The translations under genes were made by a program, and so were the position numbers. From the IMG/VR virus record IMGVR_UViG_3300005805_000065, positions 19,572 through 83,571 of that record: DNA of 64,000 nt; one strand, written 5' to 3'. Below, piece after piece: positions 1 through 64,000 of this stretch. The DNA comes from a virus. Lineage: Duplodnaviria; Caudoviricetes. The notes beneath the pieces were generated by a model. It had not been told where the DNA came from and searched no databases. It saw only the letters and a program-made list of their open reading frames with translations. Each line of letters opens with the position of its first letter. Positions within the stretch are counted from its first letter, which is position 1.

Positions 1-1
1 A

Positions 2-214
2 GTCCAGTATGCTAAAACTGTTTGCAAATCATGCACTGTTAGAAAAGAATGCATTCTCAATATGTGGGAAACAGATTCTTTTTATGGTGTTAATGGTGGC
101 TTATCTGAATTTGATGTAATGCAAGAAACTTGGAAGAAGGTGAATAAGCCAGATGATTCTAACTGGAAACGAACTGATAGAGTACTTCAAAGATTGTTGC
201 AGAAAGCATCGTAA
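2..214 (+). CDS. whiB: WhiB-family transcription factor, 5'-truncated by window edge
   Basis: Frame 2 reads ...AKTVCKSCTVRKEC...FYGVNGGLSE...*; CxxCxxxxxC plus G[V]xGG turn typical of WhiB. Confidence 0.7.
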   Translation, partial: VQYAKTVCKSCTVRKECILNMWETDSFYGVNGGLSEFDVMQETWKKVNKPDDSNWKRTDRVLQRLLQKAS

Positions 215-455
215 GCTTTTTATACCTGATTCTCCAAGGCAGGAGCAGGTTGCAGACGCGCTATCTTCTTTTTATAAGAAAGACAATCTTGAGAATGCGA
301 TAGAATACTTCATAAAATCTCGCCCAGGTCCATTCTTGGTGTTTGATTTTGCTGTAGAATCTAGAACATTCGTTGAAAAGGTTGAGTTTGAAAAGAAGTC
401 GCAAGATAAGTTTAAGGACATTGTACAGGAAACTAAAAAAAGATTGGAATCGTAA
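153..455 (+). CDS. hypothetical protein upstream of helicase
   Basis: 100-aa ORF whose stop abuts the dnaB start. Confidence 0.6.
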   Translation: MILTGNELIEYFKDCCRKHRKLFIPDSPRQEQVADALSSFYKKDNLENAIEYFIKSRPGPFLVFDFAVESRTFVEKVEFEKKSQDKFKDIVQETKKRLES

Positions 456-1670
456 ATGAATTACGAAGTTAGATTGCTTAATGCAATCATTGACTCTAAA
501 GATTACATCTCTGCTGTGAATGGAGGTGTTGAAAATGTGTTTTTAGAACATCGTGATATATGGAATTTTATAGTAAACCATTATGAAAACCATAAGCGAG
601 TTCCGTCTAAAGAAACAGTAAAGCAACATCACCCGGATTTTGAATTTATATCAACACCAGAGCCAATTGCTTATTATGTTGATGAAGCTAAAAAAGAATC
701 TTTGGCATATCAGACAAGAAGTATTGTTTCAAAAGCGCACACATTAATTGGCGAAATGGGCGCAAGGCAAGCGATTTCTTATTTGATGGAAGAAGCTTCA
801 AAGCTTTATAAGTTTTCCAGCAACCTAAAAGACACTGATCTTGTTGGTGAATGGAAGGATAGAGCCGAGGACTTAAAAGAGAGATCTAAGAATAAAAAGG
901 AAATTCAAGGCATACCTTCTGGCATTAATGTAATTGACAAGGTGTTTGGCGGTTGGCAACCTGGAGACTTTGTTGTTCTACTAGGCTGGACCGGCGTTGG
1001 TAAATCATTTATTGCAAGATTATTTGCTGTGAATGCTTGGAAATCTGGTTATAGACCGCTTATCATTTCATTAGAAATGAATAAGCAACAAGAAGGACAA
1101 AGACTAGACACTCTTTTAAATAATGGCGAAGGGCACTTTACTAATACCGACTTAATAAAGGCAAACCCAGACATCCTTGAAACATATGAAAAGTGGGCTG
1201 AAGCTACCTTTGCAGGAAAACATGCAATTCATTTAGTAACATCAGAAGGTCTTGAAACAGCAGATCAAAATATGGTTCAAGCCAAGATAGATCAATATCA
1301 TCCTGATATTGTTATTCTTGATTATCATGGTTTATTTGATGATGCATCTGGTTCTAAAACTGAAACAGAAAAAGCAAAGAATCTATCGAAAGCTTTTAAG
1401 AGAATAGCTGTTAAGAATGGCGTTCCAATCATAGATGTTGCTGCTGTAACAATGGCTGATGGTCATTCAGAGAGACCACCGGAGTTGGAAGAAGTCGCTT
1501 GGAGTAAACAGTTGGCATATGATGCTGACTTAGTATTGGCGATACACAGAGAAATGTCGTCAGACTTATTCCAAGTGGTGTCTAGGAAAGTAAGGCGAGC
1601 GTCACACTTCGGCTTCTATCTTAGATGGAACCTAGAAACAGGAAAATGGACAGAGGAGTGGGATATCTAA
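456..1670 (+). CDS. dnaB: DnaB-like replicative helicase
   Basis: Walker A GWTGVGKS, SLEM motif, Walker B VILDYH, QLAYDAD motif. Confidence 0.93.
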   Translation: MNYEVRLLNAIIDSKDYISAVNGGVENVFLEHRDIWNFIVNHYENHKRVPSKETVKQHHPDFEFISTPEPIAYYVDEAKKESLAYQTRSIVSKAHTLIGEMGARQAISYLMEEASKLYKFSSNLKDTDLVGEWKDRAEDLKERSKNKKEIQGIPSGINVIDKVFGGWQPGDFVVLLGWTGVGKSFIARLFAVNAWKSGYRPLIISLEMNKQQEGQRLDTLLNNGEGHFTNTDLIKANPDILETYEKWAEATFAGKHAIHLVTSEGLETADQNMVQAKIDQYHPDIVILDYHGLFDDASGSKTETEKAKNLSKAFKRIAVKNGVPIIDVAAVTMADGHSERPPELEEVAWSKQLAYDADLVLAIHREMSSDLFQVVSRKVRRASHFGFYLRWNLETGKWTEEWDI

Positions 1671-1852
1671 TGGGAAAGAAAATAAACAAAGTCATTGTAT
1701 CCGGCGAGGTCATAGATATTGAAACGCTGGCTAGACTAAGACCTTGGATGGAAGATGAGGCAAGAAAGAAAAAGGGAAGTTTTGGAAAGACAAGTTTGAT
1801 CACTGATTACGATGCAGGGCGCGATGTCTATAAGTTCAAAATTTACGTCTAA
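1625..1852 (+). CDS. hypothetical protein (likely start 1670)
   Basis: Small ORF coupled between helicase and primase. Confidence 0.5.
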   Translation: MEPRNRKMDRGVGYLMGKKINKVIVSGEVIDIETLARLRPWMEDEARKKKGSFGKTSLITDYDAGRDVYKFKIYV

Positions 1853-2750
1853 GCAATTAGAAGAAGAAATATACGATTTATTTACAAAGTATTCTGTTCC
1901 AGTACAATCAGCAACTGGTCAAGAATTAAATGTATATTGCCCATTTCATAAAAATGTGCACAGCGCTGCTATGTACATTAATGTTAAGACAGGTTTATGG
2001 CAGTGCTTTAATCCGTCATGTGGAAAGAAAGGTAATTTTAGACAATTATATTTCCATTTGACAGGCAAGCCATATGGTAAAGATTTTGCACTAGATAAAG
2101 TTTCACTTGAAAAGCAATTGAATAGTTATAAGTATGTAAAAGAAAATAGTGATGAGCTTGTAATTGATAGTGTGGTGATAGATTACGATGATGAGAGTCA
2201 AACATCTAAATTAACAACTTTGATTGAAAGAGGGTTGACGCTAGACACATTAATGCATTTTGAAGTTGGTTTTTCAACAGAGAAAAATAGAGTTGTTATA
2301 CCGGTAAGATCGCATAACTATAAACTAACCGGGTTTATTGGCAGAGCAGTCGAGTCATACCAGGAGCCTAGATATCTGTACAATAAGGGCTTTAAAAGAG
2401 CTGACAATTTATTTAATATTCAAAATGCTAAGCAACACCCATCCTGTATAATTGTTGAAGGCAGTATAGATTGCATGTTCGTTCATCAAGCAGGATTCCC
2501 TAATACGATAGCAACGCTTGGTGCTGCCGTGTCTGAAAAACAGGTAGGGATGATAAGAAAATTTTTTGACAGCATTATCATATTTTCTGACAATGATGAC
2601 GCTGGACACGCCATGCGGCGTGCTATTATAGAGATGTGTCGAGGGAAAGATCTCTCGTTCGCAAGCATTCCATCGGGGTTGAAAGACCCAGGTGAAATGA
2701 CTAGTAATGAAATACAGCAAGCAATTAACAACAAAAATCAAATCATATAG
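1824..2750 (+). CDS. dnaG: DNA primase (CHC2 zinc finger + TOPRIM)
   Basis: CPFH...CFNPSC zinc finger; VEGSIDC and FSDNDDAG TOPRIM motifs. Confidence 0.92.
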   Translation: MSISSKFTSKQLEEEIYDLFTKYSVPVQSATGQELNVYCPFHKNVHSAAMYINVKTGLWQCFNPSCGKKGNFRQLYFHLTGKPYGKDFALDKVSLEKQLNSYKYVKENSDELVIDSVVIDYDDESQTSKLTTLIERGLTLDTLMHFEVGFSTEKNRVVIPVRSHNYKLTGFIGRAVESYQEPRYLYNKGFKRADNLFNIQNAKQHPSCIIVEGSIDCMFVHQAGFPNTIATLGAAVSEKQVGMIRKFFDSIIIFSDNDDAGHAMRRAIIEMCRGKDLSFASIPSGLKDPGEMTSNEIQQAINNKNQII

Positions 2751-2761
2751 GAGAAATATAC

Positions 2762-3403
2762 ATGGCATTTACATCAGTTAAAACATTAAAAGACCTTGAA
2801 AAGGCAGTAACACCAACAGGTGGAAAGAGTGGTCCGAAACGCTTTTTTACTGTTCAAGCAGGGCAGTCATTCAGAATTAGATTCAGACAGGAATTAACAG
2901 AAGACTCTAAAAACTACTCTGAAGCTACCGGCACTGGAATTACAGTTCCAGTCGTAACCTCACCAGTTAACTGGAAGTGGAGAGTTGCATCAACTGCATC
3001 TATGGAAGAATTTAATTATAGATGCTGGGCGAGCGAGCAGGCAGTAGTCGATAAAGCATGGAGACCAAAGCCGCACTTGTTAATCAACATTGCAGTTGAA
3101 ACAGAGCCAGGTGTTTGGGAACCAAGAGTGCTTGACACAACATTTAATCAGCGACATGTTGGATTGACGCTTATTGAATACGCTAAAGAGTTCGGTACAA
3201 TTACTGATAGATATTATAAGTATTCTCGTACTGGTTCGACTGCAGCAGATACAAACTATTCACTTATCCCTCTCGATGCATCGCCGGAAACAAGCCTTAT
3301 CAAGGATCTTCCAATGCATCAGTTAGATAATGTGTATATGAAGTTGCCATACGAAAAGCAACAAGTGTTCTTGACCACTGGCGAATTAAAAGATAGCTGG
3401 TGA
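2762..3403 (+). CDS. putative single-stranded DNA-binding protein (gp32-like)
   Basis: Position after primase; aromatic-rich OB-like pattern (RIRFRQE...YKYSRTG...YSLIP). Confidence 0.55.
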   Translation: MAFTSVKTLKDLEKAVTPTGGKSGPKRFFTVQAGQSFRIRFRQELTEDSKNYSEATGTGITVPVVTSPVNWKWRVASTASMEEFNYRCWASEQAVVDKAWRPKPHLLINIAVETEPGVWEPRVLDTTFNQRHVGLTLIEYAKEFGTITDRYYKYSRTGSTAADTNYSLIPLDASPETSLIKDLPMHQLDNVYMKLPYEKQQVFLTTGELKDSW

Positions 3404-3411
3404 TTTGAACA

Positions 3412-3485
3412 GGGGGCATAGCTCAATTGGCGAGAGCATCTGCTTTGCAAGCAGAAGGTTAAGGGTTCAATTCCCTTTGCCTCCA
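3412..3485 (+). tRNA. tRNA-Ala(UGC)
   Basis: GGGGGCA/TGCCTCC acceptor, TCTGC-TTTGCAA-GCAGA anticodon arm, GGTTCAATT T-loop. Confidence 0.95.
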
Positions 3486-3501
3486 CGAAAGAGAGAATAA
3501 A

Positions 3502-4068
3502 ATGAAAACAACAAAAGTGCAAAGCCCAACTATTGTATTTGATTTAGATGGCGTGATTGCTGATATTAATTCATCAATGAGTGAATGGCTTAACAATGCC
3601 AGCACTTCGGTTGATGGAGTTGATTACGGAAAATGGCTCATATCAAAAGTAGATGATCCAGATGTATTGAAGATATTTAACACTCCATTATTTTGGGCTA
3701 ACATGAAGCCATATGAGGATGCTTGGTATCAGATAAATTATTGGTTCAGTATTGGATATAACATTGATATTGTTACAGCCAGACAGCAACCGGCATCAGT
3801 TGAGCAAACTTTACCATGGTTAGAAAAGTGGAACATAAATTCAAGGATGCCTTACTTTTCGGAGTTTGGTAAGAAAATTAATGTTATCAAAAACATTGAT
3901 CCAATATTTGTTGTTGAAGATAATCCGGCAGAAATTGAAGAGCTGCAAAAATCTGGAATCAAATGCTACTTGAGAAAACAATGGTATAACGAGAAATATT
4001 GGGATAAATACGAATCTATAGACACTCTTTTTGATATCATACTGGAACCATTGCCTAGCGAATTTTAA
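3502..4068 (+). CDS. HAD-superfamily 5'(3')-deoxyribonucleotidase-like protein
   Basis: IVFDLDGVIAD motif I, IVTAR, VVEDN. Confidence 0.8.
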   Translation: MKTTKVQSPTIVFDLDGVIADINSSMSEWLNNASTSVDGVDYGKWLISKVDDPDVLKIFNTPLFWANMKPYEDAWYQINYWFSIGYNIDIVTARQQPASVEQTLPWLEKWNINSRMPYFSEFGKKINVIKNIDPIFVVEDNPAEIEELQKSGIKCYLRKQWYNEKYWDKYESIDTLFDIILEPLPSEF

Positions 4069-4077
4069 GGAGAAGAA

Positions 4078-7000
4078 GTGACAAATTTTGTCCACCTTCA
4101 CTGCCATTCTGAATACTCCCTGCTCGATGGCATGTCAACGCCAGACGAGATAGCCAAGATTACAAGCACAAATGGTCAAATTGCCGCAGCTATCACAGAC
4201 CACGGCACAATGGGCGGTGTTTTAAAATTCCAGGATGCTTGCAATAAGCATAATGTAAAACCGCTATTTGGTATTGAAGCATACTTTGTGCCATCGGTCC
4301 CGCAAGACTCAGAAGACACAAGCGAGAGATTTCATTTAATTCTTCTTGCCAAAACAAATGAGGGGTTACAAAAGCTCTTTAAGATAAACCAAACTGCATG
4401 GATGAAGAATTTCTACTATAAGCCAAGAATAGATTTTGATCTTCTTGAAGAGATGGTGGATAACGATATTATTGCGCTGTCCGGCTGTATGGCAAGTGCC
4501 ATATCAAAATCAATTATGGCGGGAGATACAAATAGGGCTCAAGAGCTATCAGAACGCTTCCTAAAGATATTTAAAGATGACTTCTACTATGAAGTGCAGG
4601 CTTGGAACCCAAAGGGATTAAATGATGGTCTTATAAGTTTGGCGGCTACATACAATAGACCTGTCGTAGCAACAGCAGATTGTCACTTCCCTACAAGACA
4701 TGACAAAGGATGTGAAGAAATCCTACTTATGATTTCACAATACCCCAGCCTTGGTGCAGCCGAACAACGGCATGCCAAAGAGCATGCCGATAGCATTCAT
4801 ATGGCGGGTCTTGATATGGTGGCGAAAATCAATAATATGTATCCTAACCGGTCTCTTAGGTTTGATGAGATCAATCCATACTTGGCAAATGCAGGCGAAG
4901 TGGCATCGTGGTTTAAAGATGCAGGTTATGACCGTACCGACATTCTGGAGAATACGATAGAGATAGCCGACAAATGCACGGCAAAGTTGGAGAAGCGAAA
5001 GAACCTGCTTCCGAAGTTTATGCGCACAATCAACTCGGATGATTATCTGGCGGAAGTTACAAGCTTTCGCCTAAAAGAGCTGGGGTTGGGTGAAGAATAT
5101 GTGCAACGGCTCAACGAAGAATTAGGAATTATTAAACAGCTCGGCTTTGCCGATTATTTCTTGATCGTATGGGATCTTGTTAAGTGGGCGGATAACAACG
5201 GCATTGGCAGAGGCACAGGGCGAGGCTCGGTGGGCGGTAGTGTGCTGGCGTATCTGCTCGACATTTCCAAAGTAGACCCGATTAAATACAACCTGCTGTT
5301 TTCCCGATTTATAAACCCCGAAAGAAACGACTATCCCGATATTGACTTGGACTTTGAAGATAAGCGCCGGGATGAAGTCAAAAATTATCTCGCCACACGC
5401 TGGGGTGAAGATAAGGTTGCCGCAATTTCGATCTATGGTACATTCAAGCCAAAGAGTGCGGTCAAAGATGTTGCCCGCATTTTGCAGGTTCCCTATGCTG
5501 AGATCAATGCGATTACACCGTACTTTGAAACAATCGATGAATTAAAGAGCACGGATAAAGGAAAGATATTCGTTCGCAAATATCCCGATGTGCCGATATT
5601 GGCAGAGAAACTGCAAGAGCGTGTTCGCACCGCAGGTGTCCATGCCGCAGGCATGGTGGTGTCTGCCGTACCGCTTACCGAGGTCTGTCCTGTGGAGTCA
5701 AGAAAGGACTCTCAAGGTGGGGAACGAAGTGCCGTTACAGCCTTTGCAATGGAAGACGCAGAAGCCGTTGGGCTTATTAAAATAGATGTTTTGGGTCTCA
5801 AGACCGTATCGGTCATTAAAGACGCGCTAGCGATGATTAGAGAGCGTTATAGCGTGGATGTGGAGGCACAATCCCTTGCCCTAGACGACCCAAAGGTGTA
5901 TGAGAACTTTAATAACATCAATACGGTAGGTATTTTCCAAACAGATGCCGCCGCCTATCGTAATTTGATAGAAAGAATGGGTATCGATAACTTTAACGAT
6001 CTTGTGGTGTCAAACGCTCTGGTTAGACCAGGTGCATTGCTGTCACAAGGGCAGAGGTATATCGATTGTAAGAAGGGTGAGTCAAAGCCCAAGTATCCAC
6101 ATGAGGTAGTACAGTCAATTTTGGAAGAAACATATGGCACGGTTATTTTCCAAGAGCAATTGATGCAAATGGCGGTGCTTTTGGCTGGATTTACATGGTC
6201 AGAAGCCGACTCGCTGCGTAAGATTATCGGTAAAAAGAGAGATGCAGCTGAGTTTGATAAGTTCAAAGATAAGTTTGTAAGCAATACATATCTTACCAAG
6301 GCGCAATCTGAAAAGATTTGGTCTGAGTTTGAAATGTCAGCGTTATATATGTTTAATAAATCTCACGCTGTTGCCTATTCACTCATGTCATATCAGACAA
6401 TGTGGTTGAAAGTCAACTATCCGCTTGAATTTATGTGGGCGTTACTGTACAACGAGTCGGCAACCGATAAAATTACGGCATATTTGATGGAGGCTCAGCG
6501 CCTAGGGCTTAAAATCTATCCACCGGACATCAATAAGTCGCAAGAATTCTTCTCAATGTCACTTCCTGGTGAAGATGAAGGTATTAGATTTGGTCTTACC
6601 AATGTTACCGGCTGTGGTGTAAGTGCAATTAAAGAAATTTTCGGCAAGAGACCGTTTAATTCATTTGAAGAATTTAACAACAAGTGCTCTAAGTCTGCTG
6701 TTAAGGCTCCACTGAGAGAAAATCTGGACAAAGTTGGTGCATTTGAATCAATCGGTCATGTGTCCCAGTTTGATCACCCAAGATATTATCTACCTGTGCT
6801 GGGATTCCCGATTAAAGCAAGTGAATTTAAGACAGAGATTGACGAATTTGTAGAAAATGCTGCAGATTTTCATGAAACAATATCAAATCTTACCCTGATT
6901 AAAGCTGTGGTGAGATCTACAAAGAAAGCACAAAATTATTTGCGTGTGGAATTTGAAGATCACTCCGGCTCATGCACTGTGTTTGGTGAAAGAAACACAG

Positions 7001-7488
7001 AATTAGCGCAACGAGATTATGTGTACGCACTAATTGGCGACAGAACATTACATGCTTACTGTGATGTTTATCAAGCTCAGGATTCAAAGTTGTTTAATAT
7101 CATGATGATGAAGAAAGAAGGAATGGATCACAAATATTCCTGGGTTTATAAGCATGATATTGGATTCATTAACGATCCGAAAACAATGATGCATGTTTTT
7201 AACATTAGAAGTTTTACAACTTCCACCGGTAAGGAGATGGCAAGCGTATACTGCTGGGATGGCAAGCAGTTTTTCAAAGTTGTTATCTTCTCTGCTGTCT
7301 ATAAGAAAGTTAAAAACATCTTAAAGGAAGGAGAATGGTATGCAGCAAGACTTTCAAGAATTGAAGATAAAGAAACACTTAATCGTCTTGACTCATTCAA
7401 GCTCGATTCTGCTGATAAACTGATTACGATAGAGGATTATATTAAGAGAAAAAATATTAAGCAGGAAGCGCATGAAGTTCTCGCATAA
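4078..7488 (+). CDS. dnaE: DNA polymerase III alpha subunit
   Basis: PHP HLHCHSEYSLLDG, GRGSVGGS, PDIDLDF, FNKSHA motifs. Confidence 0.97.
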   Translation: MTNFVHLHCHSEYSLLDGMSTPDEIAKITSTNGQIAAAITDHGTMGGVLKFQDACNKHNVKPLFGIEAYFVPSVPQDSEDTSERFHLILLAKTNEGLQKLFKINQTAWMKNFYYKPRIDFDLLEEMVDNDIIALSGCMASAISKSIMAGDTNRAQELSERFLKIFKDDFYYEVQAWNPKGLNDGLISLAATYNRPVVATADCHFPTRHDKGCEEILLMISQYPSLGAAEQRHAKEHADSIHMAGLDMVAKINNMYPNRSLRFDEINPYLANAGEVASWFKDAGYDRTDILENTIEIADKCTAKLEKRKNLLPKFMRTINSDDYLAEVTSFRLKELGLGEEYVQRLNEELGIIKQLGFADYFLIVWDLVKWADNNGIGRGTGRGSVGGSVLAYLLDISKVDPIKYNLLFSRFINPERNDYPDIDLDFEDKRRDEVKNYLATRWGEDKVAAISIYGTFKPKSAVKDVARILQVPYAEINAITPYFETIDELKSTDKGKIFVRKYPDVPILAEKLQERVRTAGVHAAGMVVSAVPLTEVCPVESRKDSQGGERSAVTAFAMEDAEAVGLIKIDVLGLKTVSVIKDALAMIRERYSVDVEAQSLALDDPKVYENFNNINTVGIFQTDAAAYRNLIERMGIDNFNDLVVSNALVRPGALLSQGQRYIDCKKGESKPKYPHEVVQSILEETYGTVIFQEQLMQMAVLLAGFTWSEADSLRKIIGKKRDAAEFDKFKDKFVSNTYLTKAQSEKIWSEFEMSALYMFNKSHAVAYSLMSYQTMWLKVNYPLEFMWALLYNESATDKITAYLMEAQRLGLKIYPPDINKSQEFFSMSLPGEDEGIRFGLTNVTGCGVSAIKEIFGKRPFNSFEEFNNKCSKSAVKAPLRENLDKVGAFESIGHVSQFDHPRYYLPVLGFPIKASEFKTEIDEFVENAADFHETISNLTLIKAVVRSTKKAQNYLRVEFEDHSGSCTVFGERNTELAQRDYVYALIGDRTLHAYCDVYQAQDSKLFNIMMMKKEGMDHKYSWVYKHDIGFINDPKTMMHVFNIRSFTTSTGKEMASVYCWDGKQFFKVVIFSAVYKKVKNILKEGEWYAARLSRIEDKETLNRLDSFKLDSADKLITIEDYIKRKNIKQEAHEVLA

Positions 7489-8167
7489 AGTATTTCATTT
7501 GGATAAAGACATAGAGAGAGAGCACCTTTATAAATCAATAAATGATTATATTGGACAGTATTCTTCTGAGTTAGATAGCCCTACGATTGAAATATCGTGT
7601 AGAGAACATCTTGATAATTTTTATAATACATCAGATATTAGATTTTCAAATACTGGGTATGAATTTAATAATGAGATCGGTTGGAGATTTGGTGAATTAG
7701 GAATATGGGCAAGCAATATTGCTGCATATAAAAAATTTCTTGAAACAGATTCTGATTGTTTAATATTGATAGAGGATGATATCGAATATATGCCAGGATT
7801 TTTTGATAATCTACTTTATTATATGTCGCAGCTTCCAGATGACTGGGATGCATTTTTTTACTACGCCCCGGATAATAGCAGTCATAATGTATCTCAAGAA
7901 TTTTTAACAATCGAGCCAAATAAAATAAATATATGCAAAACATACCAAGATTGGTCGTGTCTGTGTTATATAATTAATAGAAATACAGCTAAGAGGATTC
8001 TGGATGATGTCGTTAATCCAATCAATCTTCCGCTAGATTATTATTTTTTTAGACAACCAGATAAGTATAATTCATATACAGTAAAGCCTACATCTAAATT
8101 GTATTGCAGGATTGCTAATATGAAATCAACATTTCAACATAAACAAAAAAGAGAGGTATTAAATTGA
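7472..8167 (+). CDS. glycosyltransferase family 25-like
   Basis: GELGIWASN...LILIEDD; CYIINRNTAKRIL; LPLDYY. Confidence 0.75.
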   Translation: MKFSHKVFHLDKDIEREHLYKSINDYIGQYSSELDSPTIEISCREHLDNFYNTSDIRFSNTGYEFNNEIGWRFGELGIWASNIAAYKKFLETDSDCLILIEDDIEYMPGFFDNLLYYMSQLPDDWDAFFYYAPDNSSHNVSQEFLTIEPNKINICKTYQDWSCLCYIINRNTAKRILDDVVNPINLPLDYYFFRQPDKYNSYTVKPTSKLYCRIANMKSTFQHKQKREVLN

Positions 8168-8781
8168 GTAGGGAACTTGCTGAGAAATTACCAAATTGGT
8201 TTCTAGGCAATCAGACGGAAAAAGATTTCCAAAGATTGCTTGCTGAGTTTAATGGAAAGCCAAATCTGCAATTTTTAGAAATAGGTTCGTTTTGTGGTAA
8301 TAGTGCTGCATGGGTTATGCAAAATATATTAACAGACCCATCTTGTACACTTACATGTGTTGATCCCTGGAATGGTAATGTGGCACATGAGACATTTAGT
8401 TTTGCAGAAGTTGAGGCTGCATTTGATCAGCAGCTTCAACCGTACAGTGATAGATTGATTAAGCAAAAAATGTATAGTGAAGATTATCTTATGAAAAATA
8501 GAGATAAGCAATTTGATTTTATTTATATTGATGGCGATCATATGCCTCAAGCATTTATGCTTGATGCCTTGCTTTCTTGGGAATTGTTAAAACCCGGTGG
8601 AATAATGGCAATAGATGATTATGCATGGAGTCATCCGCAGGGAGAAAGGTATAATCCAAAACAGGCAATAGATATGTTTGTCAGCATGTATTCAGAGCAC
8701 TGTGTCATTCTTGAAAAAGGTTGGCAAGTTTGGATTAGAAAAAATTCTAATTATATTAGACCAGAACACATACACGAATAA
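8164..8781 (+). CDS. class I SAM-dependent methyltransferase (Methyltransf_24-like)
   Basis: FLEIGSFCGNS, FDFIYIDGDH, LKPGGIMAIDDY. Confidence 0.88.
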   Translation: MSRELAEKLPNWFLGNQTEKDFQRLLAEFNGKPNLQFLEIGSFCGNSAAWVMQNILTDPSCTLTCVDPWNGNVAHETFSFAEVEAAFDQQLQPYSDRLIKQKMYSEDYLMKNRDKQFDFIYIDGDHMPQAFMLDALLSWELLKPGGIMAIDDYAWSHPQGERYNPKQAIDMFVSMYSEHCVILEKGWQVWIRKNSNYIRPEHIHE

Positions 8782-8789
8782 GGAGAAAT

Positions 8790-9704
8790 ATGTTATTAGT
8801 AGATAAGCGAAAAGGTGATTTGATGCCGGTACACGAAGTGATACCGACACCAAGTATTGGATTAAATAGAGCGCTCGGTGGTGGACTTAATACCGGCGCT
8901 ACGCATTTATTTTGGGGCACACCGTCTGTCGGTAAGACGACAATGTGCTTCAGAATTCTTGCAGAAGCCCAAAAACTTGGCTATCGACCAGTTATCATTG
9001 ATTCAGAGTCTTCATATAATGATGCATATGCCACCAAATGTGGTATAGATGTTGATGATATTGTTGTTGTTCAATCAACTATTGTAGAAGAGATACTTAA
9101 AAATATTTATGAATATCTTACTCACCCTACAGAAAAACATATTTTCTTGTTTGACAGTCTTTCTAATATTATCAAAGAAGAATTTTATGATAAGCCAGAA
9201 GGCGGGAAAGCAATGGGGTTGCAATCAAGATCCCAGGGCTTTTTGCTTCAGAAGCTTGTTAATTATTTGCATAAAGAGAGAAACATAATGCTCTTCGTTG
9301 CTCACCAAACAGTTGATCTTAGCGGTATGTTTGCTGTGACCAAAGCAAAGATGGGTAATACTGTGCATCACAATATGCATAACATTGTTAAACTGTTTTT
9401 ATCAATGTCGAAGAGCGAAATGGAAAGAGATGATACAAATCTCATTACAAGCCAACGTGCAACTTGGACAATTGAAAAAACAAAACAGTTACCAAGTATT
9501 GGAACTACTGGATATTATTATGTTCTTCCGCAAGAAGGTAAGATTGATGCAGATAGAGAACTAATTGATATCGCTGTTGAAATGGAGATCATCCAGCGCA
9601 AGGGGGCGTGGTATTCTTATCAAGACCAAAAGTGGAATGGTTTGACTGCAATTGAACTTACAGATAAACAGCGAGCAGAGATTGGAAAAGCGATTCTTGG
9701 ATGA
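8790..9704 (+). CDS. recA: RecA-like recombinase
   Basis: LNRALGGGL, GTPSVGKT, FLFDSLS, C-terminal KGAWYSY. Confidence 0.92.
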   Translation: MLLVDKRKGDLMPVHEVIPTPSIGLNRALGGGLNTGATHLFWGTPSVGKTTMCFRILAEAQKLGYRPVIIDSESSYNDAYATKCGIDVDDIVVVQSTIVEEILKNIYEYLTHPTEKHIFLFDSLSNIIKEEFYDKPEGGKAMGLQSRSQGFLLQKLVNYLHKERNIMLFVAHQTVDLSGMFAVTKAKMGNTVHHNMHNIVKLFLSMSKSEMERDDTNLITSQRATWTIEKTKQLPSIGTTGYYYVLPQEGKIDADRELIDIAVEMEIIQRKGAWYSYQDQKWNGLTAIELTDKQRAEIGKAILG

Positions 9705-10000
9705 AAAGGACTGAAAGGGAAGAGGCTAAAAGAGACGGGGCGAAGCCTGTTAAAAACTCCGGTAGAGGAATTAAGAAAGGCGATGCTGTTATGAATAAGT
9801 TTATGCTTGACTACAAGCATAACGAAAAAACATTTACTCTCACTCATAAGTTTTGGAAAAAGATCTCAAAAGATGCTTGGAATAATAATTATAAATATCC
9901 ATGCATTTCAGTTGTTATGGGAAAGGATTCTGAAACCAAAGTTGCAATAATTGACTGGGAGGTTTTTAAAGAGCTCATTGAAGGAAGCGAGTACGAATAA
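9701..10000 (+). CDS. putative Holliday junction resolvase (PD-(D/E)XK)
   Basis: NSGRGIKKGDA...LDYKH pattern directly after recA. Confidence 0.6.
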   Translation: MKRTEREEAKRDGAKPVKNSGRGIKKGDAVMNKFMLDYKHNEKTFTLTHKFWKKISKDAWNNNYKYPCISVVMGKDSETKVAIIDWEVFKELIEGSEYE

Positions 10001-10323
10001 TGCCAGATATCATTATTAATAAAGAAATTATTGCTGATCAAATGGGCGATAAAGCTGAAGAGTTTGTTGAGTGCATCAGGATTGTTCAAGACATTATTGA
10101 AAATCCAGATCACTACTTGGGAACTCAAGCTGTTAAGTATGCTAATATACTTGCAGCATACAGAACATTAATGATTGTTAAATCACAAGCATTCAAGAGA
10201 AAGTCTGCAATTATGAGTGATCAAGATAAGTTTGTAAATGATATATGGAAGACAATGTACGAAGCTCTAACAGAAAATATAAATGCATTAAAAATTGCCG
10301 GAAAGGGCGGTTATAACCAATGA
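10000..10323 (+). CDS. hypothetical protein
   Basis: Translationally coupled ORF. Confidence 0.6.
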   Translation: MPDIIINKEIIADQMGDKAEEFVECIRIVQDIIENPDHYLGTQAVKYANILAAYRTLMIVKSQAFKRKSAIMSDQDKFVNDIWKTMYEALTENINALKIAGKGGYNQ

Positions 10324-11045
10324 AATCATTAAAACAGCTAAGAAAGCCAAAGGAAGTTGTAGTTATTGAATCAAAATCCCCGGCAGACTTGGAAAATACT
10401 CTATGTAAGGCAATAGATGACCAGCTTTTAAAGAAGAATGAAACAACTTTTAAAAAGGTTGGTGGTTTTCATCCAAGCTACACAAACCAATGTTCTAGGT
10501 ATTGGTATTATTTATTTGAAGGTGTAAATGTAACGCCAGATTTTAGTCCGCAAACTCATAGAATATTTGATAATGGTCATGCTGTTCATGAAAGATTGTA
10601 CAGTTACTTTAGAGATATGGGTATTCTTGTAGACGAAGAAATAAAAGTAACATACTCAGATCCGCCAATTGAAGGCACAGCAGATGGTATCATTAATTGG
10701 TATGGAGATAAGCTGATAGAGTTAAAATCAATTAGCTCTGAAGGCTTCCATTACAGACAGATTTATAAAAAACCAAAAGACGAACACTATCGTCAAGCTC
10801 AGATATATATGCAATGTTTAGATCTTGATGGTGGTTTTGTTATTTACGAAAACAAAAATAATCAAGAGATATTGCCAATTTATATTGAAAAAGATCAAGA
10901 CTTCATAGACAAATTATTTAAAAAATATAGAGAGTACTATGGAAACTTTGTAAGACAAAGTATTCCAGACAGACCATACAAGAGAACATCTAAAAATTGC
11001 TCTTCTTGTGATTTGGCTGCTTTATGCTGGGGAGATAGTGGATAG
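10320..11045 (+). CDS. Cas4-like PD-(D/E)XK exonuclease with Fe-S cysteines
   Basis: QCSRYWYY, GHAVHE, GTADG, IELKS, QAQIYM, CSSCDLAALC. Confidence 0.85.
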   Translation: MKSLKQLRKPKEVVVIESKSPADLENTLCKAIDDQLLKKNETTFKKVGGFHPSYTNQCSRYWYYLFEGVNVTPDFSPQTHRIFDNGHAVHERLYSYFRDMGILVDEEIKVTYSDPPIEGTADGIINWYGDKLIELKSISSEGFHYRQIYKKPKDEHYRQAQIYMQCLDLDGGFVIYENKNNQEILPIYIEKDQDFIDKLFKKYREYYGNFVRQSIPDRPYKRTSKNCSSCDLAALCWGDSG

Positions 11046-11349
11046 TGGTGTTTTTAGAGTTTGCAAAAACCAAGAGTGTAATAAAAAGTTTGAAGCAAAA
11101 GTCTACAATAGTATATATTGCTCTGCAGAATGTAGAAGGATAGTTACTAATAAAAAATTATTAGAAAACTATTACGAAAAAAAACGTAATAAAGGTAAGA
11201 AAAGAACTTGTGCAACTAACGGATGCACAACTGTATTGTCTCGTTACAATAAGGAAAATATATGCGAAAGGTGCAAAGACGAAAGGTTCATACAAAGGCT
11301 AGTAAGTTGGGGCTGGGACGAAGAAAAGCTTCGAAGAGAAAAAATGTGA
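11038..11349 (+). CDS. Cys-rich hypothetical protein
   Basis: CKNQEC..YCSAEC..CATNGC..CERC; GTG start after GGGGAG. Confidence 0.65.
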   Translation: MDSGVFRVCKNQECNKKFEAKVYNSIYCSAECRRIVTNKKLLENYYEKKRNKGKKRTCATNGCTTVLSRYNKENICERCKDERFIQRLVSWGWDEEKLRREKM

Positions 11350-11927
11350 ATATAAAGTCTATTGCCAAAAGCAACTTTACTAAAATTTTGTCTATAGATC
11401 CATCGTCACATTCTTTAGGCTGGGCTGTAATTGAGATGGGGGTTAGGCAACCTCGTTTGATAAAGTGTGGAAAAATTAAATTCCCTAAGTCCTCGGAAAT
11501 GCATATTAAATTTCAAGCAATAAATGATGGCTTAGCTGAAATATGTAATGAGTATAAACCAAATGAATGCGTAATAGAGCAATCTGTGTACATTCAAAAC
11601 TTTCAAACTAGCAGAATTATTTCTTATATCATCGGCTACTCTTGGGGTATTGCTCAAAACTACTGCTCTAAAGTTATTGATATCAATCCGATGATATGGA
11701 AACGCGGGATCGGTTATAAAAATCTTTCTAAACAAGATAAGGAATACCTCCTCACAGAGGCAAGCAAAAAGAAAGAGAGAAAAGATAGGGTGAGAGATAT
11801 TATCACCGGATATTTTGAAATGACAGAAGAAGATCTTGACGATGATGATATTATCGACGCAGTTGGTATTGGTTTATGGTATTATTTAATGTTGAGCGCA
11901 AATGGCACTAGAACCGTACAAAGATAA
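11346..11927 (+). CDS. ruvC: RuvC-like resolvase
   Basis: ILSIDPSSHSLGWA, VIEQ, DDIIDAVGIG catalytic pattern. Confidence 0.8.
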   Translation: MNIKSIAKSNFTKILSIDPSSHSLGWAVIEMGVRQPRLIKCGKIKFPKSSEMHIKFQAINDGLAEICNEYKPNECVIEQSVYIQNFQTSRIISYIIGYSWGIAQNYCSKVIDINPMIWKRGIGYKNLSKQDKEYLLTEASKKKERKDRVRDIITGYFEMTEEDLDDDDIIDAVGIGLWYYLMLSANGTRTVQR

Positions 11928-12198
11928 AAGTTGGCTATACGAGCACTATGTTCGTAAGAGGATGAATCTTACTGACATTGTTAAGCTTCTTAAACAAACA
12001 TATAATATAGATATTACACCACAAGGTTTATATAACTGGTGTGACAAATATGATCTTCTTAGATTTAGAGGTAAAGGTAGAAATCTTGCTTCAACAGCTA
12101 AGAGAAGACCGCAATCTCCAATGCAAAAACAAGTTGAGCAAAGGAAGCGTGAAAGAAGAAAGCAAGTACAAATGAGAAAGAAAGGTTTTGGAAAATAA
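11902..12198 (+). CDS. HTH-like DNA-binding protein
   Basis: WLYEHYV...LTDIVK...QGLYNW, basic C-terminus. Confidence 0.55.
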   Translation: MALEPYKDKSWLYEHYVRKRMNLTDIVKLLKQTYNIDITPQGLYNWCDKYDLLRFRGKGRNLASTAKRRPQSPMQKQVEQRKRERRKQVQMRKKGFGK

Positions 12199-12989
12199 TG
12201 CAAAGAAAAGTAGCAATAGGTGATATTGCAATTTTTGGTGAAATGGACATGCTCTATAACCAAGTTCGTGTTCTTGAGGCAAGGCAAAATGAAACTCAAT
12301 TTAAATGCCTTGGATCCGGCACATGTTGCAAGATAGGAATTACTATACACATGGCTGAGTGTGCAAATATTGCTTACAATATAAACAGGCAATATTATTT
12401 GCATCTTGAAAATAAAGGTGAGCAGTTTGCAAAAGAATGGTTTGATGAAGTTGTAAATAACTTAAAAGAAGCTATGTATGACGATAGCTGGGAATTTGGC
12501 GGCGAAACAAAAAGATGGTGCGCGTTTTATAAAAACGGTTGTACTATTTATGGTTTTCGACCGATGGTATGTAGAAGTTTTGGCACGATAGCCGGAGTTG
12601 ATGACTACTGCCCTCGTATTAGAAATGCTTATGGTAATATCGATTTCTTTGCCGGGGAGCCAGTCGAGAATACAATTAGGCAATTTCAATTCTTATTAAA
12701 GAAATACGCCGAAGATAAAGATTCAAATTACGATGTTGTTGTGTATATGCCATTAGGTGTTCTTAGTTTTTTGATCTCCACAGAGGAGTTGCAAAAATTA
12801 GCTGACACTACAGACGATAAGATGTGGCGAGCCGTTCAAGGATGGTACAATTATAGAGTTGAGTACACAAAAATTCATGGGTTGCCGCTACCAAGATTAA
12901 AGCAAGAAGCCGAGGCTGCCGGTGGAGTGATTGGATTTAAAATTGATGAAGATACAATGGACAACAGCAGTAGTATTGAGCAAGTCTGA
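12198..12989 (+). CDS. YkgJ-like (CxxCxxCC) Fe-S/Zn-chelating protein
   Basis: FKCLGSGTCC...CAFYKNGCTIYGFRPMVCRSFG. Confidence 0.75.
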   Translation: MQRKVAIGDIAIFGEMDMLYNQVRVLEARQNETQFKCLGSGTCCKIGITIHMAECANIAYNINRQYYLHLENKGEQFAKEWFDEVVNNLKEAMYDDSWEFGGETKRWCAFYKNGCTIYGFRPMVCRSFGTIAGVDDYCPRIRNAYGNIDFFAGEPVENTIRQFQFLLKKYAEDKDSNYDVVVYMPLGVLSFLISTEELQKLADTTDDKMWRAVQGWYNYRVEYTKIHGLPLPRLKQEAEAAGGVIGFKIDEDTMDNSSSIEQV

Positions 12990-14040
12990 GGGCTACAGTG
13001 ATTCTGCCTCATATCTTAAATTTCATTTAGCAAAAGACTTTGATTTAATTGAAGATAATATAACTGATCCAAGTCGGGAGCAGTTGGATGAGATAAGAAA
13101 GATGCATAATGCTGGGATAGGGTTTATGTATGAAAAAACTACAAGGTCTGCTGATGTTTATGTGCACAATGCACTTCCAATAATTTTTAGTAAAAAATCT
13201 GGATATAATGTATGCTTCACATATTGGGAGACAAACAAAATACCCTCCGGTTGGCTGGATTCAATCAACAGTGCAGATGAGCTATGGACAACATCCAAAT
13301 GGGCTAAAGATGTATTTATCAATTCTGGTGTCAAGATACCTGTGTATGATTTCAAGCTTGGTGTTAATTCCTTGAATTACTTCCCGCCAGCAAAGCCCAA
13401 AGATCTGGTAAAAGATAAATTTACCTTCTTGTGCATAGGCTCTCCTTCGACTCGTAAGAACTCCCAGATGTCCGTAGACGCTTTTCTAAAGCTGTTTAGT
13501 GGCAATGACAGATTCCACATGATTTATAAATCAAATGGTCCCCCAGACGCTAGGTTGAACAATAATATTCCTGATGCAAGAATGCCATTAAATGCGCACT
13601 CTAGGATAAAAGTTATTGACTGGCAGGTTAGTGAGGAAGATCTTGCTGGGATATACGATCAAGTTGATTGCGTTCTTTACCCTACAAGCGGTGAAGGATG
13701 GGGCTTGCTTCCTATTCAAGGTATAGCTAAAGGGATCCCGACTATTTGCACTAATGCAACTGCATGCACAGAGTTTGCAGAGCTGTCTATTCCTCTTAAT
13801 TTTAAATGGGGAACAAAGAATATGTTTGGCATTTACGATGGATGTGGTGACTGGGCTGAGCCGGATTTCGATGATTTATGTGATAAAATGTTATATGTTG
13901 TAAATAACTATGATGAGGCTGCTAAAAAGACATTTGATGGCGCACAATGGGTTCACCAAAATCTTACTTGGGATAAGGTAAGTGAGGGATATAAAGAGAG
14001 ATTATGTCAGATATCGAGCACGTTAAAAACAAATCTTTAA
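12946..14040 (+). CDS. glycosyltransferase family 4 (GT-B)
   Basis: WETNKIP, RKN, YPTSGEGWGLLPIQGIAKGIPTI. Confidence 0.88.
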   Translation: MKIQWTTAVVLSKSEGYSDSASYLKFHLAKDFDLIEDNITDPSREQLDEIRKMHNAGIGFMYEKTTRSADVYVHNALPIIFSKKSGYNVCFTYWETNKIPSGWLDSINSADELWTTSKWAKDVFINSGVKIPVYDFKLGVNSLNYFPPAKPKDLVKDKFTFLCIGSPSTRKNSQMSVDAFLKLFSGNDRFHMIYKSNGPPDARLNNNIPDARMPLNAHSRIKVIDWQVSEEDLAGIYDQVDCVLYPTSGEGWGLLPIQGIAKGIPTICTNATACTEFAELSIPLNFKWGTKNMFGIYDGCGDWAEPDFDDLCDKMLYVVNNYDEAAKKTFDGAQWVHQNLTWDKVSEGYKERLCQISSTLKTNL

Positions 14041-14612
14041 TTGATAAAATTAAAGATGTAGAGCAAGTTGGATTGCTGCATGTTAAAGGATACAGCAATA
14101 GGGAAATTGGCGCTCTCATGTCATTAAAGCCAAATGAAGTCAAAGAGTATGTTGAAGAATATAAAAATATTTTAAATAAAACTGTAGAGGAAGATCCCTA
14201 CTTTTTAGAGCGCGTTCAGTTTAATACAATAAAAGCCTTGCAAGAGTTTGATCAGCTAAGCAAGGAGGCTTGGGAGACAATCACTATTGCTACTGACAAT
14301 GGAATGGTCGCTGCAAGAATACAGGCAATTAAGCTTGCCGGGGAAATAGCCGGGAAAAAAGCTCAGTTACATAAGCTGATGGGCGGCAATCAGGCTGATG
14401 GAGAATACATTGCAAGAATGCAGAAAGCAGAGAATGTTAATCAAATTCTGTCTAAGATATTGAGGGATGTTATTGGCAAGCACCCGGCAATTGCGGAAGA
14501 AGTTAGGAAAGAATTAGAAATCGCATTTGAAATTATGTCCGGAGAAAGAGTTGATCTTTCTAAAGAGGGCGCTATTGATACAGATTCATCAGAATTTGAG
14601 AACGAGAATTAG
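14004..14612 (+). CDS. putative terminase small subunit (HTH + helical)
   Basis: GYSNREIGALM HTH; directly upstream of large terminase. Confidence 0.55.
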   Translation: MSDIEHVKNKSLIDKIKDVEQVGLLHVKGYSNREIGALMSLKPNEVKEYVEEYKNILNKTVEEDPYFLERVQFNTIKALQEFDQLSKEAWETITIATDNGMVAARIQAIKLAGEIAGKKAQLHKLMGGNQADGEYIARMQKAENVNQILSKILRDVIGKHPAIAEEVRKELEIAFEIMSGERVDLSKEGAIDTDSSEFENEN

Positions 14613-14737
14613 AGCCTTTATGTCAGAATTTGAGAACGCTGTTTGGACCCTTTATGCCCAGAATTTGAGAACGGATTTTGAAGCCTTTATGTCATTTAAC
14701 CAGAATTTGAGAACGGGTTTTGACCCCTTTATGTCAT
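14590..14737. repeat. four imperfect direct repeats CAGAATTTGAGAACG-N(8-9)-CCTTTATG(T/C)C
   Basis: 15-mer starts at 14590, 14624, 14659, 14701 (periods 34, 35, 42). Confidence 0.92.
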
Positions 14738-14753
14738 ATGTTGGAGAATAATT

Positions 14754-16493
14754 ATGTCTGAGTATCTTGGAATTAATTTGGAATTTGCAGACTTTGATAG
14801 ATTGCTTAGGCAAGATGAATTGATGGAACAACCTGTATCTATTGAAACATTCGTACAAGAAAAGAAATATCTTGGGCTGCCGCCATTGTCTCCTATACAA
14901 CTTGAAATAGTCCGGCACAGTACGCAGATCTTTAAGCTGCCTACTTTGCAAAAGCTTATGGGTGAACATGAAGGTCTCGAATACTATAAGAAATATACAG
15001 ATAATGAAGTGATTTGCATGTTAGGTAAAGGTTCTGGGAAAGACCACTGTAGCAGAATTTCCATCGCTTACACGGCGTATTTGCTACATTGTTTGCGTGA
15101 TCCTCTCGGTTATTATGGCAAAGCAAATGGTGTATACATCGACCTATTAAACCTTGCCGTAAACGCGCAGCAGGCTCAAAGAGTTTTTTTCGAGCCCTTA
15201 AAAAATCTATTGCTTGGGTCTCCGTATTTTAATAGCGTTGGATTTGAACCCAGAGTTTCAGAAATATTTTTCTTTTCCAGACCGGTAAGGTTATTCTCAG
15301 GTCACTCAGAAAGTGAAGGCTGGGAAGGTTATGAAGTATTAACTATAGTCTTAGACGAAATATCAGCTTTTAAAACAGATACTGAATTAAAAGGTGACAC
15401 TAGAGCTAAAGGATCAGCTTCTGCAATCTATAACATGAGTAAGTTATCCGTAATGTCAAGATTCCCAGAAGTTGGAAAAGTAATTCTATTGTCATTCCCT
15501 AGATATAAAGGTGACTTTATTCAGCAGAGATATTTTGGTGCTAGAGATAAAAATGAGCCAAAAACGTGGTCTATAAAAGCGGCAACTTGGGAAGTTAATC
15601 CAACAATAAAAAGATCTGATCTTGAATCTGAATACATAAGAAATCCAATAGAAGCTGCATCAAGATTTGAGTGTGAACCACCTACAATGGAAGACGCATA
15701 TTTTAGAGATGAAGAATTAGTTAGAAAAGCATTTATGTACGCAGATGATCCAGTAGATGAAGATGGAAGATTTCATAAATGGTTTAATAGCTCTGATGGT
15801 CATAGAAGATTTATACACGTTGACCTAGGATTTAAGAGAGATAGATCTGCTTTATGCATGACTCATTGTGCTGGATTTAAAGAAGTTAAAACATCGATGG
15901 GTGTAGAAAAGCTCCCAGTTATAAATGTTGATTTAGTATATTCATGGGAAGCTGCTCCTGGCGAAGAAATTAATTTTGCGTCTGTTAGGCAGATGATCGT
16001 GGATTTATGTAGAAAATTTGATGTAGCTAAAGTTACGTTTGATAGATGGCAATCTATTGAAATGATTCAGAGTTTGAGAGCGCAAGGAATCGCTGCAGAC
16101 TTTCATAGCGTTAAGAAGAGTGACTATGACACATTGATGACATCTATATATGATACAAGATTAAGAGGGTATTGGAATGAAATATTGGTAAATGAAGAGC
16201 TCCTTAAGCTTAGATTATTTAGTAATAATAAAATCGATCACCCTTCTAGTGGTTCAAAAGATATGGCAGACGCACTAGCCGGCTCAGTATATAGTTGTGT
16301 AGAAAATATAGCAGTCGAACAAGAAGTTGAGATAGAAGTCTTAGATTTTTCTGTACAGTCAGAGATTGATGAAGATCTCGAAGATTTTGGTACAGTAAGC
16401 GTGTATAATCATAATTTGAGACAATTCACGCCGGGATATAAAGAAACTAATGTGCCGGGTCAGGAGGTGGGAAAATGGATAGAATCGATATAA
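14754..16493 (+). CDS. terminase large subunit
   Basis: GKGSGKD Walker A, IVLDE Walker B, HVDLG/FDRW/SKDMADA nuclease motifs. Confidence 0.92.
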   Translation: MSEYLGINLEFADFDRLLRQDELMEQPVSIETFVQEKKYLGLPPLSPIQLEIVRHSTQIFKLPTLQKLMGEHEGLEYYKKYTDNEVICMLGKGSGKDHCSRISIAYTAYLLHCLRDPLGYYGKANGVYIDLLNLAVNAQQAQRVFFEPLKNLLLGSPYFNSVGFEPRVSEIFFFSRPVRLFSGHSESEGWEGYEVLTIVLDEISAFKTDTELKGDTRAKGSASAIYNMSKLSVMSRFPEVGKVILLSFPRYKGDFIQQRYFGARDKNEPKTWSIKAATWEVNPTIKRSDLESEYIRNPIEAASRFECEPPTMEDAYFRDEELVRKAFMYADDPVDEDGRFHKWFNSSDGHRRFIHVDLGFKRDRSALCMTHCAGFKEVKTSMGVEKLPVINVDLVYSWEAAPGEEINFASVRQMIVDLCRKFDVAKVTFDRWQSIEMIQSLRAQGIAADFHSVKKSDYDTLMTSIYDTRLRGYWNEILVNEELLKLRLFSNNKIDHPSSGSKDMADALAGSVYSCVENIAVEQEVEIEVLDFSVQSEIDEDLEDFGTVSVYNHNLRQFTPGYKETNVPGQEVGKWIESI

Positions 16494-16651
16494 ATAAAAA
16501 CATACAAGTTGAAGCAGCAGAAGTCATAGCTATTCTTACAGACAAGATCGCTGACTTGACAGCTCAAAATGCAGTTCTTACTGCACAAGTAAATGGATTG
16601 GTTAGAATGATCAATCAGACACAGGAAAAAAACTCTTTGAAAGAAGTTTAG
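16475..16651 (+). CDS. small coiled-coil protein (58 aa, below ORF-track cutoff)
   Basis: AGGAGG RBS; MDRIDINK...LTAQNAVLTAQV...EV*. Confidence 0.65.
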   Translation: MDRIDINKNIQVEAAEVIAILTDKIADLTAQNAVLTAQVNGLVRMINQTQEKNSLKEV

Positions 16652-16738
16652 CGAACGCTGTATAGTCTTTTGCAAATATGCTACGCTCTACCTTGTCGTC
16701 GCATGGCGATAAAAACAACTAGTAAATAGGAGCATAAA

Positions 16739-17080
16739 ATGCAAATTAATCAAGCAAGTAATTTCCCAGTTATTTCACGCAGTGGTCGTACATCTGCTGA
16801 TCTTCAGCAAATTATCGATACATTGGTGCTGTCATCTGAAACCGGAAATGCATATTCAATTGCAGGAATTCAGGCTGGCAAGAGATACAATTCAATGCAA
16901 CAGAGAATTCGTGCTCAGGCTAAAAAGTTAAATCTGCATGTTCAGATTCACTTTGATAAAGTCAATGAAACTCTTTATTTCAGAGTTCCTGGAAAAGATG
17001 ACGTGCAAGTAACCATCACCAAGAATACCTCGGTGAAGGCAAAGGATGTTAAAAACGTCAAGACCACGGTTAAGGCGTAA
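16739..17080 (+). CDS. hypothetical protein, possible distant homologue of the triplicated cassette family
   Basis: TAGGAG RBS, own terminator; shared RxGR...AY...R(I/V)R..A...VxIxW/F pattern. Confidence 0.7.
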   Translation: MQINQASNFPVISRSGRTSADLQQIIDTLVLSSETGNAYSIAGIQAGKRYNSMQQRIRAQAKKLNLHVQIHFDKVNETLYFRVPGKDDVQVTITKNTSVKAKDVKNVKTTVKA

Positions 17081-17117
17081 TTAACAAATCTAGAAACAAA
17101 TAGCAATATTTTTTCGG

Positions 17118-17144
17118 GTGGGGCGCAAGCCCCACTTTTTTTTT
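17118..17144 (+). terminator. intrinsic terminator
   Basis: GTGGGGC-GCAA-GCCCCAC followed by T9. Confidence 0.9.
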
Positions 17145-17152
17145 AGTATACT

Positions 17153-17977
17153 TTGCTTATGCCATTATTTGAGACACAAAAAATCGAAATTAGCAAAGAA
17201 ATCACTTCTAAGTGGAATGTTCTAATCGCAATACCTTGTTATGATCAATTAATATCTGAACCGACAGTTTTATCATTAATCAAAACTATGATGTATTTTA
17301 GAGATCATGGAATTAAATTCGGTCTCTGCACAATTACTGACAGCCTAATCAACAGGGCTAGAAATAATGTTGTTGCCAAGTTTATGGCGTTTGATAAAGC
17401 TACGCATTTAATGTTTATTGATGCTGACATTGCGTGGGAGCCGGAAGCTATTATAAAGCTTCTTTGGCATGATAAAGATGTTATTACTGCAGCTTACCCA
17501 ATAAAACAAATTGAGTGGGGTAGGGTTGAAGAAAATGTAAAGGCTGGAATGTCAAAAGATCTGCTTTTAGAAAACAGCGTTAGATTTGTTGTCAACCCTG
17601 TTAAAACTGCAGACAATAGAACTCTTAATGTAAGCAATGGTGCGATAGAAATCTTTGATGCCGGCACAGGGTTTATGTTAATTAAGAAAGAAGTTATTCA
17701 TAAATTAATTGAGAAGCACCCGGAGCTTAAATATAATGATGACACTGGTGCTTTAAATGACGAAGAAAAGAATTGGACTTATGCTTTCTTTAATTCGTAT
17801 ATTGATCCACATCTTAATAGATTCCTTTCTGAAGATTATGGATTCTGTAGGTATTGGCAAAACATTGGCGGCAAGATTTGGGTTGAGCCAGGTATTGAAT
17901 TAACACATATAGGTCGTATGAAATATAAAGGAACTATGATGTCATTCATAGAGAAGCACGCAAAGGTAGTCGAGTAA
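17153..17977 (+). CDS. glycosyltransferase family 2-like (GT-A)
   Basis: LIAIPCY, LMFIDADI, GTGFMLI, LSEDYGFC. Confidence 0.8.
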   Translation: MLMPLFETQKIEISKEITSKWNVLIAIPCYDQLISEPTVLSLIKTMMYFRDHGIKFGLCTITDSLINRARNNVVAKFMAFDKATHLMFIDADIAWEPEAIIKLLWHDKDVITAAYPIKQIEWGRVEENVKAGMSKDLLLENSVRFVVNPVKTADNRTLNVSNGAIEIFDAGTGFMLIKKEVIHKLIEKHPELKYNDDTGALNDEEKNWTYAFFNSYIDPHLNRFLSEDYGFCRYWQNIGGKIWVEPGIELTHIGRMKYKGTMMSFIEKHAKVVE

Positions 17978-18378
17978 TTTGGAATCGGTTTGAAAAGTGG
18001 ATTTTATTTACAAGCCCTGATACCCTAAGAAACATATACTAAAATTCATAGAAAAATAGAAAAGAACACGGGTGGTTCATTTGCTATATTCTTTAGTGAT
18101 GTCCGGTAAACGTATATTAAATTTTGTTTATTAATTGGTTCATAACGAGCCCCGCAAAATAGTTATTTAGATCGTTGTCCGATCATTCTTTAATAAAGCC
18201 TTTATGGCTGCTGTTTAGCCCTGTGCGATTTCCTGTGCGAAAAAAAGAATTTCAAATATTTCTTTCCCGCGAGGTTGTTGTTTTTTTTTCTATGCGATAC
18301 CCTGACTAGGTCGCACCCAATGCGACCATAAATAACTTTACAAATAAATAAATAAACAACCTAAGAAAGGCATTATTC

Positions 18379-18801
18379 GTGACAAATCTATCTGATTACA
18401 AACAGTGTTACACAGACGCATTGGCATACGCATTGCGTAATGCCAAGATAGACTTAGAGTTTCTCAAAGTTTATCGCAAACTTATTGGCTTAGAACTAGC
18501 GTTCGGCACAACTGAGTATGGTACTATTACTCATTTCAAAGACATTAGTGAACGCCGTGATACACGCACATACGCTATTACAAACAAAGGCTTTGAGTTT
18601 GAGTGTAATCAGTTATTGGATTTGCTATTGCTTATCCAAATGCGAGCCGAAGGTAAAGAGATTGTTTATCCACAAGGTTCAGATTACGCACAGTCTTGGG
18701 TAAAACCAAAGCGTAGGCGTAAAACAAAAGTAGTTGATGGTTCTATGTTTATTCACCCATCACAGTTTGATTATTACACAAACGGAAAGAAAGGTAAATA
18801 G
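18379..18801 (+). CDS. hypothetical protein
   Basis: First gene of accessory run; AGAAAGG RBS. Confidence 0.6.
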   Translation: MTNLSDYKQCYTDALAYALRNAKIDLEFLKVYRKLIGLELAFGTTEYGTITHFKDISERRDTRTYAITNKGFEFECNQLLDLLLLIQMRAEGKEIVYPQGSDYAQSWVKPKRRRKTKVVDGSMFIHPSQFDYYTNGKKGK

Positions 18802-18803
18802 CA

Positions 18804-19388
18804 ATGGCTAAAATCAGTCTCAAAGATGTGGAAAATCGTATTGTAAAGCGAACGGTTGTTCCATACGCAAAATCTAATAAAGTCAATGTAAATGACTTGA
18901 TAAAGTCTGGTCGCATTCGTAAACGAAAGAAAAAGAAAGTCGTACACAAATCTTTCCCTGTAAAGTGTATTACATACGATACACCAGAAGAAATTCAATT
19001 TATGAAGTCATTACTTCGTATGCGAGTTATTACAAATACTCACAAAGGCATTACTATTGACCTAGGTGAAGAAGATTTATTTCTTCGCCTAAATCAAATC
19101 GATCAACTCAAACTCATTATTGGACTGCTTCAATCTGGTATTGATGTAACTATTGATGAGTGTGTTGAGCAATCAAATGACGAAAACATCAAGCAAATCA
19201 AAGCTAAACTAGATAGCCTAGAAAAGCTGGAAGCTGAAAGGCAACTACAAAAAGTAGCGACATTAGAAAAGCTAATGTGGATTCGTTATGGCAACAAAGG
19301 CAATCGCGATCCAATTCAAAAACAAAAAGAACTTGCTGAGTTTAGACAGCAAATGAAAGAAATACGAAAGGCAAAAGGTTTAGAGTAG
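18804..19388 (+). CDS. hypothetical basic protein
   Basis: 194-aa ORF, K/R-rich. Confidence 0.6.
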   Translation: MAKISLKDVENRIVKRTVVPYAKSNKVNVNDLIKSGRIRKRKKKKVVHKSFPVKCITYDTPEEIQFMKSLLRMRVITNTHKGITIDLGEEDLFLRLNQIDQLKLIIGLLQSGIDVTIDECVEQSNDENIKQIKAKLDSLEKLEAERQLQKVATLEKLMWIRYGNKGNRDPIQKQKELAEFRQQMKEIRKAKGLE

Positions 19389-19582
19389 TGGATAATAAAA
19401 CTAAAAATCAACTTCTAAACGAACTTGAAAATTTAACTAGAAATATGGATATTCCTTTGAATAAGCAAAAAGACCCACATTGGTTATCTAGAAATGCTGA
19501 TATAAATAATCCTGGTCATAAAAACCTTGATAAGATTACAAAAATTTGTAAACTTCTAATGAAAGAAGAAAGCAATGGCTAA
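19388..19582 (+). CDS. hypothetical protein
   Basis: Coupled ORF. Confidence 0.5.
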   Translation: MDNKTKNQLLNELENLTRNMDIPLNKQKDPHWLSRNADINNPGHKNLDKITKICKLLMKEESNG

Positions 19583-19799
19583 ATGTGTTTATTGCAATAA
19601 TGAGTACATAGAAGAAAGAAAAGAAGCCGGCTTTGATTATTGTCTATCAGATTCTTGTTATAAACAAGGAGTTGATAAAACAGAAAGGGAGTTTAGAAAA
19701 GAATACACTCCGGCACTATTGCATAAATCAAATTATTTCTGGATCAAAAAAACAGAACTAGCAACCCTAAATACAAGAGGAGATTTACCAAACCAATGA
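19575..19799 (+). CDS. hypothetical Cys-containing protein
   Basis: CVYC...YCLSDSC. Confidence 0.55.
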   Translation: MAKCVYCNNEYIEERKEAGFDYCLSDSCYKQGVDKTEREFRKEYTPALLHKSNYFWIKKTELATLNTRGDLPNQ

Positions 19800-20131
19800 A
19801 GAAAAATTGTACAACTTGTAATCAAGAGCTAAAACCGGTATTTGAAAACTTTCCATTTAGCAAAGAGAGATTGCTTCAAATAGATTCCGGCATTTCATTT
19901 GCTATTTACGGTGGATATGGCGAGTTCTTTGATTCACCTTTTGAAAAAGATGGCTACGAAGAACCAAGTGAATTTAATCTTTGTCATAATTGCGCTGTTA
20001 AAGTGTTTGAAATACTTGATCCAAAACTTAGATTTAAAGGTGGACATCCAACAATAAATGAAGATGGTTCAAAATGCTGTAAATGGGCATGGACAAAAGA
20101 AGAAGTAGAGCTGGAAAGTGAAGGGATTTAA
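19796..20131 (+). CDS. hypothetical zinc-binding protein
   Basis: CTTC...LCHNC. Confidence 0.55.
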   Translation: MKKNCTTCNQELKPVFENFPFSKERLLQIDSGISFAIYGGYGEFFDSPFEKDGYEEPSEFNLCHNCAVKVFEILDPKLRFKGGHPTINEDGSKCCKWAWTKEEVELESEGI

Positions 20132-20495
20132 AATGATAAGCAAAAAAGTTTTTGATAAAAATAAAATTCAACATAGAGAAGTGGATATTTTGTGTTGGAA
20201 AGAATCAAACACGACACCATCGCATTATGAAAATTTTGAAGCTTTTTATATGATTAAAATGTATTTGATTAGTTATGATAGTGACAGAGAAATCAAAGTT
20301 AAATTTAATAACAAGTACAAGATAATCAAATATCTTGATATTGCTTTAAACGATAGAGATTGCTTTGTTATAAATGGCAGGCTTTATGGTAGTGAAGCTG
20401 ACCTTGAGGTTCTTAGTAAAGAAGCTCAAATTATTGATCCAATAATTGAACAAAAAAAACGAGATAGTTGGAAAGGATTTTTCAATGAAAAATGA
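20118..20495 (+). CDS. hypothetical protein
   Basis: Coupled ORF. Confidence 0.5.
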   Translation: MKGFKMISKKVFDKNKIQHREVDILCWKESNTTPSHYENFEAFYMIKMYLISYDSDREIKVKFNNKYKIIKYLDIALNDRDCFVINGRLYGSEADLEVLSKEAQIIDPIIEQKKRDSWKGFFNEK

Positions 20496-20673
20496 AGCAG
20501 AATGGAAAGAGTGGGAAGAATTGGGTAATCATTATTATCTGATTGGAAAACACAGAGAAGGGAATGAATGTTATGCCATTGCTGAAAAAATTCGTGGTAT
20601 GACAGATTCAGATAGAGCAATGATCATTGCAAAACTATGGGAAGCAAAAAAAGAAGGCAAATTTAATGAGTAA
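20485..20673 (+). CDS. hypothetical protein
   Basis: AAAGGA RBS, coupled ORF. Confidence 0.5.
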   Translation: MKNEAEWKEWEELGNHYYLIGKHREGNECYAIAEKIRGMTDSDRAMIIAKLWEAKKEGKFNE

Positions 20674-20926
20674 TGATTTTAATGAATGGATGTTTAAACA
20701 TAAAAAGATGATTGAAAAATTAACAAATAAAAACAATCAAAGCTCGATTCAAATTAAATGGAAAGGTGCAAAAGTGAATAATTATTACAAGAATTGGCAA
20801 TACAGTGACACCAAAGAAGTAATTGGAGTGCATGAATTAATACAGCCATATGATTGGGAATTGGATACAGAAATGAATGAAGACTTTGAACTCTGGAAAG
20901 AAGAACTAGGAGAAAACAATGACTGA
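20666..20926 (+). CDS. hypothetical protein
   Basis: Coupled ORF. Confidence 0.5.
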   Translation: MSNDFNEWMFKHKKMIEKLTNKNNQSSIQIKWKGAKVNNYYKNWQYSDTKEVIGVHELIQPYDWELDTEMNEDFELWKEELGENND

Positions 20927-21110
20927 AGCAAATATGATTGAATTGGTTGATCTTGTACAACAAGCTCTTGCACAAGAATCTGCAAATACAAAAGTTGTGA
21001 TGCAAATACTGAATGAACTGCAAAAAGTTAATTCAGCATTGGCAGATCGAGTGGAAACACTTGAAAAACAAGTTATTACAATTATTACCACCATCAGGGA
21101 GAACCAGTAA
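20919..21110 (+). CDS. small coiled-coil protein
   Basis: AGGAG RBS. Confidence 0.55.
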   Translation: MTEANMIELVDLVQQALAQESANTKVVMQILNELQKVNSALADRVETLEKQVITIITTIRENQ

Positions 21111-21490
21111 TGAAAAATCACTACAACGTGTTTAAAACAACATATGACGGTCAATATCTAATAATGCAAGAAAAAGCATGGCTCTTTCAAAATGAAAGAG
21201 AAAATGATGGCTTTACACCAAGACCAGTGCCAGACAAATTTTTTGAATATGTATTTCTTGGCACTATTAAAGAATATCTGAATACAGATTACAACATTAC
21301 ACAGTATAAGTGGAATGCAAATAATCGAGACAATACAAAATTTATTCGTAAATGGAAATTTGCAATTCAAATGATTTATCCATATATTGGTTCAGACGAT
21401 AGAAAACTTGGAAAACACGTAATCTCATTGTATTTAGTTGGCAATGATGATGAAGTTTTTCAATATCGTAGAATCTGGGAAGAATTGTAA
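21110..21490 (+). CDS. hypothetical protein
   Basis: Coupled ORF. Confidence 0.5.
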   Translation: MKNHYNVFKTTYDGQYLIMQEKAWLFQNERENDGFTPRPVPDKFFEYVFLGTIKEYLNTDYNITQYKWNANNRDNTKFIRKWKFAIQMIYPYIGSDDRKLGKHVISLYLVGNDDEVFQYRRIWEEL

Positions 21491-21708
21491 ATAGAATAGA
21501 AATAGGCTAGCCTAACTCCTTTCTTCAGGTGAAGGGAAATATGTATGATTGTAACAAATCATATTAAAGTATAGTTACATTATTATAACTATATCTATAA
21601 GCTTTTATTCGTTCAGGTTGTGCTTATAGATGAAGACACGGGTACAAATGTTTCCCGCCTATTTCTATTGTATTAACAATAACCACAAGTAAAAACAAGG
21701 AGAAAGCA

Positions 21709-22125
21709 ATGCCCACAGATTATTTAGAATTTGACACAGTTCCTAGTAGTGAACCTTGTGTACAAACTCTTGATGAAAATTACCGGAACTTAGCAATTTT
21801 AGAAGCTGATGTATTGATTGATCAATTGAAGCGAACATACCCACAAGCACACCCACTTGGTATTGATTTTAAAAGAACATATAACAATCATGATTTTGGG
21901 CAATACATAGGAATTAAAATAATCTTTAACACAGATATTCCAGACCATGATCTTGTTTATGATATTGATAAAAACTTTCCTGAATACTGGGATGAGATTT
22001 CAATATCTCGATTGTGGCAATCAAAAGAATATTCTCATATTATGCAACAACGTGAAGATGAGAAAAACAATGGCGTTGAAGCAACAGATAGAATAGCATT
22101 TAACCAACTAGCAAGGGGGTATTAA
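21709..22125 (+). CDS. hypothetical phage protein
   Basis: AAGGAG RBS after 220-bp intergenic region. Confidence 0.65.
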   Translation: MPTDYLEFDTVPSSEPCVQTLDENYRNLAILEADVLIDQLKRTYPQAHPLGIDFKRTYNNHDFGQYIGIKIIFNTDIPDHDLVYDIDKNFPEYWDEISISRLWQSKEYSHIMQQREDEKNNGVEATDRIAFNQLARGY

Positions 22126-22127
22126 TA

Positions 22128-22616
22128 ATGGATCCTAAATTGGAAGATCTAAAAGAACAAATTATGAATTTTGACCATACATACGAAATGTCAGATGATA
22201 GTGGAGTATGGCGACAAGGCAGGAAAGAAGAAGAAGCAATTGTAGAAGTAACTAAAAATCTTTCTATTGCTGATAAAGAAAGACTTCTTGCTGCATGTAA
22301 ATTAGAATACAATTCATGGGATCCTAAAAATGATTTTGTAAACTATCCGCACAAAATTATTCAAAATAAAATTATTACATTGTGTGGATTTTCATTTAAA
22401 ACCTATCACAATCTAGATGAACTACCTGAAGAGTATATGGAAAGATTTATTGAAAGAACTTTCGATAGACTGACAGATAGTGGACATTTGCATTTATTTG
22501 ATGGTCCAATGGAAGATCACCCAAGATATGAATGGGTTTGTGAAATAGCAGCAGAAAATTTTAAAGAAAAATATGCAGGAACTGGATTCACAGATAATGG
22601 GAGGCAAAGTGTTTGA
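22128..22616 (+). CDS. hypothetical protein
   Basis: AAGGGG RBS. Confidence 0.6.
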   Translation: MDPKLEDLKEQIMNFDHTYEMSDDSGVWRQGRKEEEAIVEVTKNLSIADKERLLAACKLEYNSWDPKNDFVNYPHKIIQNKIITLCGFSFKTYHNLDELPEEYMERFIERTFDRLTDSGHLHLFDGPMEDHPRYEWVCEIAAENFKEKYAGTGFTDNGRQSV

Positions 22617-22704
22617 ATCATTTATGGTGTTAGTAATTGTTATTATTGCCGGCTTGATGGCTGGAATAGCAATGAAAAGTTTAACAATAAAAGATGAGGA
22701 ATAA
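22609..22704 (+). CDS. 31-aa membrane peptide
   Basis: GGGAGG RBS, GTG start, one hydrophobic helix. Confidence 0.55.
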   Translation: MFESFMVLVIVIIAGLMAGIAMKSLTIKDEE

Positions 22705-22705
22705 T

Positions 22706-22915
22706 ATGACTATAACAGAATCACAAGCTTTATTGAAAATAATGAAAGCAGTAGCAACACCTGGTGAACTAGCAACTGATGGTGAATGTTTAGATGAAAT
22801 CATCTTCATTCTTGAAGAGCTAGGTATGCCAGTTCAACAAGAAATTAATAAAGCAAGAGCGCAATATGATGATGGTACATATACAGTTGAAAATGACACG
22901 GAAGGTGATAAATAA
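22706..22915 (+). CDS. hypothetical protein
   Basis: GAGG RBS. Confidence 0.55.
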   Translation: MTITESQALLKIMKAVATPGELATDGECLDEIIFILEELGMPVQQEINKARAQYDDGTYTVENDTEGDK

Positions 22916-23391
22916 TGCCATTAACATGGAATATTGGTGAAATTGCAATGTATAAAGATGATACAAGTATCGCATACATTGAAAGAGAAGAAGGCGGTCA
23001 AAAATACTACGACCTAGTTCCAGTAACTAAAACATTTATATTCTGGGGTGGAGCTGTTGCTATTGGTGAAATCAAAGAAAGCAATGCTGCTGAATATTAT
23101 GGTCGTTCTAAAGCCATTGAAGAAATTACTGGTCGATCATTTATGGAAGAATGGAAGAAAGATGAAAATGGCAATTGGCAACCATTTGATTTGTTTATGA
23201 CAATGGATGATGTGAAAAGCCATATTGGTCTTTCAACAAATCATAGCACAAGAACACTTTCTGAATGGGTTAATAACTTCATTAGAAATAATAAGAGTGT
23301 TTCGCCAGAAGCGAAATCAGTAAAAGCAATAGTTAATTATCACATTTATCAATATAATAGATGGGATGGTAAATATGAAACAATTGAGTAA
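22915..23391 (+). CDS. hypothetical protein
   Basis: Coupled ORF. Confidence 0.6.
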   Translation: MPLTWNIGEIAMYKDDTSIAYIEREEGGQKYYDLVPVTKTFIFWGGAVAIGEIKESNAAEYYGRSKAIEEITGRSFMEEWKKDENGNWQPFDLFMTMDDVKSHIGLSTNHSTRTLSEWVNNFIRNNKSVSPEAKSVKAIVNYHIYQYNRWDGKYETIE

Positions 23392-23728
23392 ATTAAGAAC
23401 AAATCATCAAGTTATTGAATATGTTCGTGATAACTTGATTAAACAAGGAAAACAAAGCCGATCGAGCTATAATGGAAACTGCAAGTATCGTGGTGGTGAA
23501 GATTACGATTTAAAGTGCGCTATTGGTTGGCTTATAGACGATAAATGGTATCAAGCATCTTTTGAAGATAAAAAAATAACTGATCTTAGAGTGCTTAGTG
23601 CTGTTGAAAAATCAGTTCCACATTGGAAAATTGATATGGAGTTATTGCAGCAATTTCAACATATTCATGATCATTTTGAGCCAAATCAATGGGAGTGGCA
23701 ATTCAGTAGATTGATGGTGGGGTACTAA
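23375..23728 (+). CDS. hypothetical protein, paralogue of 37255-37896 N-terminus
   Basis: YV..NLIKQG..S...CAIGWLI motif. Confidence 0.6.
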   Translation: MKQLSKLRTNHQVIEYVRDNLIKQGKQSRSSYNGNCKYRGGEDYDLKCAIGWLIDDKWYQASFEDKKITDLRVLSAVEKSVPHWKIDMELLQQFQHIHDHFEPNQWEWQFSRLMVGY

Positions 23729-23729
23729 T

Positions 23730-24092
23730 ATGACAGAAGTAAACGCATACCCAATGAAATTTAGATGGTTTGACATCAATAAAGCAGATGAAACAGGTGT
23801 GACTGTTTTACACGATTGGGTTAAAACCTACGATTTTCAAAAAGAAGATAGTCCAATTGGATCATTTACAAATAGAATTGTAACTATTTATGTTTGGTCA
23901 GCAAGTGGGTATGATCAAAAAGAAAATCGTACATATGGTGGAATGTTTTCTTATGCTGAAGTATGGTGTGAAGAAATTAATGAAGTAAGATGTGAGCAAT
24001 TTTTTGGTGAAACATCAGAAGATGATGCCTTTAGATGGGCAAGTGATAAAGCTAATCAAATGTTATACAACAACAACAAGGAGAAAAAATGA
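23730..24092 (+). CDS. hypothetical protein
   Basis: Coupled ORF. Confidence 0.55.
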   Translation: MTEVNAYPMKFRWFDINKADETGVTVLHDWVKTYDFQKEDSPIGSFTNRIVTIYVWSASGYDQKENRTYGGMFSYAEVWCEEINEVRCEQFFGETSEDDAFRWASDKANQMLYNNNKEKK

Positions 24093-24544
24093 ATACGTTA
24101 TATCCAGAAGAATTGTTTGAACAAATTGCAAAAAATGTTCATGCTGATGTTAATGAAATGAGAGAAGATAAAGCAGCATCATTGATTGGCATTAAAATGT
24201 CAGATGAGGGTGTTGATTACGAAATTATTCGCACAAATGGTGACATATACAATTTGCTTGACAGCAGGACTACATTGAATAAAGCAAAAGAAGGTCAATA
24301 TCATTTGCTTGCTGTATTGACTGCCGGTTGGGCAGCCCCAAATGATGATCTTGATGTTGCACCATCTAATCATCCTGAAAGAAAGCGAGTTAGGATGACA
24401 TTGGTTGGCAATAGTGCAATTCAATATGGATCAATATTAACAGTAGATGGTGAGCCAGAAGATATGTACGATAATATGAAAGCAAGTGGTTCTTTGGCTG
24501 TGGCATTTACAGACTTTATGGAAAGATGGAGAAACAATGACTAA
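24089..24544 (+). CDS. hypothetical protein
   Basis: AAGGAG RBS. Confidence 0.6.
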   Translation: MNTLYPEELFEQIAKNVHADVNEMREDKAASLIGIKMSDEGVDYEIIRTNGDIYNLLDSRTTLNKAKEGQYHLLAVLTAGWAAPNDDLDVAPSNHPERKRVRMTLVGNSAIQYGSILTVDGEPEDMYDNMKASGSLAVAFTDFMERWRNND

Positions 24545-24971
24545 GTTTGTCTTTACAGAAAATCTTATAAAGTGCGCTAGTGATGCAATTAAAGAACCAG
24601 AAGACTTTGGTTATTGGGGTCCAAAAGATACATTTGTGACTTGGGGTTTTTGTGGATTTGATAAACACAGAGATTCTGAAGCAATAGACAGATCAAATTT
24701 TAGAGTTATTTCTGAAAATTTGATGGAGAAATACCCTAATGATTTTCGTATAGAAACATATAGCCATTGGGCTGTAGGAAGTGTTGATCGATTACTATGT
24801 CGTGTTTTAAAAGACAAAGAACCCGGCGTAGTAATTGATAACATCACTGAAGCTTTTAAAGCAGCAATGGTGTGGCAGGATAAGCTACAAGAATATCCTA
24901 TTGCTGATGAAGAAGACTGGATGGAACTAGAAAGTCTAGAAAATAATTATGAGGAATTAGAAAATGACTAG
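24537..24971 (+). CDS. hypothetical protein
   Basis: GGAG RBS, coupled ORF. Confidence 0.6.
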   Translation: MTKFVFTENLIKCASDAIKEPEDFGYWGPKDTFVTWGFCGFDKHRDSEAIDRSNFRVISENLMEKYPNDFRIETYSHWAVGSVDRLLCRVLKDKEPGVVIDNITEAFKAAMVWQDKLQEYPIADEEDWMELESLENNYEELEND

Positions 24972-25326
24972 AAATAGAAAAAGAATGTCAAAAACATTTG
25001 ATGACGTTGTTATTCATAAAGCACATTATGACTACAACGCAGCAAAAAATGTTGGCAAGTTAGTGGTTGAATATCAAAGTGGTATTCAATATCACTATAG
25101 CAATGTAGAATCAAATTCAGTAAAAGCATTGTTTGAACATAATGAACAGTATGCCTTTACAGCCCACAATAAATATATTGACAGTAAATATTCAGATAAA
25201 AAAACTGTTTATACAAAAAAGTGGAAAGATACTATTGCTGAAGAAAGACGGAAACAGTATTTAGCAAAAAATAATGCAGCCAGAAAAGCCAGAAAACAAA
25301 AAGAAAGAGAGTTAGCTAATGCCTAA
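24964..25326 (+). CDS. hypothetical protein (KTSC-like central motif possible)
   Basis: LVVEYQSGIQYHYSNV resembles the KTSC L.V.F..G..Y.Y..V pattern. Confidence 0.5.
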   Translation: MTRNRKRMSKTFDDVVIHKAHYDYNAAKNVGKLVVEYQSGIQYHYSNVESNSVKALFEHNEQYAFTAHNKYIDSKYSDKKTVYTKKWKDTIAEERRKQYLAKNNAARKARKQKERELANA

Positions 25327-25843
25327 TTGGTGCGTTAATACACTTACTATTCGTGGAAGCAAAAAAGATCTTCTGTCTTTTAAGAAAAAGTTAGAAGATA
25401 GCAAAGGAAAAGACAAAACTGTTTGTTTGTTTAAAACATTTGTCCCAGTTCCAGAAGAATTGGAAAATACAACATCTCCCAATAGAGATGAAAAGCAGGC
25501 AAAATATCTTAAAGAAAAATATGGTTATACCGATTGGTATGATTGGCAAAATGCTAATTGGGGAATCAAATGGGGTTGCTCTGATGCAAGATGGTCTGAT
25601 GAAAAACCAATGAAATCACGGAATAATAAATTGTTTGATTTAGTTTTACATTATGAAACTCCGTGGGCTCCAGGTAGTGATTGTCTTAAAGAAATATTTA
25701 TATTAAACAACAATTTATCATTCTTTCTTGAATATGAAGAAGAAGGAATGGGTTTTAGAGGTAATCTCTTTGTGAGAAATGGTGAAGTAGAGCTAGAAGA
25801 ATACACAGAATATATTCAAAACGACATAGATGGAGTATGGTGA
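25319..25843 (+). CDS. DUF1281/YubB ferredoxin-like domain protein
   Basis: MPNWCVN.L.I.G, WYDWQNANWGIKW, YETPWAP. Confidence 0.7.
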   Translation: MPNWCVNTLTIRGSKKDLLSFKKKLEDSKGKDKTVCLFKTFVPVPEELENTTSPNRDEKQAKYLKEKYGYTDWYDWQNANWGIKWGCSDARWSDEKPMKSRNNKLFDLVLHYETPWAPGSDCLKEIFILNNNLSFFLEYEEEGMGFRGNLFVRNGEVELEEYTEYIQNDIDGVW

Positions 25844-25846
25844 ATT

Positions 25847-26350
25847 ATGGGTTTAGATAACATTCCAAATGTATATCCATGCCAGAAAAAAGGCGGGGTG
25901 ATACTTGATAAAGATGGAAGAATTGATTGCGATAAAACAATCAATGCCGGCAGTTGTCCATGGAAACAAGAGTATGAATCAAACGTAATGGTTTCTAAAT
26001 CAAAACCAACATACGGAATGCTAGGAACACACTGTTGGTATCGTGGAAAATATGGCAATGCCTTGATTAGATTATTTGAGCACGGAGATTTTGATCCATA
26101 TGGTGATACAACATATTCATTCTATGGAGAAGGCTTTGTTACTGGCGAAGAAGGTATGTCTCCTGAATATTGTATTGAAATGTCAAAGTGGATGGCAGAA
26201 AATACAGAAAATTTTGCTGAGAAAGCATATGCTTACGCAGCATCAAATTCAGATTGTGATCCAAAACAATTAATTGCCGACTGGATATATGCATCTTGGT
26301 GGTTAAGTTTTGTTTCAGAAAATGCTAATGGCTCAAAGATTTGGTACTAA
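25847..26350 (+). CDS. hypothetical protein (MGLD start family)
   Basis: MGLD...CWYRGKY...WW. Confidence 0.6.
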   Translation: MGLDNIPNVYPCQKKGGVILDKDGRIDCDKTINAGSCPWKQEYESNVMVSKSKPTYGMLGTHCWYRGKYGNALIRLFEHGDFDPYGDTTYSFYGEGFVTGEEGMSPEYCIEMSKWMAENTENFAEKAYAYAASNSDCDPKQLIADWIYASWWLSFVSENANGSKIWY

Positions 26351-26358
26351 AGGAAAAA

Positions 26359-26730
26359 ATGTATAACAAAAAAGATATTGAGAATGCAAGTGTAGAAAAC
26401 AAAATCCCTGATGGTATGTCTGACGAAACAGATTTCGTCAACACATTACAAGAAGTGGCTAGTTTGCTTAAATCTACAGATTTTACAACACCAACTGGTC
26501 GAACAGTCCTTGGACTTAATTTGATCAATTTAGCTTGTAATGAAAATGAAGAGATTGATGTGAATAAAGCAGTTAATGTAATTATATCAATGTCATCGCA
26601 CGTCGCACAACTAATTAACTCTCTATCAAGTATGGAGGGTATAGACATCAAGAAGTATTTTGAAAGCTATCAAATTACATTTCTTGATCCACTAGTAGAA
26701 AAGCCGGTGATTCCTTATTATGAACAGTAA
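26359..26730 (+). CDS. hypothetical protein
   Basis: AAGGA RBS. Confidence 0.55.
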   Translation: MYNKKDIENASVENKIPDGMSDETDFVNTLQEVASLLKSTDFTTPTGRTVLGLNLINLACNENEEIDVNKAVNVIISMSSHVAQLINSLSSMEGIDIKKYFESYQITFLDPLVEKPVIPYYEQ

Positions 26731-27070
26731 GGTATTTAGTCCAATTAAAGAAGTATGGCGTGACAAAGCTGCTTGTAAAGGTGTATCAATTGATACATTC
26801 TATTTTGAGTCAACTGAAGAAAATAGAAACTTGAAAAAGGAGACAGAAAAGGCTAAGGCTTTTTGTAAAGAATGCCCTGTTGCTGAGCAATGCTTGGCTT
26901 ATGCTTTAAACGAAGATATTAGGTTCGGAGTATGGGGTGGTTTTACATCAAGAGAACGCGGATCATTACGCAAAATGTTTAGAACAGACGACTACAAAGC
27001 AGTTGCTAGTAAAGTTGTAAATAAAACTATGCATATGATCAGGTACAAGCTTCAGAAAAATGAGCTCTAA
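26720..27070 (+). CDS. whiB: WhiB-family transcription factor
   Basis: WRDKAAC...AKAFCKECPVAEQCLAYAL...FGVWGGFTSRER. Confidence 0.93.
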   Translation: MNSKVFSPIKEVWRDKAACKGVSIDTFYFESTEENRNLKKETEKAKAFCKECPVAEQCLAYALNEDIRFGVWGGFTSRERGSLRKMFRTDDYKAVASKVVNKTMHMIRYKLQKNEL

Positions 27071-27279
27071 TGGCATACAATGTTAAGTCTAAAGGTATAT
27101 CCTATACAGCTAAATATTGGTTTGCTCGTGGATATGCAGATTGTATGAATAATATTGATAATCCACCTAGTATTGAAATGCAAGAATACTTTTTGGAAAC
27201 TTTAAAAGTAAATGTAATAGATGAATACAATCATGGCAAAAAAGTTGCCGAAAGAGACAAAGTAAACCGTGGAGGTTAA
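27070..27279 (+). CDS. hypothetical protein
   Basis: Coupled ORF. Confidence 0.55.
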   Translation: MAYNVKSKGISYTAKYWFARGYADCMNNIDNPPSIEMQEYFLETLKVNVIDEYNHGKKVAERDKVNRGG

Positions 27280-27280
27280 T

Positions 27281-28246
27281 ATGAAAAATAAGCAAGTATC
27301 AAACAACAACAACAAGGAGAAAGTAGTGAAAAATAAAACTACCTCTAATCAATTAACAGCAAAGCAAGCCAGAAAGGATTTGAATGTAGCAATTGCTACT
27401 AAACACGAATCCCTCGGTGCAAACTTTGATATTGGACACATTTCAAAGATGTCTTCTTTGATTAAAGTTTCTGATATGTTTGTTGATTACACCTATCAGC
27501 GTGAACCGTTGAAGGCAAAAATCAACCGTATTGTAAAGAGTTTTGACCCAGATTTGCTTGGTGTAATCACTTGCTCAATGCGTGAAGATAATACATTGGC
27601 AATTATTGATGGTAGCCATAGGTATCATGCATTGATTGCTATGGGAATGAAAAACACAAATGTAAACGCTCTCGTTTACTTTGGTCTATCAATTGAAGAT
27701 GAAGCGCGTATTTTTGCGTTGACTAATAAAGAACACACAAAACCAACGCCGGCACAAATCTTTAAAGCAGGAGTTGTTTCTGGAGATAAATCTGCAATTG
27801 CAATTGATACAATTGTTGATAAAGTTGGTGCTAAAATCCATTTCTCACCTGGCGCTGATAATATTAGATGTGTCGGCACTTTGCGAAAAGTTTACACAAA
27901 TGCCGGTGGAAATGTGCTGGCTAAGACACTAGAAACACTTAAAGCCGCGTACCCAAATAATGAAGAAATGTACAGTGGTCAAATGATTTCAGCAATTGCT
28001 TGCATCTATAATCGATACGGTAAGAAAGTAGATCAACAACGATTGATTGAGACATTAACAAAGATTGGCAACCCTTCAATAGTCATTGCTCAGGCAAAGG
28101 CTATGATTAGCAGTGGTACAGTCGTTACTTTCACTTCATTGCCATATCTTATTGTTAGCCGATACAATGTGAAATTGAAGACTAATCGCCTTACTGATTT
28201 CCCAATGAATTTGGTTGCTCAACAAGTATGGACAAGCAAAGGTTAA
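27281..28246 (+). CDS. ParB/Srx-like N-terminal domain protein (DUF6551-like)
   Basis: VDYTYQR...FDPDLLGVI...IIDGSHR; GGAGG RBS. Confidence 0.75.
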   Translation: MKNKQVSNNNNKEKVVKNKTTSNQLTAKQARKDLNVAIATKHESLGANFDIGHISKMSSLIKVSDMFVDYTYQREPLKAKINRIVKSFDPDLLGVITCSMREDNTLAIIDGSHRYHALIAMGMKNTNVNALVYFGLSIEDEARIFALTNKEHTKPTPAQIFKAGVVSGDKSAIAIDTIVDKVGAKIHFSPGADNIRCVGTLRKVYTNAGGNVLAKTLETLKAAYPNNEEMYSGQMISAIACIYNRYGKKVDQQRLIETLTKIGNPSIVIAQAKAMISSGTVVTFTSLPYLIVSRYNVKLKTNRLTDFPMNLVAQQVWTSKG

Positions 28247-28256
28247 GGAGCCTTCT

Positions 28257-28733
28257 ATGACAGACCAAAAGACATGCCAGGATCTAATCCAAGAAATGTT
28301 TGAATCTCGCAATAAAATGATTAAAGATATGACAGCGATGATTAATGGCGAATTCGAACAAATGGTTAGCGAGGCTGTAGAGGAATTTATTGAAAAAGTA
28401 ACTACTGCTAGTGGCGAAGAGCCTAGTGAAGATGAAGTAAATAGATTCATTGAAGAGCTACATAAAAACTGTGAATATACAGAAACCAGTCTTGATGAGT
28501 TGCCAATTGGTGTAAGCGTACAAAAGGTAATTAAAGTCCAATTGAGTTGGGGTGGACCTGCTGATTATATAGAGATATATGTATCAGGTTATCCCGAACA
28601 AGAAGGAATTGACAAAGTTGTATATCACTACCAAGACTGGTTTGATGGCGCGTCAATGATAGTTCCAGAGAATTCAGATATGTTTGAATATGCCGAATGG
28701 TTTATCGATATGTACGGTCATGAATATAGGTAA
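28257..28733 (+). CDS. hypothetical phage protein
   Basis: QLSWGGP...YHYQDWFDGA; AAGGAG RBS. Confidence 0.65.
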   Translation: MTDQKTCQDLIQEMFESRNKMIKDMTAMINGEFEQMVSEAVEEFIEKVTTASGEEPSEDEVNRFIEELHKNCEYTETSLDELPIGVSVQKVIKVQLSWGGPADYIEIYVSGYPEQEGIDKVVYHYQDWFDGASMIVPENSDMFEYAEWFIDMYGHEYR

Positions 28734-28886
28734 TGTGTCTTGAGATATATACTCAACTTGGTAAGCAAATACAAAAGAAACGGCGTAGTGCGATTAGCAC
28801 AGGAGAAAACAGTGCAATACATTGAAAGAACAGAAATAGCAGGAAACGCAATACCAGACAACAACAAACATCCGGAGGATAATATT

Positions 28887-29588
28887 ATGGAAGCAAATAG
28901 CAATTTAACAGTCACGATTCCAATGAAATCAGTCATGGAGGCTTTGGCAAAAGATGATGCAGTAGTAACTGTGATCTATGACAAAATGAAAAACGATGTT
29001 AAATCGCTTGTCAATAGCAATTTGACAGACGGTATTGAAAGCGCCATTGATGATAAGATGACTGATTTTGTTAAAGAAGATGATATTTGGGACAAAATTC
29101 AGTATGATGTCGAGCAGGCAATTGAAGATGCAAAGCCATCGGGAGTTACTGAAGATTGGATTGAGTCTAATCTTGACTCGTATGTAGGACAAAACCCAGA
29201 CAATCTTTGTTCACTTGGTAGATCGGTTTGGAATGCTATTTGCCACACAATTGGCAGTGATATTTCACTTCATTTAGATAAAGTTAAAAATGGCAGTGTT
29301 GATTTCAATAAGCTGACTGGCTTGGACACAGCTGTAATTGATTTAGTTAAGCTAATCACAGTCGTATCTGAAAATGTTACCAAGAAAGTCATTGAAGAAG
29401 AAAAGCAAAAGTATCTTGCTAATCGTGAGCAATATCTGGCTGATGGGCAAGCAGTTTATGGAATGAATCCAGAATTTAGTGTTTCGGACATTCGTGAATT
29501 TATTGATAGACTCGATATTCCTTCTTCAACAAAAGCTTATCTTCAGAATGAATTTATCAATACAACAAAGCAATTACGCTCTAAGTAA
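28887..29588 (+). CDS. hypothetical protein
   Basis: GGAGG RBS before MEANS. Confidence 0.6.
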   Translation: MEANSNLTVTIPMKSVMEALAKDDAVVTVIYDKMKNDVKSLVNSNLTDGIESAIDDKMTDFVKEDDIWDKIQYDVEQAIEDAKPSGVTEDWIESNLDSYVGQNPDNLCSLGRSVWNAICHTIGSDISLHLDKVKNGSVDFNKLTGLDTAVIDLVKLITVVSENVTKKVIEEEKQKYLANREQYLADGQAVYGMNPEFSVSDIREFIDRLDIPSSTKAYLQNEFINTTKQLRSK

Positions 29589-29597
29589 AGGAGATAT

Positions 29598-31250
29598 ATG
29601 TATATCAAGGTATGGAATAAATCAGACGGGGTAAACAGGCTTCATTTGCAATATCTTGGTCTGTCTACTAAACGTGATGATGATTCAACTATTGGTCAAT
29701 TTGGATCCGGTATTAAATACGCACCAATTTTGGCACTTAGAAAAGATATCGACTTTGTAATCGTTGGCAAAGACGATGACGGTGAATATCAGCTTAAGTA
29801 TGATACAGTCAACGATAAAGGGATTGAAGTAGTCTATTACGACTATGGAACATACAAAGTTCCATCTTCATTTACAGTTGATGCCGGCAAACTTTCTTGG
29901 GAAAATGAATTTCAAATTTACCGAGAAGTTGTAAGCAATGCCAAAGACAGCGTTGAATCTAGCTCAGATTGGGGTATAGAGCTAGTAGAAAATGTTGAAT
30001 TTGTTGACGGGCAATTTTCTGTATTTATTGAAGCAACTCGTGAAATCAGAGATATAGTCAAAAAGCATGACTATTATTACTGCGACAAAGCAACCGTTCT
30101 TCATACGTATGAAAACGATATTGCAGTGCTTAAAAATAATTACGGTAACACAGCTATCTATTGCAAGACTGTATTGGTTCATGAAGATGAAGCTACAAGT
30201 TTCTTTCATTACAATGTTAAATCAGCAAGATTGAATGAAGAGCGAAAACTCTCGAGCTATTACAGCCTTCAATATGATCTTGGTAAAGCAATCATTTCAA
30301 TAACAAATGAAGAAGCGATTGATCAAGTATTAGAAAATGTTATTGGTGAAAATCCAATCGACGGTTCATCATTGGAATTCTGGTCATTTCCTAATACAAT
30401 TTATGAGTACAATAAGGCTAGCAAAGTCTGGCAAGAAAGATTTGTCAATAAGTTTGGCGAGAAAGCCGTATTGCTCAACGCTCTTGAATATTTAATGCCC
30501 GGTGTTGAAAGAAAAGTTAGGGAGCTTGGCTATGTTTCAATCAATTGTAAATCAGATAATCTCTACACGATCTTAAAAAGTGCAAAAGTTAAAACACTTT
30601 CTGAGATTGCCGGTCAAGAACTGAACTATGAGCTTTATTACGATTATGAAAAGTATCCAAATTTTTCTCAGGCTTTAAAGATTGTGAATAGCTATGAATC
30701 ACAGTTTTCTAGCATGAAGAAAAAAGTAGCGTTGTTTACACCAGAATCCTCAGAAATACTTGGTCTGACTATTAACGTTAAAAAACCAATGACCGAGAGG
30801 CAAATACTGATATCAATACCTCATGCTAAAACTGGTAGCGTAGAAGCTTTGGTTGCTACTCTAATACACGAATACGATCATTATACAACAGGTATGAGTG
30901 ATAGTCACCCAGATTTTAGAAACTTGGCAGATACAAGAATTGGTGCATTGATGGTTGAAAACTATAAGCCAAATGTTTTGTCTACCGAGAAAGGAAGTCG
31001 CGATATTAAAATTAATATATCAGACTTGCCTTATGTACAAGGATTGAACTTCAAGATTCAGAAATCAGAGATTCTTGATGGCTCAATTGTTAGCGTAGGG
31101 AATAAAAACTTCTTGGTAAAGTCAGAACAAATCACAGGCAACCTTGTTGGTAGCCTAAAACCAAGCGAAGATAATGTGTCTCTATCTATTACAAACGCAT
31201 TCTTTAATCCACTAGAAGATGATAGCATTACCATCAGGGAGATTAAATGA
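29598..31250 (+). CDS. GHKL-type ATPase (permuted motif order) with C-terminal HEXXH
   Basis: IGQFGSGIKY, later YREVVSNAKD, C-terminal LIHEYDH. Confidence 0.65.
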   Translation: MYIKVWNKSDGVNRLHLQYLGLSTKRDDDSTIGQFGSGIKYAPILALRKDIDFVIVGKDDDGEYQLKYDTVNDKGIEVVYYDYGTYKVPSSFTVDAGKLSWENEFQIYREVVSNAKDSVESSSDWGIELVENVEFVDGQFSVFIEATREIRDIVKKHDYYYCDKATVLHTYENDIAVLKNNYGNTAIYCKTVLVHEDEATSFFHYNVKSARLNEERKLSSYYSLQYDLGKAIISITNEEAIDQVLENVIGENPIDGSSLEFWSFPNTIYEYNKASKVWQERFVNKFGEKAVLLNALEYLMPGVERKVRELGYVSINCKSDNLYTILKSAKVKTLSEIAGQELNYELYYDYEKYPNFSQALKIVNSYESQFSSMKKKVALFTPESSEILGLTINVKKPMTERQILISIPHAKTGSVEALVATLIHEYDHYTTGMSDSHPDFRNLADTRIGALMVENYKPNVLSTEKGSRDIKINISDLPYVQGLNFKIQKSEILDGSIVSVGNKNFLVKSEQITGNLVGSLKPSEDNVSLSITNAFFNPLEDDSITIREIK

Positions 31251-31375
31251 GTGAAAAACAGATTGTATTAGGTATTACGACACTACTTATTTTAATTGGG
31301 ATTGGTGTTAGTGCCGGTTTGTTATTTGTCCTGCCAGTTATAGTGTTATTACTGTATTGTGGTAAAGGATTGTAA
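31247..31375 (+). CDS. 42-aa membrane peptide
   Basis: AGGGAG RBS, hydrophobic, coupled at both ends. Confidence 0.55.
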   Translation: MSEKQIVLGITTLLILIGIGVSAGLLFVLPVIVLLLYCGKGL

Positions 31376-31708
31376 ATGCCAAAATTTGATAACTACTATG
31401 TTGTTGAATACCGTTTCCCAATTAAAGTAGAAGATACATCTACTGTTATTGAAGCTGTAGCAATTGCTAATAGGATTTGCGAAAGATTGCACGGTTTTAA
31501 ACCAGACAACTGGAACGCAAGAATATTTGAGTATTCTGTCGGGGAAAAGCAGCCTGGTATAGTTAAAGAATACTTTTACAATCCACATTCTGTAACGGTC
31601 AGAGAGATAACAAAAAATGTCGCTTACCATAATGATCTTATTCAAAAAGGTGAAACTCCGGTTGACATTGTGGAATTAACAAAGCAAATGGAAGAAGAAG
31701 TGGAATAG
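31376..31708 (+). CDS. hypothetical protein
   Basis: Coupled ORF. Confidence 0.55.
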   Translation: MPKFDNYYVVEYRFPIKVEDTSTVIEAVAIANRICERLHGFKPDNWNARIFEYSVGEKQPGIVKEYFYNPHSVTVREITKNVAYHNDLIQKGETPVDIVELTKQMEEEVE

Positions 31709-31714
31709 GTATTA

Positions 31715-31787
31715 GGGTGTGTAGCCCAACGGCAGAGGCAATTGACTTAAAATCAATAAAGTGTGGGTTCGAAACCCACCACACCCA
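31715..31787 (+). tRNA. tRNA-Leu(UAA), short variable loop
   Basis: GGGTGTG/CACACCC acceptor, ATTGA-CTTAAAA-TCAAT, GGTTCGAAA T-loop. Confidence 0.9.
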
Positions 31788-31790
31788 CGT

Positions 31791-31979
31791 ATGAAAAGAC
31801 AAATCATACCCACAAAAATGAAAGAAATTACAACACAAATTAAAGATCAAGGAGGAGACATATATTCATTTAAATATGTAGCTGAGTATCTTACTCGACA
31901 AAATGAGATAACTATGCTAGAATGGTTAATCTCTAATCGAGAAGTATACACTTATTATGTTATTAGTGAGTATAGGTAA
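31791..31979 (+). CDS. hypothetical protein
   Basis: ORF following tRNA-Leu. Confidence 0.45.
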   Translation: MKRQIIPTKMKEITTQIKDQGGDIYSFKYVAEYLTRQNEITMLEWLISNREVYTYYVISEYR

Positions 31980-31985
31980 AATATT

Positions 31986-32366
31986 ATGAATCACACAGAC
32001 GAGTTTCTCTATACAGATATTGCGTTGCAACTCTTTAGCACATTTGCTAACGCAGATAGAAATGAGCCGGAGGAGAATAAAGTAATCTTAGAAACTTTAT
32101 TTCAATCACTTCAAAACGACTATGGAGATAATCCATTTTTCATGCCGGCATTAATATATGCTTTTATGACGCATATGAACATTGTGTTTTCTGAAATTGC
32201 AAAGGCAAATGACGCTGATATCTATGATATTAGATCAGAGTATATTAACCATTATAACCAAATGGTAAGACCATTATTGTCTGAAAGCATCTCAAATAGA
32301 CCAAGTATGCACAAAGAGATTATGACTCTTTTAAGCATAGATGAAGAGTGGGAAGAGAATAGCTAA
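31986..32366 (+). CDS. hypothetical protein
   Basis: 126-aa ORF. Confidence 0.55.
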   Translation: MNHTDEFLYTDIALQLFSTFANADRNEPEENKVILETLFQSLQNDYGDNPFFMPALIYAFMTHMNIVFSEIAKANDADIYDIRSEYINHYNQMVRPLLSESISNRPSMHKEIMTLLSIDEEWEENS

Positions 32367-32374
32367 TAGCCAAG

Positions 32375-32451
32375 GCTGGCGTATACCCTCACTCTTATAA
32401 AGTGTAGAAAGGTTAACTGGTGACATATGGGTTCAAGTCCCATCGCCAGCA
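32375..32451 (+). ncRNA. non-canonical tRNA-like element (UAU anticodon-like loop, no recognisable D-arm in place)
   Basis: GCTGGCG/CGCCAGC acceptor, ATGGG-TTCAAGT-CCCAT T-arm, CACT-CTTATAA-AGTG hairpin. Confidence 0.6.
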
Positions 32452-32593
32452 CTTATAGTAAAACTAAATAACGGAGGTTATGTATAGGATGAAACACAAA
32501 AAGGCGTAAGTAAAGTTGTTGATTTACTGACGTTTCTTTTCTTAGAAATGCTAATGCGTTACAACGCAAAACCTAAACTATGGAGGAAATATT

Positions 32594-33118
32594 ATGTTTC
32601 AATCACAGCCTTATATAGCAATTATAGGCTTATTATACGGTGCTTTTACAGGTGCTGTAATTACAAAAACAGTAGTAGATGACAACCACAAAAAGCAACA
32701 AGTAATTGAAGTTGTTATTGTTGAAGAAACAACCGCAACGACATCAACTATTGCACCAACTACTACATCAACATTACCTATGGCAGAAGTGCCGCAATCA
32801 ACAAAGAGTAGAATCCCACAAGACAAAACGCAAAGATGTCCTGAATGGGAGTCTAAATTTGTTGAGTATGGGTTGCCACCAAAGCTATTTTCATATATAG
32901 CTTGGCGAGAAAGTAGATGTAATCCTAAAGCTCATAACACCACTTTGAACAAAGATGGTTCACAAGATCTAGGATTACTGCAAGTTAATTCTACTTGGAT
33001 AACAGTTACAAAAAATATTTGCGGAACATCTATTGATGGTCTCTTTAATGTCGATTGTAACTTAAGAGTATCTAAGTATTTATACGAAAATGGTGGCGCT
33101 GGTCACTGGTCATTATAA
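32594..33118 (+). CDS. membrane-anchored lytic transglycosylase (SLT/lysozyme-like)
   Basis: N-terminal TM, T-rich linker, AWRESRCNP, DLGLLQVN, terminal W. Confidence 0.8.
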   Translation: MFQSQPYIAIIGLLYGAFTGAVITKTVVDDNHKKQQVIEVVIVEETTATTSTIAPTTTSTLPMAEVPQSTKSRIPQDKTQRCPEWESKFVEYGLPPKLFSYIAWRESRCNPKAHNTTLNKDGSQDLGLLQVNSTWITVTKNICGTSIDGLFNVDCNLRVSKYLYENGGAGHWSL

Positions 33119-33142
33119 CAACAAAAGAAAGAAGTAAAAAAC

Positions 33143-33733
33143 ATGGGTTACTATGTTAGTATTGATTACTGCTCATCACCAAATGATGTGTTTATCAAAA
33201 AGGAAAATTTTGCTGAAGCATATAGCAACTTATGCTGGCTAAATACTAATCCGGAATTTGATATAATGAAATCAGGTGGATCATATAGTGGTGAAGGTGA
33301 TGCTCGTCATAAAAGACCTGATGGGCTAGATTATCATCCAAATAAATGGTTCAGCTGGATGCCAGCAGACTATCACAAAATATACAAAACTCTGCAAGAG
33401 ATATTAAACGCAATTGGTTTTCATATCACAGAGGAACCAAATGTGGGAATTGTATCGCTTGACTATTCAAACAAAACTGGCAATGAAGATATTTTTCTTT
33501 GTGCCTTAGCCCCATTTATTGAATCCGGCTCAGAAATAACTTGGGTCGGTGAAGATAATGAAAGATGGAAACACACTTTTAAAAATGGAAAAATGTACTT
33601 CCATCGATCCAAAATTCTTTACACAAAAGAAGGAAGCTGGGTCTCATTAGAAGGGCATAGAAAACAGGCAACAGACCAGGATGAATTCTTGGCTGAAATG
33701 TCAGCAAAGATGCAACAGCAATCATCTAAATAA
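33143..33733 (+). CDS. hypothetical phage protein
   Basis: MGYYV...LAPFIESGSEITWVGEDNERW. Confidence 0.65.
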   Translation: MGYYVSIDYCSSPNDVFIKKENFAEAYSNLCWLNTNPEFDIMKSGGSYSGEGDARHKRPDGLDYHPNKWFSWMPADYHKIYKTLQEILNAIGFHITEEPNVGIVSLDYSNKTGNEDIFLCALAPFIESGSEITWVGEDNERWKHTFKNGKMYFHRSKILYTKEGSWVSLEGHRKQATDQDEFLAEMSAKMQQQSSK

Positions 33734-33743
33734 TATCCCCCTG

Positions 33744-33794
33744 AATACCACACAAAATAATAAAGCGCTGTGACGCTTTATTTTGTGTGGTATT
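33744..33794. repeat. long inverted repeat (21-bp stem with 3-nt bulge)
   Basis: AATACCACACAAAAT(AAT)AAAGCG-CTGTGA-CGCTTTATTTTGTGTGGTATT. Confidence 0.85.
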
Positions 33795-33798
33795 TTTT

Positions 33799-33872
33799 GT
33801 TTCCGTAGCTCAATTGGATAGAGCAACTCACTTCTAATGAGTAGGTTATAGGTTCAAGTCCTATCGGAAACG
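33799..33872 (+). tRNA. tRNA-Arg(UCU)
   Basis: GTTTCCG/CGGAAAC acceptor, ACTCA-CTTCTAA-TGAGT. Confidence 0.95.
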
Positions 33873-33894
33873 CTACCAAAAACAAAGGAGAAAT

Positions 33895-34272
33895 ATGAAG
33901 CATATACTTGTTAAAACAAATGGTGAATTTTCAGTGTATGAAGGTCAGCATGAAACTTTAACACTTGATGAATGCAATAAACTAATAAACGGCTGGATTG
34001 AAATAGTAGATCTTGCTAGAGAAGAAAATGAATTATTCCCAGATAACTCTATGTTTATTGTTGATGAAGAAGGATTGATTAAAGGTCTAGGTATCAATGT
34101 TTTTGCAGCTTGGAGAACAAATAGAATAATTGTTGGAGATGTTATTCTTACAAAAGGAGATGGAGGAGGTGAAATAATTGGTTTTGACGACAGTGAAATA
34201 GAAAGAGTTATGTCATTAATTAAAAACTTTGAAGGTATCTTAAACTCAGGAGAGCAAAATGGAGAAAAATAA
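33895..34272 (+). CDS. DUF3846-like protein
   Basis: LINGWIEIV...IVDEEGLIKGLGIN..A...IVGDVIL. Confidence 0.75.
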   Translation: MKHILVKTNGEFSVYEGQHETLTLDECNKLINGWIEIVDLAREENELFPDNSMFIVDEEGLIKGLGINVFAAWRTNRIIVGDVILTKGDGGGEIIGFDDSEIERVMSLIKNFEGILNSGEQNGEK

Positions 34273-34468
34273 TTACGCAATCATACTATGGCATAACGAT
34301 AAAATATTACAAGTCAGAACGCTGTATTCTGATCATCAATATGTAGTAGATCAAGTCAACTATATGAAATCAATCAAAGGTACGCAAATAACAGATTTTT
34401 CTGTAGTAAAAACTGTGTCGCATTATGTGCCAAATGATAGTGACATTTATGAGGAAGATATTGTATGA
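34259..34468 (+). CDS. hypothetical protein
   Basis: AGGAG RBS. Confidence 0.55.
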   Translation: MEKNNYAIILWHNDKILQVRTLYSDHQYVVDQVNYMKSIKGTQITDFSVVKTVSHYVPNDSDIYEEDIV

Positions 34469-34626
34469 ATTGTCCGGGATGCAATCAAGTAAACGGTGTA
34501 TTTACAATAATGGGAATGACAGCCCATTTTAATTGTAGATACTGCGGCTGGTGGTATAAATTACCAGTCGATAGTTTAACAGAATATTGGACTGACTATG
34601 AATACCCAGAAGAATACGAGGAATGA
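34465..34626 (+). CDS. 53-aa zinc-ribbon protein
   Basis: MNCPGC...NCRYCGW, coupled at both ends. Confidence 0.55.
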   Translation: MNCPGCNQVNGVFTIMGMTAHFNCRYCGWWYKLPVDSLTEYWTDYEYPEEYEE

Positions 34627-34910
34627 TTATGGCAGAAGAGCACGGAAATATTGATAGAACAGAATATTATTACGTCATCAAAGCTTGGCAAGATGAAAGT
34701 GGTAATAAACATTATCTATTTGATCATGATCAATGTGCTGCTGTATTTCCAGATGGTGCAGTATGGAATAATAAAATTGGTCAATGGAATGTTGTAGAAA
34801 ACAGCAACCTTGATCAGGAATTTTGTGATGAGATATGGGAGAAATTGAATATGGATAACGCATTAATACAAATAAACTATTGGTCAACAACAACGGAGGA
34901 TAAAAAATGA
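34623..34910 (+). CDS. hypothetical protein
   Basis: Coupled ORF. Confidence 0.55.
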   Translation: MIMAEEHGNIDRTEYYYVIKAWQDESGNKHYLFDHDQCAAVFPDGAVWNNKIGQWNVVENSNLDQEFCDEIWEKLNMDNALIQINYWSTTTEDKK

Positions 34911-35830
34911 GTATTGTAGCAAATCCCGCTGAAGTAAGTCAGCAAGTTAGAAAGAAAGTAATTCTTACAAAACCAACAATTGAAGAAATTATTTCTACAT
35001 ATATTGAAGTTAATGAAAATCTTGAAAAAAATGGTAAAAGATATATGGATGAAGATGATAAAGGTATCACAAAACCATGGCTAGATATTGTAAAGGAAAA
35101 TCAAAGATATCTTTCTGTTATGAGAGTAGAAGACTACGATCAGAAAAACTTTGACATGCTTATTGCTTCAATTGAATTGAATGGCAAAAAGCATTTTAAT
35201 ATGCAAATGTTTATTGGTATGGTTGATAACTTACAAAGCCATTTTGAAGAAGATCTAGATAGTAGAGCCTATGGTGATAATACTACTTCTCATGGTTTAC
35301 ACAGTGATTGGCTGTCCCCAGTATCAGAACAATATGCTCCATTTTATAGCACTACAAAAGCTTTCAATTGTGATACAGTTGGATGCATTGCAGGATTTGC
35401 AGTTGCAACTGCATTGGATTGGAAAGAGGATTTGATACAAAAATCTTCAAAGTATTACAGCAATCAACAGGAATTGTTTGAAAATGTTGCTTGCAACTTT
35501 TTAAATATGCCTGTAATTATGGGTAAAAAGTTATTCTATGCAGAAGGTAATAGTTTCTGGGCAATGCTAGCTAGTAGAGCATTAGATTTTGCATCAAATT
35601 CTGATATTGCAATATTCAGAGATCTTGATACTGAATCATACATAGAAGAAGATTTTGATTATGATCCAGTAAATCTTGCATCCATTACTCATGAAATGGC
35701 TGCAAAAGCGTTGCAGTTAATTAAAGACGGGTCTATTGAATTGACCGATAATAATATTCCGTATCTTACATTTAATTATAGAAATAAGCTTACACAAGAA
35801 ATTCCGGTAGATGCCAGAGAGGTAAACTAA
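34907..35830 (+). CDS. hypothetical protein, paralogue of 36179-37027
   Basis: FNCDTVGCIAGFA...FENVACNFLNMPV...FY...SFWA. Confidence 0.7.
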   Translation: MSIVANPAEVSQQVRKKVILTKPTIEEIISTYIEVNENLEKNGKRYMDEDDKGITKPWLDIVKENQRYLSVMRVEDYDQKNFDMLIASIELNGKKHFNMQMFIGMVDNLQSHFEEDLDSRAYGDNTTSHGLHSDWLSPVSEQYAPFYSTTKAFNCDTVGCIAGFAVATALDWKEDLIQKSSKYYSNQQELFENVACNFLNMPVIMGKKLFYAEGNSFWAMLASRALDFASNSDIAIFRDLDTESYIEEDFDYDPVNLASITHEMAAKALQLIKDGSIELTDNNIPYLTFNYRNKLTQEIPVDAREVN

Positions 35831-36163
35831 ATGCCATTAAAGCAACAAAAAAAGACAGAGCAAAAGAAAGATTCTAAGAGTGAGCTTGAACTTACAGTTC
35901 AATCAGCAATTAATTCACCTTATAGTCTTATTATGCCGGTAGCAGATCAAACTGTTATTCACATCAAAAATCCAGTAACAAAGTTGATGTCTAAACTCAA
36001 AGTCGATTCGCAAGAATACTTTGAGCTTTTAGACACAATGGTTGGCTATGGTTTGATGGTAAAGCTTCATAAAGACTTTCAAGAAGTATTTCAGTATGCT
36101 CCGGCATATACGGAATCTTGGAATAAATACAAAGCAAAAAAAGAAACAACACCAGTAAACTAA
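35831..36163 (+). CDS. hypothetical protein
   Basis: GAGG RBS. Confidence 0.55.
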   Translation: MPLKQQKKTEQKKDSKSELELTVQSAINSPYSLIMPVADQTVIHIKNPVTKLMSKLKVDSQEYFELLDTMVGYGLMVKLHKDFQEVFQYAPAYTESWNKYKAKKETTPVN

Positions 36164-36178
36164 CAAGAGAGAGGTTAT

Positions 36179-37027
36179 ATGAAATATACATCAAAGCAAA
36201 TAGTTGAAACAGTTGGCAAAATGCTATCTATTTCTAAAGAAATGAACAAAAATGGGGTTAATTGGTCAAGTGATAGTGAGGAAGAATACGATAGATTAAG
36301 TGCAATTATAGATGAGCAAAAAACCAATCTTTCTGAGTGTACATATAAAGATTATGACATTGCTGCCTTCAATGAGTTAATTAAAACAATTGAACACAAT
36401 GGCTTAACTAACTTTAATATGAACACTTTCTTTTCAAAGATTGATCATGAAAATTATTCAGCATATTACGAGTATGTTCATGAAATACCTAGATCAGCAA
36501 TGGTAAACAATATATCAGGGGAATCGCAGCTGTTTGATAAAACAACTAATAAATTCAACTGCTCTACTATTGGCTGTGTTGCAGGATTTGCAACTGCGGT
36601 GGCAATGAACTGGGAAACTCCAAAGTGGTTAGATGGTGATGCAAGAGATTATAATAGTTACTTTGAAATAATTGCATGCAGCTATTTAAACATTCCAGTA
36701 TGGGTTGGCAGAAATATATTTTATGGCGATGAAGGTTCAGTGTGGGCTTTTGCTAAATTATATAGCCATAAGCTCGGTCATGCCTATGATCATATTAAAT
36801 TAGCTTCTGAGTACGAACATATTGATGAATATGAATTTGAAGAATACTGGGACTCAGTGGAAATTGATTTAAACTCTATCAGCTATAAAGATGCAGTTAA
36901 TTTGCTTTCTGACATAGCCGAAGGCAGGATTATCTTTGGTACTGAAATTCCTTCTGGAATGATGTTAAATCCAAATCTTGTGAGTGCGAATAAAACATAC
37001 GGTACAGCTTCAGGAGAGGTGGAATAA
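36179..37027 (+). CDS. hypothetical protein, paralogue of 34907-35830
   Basis: FNCSTIGCVAGFA...FEIIACSYLNIPV...FY...SVWA. Confidence 0.7.
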   Translation: MKYTSKQIVETVGKMLSISKEMNKNGVNWSSDSEEEYDRLSAIIDEQKTNLSECTYKDYDIAAFNELIKTIEHNGLTNFNMNTFFSKIDHENYSAYYEYVHEIPRSAMVNNISGESQLFDKTTNKFNCSTIGCVAGFATAVAMNWETPKWLDGDARDYNSYFEIIACSYLNIPVWVGRNIFYGDEGSVWAFAKLYSHKLGHAYDHIKLASEYEHIDEYEFEEYWDSVEIDLNSISYKDAVNLLSDIAEGRIIFGTEIPSGMMLNPNLVSANKTYGTASGEVE

Positions 37028-37245
37028 TGAGTAACTTAAATAAAGTAGAGCACCCATTCACAGTATCATTTAATACTACATATTTTGTAAATGGTATTGA
37101 TGAAGAAGATGCATTGGCAATAGCATCGCTTGCTGCTCTTGGTATGGATCAAAAAGTGGCGATGAATGGGGAAATTGATATAAATGAAGCTGTAATAGAA
37201 AATGGACATAATTATACAATTAACCACAATAACACAGAGGAATAG
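37027..37245 (+). CDS. hypothetical protein
   Basis: Coupled ORF. Confidence 0.55.
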   Translation: MSNLNKVEHPFTVSFNTTYFVNGIDEEDALAIASLAALGMDQKVAMNGEIDINEAVIENGHNYTINHNNTEE

Positions 37246-37254
37246 GAGATAGTT

Positions 37255-37896
37255 ATGGAAAATAAAAACAATGCAGAAACATTGCTTAAGACAGATAAAG
37301 CAATATTTTATTATGTCTGGCAAGAAATGAAAAAGCAGGGTGCAAAATCTGTTGATACATGGTTTGATGAAGAAACAGGTGAAGAAGTTCCCGGCGATGA
37401 AAACAAATACTTTGGCTGGTCATCAGATAGTAGTCACGCAGCAAGATGTGCTTTAGGATTTATTATGAATAGAGGCATTGCTGAAGACTTTGAAGTTGAA
37501 GATAAATGTGCGGCAGATGATGATGTTTTATCAACAATCATTATGTCTAATCCCGAGTGGAATTTTACATCATCTTCAGCAAAATTAGTAATGCTACTTC
37601 AATTAATTCATGATAACTATCCTATTGAATCTTGGGACAAAGCGTTTGAATTGTATCAAAAAGACTTTGATGAAAATGGTAGATTTACCGGTCTGGATGA
37701 TATTGAATATGTTTCAGATGATAGCTTAAAAGAAATTAACATTGGTGAGCGTACGATTACTTTTAATTCAGCTAGGGGTTGTTCAGTAAAAGATGCGCTT
37801 CGATATAAGTTTGAAAATTATTCTGTTAATATTAATAAAACAGAAAATGAAGTGTTGAAAGATGTAGTTCGTGAAAAACAAAGTGAGATGGTATGA
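37255..37896 (+). CDS. hypothetical protein, paralogue of 23375-23728
   Basis: YYV..EMKKQG.KS...CALGFIM; AGGAG RBS. Confidence 0.6.
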   Translation: MENKNNAETLLKTDKAIFYYVWQEMKKQGAKSVDTWFDEETGEEVPGDENKYFGWSSDSSHAARCALGFIMNRGIAEDFEVEDKCAADDDVLSTIIMSNPEWNFTSSSAKLVMLLQLIHDNYPIESWDKAFELYQKDFDENGRFTGLDDIEYVSDDSLKEINIGERTITFNSARGCSVKDALRYKFENYSVNINKTENEVLKDVVREKQSEMV

Positions 37897-38042
37897 GTGA
37901 AGAAAGTATCAAATCAATTAATATTGATAAAGTAACAGTAATGATCAATACTGACACTGATGAAATTTATGTCAGTAGATGTATTGAATGTGAAAAACTA
38001 CTGACTGCTGATGAAGCAAGTTATGGACACGACTGTGAGTAA
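37893..38042 (+). CDS. 49-aa Cys/His peptide
   Basis: CIEC...GHDCE*. Confidence 0.5.
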   Translation: MSEESIKSINIDKVTVMINTDTDEIYVSRCIECEKLLTADEASYGHDCE

Positions 38043-38589
38043 AAAAGAAATAGATTTTGAATCTATTTATAAAAAACATATTTATTACTCCGTAGATAAA
38101 GAAGAACATTGGTTGATCGATCAATTCAAAGTATTTGGTGATCCAACATTTTATGGCGCTTTATCTGAAGGGTGGACTTGTGCTGAATATTTTAGCACTG
38201 GTAATAAACATTCATATGTATGCACTATTGCTCATGATGAAACTGAGTTATCAGTAGATGTTTATTCAGATGGTGCAATGAAATATGTTCATTATAGAGA
38301 TAAATATATCATTAGAAATGCAAATGATATGTTTACATATGGATTCAATACACAGGAAGCTTTTAGTAAAGCTGTTGAAGATGAAAAACTTATTATTGAA
38401 AATAATTCGTGGTTCGATCTTTATAGCAGTTGGAATCAATGGTCTGGTGATAGTGAAGAATTTATAAGTCATGATTTATTTGATGCAATACCGAATGCAG
38501 CAGAAGTTTTAGTAAATCAGGTCAAGCATCTTTATAATATTATAGCAACAGAAAATAACAATATGACACTAAAGAAGGCATCATGGTAG
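38011..38589 (+). CDS. hypothetical protein (start uncertain)
   Basis: 192-aa ORF. Confidence 0.55.
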   Translation: MKQVMDTTVSKKEIDFESIYKKHIYYSVDKEEHWLIDQFKVFGDPTFYGALSEGWTCAEYFSTGNKHSYVCTIAHDETELSVDVYSDGAMKYVHYRDKYIIRNANDMFTYGFNTQEAFSKAVEDEKLIIENNSWFDLYSSWNQWSGDSEEFISHDLFDAIPNAAEVLVNQVKHLYNIIATENNNMTLKKASW

Positions 38590-38816
38590 ATACACACATT
38601 CCAGCTTATGTTAGAGTAAATGTTACATATAAATTTGTATATCCAACTCATGACATAACACTCAATTGGAAAGACTTAGAAGATGAGTTTCTATTAAAAA
38701 AAGTTAAAGAGATGATTCTCGAGTTTTTATTTGAAGACTTATCTTCTAATGAAGATGGAACAATTGAATGGTTTGATGATGATACAAATGAACCACTTGG
38801 CTGGGGACCGGTATGA
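38583..38816 (+). CDS. hypothetical protein
   Basis: Coupled ORF. Confidence 0.5.
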   Translation: MVDTHIPAYVRVNVTYKFVYPTHDITLNWKDLEDEFLLKKVKEMILEFLFEDLSSNEDGTIEWFDDDTNEPLGWGPV

Positions 38817-38914
38817 AAAGAAATACACAGGGTGTCTTATTTATAATTGGGGTAGCACTATACCTCGTATTTATGACAGCTTTTGTTGGATCTTGTATTG
38901 GAAGTAATTTATGA
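38813..38914 (+). CDS. 33-aa membrane peptide
   Basis: ATGA overlaps at both ends, hydrophobic helix. Confidence 0.5.
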   Translation: MKRNTQGVLFIIGVALYLVFMTAFVGSCIGSNL

Positions 38915-39060
38915 AAAGATGTTTTAAAAATGAAGAAGATTTAGTATTAGAGCTAATAAAAGCTCTCGAAGCCCAATATGATTATATGATATCCCCAGAA
39001 GATGAACAAATGTATAAAGAATGGTTAGATTGGTTAAGAAATAAATACGATAATATTTAA
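38911..39060 (+). CDS. 49-aa hypothetical protein
   Basis: ATGA overlap, fills gap. Confidence 0.5.
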   Translation: MKRCFKNEEDLVLELIKALEAQYDYMISPEDEQMYKEWLDWLRNKYDNI

Positions 39061-39069
39061 GGAGACACA

Positions 39070-39330
39070 ATGGAAATGAAATATAATGATTGGTTGGAGA
39101 AATATCAACCAATTCCACACCCGGATTCTAAAGATGGTCATATTTATTATGAAACATTTGGAGAAGATTACGAAATGGTAAAGAAAGCAAATCGTAACAA
39201 TGTTTGGACACTTGTTCAGGCTGATGAAGATTTGATCATTATTAATCATTTTGCCTGGGTAAATAGAATTAATTATTTAATAACAGAAGTTCCGTATAAT
39301 CCAGATGAACACATTGAGGTTGTAGACTAA
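39070..39330 (+). CDS. hypothetical phage protein
   Basis: YETFGED...VWTLV...WVNRINYLITE; AAGGAG RBS. Confidence 0.65.
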   Translation: MEMKYNDWLEKYQPIPHPDSKDGHIYYETFGEDYEMVKKANRNNVWTLVQADEDLIIINHFAWVNRINYLITEVPYNPDEHIEVVD

Positions 39331-39533
39331 TGAACATTAACAATACGATAAGCAAAATAAAAGAAGCAAGAAAAGATGCTCTGAAGGAAAGAAGATATGC
39401 AGAAGCTGATGGTAACTCAGATTATGCTTTTTGGGATGGTTATATCAGTGGTATGGATCAAGCAATCTTTCTTCTTGAACAAAAAGTAGAAAAGAAAAAA
39501 GCTAAGAAAGAAAACAAAAAAGAGAAAAAATAG
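39330..39533 (+). CDS. hypothetical protein
   Basis: Coupled ORF. Confidence 0.55.
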   Translation: MNINNTISKIKEARKDALKERRYAEADGNSDYAFWDGYISGMDQAIFLLEQKVEKKKAKKENKKEKK

Positions 39534-39569
39534 TACTAATATTAACTATAAATTATCACAAGGACAATA

Positions 39570-39794
39570 ATGACAAATATCGAACAATTAGAGGAGAAAT
39601 TAAATTATGTTCACTGCGTTTTTCAAGAGCTGGAAACTATGGCTATTAATCTTCCTATCGGGGATTATAACCTTTGCTATAGTTATTTGGAGGAGGCTCG
39701 AGAATACATTAGATTACTTATTGAACAAAGAAGACGAGAGAATCCTGAAGGATATACTTTCATCACAAAAGAAGGATTTGTAACATGGGAATAA
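39570..39794 (+). CDS. hypothetical protein
   Basis: AAGGA RBS. Confidence 0.55.
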   Translation: MTNIEQLEEKLNYVHCVFQELETMAINLPIGDYNLCYSYLEEAREYIRLLIEQRRRENPEGYTFITKEGFVTWE

Positions 39795-40042
39795 AAGAAT
39801 TTGATATGCCCGGAGGTGGCAAAATTATACGATTACTAAGCCCGGAACTAGAGAAAAAGATGGCTGAAAAGGAAAAGTATTATACTGTTTCTTTCTCAGA
39901 TGATTATGCAACCCTACAAACAACGGTGGCTGCATTTGATGAAGATGAGGCAATTGATAAAGCAATTGAACAGATATCGGATTACTATGATCTTGATATA
40001 ACTACATGGAAATGTGATGATGTGGAGGAAACAAATGGGTAA
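39785..40042 (+). CDS. hypothetical protein
   Basis: AFDEDEAIDKA motif, shared with next gene and 37027-37245. Confidence 0.55.
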   Translation: MGIKEFDMPGGGKIIRLLSPELEKKMAEKEKYYTVSFSDDYATLQTTVAAFDEDEAIDKAIEQISDYYDLDITTWKCDDVEETNG

Positions 40043-40205
40043 AGGTATGAAAAGATTCTTGGTATCGGCATATTATTCTGACTGGATTATTGCCGGCTCT
40101 GAAGATGAAGCAATTGATGAATTAGCTCATAGAATCGCGGCGGGGTTAATTAAAAGGCATGAATGGGGATTAGAACTACAGGAAGATGATGAGCAATATG
40201 AGTGA
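40035..40205 (+). CDS. hypothetical protein
   Basis: GGAGG RBS; AGSEDEAIDE motif. Confidence 0.55.
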   Translation: MGKGMKRFLVSAYYSDWIIAGSEDEAIDELAHRIAAGLIKRHEWGLELQEDDEQYE

Positions 40206-40335
40206 ACAAAGAGAAAGCCGGGTATGGACTAGATACTGCGATCAAGGATGTGGATATAAGCTGCCAGAAGAATACGCTGAAGATGAAACAACTTGCGGGG
40301 CTTGTCTAAATGAATTGTTATTCCTAGAAGAATAG
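40198..40335 (+). CDS. 45-aa Cys peptide, last gene of the plus-strand run
   Basis: CDQGCG...CGAC. Confidence 0.5.
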   Translation: MSEQRESRVWTRYCDQGCGYKLPEEYAEDETTCGACLNELLFLEE

Positions 40336-40359
40336 ATAAAGGATTGTATCTTCAGTTAA

Positions 40360-40413
40360 GGTATACGCTACCAAATGGGTATACGTAACCAAATGGGTAT
40401 ACGCTACCAAATA
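40360..40413. repeat. three tandem 18-bp repeats GGTATACG(CT/TA)ACCAAAT(G/A)
   Basis: Units start at 40360, 40378, 40396. Confidence 0.92.
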
Positions 40414-40468
40414 GTAAGAGACGAGAGCTCAACTCTCAACATAAATATTAAAATAGATGGGAGTACAT

Positions 40469-40484
40469 TGTTCCACGTGGAACA
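40469..40484. promoter_or_regulatory. parS-consensus palindrome TGTTCCACGTGGAACA
   Basis: Perfect 16-bp palindrome matching the widespread bacterial parS consensus tGTTtCAcGTGaAACa family. Confidence 0.8.
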
Positions 40485-40557
40485 TTCCCAGCTAAAAGCA
40501 AAGGAATATGCTTAAATATAGGCATATTCCCAAAAAAATTTGTCTAAAATGGCATAT

Positions 40558-40645
40558 AAAAATAAATAAAAATAGGTAAAAACATAGTAAAAAGTGGTAA
40601 AAAGTGGGGAAAAGTAGGGAAAAATGGGGCAAAAGATAGTAAAAA
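40558..40645. repeat. nine helically phased A4-5 tracts (intrinsically curved DNA)
   Basis: Tract starts 40558, 40568, 40578, 40589, 40599, 40610, 40620, 40631, 40641; mean period 10.4 bp. Confidence 0.85.
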
Positions 40646-40683
40646 GTGTGCGATTGTGAAATGCTCATATCTTGAGACCCTAT

Positions 40684-40706
40684 ATTACCCCCTCTATAGG
40701 GGTAAT
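40684..40706. repeat. 8-bp inverted repeat
   Basis: ATTACCCC-CTCTATA-GGGGTAAT. Confidence 0.7.
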
Positions 40707-41203
40707 TGGCATAAATTTAAAAGAATATACTGATAGAAACAAATAAACCCCGATTTTTTCATTGCCCTTACTATCGACCTTTTAATCGAGAGAAGTCTCG
40801 AGGATTTTTAGTACAGTTCAAACGACTAATCAACCAATTTTAATATGCAGAGAAAGCCGGATTGATTACAACGTTGTTATTACCGACTTTATAATGTCGG
40901 GGTAGATCAATGGATCTATATCGTCTTTGGTATAGGAATAAATAGAGCCGACTACCCAGCCATTGGCACACAAGGGTGGTCCCTAAAAAAAATTTGCCTG
41001 CATCCGCATAGGCAAAACTAAATACAATTTGAAACAGATATGTAGATATATAGTTATGATTAGGAATATAGATTAAAGTAAAGGAAAAAAGAAATAAAAA
41101 TAAATTGGTGTACAAATAAGAATACATTCTTATTCGGAACACCAACTCAAAGGTTTAGTTTGAAAATATGTAATCAAGTTAGGTAAATACAAATGCAAAA
41201 CAA

Positions 41204-41241
41204 TTGGTGGTCAAGCAGCGCTTAGCTGCTAAGACCACCAA
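41204..41241 (-). other. inverted-orientation TANNC hairpin (module R1)
   Basis: Minus strand TTGGTGGTC-TTA-GCAGC-TAAGC-GCTGC-TT-GACCACCAA. Confidence 0.85.
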
Positions 41242-41247
41242 CGAAAA

Positions 41248-41271
41248 TGCGTGCGCCTTTCGGCGCACGCA
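41248..41271 (-). terminator. intrinsic terminator of cassette 9
   Basis: TGCGTGCGCC-GAAA-GGCGCACGCA-TTTT on minus strand. Confidence 0.85.
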
Positions 41272-41297
41272 CTCCGTGTGAACGGCATTGCCATTGG

Positions 41298-41579
41298 TTA
41301 TTTGGCTAGCGAAACCACACACTCACCGTCAGTAGTCCATTGAATGGACACTTCCAATGAGTGCTGGCTTGCCATTGAAACAACACGATTGCGCACTTTG
41401 TTTTTGTGTGCAATGTAGTTGTCGTCTTCGGGATTGCCTTGTCCGGCTTCGTAGATGAATGCGTCATCTTCTACGCCAGCGTCAAGTGCGAGCAGTTCGG
41501 CTTCCAGGATTGGGTCCTGGAATGCGTCACGACCACGCTTGACTAGTCGGGATTGGATATCGCTCAGGTTCACTTTCAT
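41298..41579 (-). CDS. cassette protein, paralogue family copy 3
   Basis: MKVNLSDIQSRLVKRGRDA...SIQWTTDGECVVS. Confidence 0.85.
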   Translation of the reverse strand: MKVNLSDIQSRLVKRGRDAFQDPILEAELLALDAGVEDDAFIYEAGQGNPEDDNYIAHKNKVRNRVVSMASQHSLEVSIQWTTDGECVVSLAK

Positions 41580-41626
41580 AGTGCGCCTGCCTTTCTTTGT
41601 GATTGGGCAACCCGTTCACGAAGAAC

Positions 41627-41658
41627 ACACTACCTAGACATTGAGAATGTGTATTCAA
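41627..41658 (-). promoter_or_regulatory. cassette promoter (TTGAAT-20-TAGTGT)
   Basis: Member of nine-copy motif. Confidence 0.75.
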
Positions 41659-41685
41659 CAGACTATGCCTATGCATCTAGTGAAC

Positions 41686-41722
41686 GGGCGTGCAACGCAG
41701 CTAGGCGCTGGCTCGCACTCCC
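41686..41722 (+). other. TANNC hairpin (loop TAGGC)
   Basis: GGGCGTGC...CAGC-TAGGC-GCTG...GCACTCCC. Confidence 0.8.
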
Positions 41723-41781
41723 GCCAGGTAAAAGAATTAGAAAATGTATATTAAAAGTGAGACACATAGCGATCCCTAAAG

Positions 41782-41821
41782 GCTGGCGGTCAAGCAGCGT
41801 ATAGCTGCTAAGAACGCCAGC
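41782..41821 (-). other. inverted-orientation TANNC hairpin (module R2)
   Basis: GCTGGCG/CGCCAGC outer stem, GCAGC/GCTGC inner stem, loop TATAC on minus strand. Confidence 0.85.
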
Positions 41822-41827
41822 GAGAAA

Positions 41828-41852
41828 CGCCCCGCCCTTGCGGGGCGGGGCG
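41828..41852 (-). terminator. terminator of cassette 8
   Basis: GC stem with GCAA loop, then TTTCTC on minus strand. Confidence 0.75.
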
Positions 41853-41868
41853 CTCTCACTTGCGGGGA

Positions 41869-42171
41869 TTACTTGCGAAACGAAACGACCATTTCGCCAG
41901 CGTCAGTCCATTGGACGCTGATTTCCACCTCGTCCCCGAGGTGGCGAGTGGCGAGGGAGTTGACACGATTCCGCCAAGTGTTCTTGTGGTTCGTGTACTC
42001 CTCGTTGGTGCTGACGCACTCACCCTCGAATGTCGCCTCCTCGAAGAGGAATGCGTCATCAGGGGTGCTCGGGTCAAGGGCGAGCAATTCCGCTACGAGT
42101 TCAGGGTTCTCGTATGCGTCACGCCCACGCTTGACCAAGCGGGACTGAATCTGTTTCAGGTTGACCTTCAT
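41869..42171 (-). CDS. cassette protein, paralogue family copy 2
   Basis: AAGGAG RBS; MKVNLKQIQSRLVKRGRDA...SVQWTDAGEMVVS. Confidence 0.85.
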   Translation of the reverse strand: MKVNLKQIQSRLVKRGRDAYENPELVAELLALDPSTPDDAFLFEEATFEGECVSTNEEYTNHKNTWRNRVNSLATRHLGDEVEISVQWTDAGEMVVSFRK

Positions 42172-42226
42172 TTCATTTCTCCTTGTTGCGAGGTGATAGG
42201 GAATTGCGTCCTCGTCAACACTCAAC

Positions 42227-42258
42227 ACACTAACTAGGTAATGAGAATGTGTACTCAA
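42227..42258 (-). promoter_or_regulatory. cassette promoter (TTGAGT-20-TAGTGT)
   Basis: Member of nine-copy motif. Confidence 0.75.
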
Positions 42259-42283
42259 CTAACTATGTCTATGGCAACGCAAC

Positions 42284-42325
42284 GCCGGTCGTGCAATGTA
42301 GCTATGCGCTACTATGCCCGCCCGC
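42284..42325 (+). other. TANNC hairpin (loop TATGC)
   Basis: Inner stem TAGC/GCTA. Confidence 0.75.
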
Positions 42326-42383
42326 CGGGGTAAGGTAATTAGAAAATGTGTATTAAAGAGAATGTGAAAGCGATCTCACTGCG

Positions 42384-42422
42384 GCTGGCGGTCAAGAGCG
42401 AATAGCTCGACAGAACGCCAGC
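42384..42422 (-). other. inverted-orientation TANNC hairpin (module R3)
   Basis: GCTGGCG/CGCCAGC outer, GAGC/GCTC inner, loop TATTC on minus strand. Confidence 0.8.
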
Positions 42423-42428
42423 GAGAAA

Positions 42429-42454
42429 CGCCCCGACCCTTTCGGGTCGGGGCG
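42429..42454 (-). terminator. terminator of cassette 7
   Basis: CGCCCCGACCC-GAAA-GGGTCGGGGCG-TTTCTC. Confidence 0.8.
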
Positions 42455-42477
42455 CTTTCGGGGAGTAGGCGTGGTGG

Positions 42478-42774
42478 TTACGCCTTGTATGACACCACCA
42501 TCTCGCCATCCACTGTCCACTGGATGGAGAGTGAGCCATCGGGGATACCGATGCTCGATGCGACCGACTTGACACGGTTGCGCCACAAGTTCTTGTGGTT
42601 CACGTACTCGTCGCTGTCGGTGTCACCTGCGAACGTCGCTTCCTCAAAGAGGAAGGCATCGTCGTTCTCAGGGCTGAGCGCAGTCAGTTCTGCGCTCAAC
42701 TGCTCGTTCTCGTAGGCATCACGCCCACGCTTCACGAGCCTGCTTTGGATGTCTTTCAGGTTTACCTTTGCCAT
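42478..42774 (-). CDS. cassette protein, paralogue family copy 1
   Basis: AAAGGAG RBS; MAKVNLKDIQSRLVKRGRDA...SIQWTVDGEMVVS. Confidence 0.85.
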   Translation of the reverse strand: MAKVNLKDIQSRLVKRGRDAYENEQLSAELTALSPENDDAFLFEEATFAGDTDSDEYVNHKNLWRNRVKSVASSIGIPDGSLSIQWTVDGEMVVSYKA

Positions 42775-42826
42775 TGGGATGGCTCCTTTATGGGTGTCGC
42801 ACGATACCTTCGTGCTGACATCCATC

Positions 42827-42858
42827 ACACTACTTAGGCATTGAGAAAGTGTATTCAA
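42827..42858 (-). promoter_or_regulatory. cassette promoter (TTGAAT-20-TAGTGT)
   Basis: Member of nine-copy motif. Confidence 0.75.
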
Positions 42859-42884
42859 CTTAGTATGCGTATGCTACGAGAGAA

Positions 42885-42923
42885 CTGGCGTGCAAGCGGA
42901 GCTAAGCGCTCCTCGCCCACCAG
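42885..42923 (+). other. TANNC hairpin (loop TAAGC)
   Basis: Inner stem GGAGC/GCTCC. Confidence 0.8.
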
Positions 42924-42942
42924 CCGCAAGACAAAAAGAAAA

Positions 42943-42966
42943 GGGGTGAGCCTTTCGGCTCACCCC
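42943..42966 (-). terminator. terminator of cassette 6
   Basis: GGGGTGAGCC-GAAA-GGCTCACCCC + T-tract. Confidence 0.9.
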
Positions 42967-42973
42967 AGGTCTT

Positions 42974-43288
42974 TCACCTACGCCTGCGCTCTCGTTGGAG
43001 CCTGCGTATGGCTGGTTTGGTGTTGTCGAGGTAGATACCCCATTCAGTACCTTCTCGACGGTATCGCACGGCGTAGTCGCGAACCCTCACACACTTGCTG
43101 TCCTTGCGTGCCAACACGTGCTTTGCCGTGGTGAACACTTTGGTGAACATCACGGCTGTCTCGCTGTCCGAGACAGTCAGAAGTTTCACCATTGTGGGAC
43201 GACGCTTGAGCCTGAGCACTCCGAACGCCTTTCGGAGCCGAGCGAGAGCCCAGTATCCGTATTCGTCTGCCAATGTCATTGTTGCCAT
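42974..43288 (-). CDS. basic cassette protein
   Basis: Between motif promoter and terminator; ends RRLQRERRRR. Confidence 0.75.
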   Translation of the reverse strand: MATMTLADEYGYWALARLRKAFGVLRLKRRPTMVKLLTVSDSETAVMFTKVFTTAKHVLARKDSKCVRVRDYAVRYRREGTEWGIYLDNTKPAIRRLQRERRRR

Positions 43289-43338
43289 TGTTGCCTTTCT
43301 CGCAACCGTTGTCTGAACGGTTGCCGTTGTTGATTAGT

Positions 43339-43370
43339 ACACTAACTAGGCATTGAGAATGTGTACTCAA
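43339..43370 (-). promoter_or_regulatory. cassette promoter (TTGAGT-20-TAGTGT)
   Basis: Member of nine-copy motif. Confidence 0.75.
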
Positions 43371-43396
43371 CTATGGAGAGTGTATCTACCGTGTGT

Positions 43397-43437
43397 GCGG
43401 GCGTGCAACCTAGCTAAGCGCTCGATCGCCCACCCGC
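43397..43437 (+). other. TANNC hairpin (loop TAAGC)
   Basis: GCGGGCG...AGC-TAAGC-GCT...CACCCGC. Confidence 0.75.
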
Positions 43438-43454
43438 CCTAAGACAAAAAAAGA

Positions 43455-43480
43455 GGGCGAGGGGCTTGCGCCCCTCGCCC
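43455..43480 (-). terminator. terminator of cassette 5
   Basis: GGGCGAGGGGC-GCAA-GCCCCTCGCCC + T-tract. Confidence 0.9.
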
Positions 43481-43486
43481 GACTTC

Positions 43487-43729
43487 TTATTCCTCTTCGG
43501 CTTCCATTGCGTCAGCCATTACCTGCCAGCACTCAGCGCCGATTCCTGAGATGAGAACCTCACGGTCGTCGAGGCTCAGGAATGGGAGAGCGTCCTGAAT
43601 CAGGTACTCTCCACTCTGCCATTGGGAGAGCCCGACCATTGTTGCGATGAACAACTCGTCGGGGACAGTCACCGTGTGGTTAGCACCACAGATGACGCAC
43701 TCCTTGTTGTTGGTGATTGTTGCGGACAT
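43487..43729 (-). CDS. cassette protein, putative Zn-binding (CxxC...IQDALPFLS...ISG...C)
   Basis: GAAGGGAAAG RBS; CVIC and ECW motifs. Confidence 0.75.
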   Translation of the reverse strand: MSATITNNKECVICGANHTVTVPDELFIATMVGLSQWQSGEYLIQDALPFLSLDDREVLISGIGAECWQVMADAMEAEEE

Positions 43730-43779
43730 TGCTTTCCCTTCCGCAGTTGGTATCGGACCAACTGCTGTTGTTGAGAAGA

Positions 43780-43811
43780 ACACTACATAGGCATTGAGAA
43801 TGTGTACTCAA
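43780..43811 (-). promoter_or_regulatory. cassette promoter (TTGAGT-20-TAGTGT)
   Basis: Member of nine-copy motif. Confidence 0.75.
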
Positions 43812-43837
43812 CTATGGAGACTGTGTGTATCGTGTGA

Positions 43838-43877
43838 GTGGGCGTTCGCGAAGCTAGGCGCTTAGCCGCCCGCCCAC
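43838..43877 (+). other. TANNC hairpin (loop TAGGC)
   Basis: GTGGGCG/CGCCCAC outer, AAGC/GCTT inner. Confidence 0.8.
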
Positions 43878-43894
43878 CAAAGACAAAAAAAGAG

Positions 43895-43922
43895 GGGAGC
43901 CGAGGCTTTCGCCTCGGCTCCC
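43895..43922 (-). terminator. terminator of cassette 4
   Basis: GGGAGCCGAGGC-GAAA-GCCTCGGCTCCC + T-tract. Confidence 0.9.
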
Positions 43923-43950
43923 ACTCCGTCAGGGCAAGCGTCGGATTGGA

Positions 43951-44286
43951 CTAGCGCCGAGCGAGGCGCAAGGCACGAAGTACCTTGCGAACCCTCGCCT
44001 TGCGCTTATTGCGCTTGCGTGTGCGACGAGCCTTGCGCTTCGTCGCCTCGCTCCACGGCTTGCGCTTGCGCTTGGGCTTGGCGATGTGCCTCACCTGCGC
44101 CTTGGCGCGAGCCTTGGGGCTGGCAACGACCGCTGGGGTCGTCGGGGCGATGACCGTCGCCTGCGGTGCTGGCGCAGTTGCCTGCGCTGGCTTGACTACC
44201 ACCGCTGGCTTGACTGCCTGCGCTGGCTGTGTCTGCCCTGCGAGAAGTGCTCCTCGCAAGGCTGGGTGCTTGCCTGACTTAGCCAT
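43951..44286 (-). CDS. Ala/Pro-rich protein with very basic (K/R) C-terminal half
   Basis: AGGAGG RBS; KPKRKRKPWSEATKRKARRTRKRNKRKARVRK. Confidence 0.75.
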   Translation of the reverse strand: MAKSGKHPALRGALLAGQTQPAQAVKPAVVVKPAQATAPAPQATVIAPTTPAVVASPKARAKAQVRHIAKPKRKRKPWSEATKRKARRTRKRNKRKARVRKVLRALRLARR

Positions 44287-44327
44287 GATGTACCTCCTGG
44301 CTTGTTGGGCTTGCCCTGACACCAACT

Positions 44328-44359
44328 ACCTTACCTAGGCATTGAGAATGTGTACTCAA
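44328..44359 (-). promoter_or_regulatory. cassette promoter (TTGAGT-20-TAAGGT)
   Basis: Member of nine-copy motif. Confidence 0.75.
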
Positions 44360-44385
44360 CTAACAACGAGACAGACATCGTGAGA

Positions 44386-44426
44386 GTGGGCGTACAGCGC
44401 AGCTAAGCGCTGATCCGCACGCCCAC
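44386..44426 (+). other. TANNC hairpin (loop TAAGC)
   Basis: GTGGGCGT/ACGCCCAC outer, CAGC/GCTG inner. Confidence 0.85.
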
Positions 44427-44443
44427 CAGAACACAAAAAGAAA

Positions 44444-44467
44444 GGGGAGGGGCTTTCGCCCCTCCCC
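44444..44467 (-). terminator. terminator of cassette 3
   Basis: GGGGAGGGGC-GAAA-GCCCCTCCCC + T-tract. Confidence 0.9.
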
Positions 44468-44481
44468 AACTTTCCAGCAGT

Positions 44482-44739
44482 CTAAAGACCACTGAACATG
44501 CGCCGTACGGCTTGCTCAAACCGAACGGCTGACCGATACTCAAGCAAGTCCTGATAGATGAACGGACGCTCCGAGCCGAGCATTATGACCTGCTGGACTG
44601 GCTCCATTGACCCATCGGGGTTGATGAGTTTCACGATGAGAGATGTTGCATCCAACGGAGCATTCTCTCGCACCGAGTACGGAAGCGCGATGCCATTACC
44701 AGCATCGAACTCGATTACATTGCCGAAGTAGTACTGCAT
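44482..44739 (-). CDS. cassette protein, hypothetical (85 aa)
   Basis: AAAGGAGG RBS before MQYYFG. Confidence 0.75.
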   Translation of the reverse strand: MQYYFGNVIEFDAGNGIALPYSVRENAPLDATSLIVKLINPDGSMEPVQQVIMLGSERPFIYQDLLEYRSAVRFEQAVRRMFSGL

Positions 44740-44791
44740 GGCAGTACCTCCTTTGCGACTACTTTTGTTTCGTCGCTTGTTGATACCTATT

Positions 44792-44823
44792 ACCTTACCT
44801 AGTGATTGGAAATGTGTACTCAA
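44792..44823 (-). promoter_or_regulatory. cassette promoter (TTGAGT-20-TAAGGT)
   Basis: Member of nine-copy motif. Confidence 0.75.
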
Positions 44824-44850
44824 CAAGTGGAACCGTAGCCATCGAGAGAA

Positions 44851-44890
44851 ATGGTGTTCAGCGCAGCTAAGCGCTGACTCAGTACACCAT
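44851..44890 (+). other. TANNC hairpin (loop TAAGC)
   Basis: ATGGTGT/ACACCAT outer, CAGC/GCTG inner. Confidence 0.8.
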
Positions 44891-44908
44891 CCGAAAGACA
44901 AAAAAGAG

Positions 44909-44947
44909 TGGGGCGCACACACTCGGGGGGTGAGTGTGTGCGCCCCA
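44909..44947 (-). terminator. terminator of cassette 2 (16-bp perfect stem)
   Basis: TGGGGCGCACACACTC/GAGTGTGTGCGCCCCA + T-tract on minus strand. Confidence 0.85.
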
Positions 44948-45001
44948 TTATCTCTTGTTCACCTTGCCTCCCTGTGGCTGGTGGTGGGTGGGATACGGCT
45001 A

Positions 45002-45103
45002 CTACTTGCGGTTGCGCAGGTAGCCGATGATTACAACAGCGCTGAACACGGCAACGGTGATACCGTAGCCGAGATACTCGCTGATGCTGATGGTGATGTC
45101 CAT
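45002..45103 (-). CDS. 33-aa single-pass membrane peptide (cassette 2)
   Basis: AAGGAGG RBS; MDITISISEYLGYGITVAVFSAVVIIGYLRNRK*. Confidence 0.75.
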   Translation of the reverse strand: MDITISISEYLGYGITVAVFSAVVIIGYLRNRK

Positions 45104-45124
45104 CTGTGTACCTCCTTGCCAACC

Positions 45125-45156
45125 ACCTTACCTAGGTATTGGAAATGTGTACTCAA
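45125..45156 (-). promoter_or_regulatory. cassette promoter (TTGAGT-20-TAAGGT)
   Basis: Member of nine-copy motif. Confidence 0.75.
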
Positions 45157-45183
45157 CAAGCGATGTGTACCGTACCGATAGAA

Positions 45184-45222
45184 AGGGCGTGCGAGTCATC
45201 TAGACGATGCATAGCCCGCCCT
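45184..45222 (+). other. TANNC hairpin (loop TAGAC)
   Basis: AGGGCG/CGCCCT outer, CATC/GATG inner. Confidence 0.8.
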
Positions 45223-45240
45223 CCAAAACTCAAAAAGAAA

Positions 45241-45266
45241 GGGGTGGAGGCTTGCGCCTCCACCCC
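45241..45266 (-). terminator. terminator of cassette 1
   Basis: GGGGTGGAGGC-GCAA-GCCTCCACCCC + T-tract. Confidence 0.9.
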
Positions 45267-45272
45267 GATTCC

Positions 45273-45539
45273 TTATTGCTGGACGGTCTGAACCAAGCCA
45301 GCCATCTGGCGAAGCCTATCGACCTCACCTGCTCGGACTTGCGCCCTTGCGTCGTTCGCCTCAACAACTGCCTCAGTCATCTTCAGGACGAGCGAGAGCA
45401 GGTTGCCGATGTGGTGGACGAAGTGAACCATCTGGCTGTCGGGCATTCCGACAACTGCGATGAAGTCGTCCTTGCCGAGCGAGTTCAGGATTGCTTGCGC
45501 CTCCTGCACTCGTTCTGGTGGTGTGAGTGACGTGGACAT
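45273..45539 (-). CDS. cassette protein, hypothetical (88 aa)
   Basis: GAAAGGGG RBS before MSTSLTPP. Confidence 0.75.
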   Translation of the reverse strand: MSTSLTPPERVQEAQAILNSLGKDDFIAVVGMPDSQMVHFVHHIGNLLSLVLKMTEAVVEANDARAQVRAGEVDRLRQMAGLVQTVQQ

Positions 45540-45592
45540 TGCGTTCCCCTTTCGTGGGAGTGTCGCACGAACCGTTCGTGCTGACATCTTCT

Positions 45593-45624
45593 ACTATACC
45601 TAGGCATTGGAAAAGTGTACTCAA
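45593..45624 (-). promoter_or_regulatory. cassette promoter (TTGAGT-20-TATAGT)
   Basis: Member of nine-copy motif. Confidence 0.75.
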
Positions 45625-45650
45625 CTGTTACATTAGCCCTGCCCAACCTT

Positions 45651-45691
45651 GCTGGTGTTCTAATTAGCTACGACGCTACTAGAACACCAGC
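45651..45691 (+). other. array-terminal hairpin (loop TACGAC)
   Basis: GCTGGTGTTCTA/TAGAACACCAGC 12-bp outer, TAGC/GCTA inner. Confidence 0.8.
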
Positions 45692-46028
45692 ATGTGAATT
45701 GACCGGGGGAGACAGACCAAATGGATCGATGTCTAAAATGTTAAGTAACAATGTAAAAATATATACTCAAATTTTTCACAGAATCGGGCGGGAAGAAAAA
45801 TGTCTCCACACATGAGAAACGCACCGAGCGAGAAAGCCCGATGCGCTCTCACCTATAACGGTCCCAAGCAAACGAGTTGCCAGTTACAGTATAAGTTGCG
45901 GGGTATAAAGTAAATAGTTATCTTCGTAAGGTATATAACAAAATAATTTATGCACATATGGTTTGAAAAAAATCGGGGGTTTAAGGATTTTCTCCAGATG
46001 TCGCAGACATTGTGTGTATAATGTCTAT

Positions 46029-46256
46029 ATGAACTTCCAAGAGTGGCTTGAATTGGGTATAAAAAACAATTGGTGCGGTCCTGCTGTGTGCTATACACAC
46101 GATGGAATGCCGGTATCGAAAGAAGAAGACGAGGAATTCGAGCGTGGCGAGGATCCGTGCATGCATGTTTTGCGGTTGTATGAAGATGTCGATATGAAAA
46201 ACAGCGTGGAAGAGTTCCATTCGCCTTCCGTATGGCGCAATTTACGGCACGATTAA
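46029..46256 (+). CDS. hypothetical phage protein
   Basis: MNFQEWL...WCGPAVCYTHDG...DPCMHVLRLY. Confidence 0.65.
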   Translation: MNFQEWLELGIKNNWCGPAVCYTHDGMPVSKEEDEEFERGEDPCMHVLRLYEDVDMKNSVEEFHSPSVWRNLRHD

Positions 46257-46372
46257 CGACTGTATTGGGCGCAAAATAGCTTTCCAAGCGCCACAAGTAA
46301 CTGTTTACAAGCATTTAAAATGCTTTAGAGCGATTTGTATCGGTTAGTATGCGTCTTTTTTCGCCACCGACC

Positions 46373-46966
46373 CTACGGGATCTGCTTTACGCCCTGTCGA
46401 AAGTTAATATTTAGGGCAAAACGGAAGGGATATTGCACCGGATTGCTGCCGGCGTGAAGCTGGGATCCATCAAACAGCACCCCCCGCCCCATTCTTGGCT
46501 CCACAGCGTCTGTAAGCTCGTATTTTTCGTTAAAGAAGTAAGTTGGACCATCTGAGTCGTTTATGTAATATAGAAAAACCTGGTGCGGGACCTTTCTTCC
46601 GTCATCATAAGCCATGTCTGTATGGGCAACCTGGGGCTGATATCTGTTATATCCGGGGTATGGGAAGGTAACATTGACTTTTACCCGAAATAAAGTGATT
46701 TCACCAAGCCAATTTTGTAACATATCAAAGATTGGTCGAATAATTTTAAGATGTGGGGAGGAATTCTCTTCGCCGTGCATGTACATAAAGTGAGTAAGCT
46801 GCTGCGGAGCGTGAACTTTGTCTTTTAACAGACTGTTTTCATCAAAAATGTGGGTTGGATAGATTCTGTAGGGCATTTTATTACTGCTTACATACTCATA
46901 GAGCTCTTTTTGCTCTTCTGGGGTAATAAAATTATTAACAACTTGCATTACTTCTCCCAATACCAC
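46373..46966 (-). CDS. 2OG-Fe(II) oxygenase-like protein
   Basis: HTD...LYYINDSDGPT...FDGSQLHAG...RFALN (HxD...H...R). Confidence 0.8.
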   Translation of the reverse strand: MVLGEVMQVVNNFITPEEQKELYEYVSSNKMPYRIYPTHIFDENSLLKDKVHAPQQLTHFMYMHGEENSSPHLKIIRPIFDMLQNWLGEITLFRVKVNVTFPYPGYNRYQPQVAHTDMAYDDGRKVPHQVFLYYINDSDGPTYFFNEKYELTDAVEPRMGRGVLFDGSQLHAGSNPVQYPFRFALNINFRQGVKQIP

Positions 46967-47667
46967 CGATTTGCACTTTCTTGATCATAAAAAGACTTTG
47001 GAGGCTCGCCCTCTGATGGCTTAGTGCTTTCATCTTGATTATTAACACCATAATCATACCTGTTATCATCTGATGTTATCCACTTCTCGCCATCTTCAAC
47101 ATCCCAAATTGTTTCATTAACCAATCTCTCAATAAGATTTTGACCTTTCTTTGAGGTATATGCGGGATCCCATAATCTAATTCTATTATTTGGCTGAATA
47201 GCATAGTTGCCATCTTCTCTTTGAATTACATGACCACATTTATGCTGCCCTGGATTTGTCGAATAACCAGTATTAATAAGATTACTATCTGGCTGATGCC
47301 AATCTAAGGTAAACATATACTTACCATTTACTGAATTATTATGTCTATCTCTATAAGTCATTGCTCGACCGCGCATGTGTTCAAAAATTGTAACACTGAT
47401 GTGAGATGAAAAGCTGTTCCACATCACAAGGTCGTATAGATCTACTTCAGGAGCGTCTGGGGAGGCACAGAAGGCATTTATAGGCGCTCTCCACCAAATC
47501 CCGCCATCTTCCATTAGAAAATGAAATACCGGTGCTCTATCGGGGATGGAGGCTACGCCAAAGATTACGCACGGAAATTTTAATTCGTGACTATCTATTT
47601 GATTGCGAAGAAAATTTCCACGCACATAACACTCAATTGGTGGAATAGAAGCGTTAAGCTCAGGCAT
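46948..47667 (-). CDS. hypothetical phage protein
   Basis: 239-aa ORF, coupled. Confidence 0.65.
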   Translation of the reverse strand: MPELNASIPPIECYVRGNFLRNQIDSHELKFPCVIFGVASIPDRAPVFHFLMEDGGIWWRAPINAFCASPDAPEVDLYDLVMWNSFSSHISVTIFEHMRGRAMTYRDRHNNSVNGKYMFTLDWHQPDSNLINTGYSTNPGQHKCGHVIQREDGNYAIQPNNRIRLWDPAYTSKKGQNLIERLVNETIWDVEDGEKWITSDDNRYDYGVNNQDESTKPSEGEPPKSFYDQESANRWYWEK

Positions 47668-48064
47668 TATTCTTTCTGCGCTTCTCTAGAAGCTGAAAGT
47701 CTTTTACCTTTGTTTCACCCATATAGTTCCAAGCGTAGCCTTCCTTGATTAAAATTTCGTTAACCGACAATTTACCATCATCAATAAACAGCCAGCCAAG
47801 AATTCTACCGTACTTTTCTGTGGAGTCCGGTTTTTCTGTTCTAATAACAATTTTATTTGCACTCTTTAAAAGATCGCTTAGTTTTTCTTTCACCTCAAGA
47901 CCTAGTTTTTTTTCGTGAATATCCTTGGTTCTTGATTCTGGGGTGTCAATTCCAGCCAAACGAACTCTTTGAAAAAAAGAAATATTAAACCCCAAATCAA
48001 TATCAACATCAATGGTATCCCCATCAACAACTTTGTACACTTTCTTAATTTTATATTCGTACAT
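47660..48064 (-). CDS. thermonuclease (SNase-like)
   Basis: VVDGDTIDV, VRLAGIDTPE, KYGRILG, LIKEGYA. Confidence 0.9.
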   Translation of the reverse strand: MYEYKIKKVYKVVDGDTIDVDIDLGFNISFFQRVRLAGIDTPESRTKDIHEKKLGLEVKEKLSDLLKSANKIVIRTEKPDSTEKYGRILGWLFIDDGKLSVNEILIKEGYAWNYMGETKVKDFQLLEKRRKNNA

Positions 48065-48084
48065 AATGGTAAATTATACCATAG

Positions 48085-48157
48085 TGCGCCCTGTAGGGAT
48101 CGAACCTACGACCAAAGAATTATGAGTTCTCCGCTCTAACCACTGAGCTAAAGGCGC
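48085..48157 (-). tRNA. tRNA with CAU anticodon (Ile2 or Met)
   Basis: GCGCCTT/AGGGCGC acceptor, GAGAA-CTCATAA-TTCTT; overall pattern resembles tRNA-Ile2. Confidence 0.9.
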
Positions 48158-48203
48158 TGGTAGCGATGCAAATAGTTGACACCTATAGCAACTATCTGTA
48201 TTG

Positions 48204-48276
48204 CTGGCTAGGTAGGGCTCGAACCTACGACCCACGGATTAACAGTCCGTTGCTCTGCCAACTGAGCTACTAGCCA
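48204..48276 (-). tRNA. tRNA-Asn(GUU)
   Basis: TGGCTAG/CTAGCCA acceptor, ACGGA-CTGTTAA-TCCGT. Confidence 0.95.
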
Positions 48277-48280
48277 ATAT

Positions 48281-48877
48281 TTAACCAATCAATGTTTTTA
48301 ATGCGTACTTTACAATGCCATAATTTGGTTTATCACTATTTGAACTGAGGAGTATGTAATTATCTTTTAGTAGGTCATCAATCTTACGCCGATTCTTTTC
48401 TGAATGGTATTCAATAAGATACACTGCTGGGTTGTGCTTGTAGGATTGTAAAATTTCTATTTCAGAACCTTCGGTATCAATTTTCATAATATGACATGCC
48501 GGTAATTCAGATGCTGTTATTACATCAACTTCTTCTCCATTATAAGTTTGCTGATTACCTCTATACAAACTAGCTTCGCCAATATTATTTTTACCATAAA
48601 ATATTTTTTGTTTTCCATCATTTGCACTAACTGCAACATTAAACAATTGCACATTTTTCATATCAGCAGTATTCTGTTTTAAAATTTCAAAATTTGATTT
48701 AACTGGTTCAAAGCAAACAATTTGACTGTTCGCCCATCTTGCGTTTGCCCATCTTGCAAATGCTCCAATATTTGCACCCACATCAAAAATTACAGGACTT
48801 TCTGATGCAAATGGAACTTCATATTCTCCGGCAAAAATTTTTTGAATATGACCAAGCATATTTTCTGGAATGTGCAT
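48281..48877 (-). CDS. FkbM-family methyltransferase
   Basis: IFDVGANIG, CFEP, MKIDTEGSE. Confidence 0.88.
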   Translation of the reverse strand: MHIPENMLGHIQKIFAGEYEVPFASESPVIFDVGANIGAFARWANARWANSQIVCFEPVKSNFEILKQNTADMKNVQLFNVAVSANDGKQKIFYGKNNIGEASLYRGNQQTYNGEEVDVITASELPACHIMKIDTEGSEIEILQSYKHNPAVYLIEYHSEKNRRKIDDLLKDNYILLSSNSDKPNYGIVKYALKTLIG

Positions 48878-48889
48878 AAATCTCCTTCG

Positions 48890-48961
48890 AGCCCGATGTA
48901 GGAATTGAACCTACGACCACTCGCTTACAAGGCGAGAGCTCTACCTCTGAGCTAATCGGGC
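48890..48961 (-). tRNA. tRNA-Thr(UGU)
   Basis: GCCCGAT/ATCGGGC acceptor, CTCGC-CTTGTAA-GCGAG. Confidence 0.95.
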
Positions 48962-49411
48962 AGGCTTCTTTTTTTTAACTTTGTTTTTTTTATTTGGCAT
49001 TTTTGGAAGAGGCATCGTTGGTGCAATAATATCAGACAGTCGATCTATAATTCTTTCTGTTTGATATTCCATTGCATTAATAGTTGCTTGAATAATTTTT
49101 CTTCCGTGAACATCTTCTTCAAATGGCTCCATTACCTGTGTTGCTGATTCCGTAATCGGAGACATATAGCAATGCAGCAATTCATGAACAATTGTATTTC
49201 TTAAAATCTCTGGTTTTTCTTTTTTATAATTTTTATTTAAAGATATTGTCGCTAAATGCTGACCATAAACAATATCACATTCACCAAGAGAATCATTTGG
49301 GCAAGGCTTTTCGTTTAAATCAATTTTCCATTCAACTAAATTTATTTTTCTTTTTACAATTTGAACATAAGAATTAATCCATGGTTCTATATGATCATTC
49401 TTTTGTTTCAT
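48941..49411 (-). CDS. HEXXH metallopeptidase-like protein
   Basis: TIVHELLHCY; 3' end overlaps tRNA-Thr 5' end. Confidence 0.65.
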   Translation of the reverse strand: MKQKNDHIEPWINSYVQIVKRKINLVEWKIDLNEKPCPNDSLGECDIVYGQHLATISLNKNYKKEKPEILRNTIVHELLHCYMSPITESATQVMEPFEEDVHGRKIIQATINAMEYQTERIIDRLSDIIAPTMPLPKMPNKKNKVKKKKPARLAQR

Positions 49412-49794
49412 TAATATACACCGTCTATTATTTCAAAACCGTGCTCTCTATCAAAGACTATATACTGATATTCAATCATATCAAAAAACTTTTGTATTTC
49501 ATTTAAAACAACTGGGACATTTAATTCAGAACATGTGTAAAGATCAAACTGCAGCAACCCCGGTGACTGCTCATCCCAAACATGAAATGCAATGTGCGAA
49601 GTTTCAATCATTACTGTAGCAGTTGTACCACGATTCCCTGGCGCTTCTACATATGAAACAAATGGACCTCGAATAATTTTCATATTAATTTTTGCAACAA
49701 GGTGCTTTAACCAGTTGTATGTTATTTCACTATCAGTAGGTGGTCTATGACAGTGACCTCTGAGTAATAAATGTTTATGTATTGGCTTTTTCAT
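49411..49794 (-). CDS. speD: S-adenosylmethionine decarboxylase (prokaryotic type proenzyme)
   Basis: MIETSHIAFHVWDE pyruvoyl self-cleavage motif, FDLYTC. Confidence 0.85.
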   Translation of the reverse strand: MKKPIHKHLLLRGHCHRPPTDSEITYNWLKHLVAKINMKIIRGPFVSYVEAPGNRGTTATVMIETSHIAFHVWDEQSPGLLQFDLYTCSELNVPVVLNEIQKFFDMIEYQYIVFDREHGFEIIDGVY

Positions 49795-50392
49795 AATTCT
49801 CCTGAAGTGGCAACATGAATGTCCCTTCTAACCACATTAATGCAATAATTGAATATCCAATTATATCTAGGAAAGTATCATAAATACTTTCGCCAGGGAC
49901 TGCATTTTGCATATTTTCTTTTTGGACAATATTTTCTGCTCTTGCAATTTTATCGTGAATTCTAATAACTAAACCGGTAATCGCAAACATTGCAATATTA
50001 TTGTGTCCATAATCTTTTTGTTTTTTAATTACAGTATCAATAACATATTGAATATCTATATCTGTATTAAAATAATTTTTAATAGCCTTTATTGCATTAA
50101 AAGACATTGCAATCCAAAGTTCTTTATGATGATACAAATCTCTTTCATCATTTATTGTAACTTTATCAAGATATAAATCAGATTTAATATAGTGATCAAT
50201 TATTGATCTTAAATTTTCAATTTCCAGTCTTTCATTTTGAATATATACTAAATGTTTATTAAATGGATATGTTAAATAAAAATTATACATTCTCCAAATA
50301 TGATTTGCGGCTGCTTCTGCCGCGTGCTCCCAGATGGCGGGTTTCTTGGTAGTGTAAATAGGAAGGGTGTGAATACCTTGAGACACACCACC
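49775..50392 (-). CDS. DUF1599 / nucleotide-modification-associated domain 1 (Nmad1)-like protein (start uncertain, ORF extends to 50569)
   Basis: KKQKDYG..NI...GLVIRIHDKIAR..N...ESIYDTFLDIIGYSII. Confidence 0.7.
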   Translation of the reverse strand, partial: GGVSQGIHTLPIYTTKKPAIWEHAAEAAANHIWRMYNFYLTYPFNKHLVYIQNERLEIENLRSIIDHYIKSDLYLDKVTINDERDLYHHKELWIAMSFNAIKAIKNYFNTDIDIQYVIDTVIKKQKDYGHNNIAMFAITGLVIRIHDKIARAENIVQKENMQNAVPGESIYDTFLDIIGYSIIALMWLEGTFMLPLQENYEKANT

Positions 50393-50405
50393 TGGGAGCA
50401 ACATA

Positions 50406-50891
50406 TCAGCCCTCTCTAGTTCTTTCTGCTTCGGGGTTAAGAATTTCAAACTGCCCTCTGCCTGTCTTTCTAAAGAAGTGCCTGTTGGCATTATAGAAGT
50501 TATAGAAAGTTGGTAAAGAAATTTGCACTTCCTCGGAAACTTTTGCCGGAGTAACAATCTGACCAACATTCTGCTTTAAGTAAGTTGTAATAACTTCCTT
50601 CTTGGAACGAGTCTTATTCACTTTTGAACCTCCTTTCTGTTTAAAACCAAATACAGCCCATGCCTTATTAGCAAGATCAGTGTTTAGATTATAGTAAGTA
50701 ACAATCTTGGGTAGAGCCCAATTTTTATGAAAGCCATAAAAAACAGAACTACCAGTTCTCTCCATTTCTGGTATTGAGAGATCTAACTTTGCAATGAAGG
50801 TGTCGTAAAGAGATTCGAGCTCCTTAAATGGTATTTTATACTGACTTTCTTCTTCTTGAGGAATATTGTTTTCACTTGTCATGGTACACAT
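50406..50891 (-). CDS. hypothetical protein, possible C-terminal winged HTH
   Basis: VTPAKVSEEVQISLPTFYNFY. Confidence 0.55.
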   Translation of the reverse strand: MCTMTSENNIPQEEESQYKIPFKELESLYDTFIAKLDLSIPEMERTGSSVFYGFHKNWALPKIVTYYNLNTDLANKAWAVFGFKQKGGSKVNKTRSKKEVITTYLKQNVGQIVTPAKVSEEVQISLPTFYNFYNANRHFFRKTGRGQFEILNPEAERTREG

Positions 50892-51008
50892 CGTAGCACA
50901 TTTTATAAATGTTATTTATAAATACCGAAACAATTTAAAAAACAACCAGCCCCCACACCGCAAATAACTGTTAAGAATATTTGCAGCCAAGAGCTGGTTG
51001 TTTAAAAA

Positions 51009-51242
51009 TTATTTTTTCTTAGATTTAGTCTTTGTTGTTGTGTGGTCTAGGGAAATATGAGAATCAATTTTTTCTTCAACATGATCAATTTTTGTTTCAA
51101 CATGATGAACATCTTTGTGAAGGTCAATAAGCTTTTCCATAACCTTACCATGATCTTCTTTATTCTCTTCCCTGCTTTTCTGAACTAGAACAGCAAGTAC
51201 ACCGCCAATTGCAGTAATAACTGCTACAATTATGGCTTCCAT
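51009..51242 (-). CDS. small membrane protein with coiled coil
   Basis: N-terminal TM then heptad-like region. Confidence 0.6.
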   Translation of the reverse strand: MEAIIVAVITAIGGVLAVLVQKSREENKEDHGKVMEKLIDLHKDVHHVETKIDHVEEKIDSHISLDHTTTKTKSKKK

Positions 51243-51602
51243 TTACTTTGCCATTAAAAATTCAGCAATTACATTTGTGTCAATATCAAACTTGCCATGC
51301 TTTTCTTCAAAAGCAGAAAGCGCAGCAACAAGATCTTCTTTCTTTACAGCTACGCCGTCACCATCAACTTCAGTCGCTGTTGGGGCTGACGATGCTGGCT
51401 CGCCTGTGCTACCGGTATCAGAACCGCTAATTGTTTGCTTTGTTTCTGTAAGCATAAAGGTTACATCCTTTACTGCCTTTGAAAGAACATCAACTTGCTC
51501 TTGGTGATAAGCGGCTGCAGCAAGTGCTTCCTTCAACAAGAACTGATGCTTTAAAATCATTTTCTCAGCGTTATCTACTGGAATCTTAATTGTCTTACTC
51601 AT
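51243..51602 (-). CDS. hypothetical protein
   Basis: AGGAGG RBS before MSKTIK. Confidence 0.65.
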   Translation of the reverse strand: MSKTIKIPVDNAEKMILKHQFLLKEALAAAAYHQEQVDVLSKAVKDVTFMLTETKQTISGSDTGSTGEPASSAPTATEVDGDGVAVKKEDLVAALSAFEEKHGKFDIDTNVIAEFLMAK

Positions 51603-51643
51603 AAAACCTCCTACGGTATTAATCAATTGTACCAGAAAGCGAA

Positions 51644-52648
51644 TTAATCTTCGCCTTCCTCGTCTTCTTCTTCATCGTTTTCCATTTCAACCACACCATC
51701 GGGGATGATAGCAAAACGACACTTTCCTTCAGGCTCAACTGCTTGCGCTATAATTTTGCAAACACCTTCGCCTTTATATAATACACAATTAGCACATTTT
51801 ACGCCAATATCGGCAACATCGTTCTCTTCGGCTGGCTCATACCCAGCCCACACGCCAATTTCATCTTCATTAAACTTGCCATATTTTTCAGTTAAAGCTA
51901 TTAACATATCTGCAAGAAGCGCCTCCTGCTGGTCCAGGTCTTCTGCAACTTTATTAATTTCCGCGAGGCTCTTTGACACCACTCTGTAGCCACCACCTCG
52001 TCTTTTATATTCTCTAACCAACCAGGCATTTGCATATGCCGATGGGTAGACATCAAATTTACGTTTAGCCTCAGCCTTTACCCTTGCATACAGAGACGGA
52101 TCGGTTGGGACATTTCTTTTTTCTATTTTCTCTGTGGGGACATTAATTGGCTTTTGTCCATCTCTGCGCTGAGTGGACTCTGCCCTTCTTTTTCTACGAA
52201 TTGCAGATTGACGTTGAGATTCCGACATCCTCGCCGCCCTTGAGGCTGGGACACACTTTGGATACTTACCGGTACTGGCATCTGCTCTACCACATGGCTC
52301 AAATCCACCACCAGGCTTTGGTCTTGAAATATCGACCCATCTTTCTCTAAACCAGGTGTCAAGATTTTTTTTAACTTCTTCCGGAAGAGAGAGCATTTTC
52401 TTTTTTTTCTTTTTTGATCTCGAGTATCCTTGCTGCGGGTTCTTTATTCCAGAACCCATTGACCCAGTAGTAACTTCGCCTTCTTTTTCCATATAGCCAG
52501 CGGCATATGCAGCAGCAGCTTGAGACTCAGCTTTCCTTCTTGCCTCGTTTTTTGAAGACTCATTGCCTTCTGTATATGTATAGCATTTACCGCTATCGCC
52601 CCATTTGAAACCAGGCTTTCCATTTGATGAGCATGAATTTATAGGCAT
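51644..52648 (-). CDS. multi-module hypothetical protein (CGR/KYPKC module, DUF5872-like module, HiPIP-like Cys module)
   Basis: GKPGFKWGDSGKCY; WFRERWVD..CGR..KYPKC; YPSAYANAWLVREYKRRGG; CANCVLY...C...C. Confidence 0.7.
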   Translation of the reverse strand: MPINSCSSNGKPGFKWGDSGKCYTYTEGNESSKNEARRKAESQAAAAYAAGYMEKEGEVTTGSMGSGIKNPQQGYSRSKKKKKKMLSLPEEVKKNLDTWFRERWVDISRPKPGGGFEPCGRADASTGKYPKCVPASRAARMSESQRQSAIRRKRRAESTQRRDGQKPINVPTEKIEKRNVPTDPSLYARVKAEAKRKFDVYPSAYANAWLVREYKRRGGGYRVVSKSLAEINKVAEDLDQQEALLADMLIALTEKYGKFNEDEIGVWAGYEPAEENDVADIGVKCANCVLYKGEGVCKIIAQAVEPEGKCRFAIIPDGVVEMENDEEEDEEGED

Positions 52649-52666
52649 ACTTATTATATTCTACCA

Positions 52667-53008
52667 CTACTTGTAGTAGCTAACCAAATCGTCTTGCTCC
52701 CATCTATAGACCGGCATGCTAACATCATGAAACGCTGCATAAGCATCATCTGATGAGTAGTATATCCTTGCGTAGGCTTTTCTTACATTCTCATCGTAGA
52801 CCGGGCAATCTGGGTTTGGATCTAGATATAACGCCTTATATTGATACTTATCTGTTGTTAAATGAATTGCCTGAACCACCTTAAGCTTTTTCATACAAAA
52901 AGGGCAGATTTTTTCTGGATATGGGAAGTCTTTAATTACACCACCAAGAATATGACCATGATTGATAAGATTAGTATACTTATTCATCATCTTCATTCTC
53001 GTCTTCAT
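52667..53008 (-). CDS. hypothetical protein (start probably 52987)
   Basis: CPFC motif. Confidence 0.55.
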   Translation of the reverse strand: MKTRMKMMNKYTNLINHGHILGGVIKDFPYPEKICPFCMKKLKVVQAIHLTTDKYQYKALYLDPNPDCPVYDENVRKAYARIYYSSDDAYAAFHDVSMPVYRWEQDDLVSYYK

Positions 53009-53234
53009 GGTTTAATATAAAAGCAATAATTTGATCAACAGACCTTTTTGCTATTTCAACACCGTCCATCAAGCAATTCATTTCGTCTAAAGACATTGGG
53101 TATTCTTCTTCCGGGCTCTGAATAAAAAATGCCGGGACATATGATCCCTCAAACGGAACCGCTTTTATTATTATCGATAAGCTCTCAATATCTTCTAAAT
53201 TTTGATCACTATCGTAAGGTATAATTCTCATCAC
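52980..53234 (-). CDS. hypothetical acidic protein
   Basis: Coupled ORF. Confidence 0.55.
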   Translation of the reverse strand: MMRIIPYDSDQNLEDIESLSIIIKAVPFEGSYVPAFFIQSPEEEYPMSLDEMNCLMDGVEIAKRSVDQIIAFILNHEDENEDDE

Positions 53235-53613
53235 AATCTATTCCGCTTTCAGTAACCACTGTAATATTCTGGTACGATAATAACATATTTCTTAAAACTT
53301 TTCTTAGCAAGCTTCGATCCGGATTTTTAGTTTTTCCAAATATCATGCATACTTCATAATTATCAATTTCATTTGTAAAAAACATTTTGTAGTGTTTATC
53401 TTTAATAATCTGAGCAGATTTATTTAGTGTAACTTTAATCCATAGTTTTACAAATCTAGAAGTTGTAGCTGGGCAAATATATATATAAACATCTGACTTT
53501 TTTAATTCTTTTAAAAATGAAAGTATGTACTGATATGGATGTGCTGTATCACTTAATATTAATACTTTCTTATTATGTAAATAAGAATAATCAATAGTAT
53601 CTGGATGATACAT
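53209..53613 (-). CDS. hypothetical protein
   Basis: Coupled ORF. Confidence 0.55.
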   Translation of the reverse strand: MYHPDTIDYSYLHNKKVLILSDTAHPYQYILSFLKELKKSDVYIYICPATTSRFVKLWIKVTLNKSAQIIKDKHYKMFFTNEIDNYEVCMIFGKTKNPDRSLLRKVLRNMLLSYQNITVVTESGIDCDENYTLR

Positions 53614-53879
53614 TAATTTTTATTTGTTTGACGATATCTATGTAATACAATAAAAGAGCTCGAGAGGAGTGATAGAATCAAAGACGCTCCCCAGCCGATA
53701 TTGTGATCCCAGCCCCATTGCACAGCTGTTTTGAACAAAAATGCATTGAGCGTCATGTAGACAAGATAAATAATAAAAGCTGCCATGCAAACAGTATACC
53801 TCAAAAATTCGTCACCCCAGATTTCAAAAATATTTTTTTTAGAACGCATTCTCCAAAAAAAGTGTGCTATGCTACGCAT
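53613..53879 (-). CDS. two-TM membrane protein
   Basis: Two hydrophobic segments. Confidence 0.5.
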   Translation of the reverse strand: MRSIAHFFWRMRSKKNIFEIWGDEFLRYTVCMAAFIIYLVYMTLNAFLFKTAVQWGWDHNIGWGASLILSLLSSSFIVLHRYRQTNKN

Positions 53880-53902
53880 GCGGGCATGCGAAGCAGTCTA
53901 AG

Positions 53903-53962
53903 TATACTTATATACATTTATATACTTATATACTAAGCATACTAAGCATACTGAACATACTT
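53903..53962. repeat. seven ATAC(T/A) units at 8-10-bp period in divergent intergenic region
   Basis: ATAC starts 53904, 53912, 53922, 53930, 53939, 53948, 53957. Confidence 0.75.
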
Positions 53963-54001
53963 CGAATATCTTGATAACGAGAATGGTGGTATACTCCCTG
54001 T

Positions 54002-54259
54002 ATGAAGATCATAGGCATAGTCGAGTCTGATGATTACAGCGGTGCTGCGATAATTGACACCGGATATATTTCGATAATTCAAACAAATGATTGCTGGTTC
54101 GCCGCATCAAGATGTATGTTTAGTCATATGCCTGTAACTTGTGAAATTTCTAAGGATCAAGCTAAAAAGTTTGTAGATAGTGGTGTAAAGTGTCTTAATC
54201 TAGATGATGAGATTAATCCACCAAAAAAAGCTACAAAATTTAAAAAACCTAGAAAGTAA
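54002..54259 (+). CDS. hypothetical protein
   Basis: First gene of the right-going operon. Confidence 0.6.
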   Translation: MKIIGIVESDDYSGAAIIDTGYISIIQTNDCWFAASRCMFSHMPVTCEISKDQAKKFVDSGVKCLNLDDEINPPKKATKFKKPRK

Positions 54260-54265
54260 CTTCAC

Positions 54266-55276
54266 ATGAGAAAAATTAGTTGGTTTACCCCAGGCTCTGT
54301 TGACCTCACCGGCACTAGCTGGTATAGTCCGGGTTATTCAATAGCTGCAATTGCAACTATTAATGCACTTAAAGAAAAAGATGTTGCTGTTTTTTATAAC
54401 AGAAATGATATTCCTTATCATGTGAATTTTTGTTTGCCATATTATTATCAATATCAAAATTCTTACAAGGTTGGCTATACGCCATGGGAGTCAACAAGGA
54501 TTCCCAAAGGCTGGGTTCAACACATGCAGCAATGTGATGAGATATGGGCAACATCTAATTTTGTTAAAGAAGTTTATGAAAAGAATAATGTTCATCATAA
54601 TATACATGTAATACCACATGGTATCTCGAGTGACTTTTCTATTTTAGACAGAGAAGTTACAGACACATTTAACTTTTTACATGTTGGTGGAGATTCAAAA
54701 CGTAAAAATGCTCAAATGGTTGTTGATGCATTTTTAGAGTTATATGAAGATAACATGGACTACAAGTTGTATTTGAAATATAACAATTTCTGTTTTGCAG
54801 AGATATATTTAAATGGCAGGCTTGTTCCTGCCACAATGCATCCACAAATTGTTGGCGTACCGGGTTCGCTTGATGTTGAAAGTTTAGTAAAACTTTATCA
54901 TTCTTGTCATTGCATGGTTTATCCAACAAGTGGAGAGGGCTTCGGAATGATTCCATTTGAAGCAATATGTACAGGTATGCCAACTATTGTGACAAATGAA
55001 ACAGGCTGTAAAGATTTTGCACACTATTCAATTCCGCTTGAAGCAGAATTCGTTACAGCAGATTGGAACAATAAGCAATTTGAAGAAGATACTGGGATGT
55101 GGGCTTCACCAGATTTTGAACAGTTAATTGATTTAATGAAATCTGTTGTTGATGAATACGATGAATTCAAAAAGTATACGATAAAATCGGCAAAAATATT
55201 GCACGCAGAGCAATCTTGGTCGGTGGTCGCTGATAAGATAGTTGATCGCATCAAATATTACGAACAGCTGATATAG
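54266..55276 (+). CDS. glycosyltransferase family 4 (GT-B), paralogue of 12946-14040
   Basis: YTPWESTRIP, RKN, YPTSGEGFGMIPFEAICTGMPTI. Confidence 0.88.
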   Translation: MRKISWFTPGSVDLTGTSWYSPGYSIAAIATINALKEKDVAVFYNRNDIPYHVNFCLPYYYQYQNSYKVGYTPWESTRIPKGWVQHMQQCDEIWATSNFVKEVYEKNNVHHNIHVIPHGISSDFSILDREVTDTFNFLHVGGDSKRKNAQMVVDAFLELYEDNMDYKLYLKYNNFCFAEIYLNGRLVPATMHPQIVGVPGSLDVESLVKLYHSCHCMVYPTSGEGFGMIPFEAICTGMPTIVTNETGCKDFAHYSIPLEAEFVTADWNNKQFEEDTGMWASPDFEQLIDLMKSVVDEYDEFKKYTIKSAKILHAEQSWSVVADKIVDRIKYYEQLI

Positions 55277-55350
55277 ACCTTAGTATTTTTGATTGCTAAC
55301 TGTAATCCAGCAAGATATTATTAATAATCCCATTTTCTAGGAGGTATAAA

Positions 55351-57279
55351 ATGTCATTACTATCGTCTACTTTTTTGTCTAAATACACAGGTGTTACACC
55401 ACCTTGGGGTTTTGGCGGCATGGGTGAGGTTGTTTATCTTCGAACATACAGCAGAAGAATTGAAGGAACCGACAGAACCGAAACATGGGTCGAGACTATA
55501 AAAAGAATTATTGATGGTGCGGTAGATATCGGCGTTGACTTCACAGAAGAAGAGGCAGAGCGTCTTTTTGATCATATGTTTAATCTTCGTTGCACGGTTG
55601 CAGGCAGAGCGCTCTGGCAACTTGGTACACCTCTTGTTTCAAAGTTTTCTGGAACATCATTAAACAATTGTTTTTTTACAAATATTGAAAAGATTGAAGA
55701 CTTTGAATTAGTGTTTGATTATTTAATGCTTGGGGGTGGAGTTGGTTTTTCTGTTGAAAGATCAAAGATTCATGATTTGCCAAAAGTAAAGGAAGTTAAG
55801 CATGTTTTGGCTGAGAGAAGTAATGATGCTGACTTTATTGTTCCTGACTCAAGGCAGGGGTGGAGAGAGCTGCTTCACAAAGTTCTTGAAGCGTACTTTG
55901 TTACAGGTAAGAGTTTTACATATTCAACAGTTCTTATTCGTGAGTTTGGTGCTCCGTTAAAAACATTTGGTGGAACCGCTTCTGGTCCTGGCGCGCTCGT
56001 TGATGGTATTGATGATATTTGCAAAGTATTGAATAATCGTGTTGGTAAGAAATTGCGCTCTGTTGATGTGCTTGATATTTGCAATATCATTGGAAGAATT
56101 GTTGTTTCTGGCTCGTCTAGACGCTCAGCGCAAATTGCGATTGGTGATCCAGATGATATTTTATTCCTTCGTGCAAAGAATTGGGCTTCTGGCTCTGTTC
56201 CTGCGTGGAGGGCGAACAGCAATAATTCGATCTATGCAGATTCTTATAATGAAATTTTGGCTGAGTTATGGAAGGGGTATGATGGTTCTGGCGAGCCTTA
56301 TGGTCTTGTCAATAGAAAGCTTGCAAAAACAGTTGGAAGACTTGGAGAAGTTTCTCACGACAATTCTGTTGAAGGGTTCAATCCATGCGCTGAGATTGCA
56401 TTAGCTGATGGCGAATCGTGCAACCTTTCTACAATTTTCTTGCCAAATATTACATCACTTGAACAGCTTAAAGAGGTTTCTATTTTGCTCTACAAGGTGC
56501 AGAAGCAAGTCACTCGTTTATCTTATCCATATGAAAAGACAAACAAAATTGTTCACAAAAATGCTCGTCTTGGTCAATCTATTACCGGCATACTTCAGTG
56601 CAACGAAGAAAAAATATCTTGGCTATCAGATGCATACGATAATCTGAAAAAGTTTGATAAACAGTATAGTAAGCAAAAAGGTTGGAATCCATCCGTTAGG
56701 CTGACAACAGTACAGCCATCGGGTACGTTATCTTTGCTACCCGGCGTAACTCCAGGAATACATCCTGCATTTGCTAAATATTATACAAGAAGAGTTAGAT
56801 TTGGTGCATCAGACCCATTAGTTGAAGCATGCAGGAAGCGAGGATATAAAGTTGTTTGGGATGTTGGTTTAGATGGGAGAGAAGACCATACTCGTTATGT
56901 TGTTGAATTTCCCTGCAAATCCCCAGATGGATCTGTTCTTGCAAGTGAAATGACAGCAATACAGCAACTTGAGTGGGTTAAGAAAATGCAAACAGTTTGG
57001 GCAGACAACGCTGTATCTGTTACTGTTTATTATCGTAAAGAAGAGCTTGGTGAAATCAAGAAATGGCTCGAGCAGAATTATGATAATTCCGTAAAGTCGG
57101 TGTCATTCTTATTACATAGCGATCATAATTTCCCGCTTCCTCCGTATGAAGAAATTACAGAGGATGATTACTATAAGACATTAAGCAAGATTAATTTCTC
57201 TATACCCTTACAGCAATCCGCTGGATCGCATGAGATAATGCTTGATGATTGCGCAACAGGGGCGTGTCCTATAAAGTGA
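55351..57279 (+). CDS. nrdJ: class II (adenosylcobalamin-dependent) ribonucleoside-triphosphate reductase
   Basis: YLRTYSR, LNNCF, GFNPCAEI..ESCNL, TTVQPSGT, C-terminal CATGACPIK. Confidence 0.92.
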   Translation: MSLLSSTFLSKYTGVTPPWGFGGMGEVVYLRTYSRRIEGTDRTETWVETIKRIIDGAVDIGVDFTEEEAERLFDHMFNLRCTVAGRALWQLGTPLVSKFSGTSLNNCFFTNIEKIEDFELVFDYLMLGGGVGFSVERSKIHDLPKVKEVKHVLAERSNDADFIVPDSRQGWRELLHKVLEAYFVTGKSFTYSTVLIREFGAPLKTFGGTASGPGALVDGIDDICKVLNNRVGKKLRSVDVLDICNIIGRIVVSGSSRRSAQIAIGDPDDILFLRAKNWASGSVPAWRANSNNSIYADSYNEILAELWKGYDGSGEPYGLVNRKLAKTVGRLGEVSHDNSVEGFNPCAEIALADGESCNLSTIFLPNITSLEQLKEVSILLYKVQKQVTRLSYPYEKTNKIVHKNARLGQSITGILQCNEEKISWLSDAYDNLKKFDKQYSKQKGWNPSVRLTTVQPSGTLSLLPGVTPGIHPAFAKYYTRRVRFGASDPLVEACRKRGYKVVWDVGLDGREDHTRYVVEFPCKSPDGSVLASEMTAIQQLEWVKKMQTVWADNAVSVTVYYRKEELGEIKKWLEQNYDNSVKSVSFLLHSDHNFPLPPYEEITEDDYYKTLSKINFSIPLQQSAGSHEIMLDDCATGACPIK

Positions 57280-57378
57280 ACTGCTTTGATTCATTATTTA
57301 ACTGGGACTATGAAAAGTTGTACCGCTATTCATCATTTTTGTTCTTTTTTTAATAAAAATGGTGTACAATAGATTCTA

Positions 57379-57702
57379 ATGGCTCATGAATCTATTAAAA
57401 ATAAACGGCTCTGGGTTCCTCCGAGAACTTATGGGGTTTGCATCTGGATTATGCCAGATGGTAGACCTTTATCGGATGGCGACGGTGTTCTGTCTGCAGA
57501 AGGCTTTGTTGGAGATAAAGATATTGAAAAAAGAGTGAGGCAGGCTGCAAAGTATTGGACTGGCAGTGATGAGGGTGAAATATCCTGGGTTCATGGTGCA
57601 AGAAAAGTTAGTGGAAGTGAAAGAGATGATCAGGCTGAGCGTCTAGAAAATGGATTACTGCCAGATCCGTATGAAGACTTTTTTGATAATTTAAAGAGGT
57701 AG
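57379..57702 (+). CDS. conserved hypothetical protein upstream of portal
   Basis: 107-aa ORF, GLLPDP motif. Confidence 0.65.
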   Translation: MAHESIKNKRLWVPPRTYGVCIWIMPDGRPLSDGDGVLSAEGFVGDKDIEKRVRQAAKYWTGSDEGEISWVHGARKVSGSERDDQAERLENGLLPDPYEDFFDNLKR

Positions 57703-57703
57703 T

Positions 57704-59311
57704 ATGGAAAAGAAAATGGTTCATGTTGAAGAATCTAATATTATTGATGAAGAAATAGAAGATTTGTCATATATTGGGTTTGATTCTACGCCAATATCAG
57801 AAGACCCATTTTTAAAAATTTCTTATAATTCGCTTTCTCCAAAAATGAAAAGAAAGGCTAATAAACTTTCTAAAAAGTATGTTGGCGAGGACGGAACCGG
57901 TACAAAGTATATTGACCCAGAAACCCTTGATGGTTACTCGCTGTATGACATTGTAAACCCACCATACGATTTAGACAATCTTTCTGGTTTATTTGATTCT
58001 AGTGCAATTCATAATGCATCAGTGAGTGCAAGAGTTATGAACACTGTTGGTCTTGGTTTTGAATTTAAAGAAACATTAAAAGCTAGAAGAAAGATAGAGA
58101 AATCGACTGACAATGAAGAAAAGCTGTATAGAGTAAGAAAAGAGTTACAAGATGAAAAAGAAAGATTAGAAGATCTTTTTGAAAATTTAAATATTGAAGA
58201 AACTTTTATTGAAACTATGATAAAAGTTTGGCAAGATGTTTTAACAATTGGCAATGGATATCTTGAAATCGGAAGAAATAATTCTGGTCAAATTGGATAC
58301 ATTGGTCATATTCCTGGAACGCTTGTGAGAGTAAGGAGGAAAAGAGATGGCTTTGTTCAAATTGCAAGAAGTAATAAAATTACGGCGGTCTTCTTCAGAA
58401 ACTATGGAGACAAAGAAACGCAAGACCCAATTAACTCCGACCCGCGACCAAACGAAATTATTCATTTTAAAATTTATTCTCCTAAAAACACATATTACGG
58501 TATTCCTTCTGCGGTGTCTGCTGCCGCTGCGATTGTGGGTGATAAATTTGCAAAAGAATATAACATTGATTATTTTGAGAATAAAGCTATTCCTAGATAT
58601 GCCATAATACTTAAGGGTGCAAAGTTAAGTAATAAATCAAAGCAAGAGCTTATTAACTATTTTAGAAAAGAAGTAAAAGGGCGCAATCATGGTACTCTTG
58701 TTATTCCAATTCCCGCGTCTATTGGCTCTGATAGCGATATTAAATTTGAAAAACTAGAAGCTGGTGTGCAAGATGCTTCATTTGATAAATATCGTAAATC
58801 TAATAGAGATGAGATTTTAGTTGCAAATAGAGTACCGGCTCCAAAGGTTGGTGTATACGATAATGCTAACTTGGCAGTTTCAAGAGATGCTGACAAGACA
58901 TTTAAAATGCAGGTAGTTGCTCCAGATCAGTCGGTTATTGAAAAAAGATTAAACAGAGTTATGATGGAGTTTACAGATCTATTTACGCTTAAGTTTAGAA
59001 GTATAGATCTTGTTGATGAAGATATTCAATCAAGAATTAATGATAGATATCTTAGAACTGAAGTTATTACTCCAAATGAAGTTAGATCCACCCTTGGATT
59101 GCCCGAAAGAGCAGATGGCGATGAGCCGCTGCCTTTCCCCACAAAGAAAGAAAAAGAGGGTCCAGGCGCTCCGTTTGGTAATTCTAATAATGATACAATT
59201 GCTCCTAGAAATGCAAGAGCAGATTCAGAAGGGCAATCCACAGACCCAAGACAGTTTGGAGATCAGGCTGAAAGAGGTCAAAATCAAGATAATTCAGGAG
59301 GTACACAATGA
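57704..59311 (+). CDS. portal protein
   Basis: IGNGYLEIGR, EIIHFKIYSP..YYGIPS, YFENKAIP, ITPNEVRSTLGLP. Confidence 0.9.
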   Translation: MEKKMVHVEESNIIDEEIEDLSYIGFDSTPISEDPFLKISYNSLSPKMKRKANKLSKKYVGEDGTGTKYIDPETLDGYSLYDIVNPPYDLDNLSGLFDSSAIHNASVSARVMNTVGLGFEFKETLKARRKIEKSTDNEEKLYRVRKELQDEKERLEDLFENLNIEETFIETMIKVWQDVLTIGNGYLEIGRNNSGQIGYIGHIPGTLVRVRRKRDGFVQIARSNKITAVFFRNYGDKETQDPINSDPRPNEIIHFKIYSPKNTYYGIPSAVSAAAAIVGDKFAKEYNIDYFENKAIPRYAIILKGAKLSNKSKQELINYFRKEVKGRNHGTLVIPIPASIGSDSDIKFEKLEAGVQDASFDKYRKSNRDEILVANRVPAPKVGVYDNANLAVSRDADKTFKMQVVAPDQSVIEKRLNRVMMEFTDLFTLKFRSIDLVDEDIQSRINDRYLRTEVITPNEVRSTLGLPERADGDEPLPFPTKKEKEGPGAPFGNSNNDTIAPRNARADSEGQSTDPRQFGDQAERGQNQDNSGGTQ

Positions 59312-59565
59312 GTTACGCAATGGGGATTGTATATTCTAATACAGCGGTTGATAGTACGGCAAATACTGTAACCCTTATTGGACATACAAAATGCATCCAC
59401 TTTTTTAATACACATGCTTCTACTAATGCGGTTGTTAAGTTAAATGGTGGTCCACACCAGGTCTTAATTCCGGCAGGAAAGAACTATGTTGAGGTGGAAG
59501 GCGATTATACACAATTCCAAGTCATGACAGCAGGAGTTACTCTGTCTGTCTATGCCATAGGATAA
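59308..59565 (+). CDS. hypothetical structural protein
   Basis: AGGAGG RBS, beta-rich. Confidence 0.6.
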   Translation: MSYAMGIVYSNTAVDSTANTVTLIGHTKCIHFFNTHASTNAVVKLNGGPHQVLIPAGKNYVEVEGDYTQFQVMTAGVTLSVYAIG

Positions 59566-59606
59566 TTTGCTGTATAATAGATTGTTCATTACACTAAAAT
59601 TGCACT

Positions 59607-61196
59607 ATGACTACCTTTAATTTATCCTTCCCAATTGATATGGTTAAAAAGGAAGAGAGAATCGTTTCAGGAATTGCAACTGCTGATAACATTGATAAAG
59701 TTGGCGATGTTGTTGATTTTGAAGCTTCGCTTTCTGCTTTCAAAAATTGGCAAGGTAACATTCGTGAAATGCATGCACCTATTGCCGTTGGTAAGGCTAT
59801 TAGCTATAAGCCAATTAAAATAAAAGGTGCTGATGGTGAAGAATATAATGCTATTCAAGTTGAGGCATATATATCTAAAGGTGCAGAAAACACATGGCAA
59901 AAAATTCTTGATGGAACTCTTCGTGCGTTCTCTATTGGTGGAAAGATTATAAGAAAAGAAATGATGCAAAATAAAGTTCATAACGGAAGACCTGTGCATA
60001 TTATTAAACAATATGATCTTGGTGAGTTAAGTTTAGTCGATAATCCTGCTAATGCAATTGCTATCATTGATCTTGTAAAGAAGGCAGATGATGGTGCGCT
60101 TGATTACACACTTGGTGGAGATAACGATATTGAAAAGAAACAGCCCATTAAGGATCCTAAAGGCGGGCTGACAGCGGCGGGCAGAAGATACTTTAAACAA
60201 AAAGAAGGGGCGAACCTTAAGCCCGGAGTAAGAGGCGCTGCAAATACGCCAGAGAAAATGCGCCGTAAGGGCTCGTTCCTTACAAGATTTTTTACCAACC
60301 CCTCTGGTCCAATGAAAAAGCCGAACGGTGAACCCACCCGCCTCGCCCTGTCGGCTGCAGCGTGGGGGGAGCCAGTGCCGCAGGATCGTTCCGATGCGGC
60401 ACGGCTTGCTGCTAAAGGCAGAAGGCTTTTAGAAAGATATCAGAATGCAAAAGAAAGGGCAAAAAAGTCCGTAGACGGTGTGGATATCAATAGTGAGGAT
60501 GCCTTAATTGATACTTTATTGATGATGGAAACAGAAAGTGTCGATTACAAAACTGAAGAACTTTTAGATTTCTTATTGGATGATATTTACAATGAACTAC
60601 CAGAAGTAATGGAGGTCGATATGATTAGTGAGAATTCATTGCACAATGATGAAAATTATGATATAGTGATACCTATGGATAATACTGTTGACAAAGAATC
60701 CGAAAAATTATCTCTAGTTAAAAAGTTTGTCTCATGGTTAACAGATCAGCCAGGAGATGATTCACTTGAAAAAAGTGAGCAAGCTGAAGCTTCAATTGAA
60801 GCCGAAGTGAAAAATGATCAGATGGAGGAAGAAATGGATATAGAGGTTCTGAAAGAAGCTCTTGGTTCCGTCATCGATCAAAAGCTTAATGACTTTGCTA
60901 CTTCGCTTAAGGCTGAAGTTGAAGCAGATGTCTCGGCTAAGATTGATGAAGTTGCTAAGAATTTCGATGCTCAGAAACAAGAGATTTCTCAAAAGTTAGA
61001 AGCAACAGAGAAGGCTCTTGAGGAACAAACAGCTAAGGTTGAGGAATTCGCTCAAGCTGGCGCTGTAAAGAAGAGTGTTGATCCGGAAGAGGATGAGCAG
61101 GTTGAGGAATTAAAGAAGTCTGAGCCTGACACATCGTTCTGGACCAATGTTTACTTGCCACAAGGGGTTATTAACTCCCTGGGCTATAAGTCATAA
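59607..61196 (+). CDS. prohead protease/scaffold with inserted DUF6321-like domain
   Basis: IVSGIAT...IREMH...FSIGG...ELSLVDNPAN; insert KDPKGGLTAAGRRYF; acidic coiled-coil tail. Confidence 0.85.
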   Translation: MTTFNLSFPIDMVKKEERIVSGIATADNIDKVGDVVDFEASLSAFKNWQGNIREMHAPIAVGKAISYKPIKIKGADGEEYNAIQVEAYISKGAENTWQKILDGTLRAFSIGGKIIRKEMMQNKVHNGRPVHIIKQYDLGELSLVDNPANAIAIIDLVKKADDGALDYTLGGDNDIEKKQPIKDPKGGLTAAGRRYFKQKEGANLKPGVRGAANTPEKMRRKGSFLTRFFTNPSGPMKKPNGEPTRLALSAAAWGEPVPQDRSDAARLAAKGRRLLERYQNAKERAKKSVDGVDINSEDALIDTLLMMETESVDYKTEELLDFLLDDIYNELPEVMEVDMISENSLHNDENYDIVIPMDNTVDKESEKLSLVKKFVSWLTDQPGDDSLEKSEQAEASIEAEVKNDQMEEEMDIEVLKEALGSVIDQKLNDFATSLKAEVEADVSAKIDEVAKNFDAQKQEISQKLEATEKALEEQTAKVEEFAQAGAVKKSVDPEEDEQVEELKKSEPDTSFWTNVYLPQGVINSLGYKS

Positions 61197-61216
61197 GTTA
61201 AGGAGGAATAATTACT

Positions 61217-62248
61217 ATGGCAACACAAGAAGAAATTCTTGCTAAGGCTAACGAAGTAACTACGAGCGTCGTTAGCAATGCAAGCGGTGGAATTCTCAAG
61301 CCCGAGCAATCCAACCGATTTTTAGATTATGTCGTGGATCAATCCGTTCTCATGAAGAACGCCAGAGTTGTTCGCATGCGCACACCATCGATGGAAATCG
61401 ATAAGTTGGCGGTCGGCACTCGTTTGATGCGCAAAGCAACTGAGGCGACAGATGATGGCTCCAATGCAGCCGTTACCTTCTCCAAGGTTTCGCTTACAAG
61501 CGTCAAGCTGCGTTTGGACTGGGAGCTCAGCACAGAAGCTCTGGAAGACAACATTGAGGGTGCTTCGCTGGAAGATCACTTGGCTCAGGTTATGGCTCGT
61601 CAGACAGCCAATGACCTTGATGACTTGTTGATCAATGGCAACACATCTTCAAACAATGCACTGCTCAAGGCGCTTGATGGTTTCACCAAGCTCGCCCTTG
61701 CTGGTGCAACAGTTGTGGATGAAGGCGGCAACAATGTTAGCCGTGCAACATTCGACAGAGTGCTGCGCAACCTGCCGAACAAGTATCTGCAGAAGCGCAA
61801 CGAGCTGCGATTCTTCACTGGACCCGGCGTGGTTCAGGACGTGTCGTTCAGTCTCCAGAATCCGAACTCGGCAACTGCCGCAACAGCAGGCGCTCCGGCT
61901 CCTGGTTCGACATTTGGTGAGCAGGCGTTCATGAACGGTGCTGTCCGTGCAAACGGTGGCGCTGGTTCGACTGGTATCGCACCTTACGGTATTCCGTTGG
62001 TGGAGATCCCGCTCCTGCCTGAGACTGTCGCTGGTGACTACTCCGGCGCTGCTGGCAACCATGGTTATGTTGAGTTGACATTCCCCAATAATAAGATTGT
62101 GGGTCTGCACAGAGACATCACCGTGTACCGTCAGTTCCAGCCAAAGACAGACACAATTGAGTACACTCAATTCATGCGTCTTGCGAATAACATCGAGCAT
62201 CTCGAGCCGTTTGTTATTGCTAAGAACGTCAAGTTGCGCACACTCTAA
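61217..62248 (+). CDS. major capsid protein (HK97 fold)
   Basis: GGILKPEQSNRFL, position after protease, AGGAGG RBS, host-like GC-rich codons. Confidence 0.9.
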   Translation: MATQEEILAKANEVTTSVVSNASGGILKPEQSNRFLDYVVDQSVLMKNARVVRMRTPSMEIDKLAVGTRLMRKATEATDDGSNAAVTFSKVSLTSVKLRLDWELSTEALEDNIEGASLEDHLAQVMARQTANDLDDLLINGNTSSNNALLKALDGFTKLALAGATVVDEGGNNVSRATFDRVLRNLPNKYLQKRNELRFFTGPGVVQDVSFSLQNPNSATAATAGAPAPGSTFGEQAFMNGAVRANGGAGSTGIAPYGIPLVEIPLLPETVAGDYSGAAGNHGYVELTFPNNKIVGLHRDITVYRQFQPKTDTIEYTQFMRLANNIEHLEPFVIAKNVKLRTL

Positions 62249-62270
62249 TAGTGTAGTAACAGTCAGTTGG

Positions 62271-62294
62271 GCGGGGAGAAGTCTTTCTCCCCGC
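62271..62294 (+). terminator. hairpin after major capsid gene (weak U-tract)
   Basis: GCGGGGAGAA-GTCT-TTCTCCCCGC. Confidence 0.55.
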
Positions 62295-62368
62295 TCATCT
62301 GGTATATGGAATAAAATTGTCCATAGGATATGATTGATTTATTTCTTAATACATGATAGGATTGATAT

Positions 62369-62665
62369 ATGACTGAAAAAGAAAATGTTATAACATCAAA
62401 AGATGTAACTCAAAAAACACCAAAACAGAAAAAAACAGTTAAAGAAGATAAGCCGGCAGAGCCTGTTATTAAAAATGGAAAGCTTTTAATTTATTTTGAA
62501 AGCGGAGTCGCATATCAAACAGCTTCCGGTTTTAAATTTACTAAAGAACAAAATAGAATGGCAGAAATTGATGCAGAAGAAGCAACATGGCTGCTGAAAC
62601 TTCCTAACTTCAGATTACCTAGTGACGAAGAAAAGGAATTCTATTATAATAACTTGGAGGCGTAA
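62369..62665 (+). CDS. hypothetical virion-associated protein
   Basis: Follows MCP. Confidence 0.6.
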   Translation: MTEKENVITSKDVTQKTPKQKKTVKEDKPAEPVIKNGKLLIYFESGVAYQTASGFKFTKEQNRMAEIDAEEATWLLKLPNFRLPSDEEKEFYYNNLEA

Positions 62666-63049
62666 ATGGCTGGAAATCTTTCTAATTATCTTGAAAACAA
62701 ATTAATTGATCACTTCCTTGGCACTACGTCATTCACAGCACCTGCTGCTGTTTATGTTGCTCTCTACACAGTAGCCCCAAGTGATGCCGGTGGCGGCACA
62801 GAGGTTACTGGTGGTTCGTATGCTAGACAGACAGCTACATTTACTGCTTCTGCAAGCGGTGCAACATCAAATAATGCAAATATTGATTTTACAAACATGC
62901 CAGCTGCAACAGTGGTTGCGATTGGGATTCATGATGCCCTGACTTCTGGCAATCTTCTGCTGTGGGGTACATTGACAACAAATAAAACAACAGATGCTGG
63001 AGATACTCTAAGAATTGCCACAGGCGATCTTGACATCAGCATTGACTAA
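62666..63049 (+). CDS. virion structural protein (tail-fibre/decoration type)
   Basis: LSNYLENKLIDH...YVALYT..P...EVTGGSYARQ. Confidence 0.7.
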   Translation: MAGNLSNYLENKLIDHFLGTTSFTAPAAVYVALYTVAPSDAGGGTEVTGGSYARQTATFTASASGATSNNANIDFTNMPAATVVAIGIHDALTSGNLLLWGTLTTNKTTDAGDTLRIATGDLDISID

Positions 63050-63058
63050 GGAGAGCCT

Positions 63059-63400
63059 ATGTTAAGAAGAGAATTTAGTGGTGGTGTGTTAAGGACAACT
63101 CTTTCTTCCACGATTAACAATTCTGTTACTTCTATTTCGGTTGTTGATGGCTCCACATTCCCATCAGGTGTAAATCCATTTGTCATTGTAATTGACAGAG
63201 GAACTTCGTCTGAAGAAAAAATCCTCGTATCTTCTAGAACAGCAAATACATTTACAGTTTCAAACAGGGGTTATGATGGCTCAACAGCCAATACACATAC
63301 TGCTGGTTCTTATGTAGATCATGTTCTTGATGCAACAGTAATTCAAGATATGAACACAACAACTTATGATAATGAAGTTTTAGTTTGGATGGGGGTCTAA
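63059..63400 (+). CDS. virion structural protein
   Basis: EKILVSSRTANTFTVSNRGYDGS..H motif of tail-associated beta domains. Confidence 0.65.
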   Translation: MLRREFSGGVLRTTLSSTINNSVTSISVVDGSTFPSGVNPFVIVIDRGTSSEEKILVSSRTANTFTVSNRGYDGSTANTHTAGSYVDHVLDATVIQDMNTTTYDNEVLVWMGV

Positions 63401-63739
63401 ATGGCTAATTTAACACCTAAGAGTTTTTATGTTGGATCAAATGTTGGAGCTGGCTCTAATGTTTATACTGTTGCAAATACGGTTGGAAACTATTCAATAA
63501 TTAAAAACATTAATTTGTGCAATACAACTGCAACAAATGCTGTATGTAGCATTCATCTTCTTGTTGATGGAGCAGTCGTTGCCAATTCTAACAAAATTGT
63601 AAGCAATGTAAATGTTTTGGCAAATAATGTTGTTTTCTACAATACATCCATAGTCGTGCCTGCTAATAGTAGCATTCATGTTACGCAAGTGACAGCCAAT
63701 GCCATTTCATTTACAATTAGCGGTGTCGAATATGCCTGA
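63401..63739 (+). CDS. virion structural protein
   Basis: YTV...IIKNINLCNTT...ISGVE. Confidence 0.65.
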   Translation: MANLTPKSFYVGSNVGAGSNVYTVANTVGNYSIIKNINLCNTTATNAVCSIHLLVDGAVVANSNKIVSNVNVLANNVVFYNTSIVVPANSSIHVTQVTANAISFTISGVEYA

Positions 63740-64000
63740 TCTTAATCGCTCACTACTTTCTGAAGCAGAGAATGCCGATACACTCGGCGGTTTAACTGAT
63801 GTTACATTAACTGCTCCAGCAGAGTTTGAAAGTCTTGTTTACAATGGCACTGCATGGATAAACCAACATGTTCCAGTTTCTTCTCTAGTACAAAATGCTG
63901 AAGCAAACACTCTAACAACAGGAACGGTTGTTTATCTTTTTGGCGGGACCGGAGATCATGCCTCTGTTAAAAGAGCAGATTATACATCAGATGCTACATC
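63732..64000 (+). CDS. tail fibre-like protein, 3'-truncated
   Basis: MPDLNRS...LTDVTLTAP...LVYNGTAWIN; open to window end. Confidence 0.6.
   Translation, partial: MPDLNRSLLSEAENADTLGGLTDVTLTAPAEFESLVYNGTAWINQHVPVSSLVQNAEANTLTTGTVVYLFGGTGDHASVKRADYTSDAT

Follow-up and report, generated by a model that had tools for sequence, protein, structure and literature searches.

Organization of the island

The window (the whole 64,000-nt stretch analyzed here) comes from an 83.6-kb metagenome-assembled phage record, IMGVR_UViG_3300005805_000065. The capsid protein and the DnaE polymerase of this phage are 52% and 37% identical, respectively, to those of Streptomyces cluster-BE-type phages, and the record carries two WhiB genes. 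The phage is probably a siphovirus-like actinobacterial phage from freshwater. Within the window, positions 41158–45691 of the minus strand, to which all the coordinates in this and the next section refer, hold nine single-gene units built on one module of ~135 bp. The order within each unit is the same: a GC-rich terminator, a ~41-nt hairpin, a 26-nt spacer, a promoter-like box and a small ORF. The ORFs of cassettes 1–9 code for 88, 33, 85, 111, 80, 104, 98, 100 and 93 aa, each has a Shine–Dalgarno-like motif, and the coding fraction of the island is only 53%. Gene families were defined from our own ORF calls using blastp (E<=1e-4). The products of cassettes 7–9 are paralogs (family F1, 58–64% identical), while the other six are mutually unrelated.

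A GC-rich stem-loop lies 3' of each of the nine ORFs, with a GAAA or GCAA loop in eight; the exception is cassette 2, which has a 7-nt loop. A terminator scan recognized six of the nine as canonical intrinsic terminators, and the stem-loops after cassettes 7–9 have weak T-tracts (TTTCTCGC, TTTTCGTT). The original prediction of nine minus-strand cassettes with mostly unrelated genes of 33–111 aa, with these loops in eight terminators and with a hairpin of ~40 bp placed ~26 bp before the promoter, agrees with our mapping in position, strand and loop sequence; the hairpin is present in all nine units with its 3' end 26 nt from the box, and the F1 paralogs are the only related genes.

Cassette 1 spans 45241–45691 (hairpin 45651–45691, promoter box to −10 45593–45624, ORF 45273–45539, terminator 45241–45266 with a GCAA loop; covariance model score 67.9 bits). 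Its start was corrected to 45539, which gives the 88-aa ORF of family F6, and its 5' UTR contains a stem-loop (z −3.6). Cassette 2 (44909–45223; hairpin 45183–45223, promoter 45125–45156, ORF 45002–45103, terminator 44909–44947; 94.9 bits) encodes a hydrophobic protein of family F4. Cassette 3 (44444–44891; hairpin 44850–44891, promoter 44792–44823, ORF 44482–44739, GAAA terminator 44444–44467; 83.1 bits) carries F5. The best model hit, 102.4 bits, is cassette 4 (43895–44426; hairpin 44386–44426, promoter 44328–44359, ORF 43951–44286, GAAA terminator 43895–43922), whose F2 product is rich in Ala/Pro and ends in a very basic Lys/Arg tail. Cassette 5 (43455–43877; hairpin 43838–43877, promoter 43780–43811, ORF 43487–43729, GCAA terminator 43455–43480; 91.2 bits) codes for the F3 product, a small CxxC...ECW protein matching phrog_20898 at 4e-07, and cassette 6 (42943–43437; hairpin 43397–43437, promoter 43339–43370, ORF 42974–43288, GAAA terminator 42943–42966; 98.1 bits) codes for F14. 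The three F1 paralogs a, b and c follow in cassette 7 (42429–42924; hairpin 42884–42924, promoter 42827–42858, ORF 42478–42774, terminator-like GAAA stem-loop with a weak T-tract 42429–42455; 96.0 bits), cassette 8 (41828–42325; hairpin 42285–42325, promoter 42227–42258, ORF 41869–42171, terminator-like GCAA stem-loop 41828–41853; 85.6 bits) and cassette 9 (41248–41724; hairpin 41684–41724, promoter 41627–41658, ORF 41298–41579, terminator-like GAAA stem-loop 41248–41272; 98.2 bits). The AlphaFold2 model of the cassette 8 protein has a pLDDT of 89.7. None of the nine island products has an informative Pfam, PHROG or PDB match, and none matches a DNA-binding family; the proposed host-takeover or anti-defense role of the cargo finds no support there. 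Each unit is likely to be an autonomous single-gene expression unit in a tandem array, with a leader that appears to be short and often to contain a 5' stem-loop, and with a stem-loop terminator that is probably strong; early, monocistronic transcription would be predicted from this anatomy.

Each F1 gene is followed by an extra module without a gene, consisting of an apex-flipped hairpin, a 26–27-nt spacer and an AT-rich decayed box. The module after cassette 7 (42329–42421; hairpin 42385–42421, 27-nt spacer, AT-rich box 42329–42357; families D10 and D15) was not detected by the covariance model at E<=0.01. The one after cassette 8 lies at 41727–41820 (hairpin 41783–41820, 27-nt spacer, box 41727–41755; families D10, D11 and D15). 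The third (41152–41241; hairpin 41204–41241, 26-nt spacer, box 41152–41177) closes the array as a tenth, degenerate motif without an ORF, and at its apex the usual AGCGCTTAGCT is replaced by its exact reverse complement. Two relatives, L115 and L122, give weak covariance model hits at the matching position, after the last F1 gene. At the opposite end, upstream of the island, there is a conserved AT-richer junction (45692–45960) with motifs CTTGGGACCGTTATAG ... GAAAAATTTGAGTATATA, common to relatives with differing islands (L059, L106 and L118).

Promoter-like box and hairpin

The sequence TTGARTACACWTTYYCAAT has nine minus-strand matches in the island (0.03 expected from dinucleotide shuffles), and no further copy occurs elsewhere in the whole record. 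The −10 element is an invariant T-A-n-n-n-T located 20 nt after TTGAGT. A comparison of 29 copies from three genomes showed no variation in TTGA or in the T, A and final T of TAnnnT; the bases in the middle of the −10 do differ. The promoter does not conform to the sigma-70 consensus, because its 20-nt spacer is outside the 16–18-nt range; a sigma-70 scan with the latter spacing found none of the nine boxes. Moreover, the conserved box is 10 nt long, longer than a −35 hexamer. The boxes may need a further factor, or the 10-nt box may be something other than a −35 element. A phage sigma region 2, a T7-type RNA polymerase and a phrog_4291 polymerase were all absent from the record, and we infer that the boxes are promoters for host RNA polymerase carrying sigma-A, which a helper factor may assist. 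Identity over the 32-nt promoter is 0.75–0.84 within a genome versus 0.42–0.68 between genomes; to judge by these sequences, promoters have been homogenized within each genome, that is, they show concerted evolution.

The hairpin that precedes every promoter covaries strongly and has a conserved apex. It is imperfect, with a conserved mismatch in 21 of 29 copies, and contains G-U pairs that favor folding of one strand. Its distance from the promoter is strict, 26–27 nt, gene-less modules included.

Distribution of the module and its cargo

The covariance model of the module (R1) identified 94 copies, all on the array strand: nine in the window, 49 in six related IMG/VR phage contigs (12 in L115, 10 in L122, 7 in L125, 8 in L126, 8 in L121 and 4 in L112) and 36 in ten freshwater metagenome contigs. 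There were no hits in the loci of the other ~72 relatives. The module occurs in a sub-clade of related phages and, within the genome, is restricted to the island.

The cargo differs between relatives and comprises about 34 gene families. The window carries F6-F4-F5-F2-F3-F14-F1-F1-F1, L115 carries F5-F4-F2-F19-F20-F21-F22-F10-F1-F1-F1 and L122 carries F23-F24-F13-F25-F3 followed by four F1 genes; shorter stretches read F2-F3-F12-F18 (L084), F2-F11-F12 (L060) and F7-F8-F10-F1-F1 (L032). F2 is present in seven relatives, and F4 in L011, L016 and L115 (82–91% identical). An F6 homolog occupies the matching place in L059 and L011, while L016 lacks the whole cassette. F14 has no tblastn match in any relative and is confined to this window. 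F5 comes before F4 in L115 and after it in the window. Nevertheless, a loose backbone order is kept (F4/F5, F2, F3, F1 array), indicating that much of the region is inherited vertically.

Exchanges between close relatives

We mapped four differences between near-identical contigs. Three are indels of one cassette, each leaving a chimeric module, and in the fourth one cassette takes the place of another. The indels were seen in 1–3-kb metagenome contigs from mixed populations, where assembly could join strains and an indel may be either gain or loss. Between L012 and L032 (97% identity) the difference is exactly the 488-bp F10 unit. Where two modules flank this unit in L032, L012 has a single chimera of them, whose crossover lies in the hairpin–promoter spacer. 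For the extra F34 unit of L012 the crossover lies in the 5' arm of the hairpin, and for the F6 unit missing from L016 it lies inside the promoter. The replacement, F11 in place of F3 in L060 and L065, has the promoter as one boundary and the next terminator/hairpin as the other. The proposed shuffling of cassettes is supported by the relatives, in which the genes next to the same module, and their order, differ. Support is lacking for exchange at a fixed point, or for assembly by a dedicated mechanism: crossovers at three different points of the module fit homologous recombination between modules rather than a site-specific system. As anticipated, a RecA homolog is present (8790–9704, plus strand; PF00154, 76.7 bits; RecA_C, 37.9 bits), a candidate driver of this recombination, and no tyrosine or serine recombinase or integrase was found in the record, which is about 80% complete.

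General homologous recombination is sufficient for the mapped exchanges. The explanation that we favor, with a probability of roughly 0.72 for the whole, is a tandem array of autonomous units exchanged in this way. Since near-identical modules of ~135 bp flank every gene in direct orientation, ordinary homologous recombination could delete, insert, replace or reorder whole units, possibly helped by the phage RecA. Such an exchange would leave the expression of neighbors intact and could take place between relatives infecting the same cell as well as inside a single genome.

The region would then work like the promoter-early stem-loops (PeSLs) of T4-type phages RB49/phi1, T4/PST and KVP40/nt-1 (Arbiol et al. 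2010, PMC2839356; Comeau et al. 2014, PMC4122927). PeSLs, too, are composite terminator-plus-promoter units (~100–135 bp) that recur along a hyperplastic region made up of small ORFans, giving each gene its own start and stop signals. There, as here, indels and replacements between close relatives are bounded by the units, a missing gene leaves a single chimeric unit, and the crossover point varies within it. The analogy is apt because the module is common, the cargo differs and differences between close relatives end in the module. However, PeSLs belong to an unrelated lineage and host, whereas ours is a relative of Streptomyces cluster-BE-type siphoviruses, probably infecting freshwater Actinobacteria, and they share no sequence similarity with the present module. 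The latter also has a non-consensus promoter with a 20-nt spacer, adds a covarying hairpin, whose apex is conserved and which lies at a constant 26 nt before the promoter, and resides in an island 20 GC points above the genome.

Alternative explanations

The recombining-array explanation leaves aside the covariation of the hairpin, the conservation of its apex and the constant distance between hairpin and promoter. These features might instead reflect a merely co-regulated gene set, in which a factor of phage or host reads box and hairpin, and cassette differences are incidental, with no role in evolvability. The invariant spacer, the long box and the strict hairpin distance even in gene-less modules would suit this view; genome-specific spacer flavors could track a co-evolving factor, and a WhiB–sigma-A complex (the phage has two WhiB genes) or a MerR-like activator correcting the 20-nt spacer are candidates. 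Yet no regulator was identified, including among the nine island products, and the view is compatible with the recombination evidence, disputing only its significance. We consider it unlikely.

Base composition raises the question of foreign DNA, either a recent gain from a higher-GC phage or host or a parasitic element keeping its donor's composition and signals. The island has 55% GC and a GC3 of 0.68, compared with ~35% and a median of 0.29 for the phage backbone, the record has its promoter box nowhere else and its ORFs are ORFans. However, the junction and the orientation of the island are unchanged in relatives only 76–86% identical, and the islands of relatives are GC-enriched over their own backbones (0.41–0.45 versus 0.28 in L121, 0.51–0.62 versus 0.32 in L115), so that the offset is old and maintained rather than unameliorated. 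Furthermore, the island contains no replication, integration or packaging genes, cultured-phage records have no match to it, and the only GC3-rich gene outside it is that of the major capsid protein (0.55), which points to expression-linked composition. A foreign origin is therefore improbable, and the high GC more plausibly stems from selection tied to high expression.

A phage analog of the integron, in which the hairpin is an attC-like folded site where a specific enzyme joins excised cassettes at a fixed point, is very improbable. Like attC cassettes, the array consists of single small genes with imperfect hairpin-forming repeats between them, its content varying between relatives; the conserved mismatch and apex, the covariation and the one-strand bias from G-U pairs are as expected of such sites, and the inverted apex of gene-less modules suggests directionality. 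On the other hand, no integrase was found, each unit has its own promoter and terminator, unlike integron cassettes, and the stem base lacks a GTTRRRY-type core. In addition, the exchange points are spread over ~100 bp of homology, each indel crossover lying in an uninterrupted stretch of it, as opposed to the fixed attC core.

Finally, an assembly artifact (a chimeric contig, or cassettes misordered at repeats) is scarcely credible, even for a metagenome-assembled record with repeats every ~500 bp that break related assemblies into 1–3-kb contigs: independent assemblies of other samples contain both the upstream junction (L059, from another metagenome, aligns across 45033–46111, and L016 has the junction hairpin too), which excludes a chimeric island, and several of the cassette adjacencies at 75–88% identity, six longer IMG/VR contigs have the same architecture inside phage backbones, and module copies in the window are only about 60–85% identical to each other, so that long exact repeats, which could mislead an assembler, are lacking.

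Relation to other small-gene regions and implications

A cassette 5 homolog (44% identical) occurs under a different repeated promoter in DSL-LC01, a metagenome-assembled freshwater Actinomycetia phage (OQ999401; PMC10611076). This phage, too, has consecutive small genes without a known role, and a single repeated promoter motif, flanked by a dyad, stands before at least 16 of them; we found no published analysis of these repeats in the literature. However, that motif is an extended −10 (TGTTATAAT) enclosed by GATTCTA...TAGAATC, no hairpin lies upstream of it, and individual terminators are missing from many of the genes. The SPO1 host-takeover module, as PMC6873191 relates it from Stewart et al. 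1998, is an early-expressed group in the terminal redundancy with demonstrated host shut-off. In that account it is also a compact cluster of small genes with strong promoter-like and ribosome-binding signals of its own, apart from replication and structural modules, and most of its products have no known family. SPO1 genes are described as grouped in operons, whereas here every gene forms its own unit.

Adding, dropping and swapping genes by recombination in a control unit is already known for T4-type PeSLs (PMC2839356, PMC4122927). The region described here would be a hyperplastic region of a freshwater phage. Recombination at its repeats may simply follow from the conservation of regulatory DNA, without being selected for, and we infer that the cassette genes encode highly expressed, probably early, host-directed small proteins.

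Organization of the cassette array

The island (window 41158-45691, minus strand) consists of nine units built on one shared plan, as the original prediction had held. Each unit carries one small ORF preceded by an SD-like motif. The ORF lengths in array order are 88, 33, 85, 111, 80, 104, 98, 100 and 93 aa, in line with the predicted range of 33-111 aa and with one gene and one ribosome-binding site per module. A GC-rich stem-loop lies 3' of every ORF; it is closed by a GNRA tetraloop in eight of the nine cases, matching the GAAA or GCAA loops that had been predicted for eight of nine, and is called as a canonical intrinsic terminator in six. Between the terminator and the next promoter-like box there is a hairpin of ~41 nt, positioned 26 nt upstream of the box. 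The box itself, TTGARTACACWTTYYCAAT, occurs nine times in the island against 0.03 copies expected from shuffles, and no copy is present in the remainder of the 83.6-kb record. A leader stem-loop was detected in six of the nine cassettes (1, 3, 5, 6, 7 and 8) and is strong (z about -3.4) in cassettes 1, 5, 6 and 7. The last three genes are paralogues of a single cargo family, F1, each followed by an additional gene-less module. The hairpins of these gene-less modules carry the usual apex in reverse-complemented form, and the box has decayed to AT-rich sequence, with the 26-27-nt spacing retained. The coding fraction of the island is only 53%.

The non-coding junction upstream of the island (window 45692-45960, minus strand) contains two short conserved blocks, CTTGGGACCGTTATAG and GAAAAATTTGAGTATATA, the latter including a TTGAGT that resembles the island box. 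Both are common to related IMG/VR phage loci with otherwise different islands (L106, 10960-11140; L118, 13590-13750). One possibility is that the junction acts as the region's entry promoter, another that it is a small RNA, for which Rfam returned no match. At the opposite end of the island lies an AT-rich stretch of ~800 bp without a convincing ORF (window 40340-41150). Plus-strand and minus-strand gene blocks converge there, the minus-strand block ending with the island, and in three related loci (L115, L122 and L121) GC falls to about 30% at the matching place. This stretch might serve as an origin or in packaging, or mark a genome end.

The island is also set apart by composition, with 55% GC and a GC3 of 0.68 vs about 35% GC and a median GC3 of 0.29 in the backbone. 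All related islands likewise exceed their own backbones in GC, so the offset is maintained rather than recent. The only clearly GC3-rich gene outside the island is that of the major capsid protein (window 61217-62248; GC3 0.55 against the window median of 0.29). Because this gene is GC3-rich in an AT-rich phage, we infer that codon choice is linked to expression, which suggests that GC-rich codons accompany high expression in this phage-host pair. Further possible causes of the GC richness are GC-biased gene conversion in a recombination hotspot and avoidance of the AT-seeking silencers of Actinobacteria.

Distribution of the module among related phages

An exact-pattern scan of metagenome contigs identified ten short freshwater contigs, each with 2-4 box copies and 75-88% identical to parts of the island. 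One of them, L059, runs across the upstream junction into the backbone, which rules out a chimeric contig as the source of the island. In IMG/VR the exact pattern gave only two matches, which are unrelated and were attributed to chance: one falls within coding sequence on a contig of 29% GC, the other on a module-less contig of 42% GC. The 21 single-copy matches to the same pattern among 185,579 species genomes were also treated as chance: they come from assorted phyla and have no second copy within 4 mismatches. A nucleotide search with the island against 50,697 phage records, in both near and distant modes, returned no match.

A flank gene (window 46948-47667) has >598 relatives in IMG/VR. 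We then turned the hairpin, spacer and promoter into a covariance model, R1, with 116 positions and 16 pairs, and used it to search 1.19 Mb of sequence that included the window, related loci and the metagenome contigs. The model detects 94 copies, every one on the array strand: nine in the window, 36 in the ten metagenome contigs, and 12, 10, 8, 8, 7 and 4 in the related loci L115, L122, L126, L121, L125 and L112, respectively. No copy was found in the loci of the remaining ~72 relatives, and the module is thus the mark of a sub-clade. In sister lineages the same conserved junction is followed by different sequence, also GC-enriched, with a repeated 12-bp palindrome of its own, TGTAAnnTTACA, that is absent from the window phage. 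The palindrome occurs in L106, L107, L113, L117, L118, L120 and L124 (after position ~10700) as 4-7 exact copies of the 12-mer each. One gene in these islands encodes a Lys-rich protein of ~160 aa, and in L118 an island-type hairpin with an AGCTAGC apex adjoins the palindrome.

Genome setting and probable host

The source record is 83.6 kb long and is classed as linear and ~80% complete. The window codes for a DnaB-type helicase, a primase, a DnaE-type polymerase, a ribonucleotide reductase, a terminase, a portal protein, a prohead protease, a major capsid protein and six tRNAs. The closest cultured relatives are the Streptomyces phages Braelyn, NootNoot and Paradiddles (52% identity for the capsid protein and 37% for the DnaE polymerase). 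There are two genes of the WhiB family, which is typical of Actinobacteria and their phages: one at window 26756-26965 (plus strand) and one at the window start (record 19504-19680), with scores of 77.9 and 43.5 bits. Every related contig comes from freshwater metagenomes. Based on the kinship with Streptomyces phages, the two WhiB genes and the freshwater origin of the relatives, the host is probably a freshwater actinobacterium.

Outside the island, the window also encodes several glycosyltransferases, an FkbM methyltransferase and a DUF1599 nucleotide-modification domain (12931-14040, 54266-55276, 7472-8167, 48281-48877 and 49775-50569). One of the glycosyltransferases matches the 'GT4 in conflict systems' family. 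Taken together, these genes hint at DNA hypermodification in the window phage.

Gene content and shuffling of the cassettes

To compare cargo, we clustered the ORFs found behind each promoter and corrected the calls by tblastn. This gave about 34 families in ~75 cassettes, most of them seen once. The window array reads F6-F4-F5-F2-F3-F14-F1-F1-F1. Among the metagenome contigs, L016 carries F4-F5-F2-F3 directly after the junction, L065 F17-F5-F2-F11, L060 F2-F11-F12, L084 F2-F3-F12-F18, L048 F3'-F16, L012 F34-F7-F8-F1-F1 and L032 F7-F8-F10-F1-F1. The longer related loci read F5-F4-F2-F19-F20-F21-F22-F10-F1-F1-F1 (L115), F23-F24-F13-F25-F3 followed by four F1 copies (L122) and F26-F13-F27-F3-F1-F28-F29-F1 (L126). 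A loose backbone order is retained and the F1 array is always distal, while units have been gained or lost and replaced among relatives and F4 and F5 have been reordered. The original prediction of shuffling, namely that a model scan of relatives would reveal different genes and orders between the same modules, is therefore borne out.

Close pairs of contigs reveal where the exchanges took place. L012 and L032 are 97% identical and differ in this region by exactly one 488-bp unit, F10. The single L012 module corresponds to the upstream L032 module through the hairpin and to the downstream L032 module from the promoter on, which places the F10 crossover in the hairpin-promoter spacer. For the second unit distinguishing this pair, F34, the crossover lies in the hairpin 5' arm. 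The F6 unit, present in the window and in L059, is missing in L016; here the crossover is inside the box, and the first module of L016 is a junction-type hairpin joined to the F4 promoter. Finally, L084 and L060 are 94-97% identical on either side of a segment that has been replaced, with F3 in one contig and F11 in the other; it extends from just 3' of the promoter to the next terminator/hairpin. The mapped differences thus comprise three indels of a single cassette each, all leaving chimeric modules, and one replacement.

It had been proposed that the module is the unit of recombination and that junctions would fall at a fixed point within it. The first idea holds insofar as the indels and the replacement are bounded by modules and the modules at indels are chimeric; it does not extend to a dedicated mechanism, as ordinary recombination suffices. 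The fixed point is contradicted by the three indel crossovers, which lie in the hairpin 5' arm, the spacer and the promoter. Because these three positions fall within continuous homology, the alignments speak for general homologous recombination between the shared regulatory modules rather than for a site-specific enzyme. Neither tyrosine nor serine recombinases (PF00589, PF00239) were matched in the ~80% complete 83.6-kb record, in which controls did match. RecA is phage-encoded (window 8790-9704), so the expected combination of RecA without an integrase was indeed found.

Cargo proteins

Searches of Pfam and PHROGs with the nine products found no informative family, the sole match being phrog_20898 (function unknown) for cassette 5. 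F1 is the only family found in every island. Its predicted structure (pLDDT 89.7) has an alpha/beta core and the sequence an invariant KRGR motif. Foldseek returned no match in the PDB at E<=0.001 (E>=0.2), that is, no clearly related solved structure, and the best VIA-align Z, 5.5, is of the order that common arrangements give; no fold was assigned. A profile search of 1.84 billion representative proteins recovered only 57 F1 clusters. No match was obtained in a related-locus search of IMG/VR with the F1 protein or by tblastn against phage records, and the viral clusters retrieved from the ESM Atlas are unnamed and, at 0.85-0.86, fall short of the lead threshold. Longer proteins containing the F1 domain have no informative fused domain; a 380-aa protein with an RNase_T exonuclease and pentapeptide repeats was set aside, its F1 match being weak (E 9e-4).

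Among the other products, F4 is a hydrophobic peptide of 33 aa. The cassette 4 product (F2; window 43951-44286, minus strand), 101-111 aa long among relatives, has an extremely basic tail, with about half of its last 45 residues being Lys or Arg, and, in the part rich in Ala and Pro, three tandem repeats of 18 nt (44168-44228). By analogy, the C-terminal tail may be likened to a histone tail or a nucleic-acid-coating peptide. F3, the cassette 5 family, is a small Cys-rich protein with a homologue in the freshwater actinophage DSL-LC01, where it stands under a different repeated promoter. That locus (OQ999401, 29694-39873; Actinomycetia phage) has at least 16 copies of GATTCTAAAGATGTTATAATAGAATC ahead of small hypothetical genes, one of them the cassette 5 homologue. 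The motif is an extended -10 promoter within a dyad and is followed on its 3' side by a conserved ACGACGAAAGGAC leader. DSL-LC01 is a further case, besides the window phage, of a freshwater actinophage with an array of repeated promoters, here of another kind.

The box as a putative promoter

In an alignment of 29 modules from three genomes, TTGA never varies, and neither do the first two bases and the final T of TAnnnT, whereas the inner -10 bases do. Such an invariant TA...T with a variable middle is the signature of a sigma-70-family -10 element. In every copy of every genome 20 nt separate TTGAGT from the -10, which is outside the 16-18-nt range; accordingly, a sigma-70 consensus scan with a 16-18-nt spacer finds none of the nine boxes. 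In addition, the conserved upstream block, TTGARTACAY, is 10 nt long and exceeds a -35 hexamer.

An N4-type hairpin promoter or a T7-type phage-polymerase promoter was dropped, as no such polymerase was found and the invariant TA...T fits a sigma-70-family -10. The dyad TTGAG-N8-CTCAA was likewise dropped as a conserved operator: it is specific to the window genome and absent from the consensus lines of L115, L122, L126 and L121. MerR-type promoters have a 19-20-bp spacer holding a dyad operator, with a MerR-family activator encoded nearby. In the present modules the spacer is 20 nt in all copies, and the dyad is confined to the window genome. As the 83.6-kb record encodes neither a sigma region 2 nor a polymerase of the T7 type or of the two-barrel type (phrog_4291), we read the boxes as putative promoters that host RNA polymerase would use, perhaps aided by another factor. 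In Actinobacteria the principal sigma factor is bound by WhiB proteins, and this makes the two phage WhiB proteins candidate readers of the 20-nt-spacer promoters.

The promoters resemble one another more within a genome than between genomes (identity over 32 nt 0.75-0.84 vs 0.42-0.68), and the 16-nt spacer has its own flavour in each genome. This concerted evolution fits both homogenization by recombination among copies and co-evolution with a genome-specific factor.

The upstream hairpin

Hairpin covariation was assessed on the three-genome alignment of 29 modules with the structure set by hand. This alignment replaced a five-genome MAFFT alignment, from which RNAalifold recovered only 5 pairs and in which the apex was misaligned. 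Paired cells amount to 82.4%, vs 70.5% in shuffles and 30-43% with the partner slid; two-sided changes occur at 11 of the 16 pairs, and 54 cells are compensatory vs 17.2 expected. The apex is conserved as GC-N-YTA-GC, and one position is a conserved G-A mismatch in 21 of the 29 copies. About 20 cells form G-U pairs on the sense strand, where the opposite strand would give C-A. The compensatory excess and the G-U cells indicate that pairing is under selection on the coding-sense strand, presumably in read-through RNA or in extruded or single-stranded DNA. At the same time, the hairpin-promoter spacer is constant in length across genomes though its sequence drifts, gene-less modules included, and this argues for coupling of the hairpin to the promoter at the DNA level. 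The two indications point in different directions.

The hairpin may serve as an additional terminator that lacks a U-tract, as a site where read-through transcripts undergo RNase III-type processing, as a cruciform buffering supercoiling between strongly transcribed units, or as a factor-binding site. An Rfam search of the island at E<=1 gave only sub-threshold matches to terminator-like sRNA models and no family for the hairpin. A more ambitious proposal, to which we give roughly one chance in five, is that the hairpin is a new promoter-coupled structured element and not a spare terminator. With its sense-strand fold (read-through RNA or extruded DNA), conserved apex, G-A mismatch and strict 26-27 nt to the 20-nt-spacer promoter, it could be read by a phage or host factor, such as a WhiB-sigma-A complex, and could insulate or activate units or mark them for recombination. 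Together with the maintained +20% GC, it would then make up a specialized expression-and-exchange chassis of freshwater actinophages.

Relation to known systems and implications

The likeness to the host-takeover module of phage SPO1 is one of layout only (PMC6873191). Modules of that type are transcribed early by unmodified host RNA polymerase and their products inhibit host processes, as the cassettes here may do. An integron analogue was rejected on three defining features. Integrons have an adjacent integron-type tyrosine recombinase, whereas neither PF00589 nor PF00239 is represented in this record (~80% complete); they recombine at a fixed point in a folded attC, whereas crossovers here lie in the hairpin 5' arm, spacer and promoter; and their promoterless cassettes are read from a common Pc, whereas here a box and a terminator come with each unit.

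Among known systems, the array comes nearest to the promoter-early stem-loops (PeSLs) of T4-type phages, composites of a terminator and an early promoter that are repeated in hyperplastic regions. In PeSLs chimeric units mark the sites of indels, the point of crossover varies, and mini-circles are excised (PMC2839356, PMC4122927). Like PeSLs, an intergenic unit of terminator stem-loop and promoter is repeated here (nine times in the window, 94 with relatives), in an ORFan-rich hyperplastic region that differs between close relatives; units delimit the indels and the replacement, and the junctions of the indels hold a chimeric unit. The PeSL promoter is active and follows the host sigma-70 early consensus; the box keeps TTGA and TAnnnT, but its 20-nt spacer is off consensus geometry. 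The other sequence-testable features match. The predicted resemblance is thus upheld as an analogy: repeated composite units, an ORFan-rich variable region and unit-bounded indels. Descent from T4-type PeSLs is excluded, as the nearest cultured relatives are Streptomyces phages, and the relation is for this reason one of analogy and not of homology.

The shuffling principle is already known. The array varies on it by its hairpin, its 20-nt spacer and a GC-rich composition that is maintained, and it is these variations, not novelty of kind, that give the system its value. Two puzzles are raised: a sigma-70-like putative promoter with an invariant 20-nt spacer, and a covarying hairpin held at a fixed distance upstream of it. 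The 116-position model provides a means of detecting the module, the approximately 34 small cargo families are candidates for host-directed or anti-defence activity, and F1 emerges as a rare core family. Module-mediated gene shuffling, known from T4-type myoviruses of Gram-negative bacteria, is extended to an abundant, uncultured freshwater phage lineage with a probable actinobacterial host.

Follow-up and report, generated by a model that had tools for sequence, protein, structure and literature searches.

A conserved, covarying, two-helix imperfect palindrome recurs in the hypervariable accessory-gene island of a freshwater siphovirus, at a rigid distance from a promoter box specific to this island. 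The hairpin probably controls the accessory genes of the island, and it may help to shuffle them. The reading that we prefer, with a probability of roughly 0.45, is that it makes up the upstream part of a bipartite cis element: a strand-specific DNA hairpin and a box, read together by a candidate protein, would form an upstream control element, and the repeated scaffold would support cassette shuffling of the promoter-early stem-loop (PeSL) type (see below).

Hairpins and cassettes of the island

The window analysed here is a stretch of 64,000 nucleotides from a contig of 83.6 kb (80% complete) of a siphovirus-type phage with 35% GC; its variable island spans 4.5 kb and has 55% GC. A covariance model built from the twelve hairpins of the original prediction and scanned over the 64 kb finds exactly twelve copies, all within the island; the sole further match is a weak AT-rich hairpin at 41100-41150 (E 0.23). 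All twelve lie where they had been reported, nine with TANNC loops on the plus strand and three flipped, and the stems and loops had been read correctly, including one stem of 3 bp (43411) and one loop of 6 nt (45665).

The element is about 45 nt long and consists of two helices, with an outer stem, an asymmetric internal loop, an inner stem and a loop. As single-stranded DNA, the window copies fold with -11 to -18.5 kcal/mol (z -1.9 to -7.7); the minimum-energy fold in 2 of the 12 is a shifted register of 6-7 bp. The hairpin has no T run of its own and is a second structure, located after the T run of a terminator. Nine of the twelve copies lie between a terminator and a promoter, and the remaining three are inverted and lie downstream of the terminators of three paralogous genes.

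Every ORF of the island in the window (g1 to g9) has its own box with TAnnnT, SD sequence and terminator, which makes nine scaffolds; terminator-promoter-SD scaffolds are likewise present in all relatives. Promoters, transcription starts and terminators are predictions from consensus. All features of the nine cassettes are on the minus strand, and hairpins A1 to A9 are supported by both model match and fold. The gene g1 (45273..45539; 88 aa, without family) is preceded by hairpin A1 (45650..45692; inner stem from 45665, 6-nt loop, 13-bp outer stem, -15.2 kcal/mol, z -7.0) and by promoter-like module P1 (45593..45624), made of a 13-nt box, 13 nt and TAnnnT; on its 3' side, a terminator-like GC hairpin with a T run can be read from the sequence (45241..45266). 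A2 (45182..45224, inner stem from 45197) and P2 (45125..45156) precede g2 (45002..45103), which codes for a 33-aa hydrophobic peptide with homologues in the relatives L001, L007 and L009 and has its terminator-like hairpin at 44911..44946. The third cassette comprises A3 (44849..44891, inner stem from 44864), P3 (44792..44823), g3 (44482..44739; 85 aa) and a terminator-like hairpin (44444..44468); in the fourth, A4 (44385..44427, inner stem from 44400, 57.6 bits) and P4 (44328..44359) are followed by g4 (43951..44286; 111 aa, with a very basic C-terminus) and a terminator-like hairpin at 43894..43923. A5 (43837..43878, inner stem from 43851), P5 (43780..43811), g5 (43487..43729; 80 aa, phrog_20898, function unknown) and the terminator-like hairpin at 43455..43480 make up the fifth cassette, and A6 (43396..43438, inner stem from 43411 and only 3 bp long), P6 (43339..43370), g6 (42974..43288; 104 aa) and the terminator-like hairpin at 42943..42966 the sixth.

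The last three genes belong to the MKVNL family: g7 (42478..42774; 98 aa), g8 (41869..42171; 100 aa) and g9 (41298..41579; 93 aa), with terminator-like hairpins at 42430..42454, 41829..41851 and 41248..41271, respectively. Upstream of them are A7 (42884..42926, inner stem from 42899) and P7 (42827..42858), A8 (42284..42326, inner stem from 42299) and P8 (42227..42258), and A9 (41683..41725, inner stem from 41698) and P9 (41627..41658). Past each of these three terminators there is a flipped hairpin on the plus strand, again with model match and fold: B3 after g7 (42383..42423, inner stem at 42396, GNNTA on the plus strand), B2 after g8 (41782..41822, inner stem at 41795) and B1 after g9 (41203..41241, inner stem at 41216), the final element of the island. 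Inverted pairs of hairpins are about 97 nt apart, and AT-rich stretches of 70 nt separate the oppositely oriented copies. On the minus strand, a box without a -10 lies at the usual distance past B3 (42345..42357), another past B2 (41743..41755), and a box-like sequence past B1, in the AT-rich backbone (41165..41177). Immediately upstream of the island there is an AT-rich box with TAnnnT (P0, 45738..45770, minus strand), conserved in relatives. The island resembles an arsenal of small accessory genes. The MKVNL family is its only universal protein; the structure model of this family is confident and yields no informative fold match.

Covariation, spacing and strand asymmetry

Matches to the covariance model are found only in equivalent islands of related uncultured lake phages, where they occupy every cassette boundary. 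There are 9-17 copies per island, all in one accessory island; a 90%-complete relative has 17 matches, and both hairpin and box are confined to its island, as in the window. The covariation that had been proposed is seen inside the window, with double changes at 7 of 13 pairs, and is strong across homologues. An alignment of 63 distinct copies combines those of the window with those of 15 related loci; of its cells, 94.2% are paired, compared to 75.2% in shuffles; double-sided changes account for 182 cells versus 72 in shuffles (0/500 shuffles as high), and controls with a slid register are 22-46% paired. Positions G1, T4 and A5 of the loop are invariant (63/63 copies), the loop-closing C-G and G-C pairs are found in 62/63, and the outer stem has three G-C pairs, at every third pair, in 62-63/63. 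A conserved A (59/63 copies) is opposite G in 36 copies and opposite T in 23. The inner hairpin sequences are lineage-specific. The original statement that no named family fits was right: an Rfam search gave no match to a curated family at the gathering score, and terminators only at E up to 5, and a generic hairpin pattern run against 185,579 prokaryote genomes gave single chance-level matches only. The hairpin defines a family across an entire lake-phage clade and matches none that has been described.

The 13-nt box heads each cassette, about 26 bp downstream of the hairpin. A recount upholds the fixed spacing: from the loop start to the first base of TTGAGT the distances are, left to right, 44, 45, 45, 45, 44, 45, 45, 45 and 45. 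Within single genomes of relatives, the loop-to-box distance is constant in 10/10, 8/8, 5/5 and 6/7 cassettes, and behind flipped copies the box follows at the same distance as behind normal ones. When the cassettes of one genome are compared with each other, identity is 94-100% for the box, 55-90% for the inner hairpin and 41-62% for the 24-nt spacer; since the spacer sequence differs in this way, gene conversion alone is insufficient to account for the conserved hairpin and box. TAnnnT is found 13 nt past the box in 9/9 window modules. The predicted promoters have a non-standard gap of 20 nt between the box and a -10 of sigma70 type, and the predicted start is about 83 nt downstream of the hairpin, with the box at 44-45 nt and the start another 38 nt or so beyond it.

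The strand with GNNTA folds more stably than its complement in 45/46 normal copies and in 12-15/17 flipped copies, so that the asymmetry goes with the orientation of the element, whichever way transcription runs. For the nine normal window copies, the strand that folds better has the sense of the mRNA. Non-terminal G.T and A.C pairs number 11 and 0, respectively, and wobble pairs make up about 1.5% of cells.

A proposed protein-read DNA hairpin and other readings

We infer that the hairpin acts as DNA. The GNNTA strand may fold out when the neighbouring promoter leaves negative supercoils in its wake, or during replication; a phage or host protein would then recognise the inner stem-loop by sequence and shape and the outer stem by shape alone, and the same protein would contact the box at its fixed distance, setting the activity or timing of the promoters. 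Promoters with a gap of 20 nt from box to -10 probably cannot fire unaided, and our guess is that flipped copies with boxes lacking a -10 are variants of this binding unit that do not initiate. The scaffold of about 130 nt (hairpin, spacer and promoter) at each boundary would, as a by-product, offer homology for excision, insertion and reordering of cassettes. Against this reading, hairpins with GC-rich arms of 17-20 bp are slow to extrude from duplex DNA. A symmetric cruciform is kept as an option because the complementary strand still folds, with a mean of -12 kcal/mol as compared to -14 for the GNNTA strand. A DNA-level structure read by a protein, as originally suggested, fits all findings: strong covariation, asymmetry that follows the element, rigid spacing over a drifting spacer, few wobbles, placement between terminator and promoter, and absence of an Rfam match. 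Two specific candidates named along with it, an attC-like substrate and an N4-like transcription signal, fare worse.

The hairpins used by the virion RNA polymerase of phage N4, studied in the Rothman-Denes laboratory, have a stem of 5-7 bp and a 3-nt loop about 11 nt before the start; their unusually stable loop is closed by a purine-purine pair, they are stable on one strand only, can be extruded by supercoiling and serve early-gene transcription. Our element resembles them as a small DNA hairpin with such a loop that is more stable on one strand. It differs in its 45 nt, two helices, 5-nt loop, and position some 83 nt before the predicted start of a promoter with sigma70-type -10. The giant ORF (at least 3109 aa; 4648 aa in one relative) matches tape-measure families only and has no DxDGD motif, and the single DxDxD of a relative is not conserved. 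A T7-like RNA polymerase gene was not found, though the search with PF00940 was without a match in a control as well as here. With no polymerase motif in the giant ORF, no T7-like gene found, and 83 nt instead of 11, we rate the N4-like signal lower.

Could the hairpin be a recombination site or hot spot, whose folded strand or cruciform is cut or bound by an enzyme (a Xer-type or other recombinase, an SbcCD/Mre11-like nuclease, or a junction resolvase), so that cassettes swap at their borders in an attC-like manner, albeit as self-expressed units? This is possible but doubtful. There is one element per cassette boundary and none elsewhere, content and order of cassettes are permuted between relatives, the strand-specific fold and conserved mismatches are reminiscent of attC and IS608 ends, and the phage encodes an Mre11/SbcD-like exonuclease (phrog_284). 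In the one informative comparison, L007 versus L009/L010, the hairpin variant travels with the downstream gene, which places one exchange point between terminator and hairpin. On the other hand, outer stems vary between the cassettes of one genome and yet pair perfectly, so the hairpin itself is free of crossovers; the rigid box distance and the boxes behind flipped copies are left unexplained, and the long, near-identical scaffolds are enough for homologous exchange with no special site needed. Searches found neither a recombinase nor a sigma factor nor an RNA polymerase of the phage: tyrosine and serine recombinases and the Y1 transposase are absent from the contig, and PF00589 integrase both from the 83.6-kb contig and from the 90%-complete relative with 17 hairpin matches. 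As for attC proper, both systems have a single structured, imperfect palindrome per cassette, read (if at all) by its fold and not its sequence, and array-wide similarity as in chromosomal integrons. The strand asymmetry and the conserved G.A or T-A position of our element may correspond to the strand-specific fold and unpaired bases of attC sites. IntI, attI and Pc are, however, absent here, as is the RYYYAAC/GTTRRRY core; invariant here are three G-C pairs at 3-bp intervals and G.AC on the 3' arm, and GTTGAAC occurs in some copies only. Moreover, each cassette comes with a promoter and a terminator, the element is 5' of the gene unit, and some copies are inverted. The lack of an integrase and of an R-box-type core, the promoter in every cassette, and the two arms that stay matched weigh against the attC-like candidate.

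It is unlikely that the element works as RNA, on transcripts that read through the preceding terminator or start at the AT-rich promoter upstream of the island, as a stable hairpin whose GNR(N)A-like pentaloop would be bound by a protein for processing, stabilisation or antitermination, or would act as a CRISPR-repeat decoy. A GNNUA loop closed by C is of the kind found in lambda boxB and in the hairpin of type I-F CRISPR repeats, with which the flipped window copies may also share a few flanking bases; the mRNA-sense polarity of the nine normal copies, G.U-compatible pairs on that strand only, and the arsenal-like island also agree with RNA. Yet the hairpin is located past the terminator and ahead of the promoter, in flipped copies the asymmetry is still there but favours the antisense strand, an RNA would give no reason for a fixed distance to a DNA box, wobbles are few for an RNA family, stems vary within one genome as those of a mimic of one host repeat should not, and Rfam, CRISPR repeat families included, gave no match even at E up to 5, terminators apart. 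Lower still we rate a selfish or neutral palindromic repeat, REP- or MITE-like, that spreads with the cassette scaffold and is useless to the phage. Like REP/BIME elements, the hairpins are extragenic, GC-rich imperfect palindromes that follow genes, occur either way round and also form inverted pairs, and their lineage-specific inner sequences would suit concerted evolution; but there is no GTAG foot motif and no RAYT/Y1 transposase (PF01797 is absent from the contig), the element is limited to one phage island, no bacterial repeat family matches, and compensatory changes are kept across lineages with strongly diverged backbones. The invariant loop and mismatch positions and the fixed spacer length indicate purifying selection. 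Very improbable is a replication signal, whether as a hairpin for priming or primosome loading on the template of the lagging strand, or as part of an origin that includes the AT-rich stretch between flipped and normal copies. The single-strand fold is strand-specific, oppositely oriented hairpins flank the AT-rich 70-nt stretches, and the phage is a siphovirus with its own helicase and a DNA polymerase gene that matches phrog_405, annotated in PHROGs merely as DNA polymerase; however, 9-17 copies in one accessory island exceed such a need, and the tie of the hairpin to each promoter box would be unexplained.

Relation to known cassette systems

The host-takeover module of Bacillus phage SPO1 and phage morons consist of short genes, all or nearly all of them with a strong promoter, a strong RBS and a terminator. 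Our island has a similar row of short genes, each with a predicted promoter and terminator, except that in those systems no covarying hairpin is tied to the individual promoters.

PeSLs were described in T4-type myoviruses, where cassettes are excised, inserted and reordered through the homology of repeated scaffolds, and mini-circles arise by exchange between neighbouring elements; the authors speculated about protein binding by the stem-loop (Arbiol et al. 2010, PMC2839356; Comeau et al. 2014, PMC4122927). The PeSL stem-loop is the terminator itself, whereas here a separate two-helix hairpin, not a terminator, stands between terminator and promoter. The invariant loop, covarying stems, strand asymmetry, rigid spacing and flipped copies are also peculiar to our element, as are the GC-rich island in an AT-rich genome, the island-specific box and the 20-nt gap to the -10; a T4-like myovirus genome would be expected for PeSLs, and ours has a siphovirus-type tape measure. 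In both systems a composite terminator-promoter-SD scaffold separates the small ORFans of a hyperplastic region. All nine window scaffolds combine a stem-loop terminator, a sigma70-like early promoter, SD and ATG between ORFans. In both, too, close relatives differ by the gain, loss and reordering of cassettes; here the homologous cassettes are permuted in order and differ in content, with ORFs inserted, deleted, replaced or displaced at the elements.

The hairpin and its cassettes

The island at 41.2-45.7 kb of the window has all of its genes on the minus strand; they are nine short ORFs (g1-g9) of 33-111 aa, and every one is preceded by a strong Shine-Dalgarno sequence. In the gene sense, a unit starts with a GC-rich terminator-like hairpin and a T run, followed by the hairpin under study, a two-helix element of about 45 nt, a spacer of about 26 nt and a 13-nt box; another 13 nt lead to a TAnnnT hexamer similar to a -10 element, and then come the leader, the Shine-Dalgarno sequence and the ORF. 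The last three genes, g7-g9 (the MKVNL family), are paralogues, and the terminator of each is followed by a flipped hairpin, an AT-rich stretch containing a box without a -10 hexamer, and the normal hairpin of the next unit. Many cassettes of the window and its relatives also have in common a stem-loop in the leader, placed after the predicted start and before the Shine-Dalgarno sequence (e.g. window 45545-45590 and 42780-42825, minus strand), which may be an mRNA-stabilising or regulatory hairpin.

Scanning for stems of 3-4 bp that enclose a TANNC or GNNTA loop gives the twelve hairpins of the original prediction and no others, with the same stems and loops, and all twelve fold as single-stranded DNA into an outer stem, an asymmetric internal loop, an inner stem and a loop (-11 to -18.5 kcal/mol, z from -1.9 to -7.7). 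The covariation ascribed to the stems is apparent already in the consensus fold of the twelve, where seven of 13 pairs have double-sided changes. A covariance model built from these copies finds only one weak AT-rich hairpin elsewhere in the window (41100-41150). The element had been said to belong to no named family, and indeed the Rfam covariance models, CRISPR repeat families included, return no family for it at the gathering score or at E up to 5. In two window copies the inner stem can adopt another register, of 6-7 bp and a 6-nt loop, which is contradicted by compensatory changes in relatives.

About 30 relatives of the g8 protein (42-98% identity) were found in metagenomes, mostly on contigs from lake samples, and these contigs have, in the same place of a syntenic backbone, an island of like kind that comprises 5 to 17 cassettes. 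Pattern scans of IMG/VR added further array-bearing contigs, and an exact-pattern scan of IMG/VR with the promoter of the window itself had no match; all genomes compared are metagenomic. The covariance model matches every cassette boundary of the related islands and nothing in their backbones, and in a 93.8-kb relative that is 90% complete, all 17 matches are inside one 6-kb island. In the model alignment of 70 distinct rows, standard pairs make up 94.2% of cells, as compared to 75.2% after shuffling, and double-sided changes are seen in 182 cells as compared to 72; neither value was reached in any of 500 shuffles, a significance that is somewhat overstated because the aligned sequences are related and not independent. 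When partners are slid by 1-3 columns, pairing falls to 22-46%, and several pairs switch freely between types, such as G-C 35 / U-A 34, C-G 52 / A-U 9 / U-A 9, and U-A 30 / A-U 25 / G-C 4 / C-G 2; these controls and the many pair types indicate that the structure is real despite the kinship of the sequences.

The best-strand copies, 63 of the 70 rows, have invariant G, T and A in the loop; the two closing pairs are retained in 62 of 63, and the outer stem keeps three G-C pairs, one every third pair, in 62-63. An A in the 3' arm is found in 59 of 63, opposite G (36) or T (23). In a test for a guide code of the IS608 style, we saw no column whose mutual information with the two free loop bases exceeded lineage structure. 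The parts of the element are under different constraints, with sequence conserved in the loop and inner stem, pairing only in the outer stem and length only in the spacer, and the more than 100 natural copies provide a ready-made mutational map. From these constraints one would predict a specific protein that reads the structure, and with synthetic constructs the control of genes by DNA hairpins can be tested directly outside phage N4.

In 45 of 46 normal and 12-15 of 17 flipped copies, predicted stability is higher for the GNNTA strand than for the complementary one, whether RNA or DNA parameters are used; the asymmetry therefore belongs to the element and not to the direction of transcription. 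Outside the terminal pair there are 11 G.T and 0 A.C, and G.T accounts for only about 1.5% of cells, which is few for an RNA family. The scarcity of G.T, the location after a predicted terminator and before a predicted promoter, the occurrence in both orientations and the lack of an Rfam relative together favour the DNA-level structure that had been proposed, with the hairpin formed on one strand. The conserved G and A at the two loop ends would suit a sheared G.A closure, which is our interpretation of these positions. Closure of this type is known in very stable DNA mini-hairpins, in the N4 promoter hairpins, and in the RNA pentaloops of boxB and of the type I-F CRISPR repeat. Flipped copies (window 41203-41241 and 41782-41822, plus strand) bear what we take to be a resemblance to the latter repeat, in the loop type and a few bases 3' of the stem.

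Coupling of the hairpin to the promoter box

The loop and the hexamer were reported to lie at a fixed distance, and it is 44 or 45 nt in nine out of nine promoter units. When cassettes of one genome are aligned on the loop, three conserved blocks stand out from intervening stretches that are not conserved; within a genome, identity between cassettes is 94-100% in the box, 55-90% in the inner hairpin and only 41-62% in the 24 nt before the box, and the outer stems differ between cassettes with their pairing kept. The distance from loop to box is constant in 10/10, 8/8, 5/5 and 6/7 cassettes of four genomes, and varies by no more than 1-3 nt in the others. Since the intervening spacer has diverged, gene conversion of a contiguous tract does not account for the likeness of hairpin and box between cassettes; a better explanation would be selection that acts on two recognised sequences, on outer-stem pairing and on the length of the spacer. 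Flipped copies are likewise followed by a box at equal distance, measured from the centre of the hairpin, so that the hairpin-box pair, and not the complete promoter, appears to be the conserved unit.

In the entire record of 83.6 kb, the 28-mer that includes the box has nine occurrences, all of them inside the island. A looser pattern has 25 matches, block shuffles averaging about 8; its extra matches include the three copies without a -10, an AT-rich copy directly upstream of the island and another at the downstream edge, the remainder being scattered. In the nine promoter modules (window 41627-45624, minus strand), 20 nt separate the TTGAGT-type hexamer, which is the first in the box, from TAnnnT, and a gap of this length exceeds what an unaided sigma70-type promoter can use. 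The box in most lineages contains a short operator-type palindrome of the GAAT-N4-ATTC type. Together, gap and palindrome suggest a MotA-like activator box, or else an operator that overlaps with the -35 position.

The contig contains no sigma factor of families PF04545 or PF04542, the 90%-complete relative has none of PF04542, and no T7-like phage RNA polymerase was found. An RNA polymerase fused to the tape measure was also considered and dismissed, as no catalytic motif is conserved between two relatives and the protein has no PDB or Pfam match. Host polymerase would then read the island promoters, helped or controlled by a putative factor bound to box and hairpin.

Cassette exchange and competing readings

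The cassettes of the loci examined hold at least 38 protein clusters; the ORFan families number about 40. None of 29 cassette ORFs, nine from the window and 20 from relatives, matches Pfam, and PHROGs searches with the nine window ORFs gave one match only, to a PHROG of unknown function. The universal MKVNL protein has a good structure model (pLDDT 86), for which Foldseek has no match at E<=0.001, the best VIA-align Z of 5.6 is at the noise level, and comparison with the Atlas finds unnamed viral clusters only. Phages keep the fastest-changing of their weapons in accessory-gene islands, whose wiring and exchange are detailed only for a few model phages; the present cassettes offer a defined set of candidate genes for functions in host takeover or anti-defence.

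Cassette order is permuted. In the window, g3 and g4 come after the gene of the 33-aa peptide, and in the related locus L001 the g3 homologue comes before it; the g4 homologue comes before that of g3 in locus L007 and after it in L009-L011. Leader and -10 region stay linked to the ORF downstream of them, and the terminator to the ORF upstream of it. Two genes that are neighbours in L007 are separated in L009 by a block of three cassettes, and the downstream gene keeps beside it the hairpin variant seen at the L007 junction, which, as a single case, weakly suggests an exchange point between terminator and hairpin. Scaffolds within a genome are so alike that crossovers are placed no finer than the scaffold of about 130 nt. 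In T4-type phages, exchange between the repeated promoter/stem-loop scaffolds known as PeSLs (promoter-early stem-loops) leads to deletions, insertions and mini-circles (PMC2839356, PMC4122927), and the cassette dynamics observed here follow the pattern described for PeSLs by Arbiol, Comeau and Krisch. As an array, the island answers the description of PeSL cassettes, but in a siphovirus; the PeSL stem-loop, however, is the terminator, and the hairpin under study is therefore not its equivalent. The island belongs with the promoter-terminator cassette arrays of phage hyperplastic regions, with an additional element that has no described counterpart.

We favour, at a probability of about 0.45, a DNA hairpin of regulatory function that is recognised jointly with the box, because it is the sole reading that accounts for both the rigid spacing and the island-specific box. 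The N4 promoters differ from it in defining properties, as there is no virion polymerase here and the size and distance are wrong. A recombination site or hot spot, which we rank second and consider rather doubtful, would explain the place of the hairpin at every boundary and the shuffling, but leaves the spacing, the intact matched arms and the missing recombinase unexplained: integrase, resolvase and Y1 transposase (PF00589, PF00239, PF01797) are absent from this contig, and PF00589 is absent from the 90%-complete relative. Neither does the array have the integrase and core boxes that define attC systems, and its cassettes are self-expressed. The regulatory hairpin and the recombination site are compatible and not exclusive.

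A role as RNA is improbable on the same grounds that favour DNA. Still less credit can be given to a selfish repeat, as the transposase and the genomic family that define REP/BIME elements are missing, and a generic hairpin pattern has only single matches, in unrelated taxa and in about the number expected by chance, in 185,579 prokaryote genomes, which points to no REP-like family in a host and gives no clue to the host. A replication signal, which would leave spacing and box unaccounted for, is the least probable of all.

The fold, conserved positions, strand bias, spacing and distribution of the element are firmly established, and each step that involves a protein we infer. Tentatively, the regulatory hairpin may represent a new class of cis-element, in which a strand-specific DNA hairpin and a promoter box at a fixed helical distance would be read by a dedicated protein, acting as an on/off or timing switch for interchangeable ORFan cassettes; a flip would silence the unit, and the hairpin might also be a substrate for cassette exchange by a host recombinase or nuclease. 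If it also guides exchange, it would offer phages a recombinase-free or host-dependent route of cassette shuffling, and the island would be the phage counterpart of an integron, with every cassette carrying its own expression signals.

The phage and the surroundings of the island

The window is the final 64 kb of an 83.6-kb IMG/VR record with CheckV completeness of 80%. It comes from a tailed phage with a GC content of about 35%, whose tRNA genes are scattered and which encodes a DnaB-like helicase, a ribonucleotide reductase, portal, protease and capsid proteins, and a 1136-aa polymerase assigned to phrog_405 (DNA polymerase). The tape measure gene at the start of contig L026 (3-9332, plus strand) is cut by the contig end and codes for at least 3109 aa (3109 aa to the cut); the homologous frame in a relative has 4648 aa (G001:C1, about 75.1-89.1 kb), a length that implies an extremely long tail.

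GC content climbs to 55-57% at the island, and in every lineage islands have 48-57% GC and backbones 31-37%. The excess may stem from cassettes of foreign origin, from what the scaffold demands structurally, or from a recombination hot spot with GC-biased repair; the island DNA has no match among 50,697 phage records. A perfect 16-bp parS-type palindrome (window 40469-40484) lies about 700 bp past the downstream end of the island, with identical sequence and place in L001, and a ParB-like gene (phrog_1033) is at 27269-28246, plus strand; a sliding ParB clamp loaded at this site could reach the island.

Directly upstream of the island (window about 45790-45870, minus strand), an imperfect hairpin of about 70 nt, followed by a T run, is conserved in all lineages, with an invariant 5' arm, double changes in 8 of 30 pairs and many G.U on the sense strand. 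It has no match in Rfam, and would be a small RNA or else a terminator of elaborate form for the operon before it. A small gene diverging from the island (46030-46256, plus strand) is preceded by a TATAAT hexamer and has hardly any leader; conservation of its coding sequence can be recognised in L001, and an overlapping minus-strand ORF of 153 aa is probably spurious. A tRNA-like match at 32375-32451 (plus strand), scoring only 34 bits in Rfam and not called by ARAGORN, may be an aberrant or decayed tRNA.
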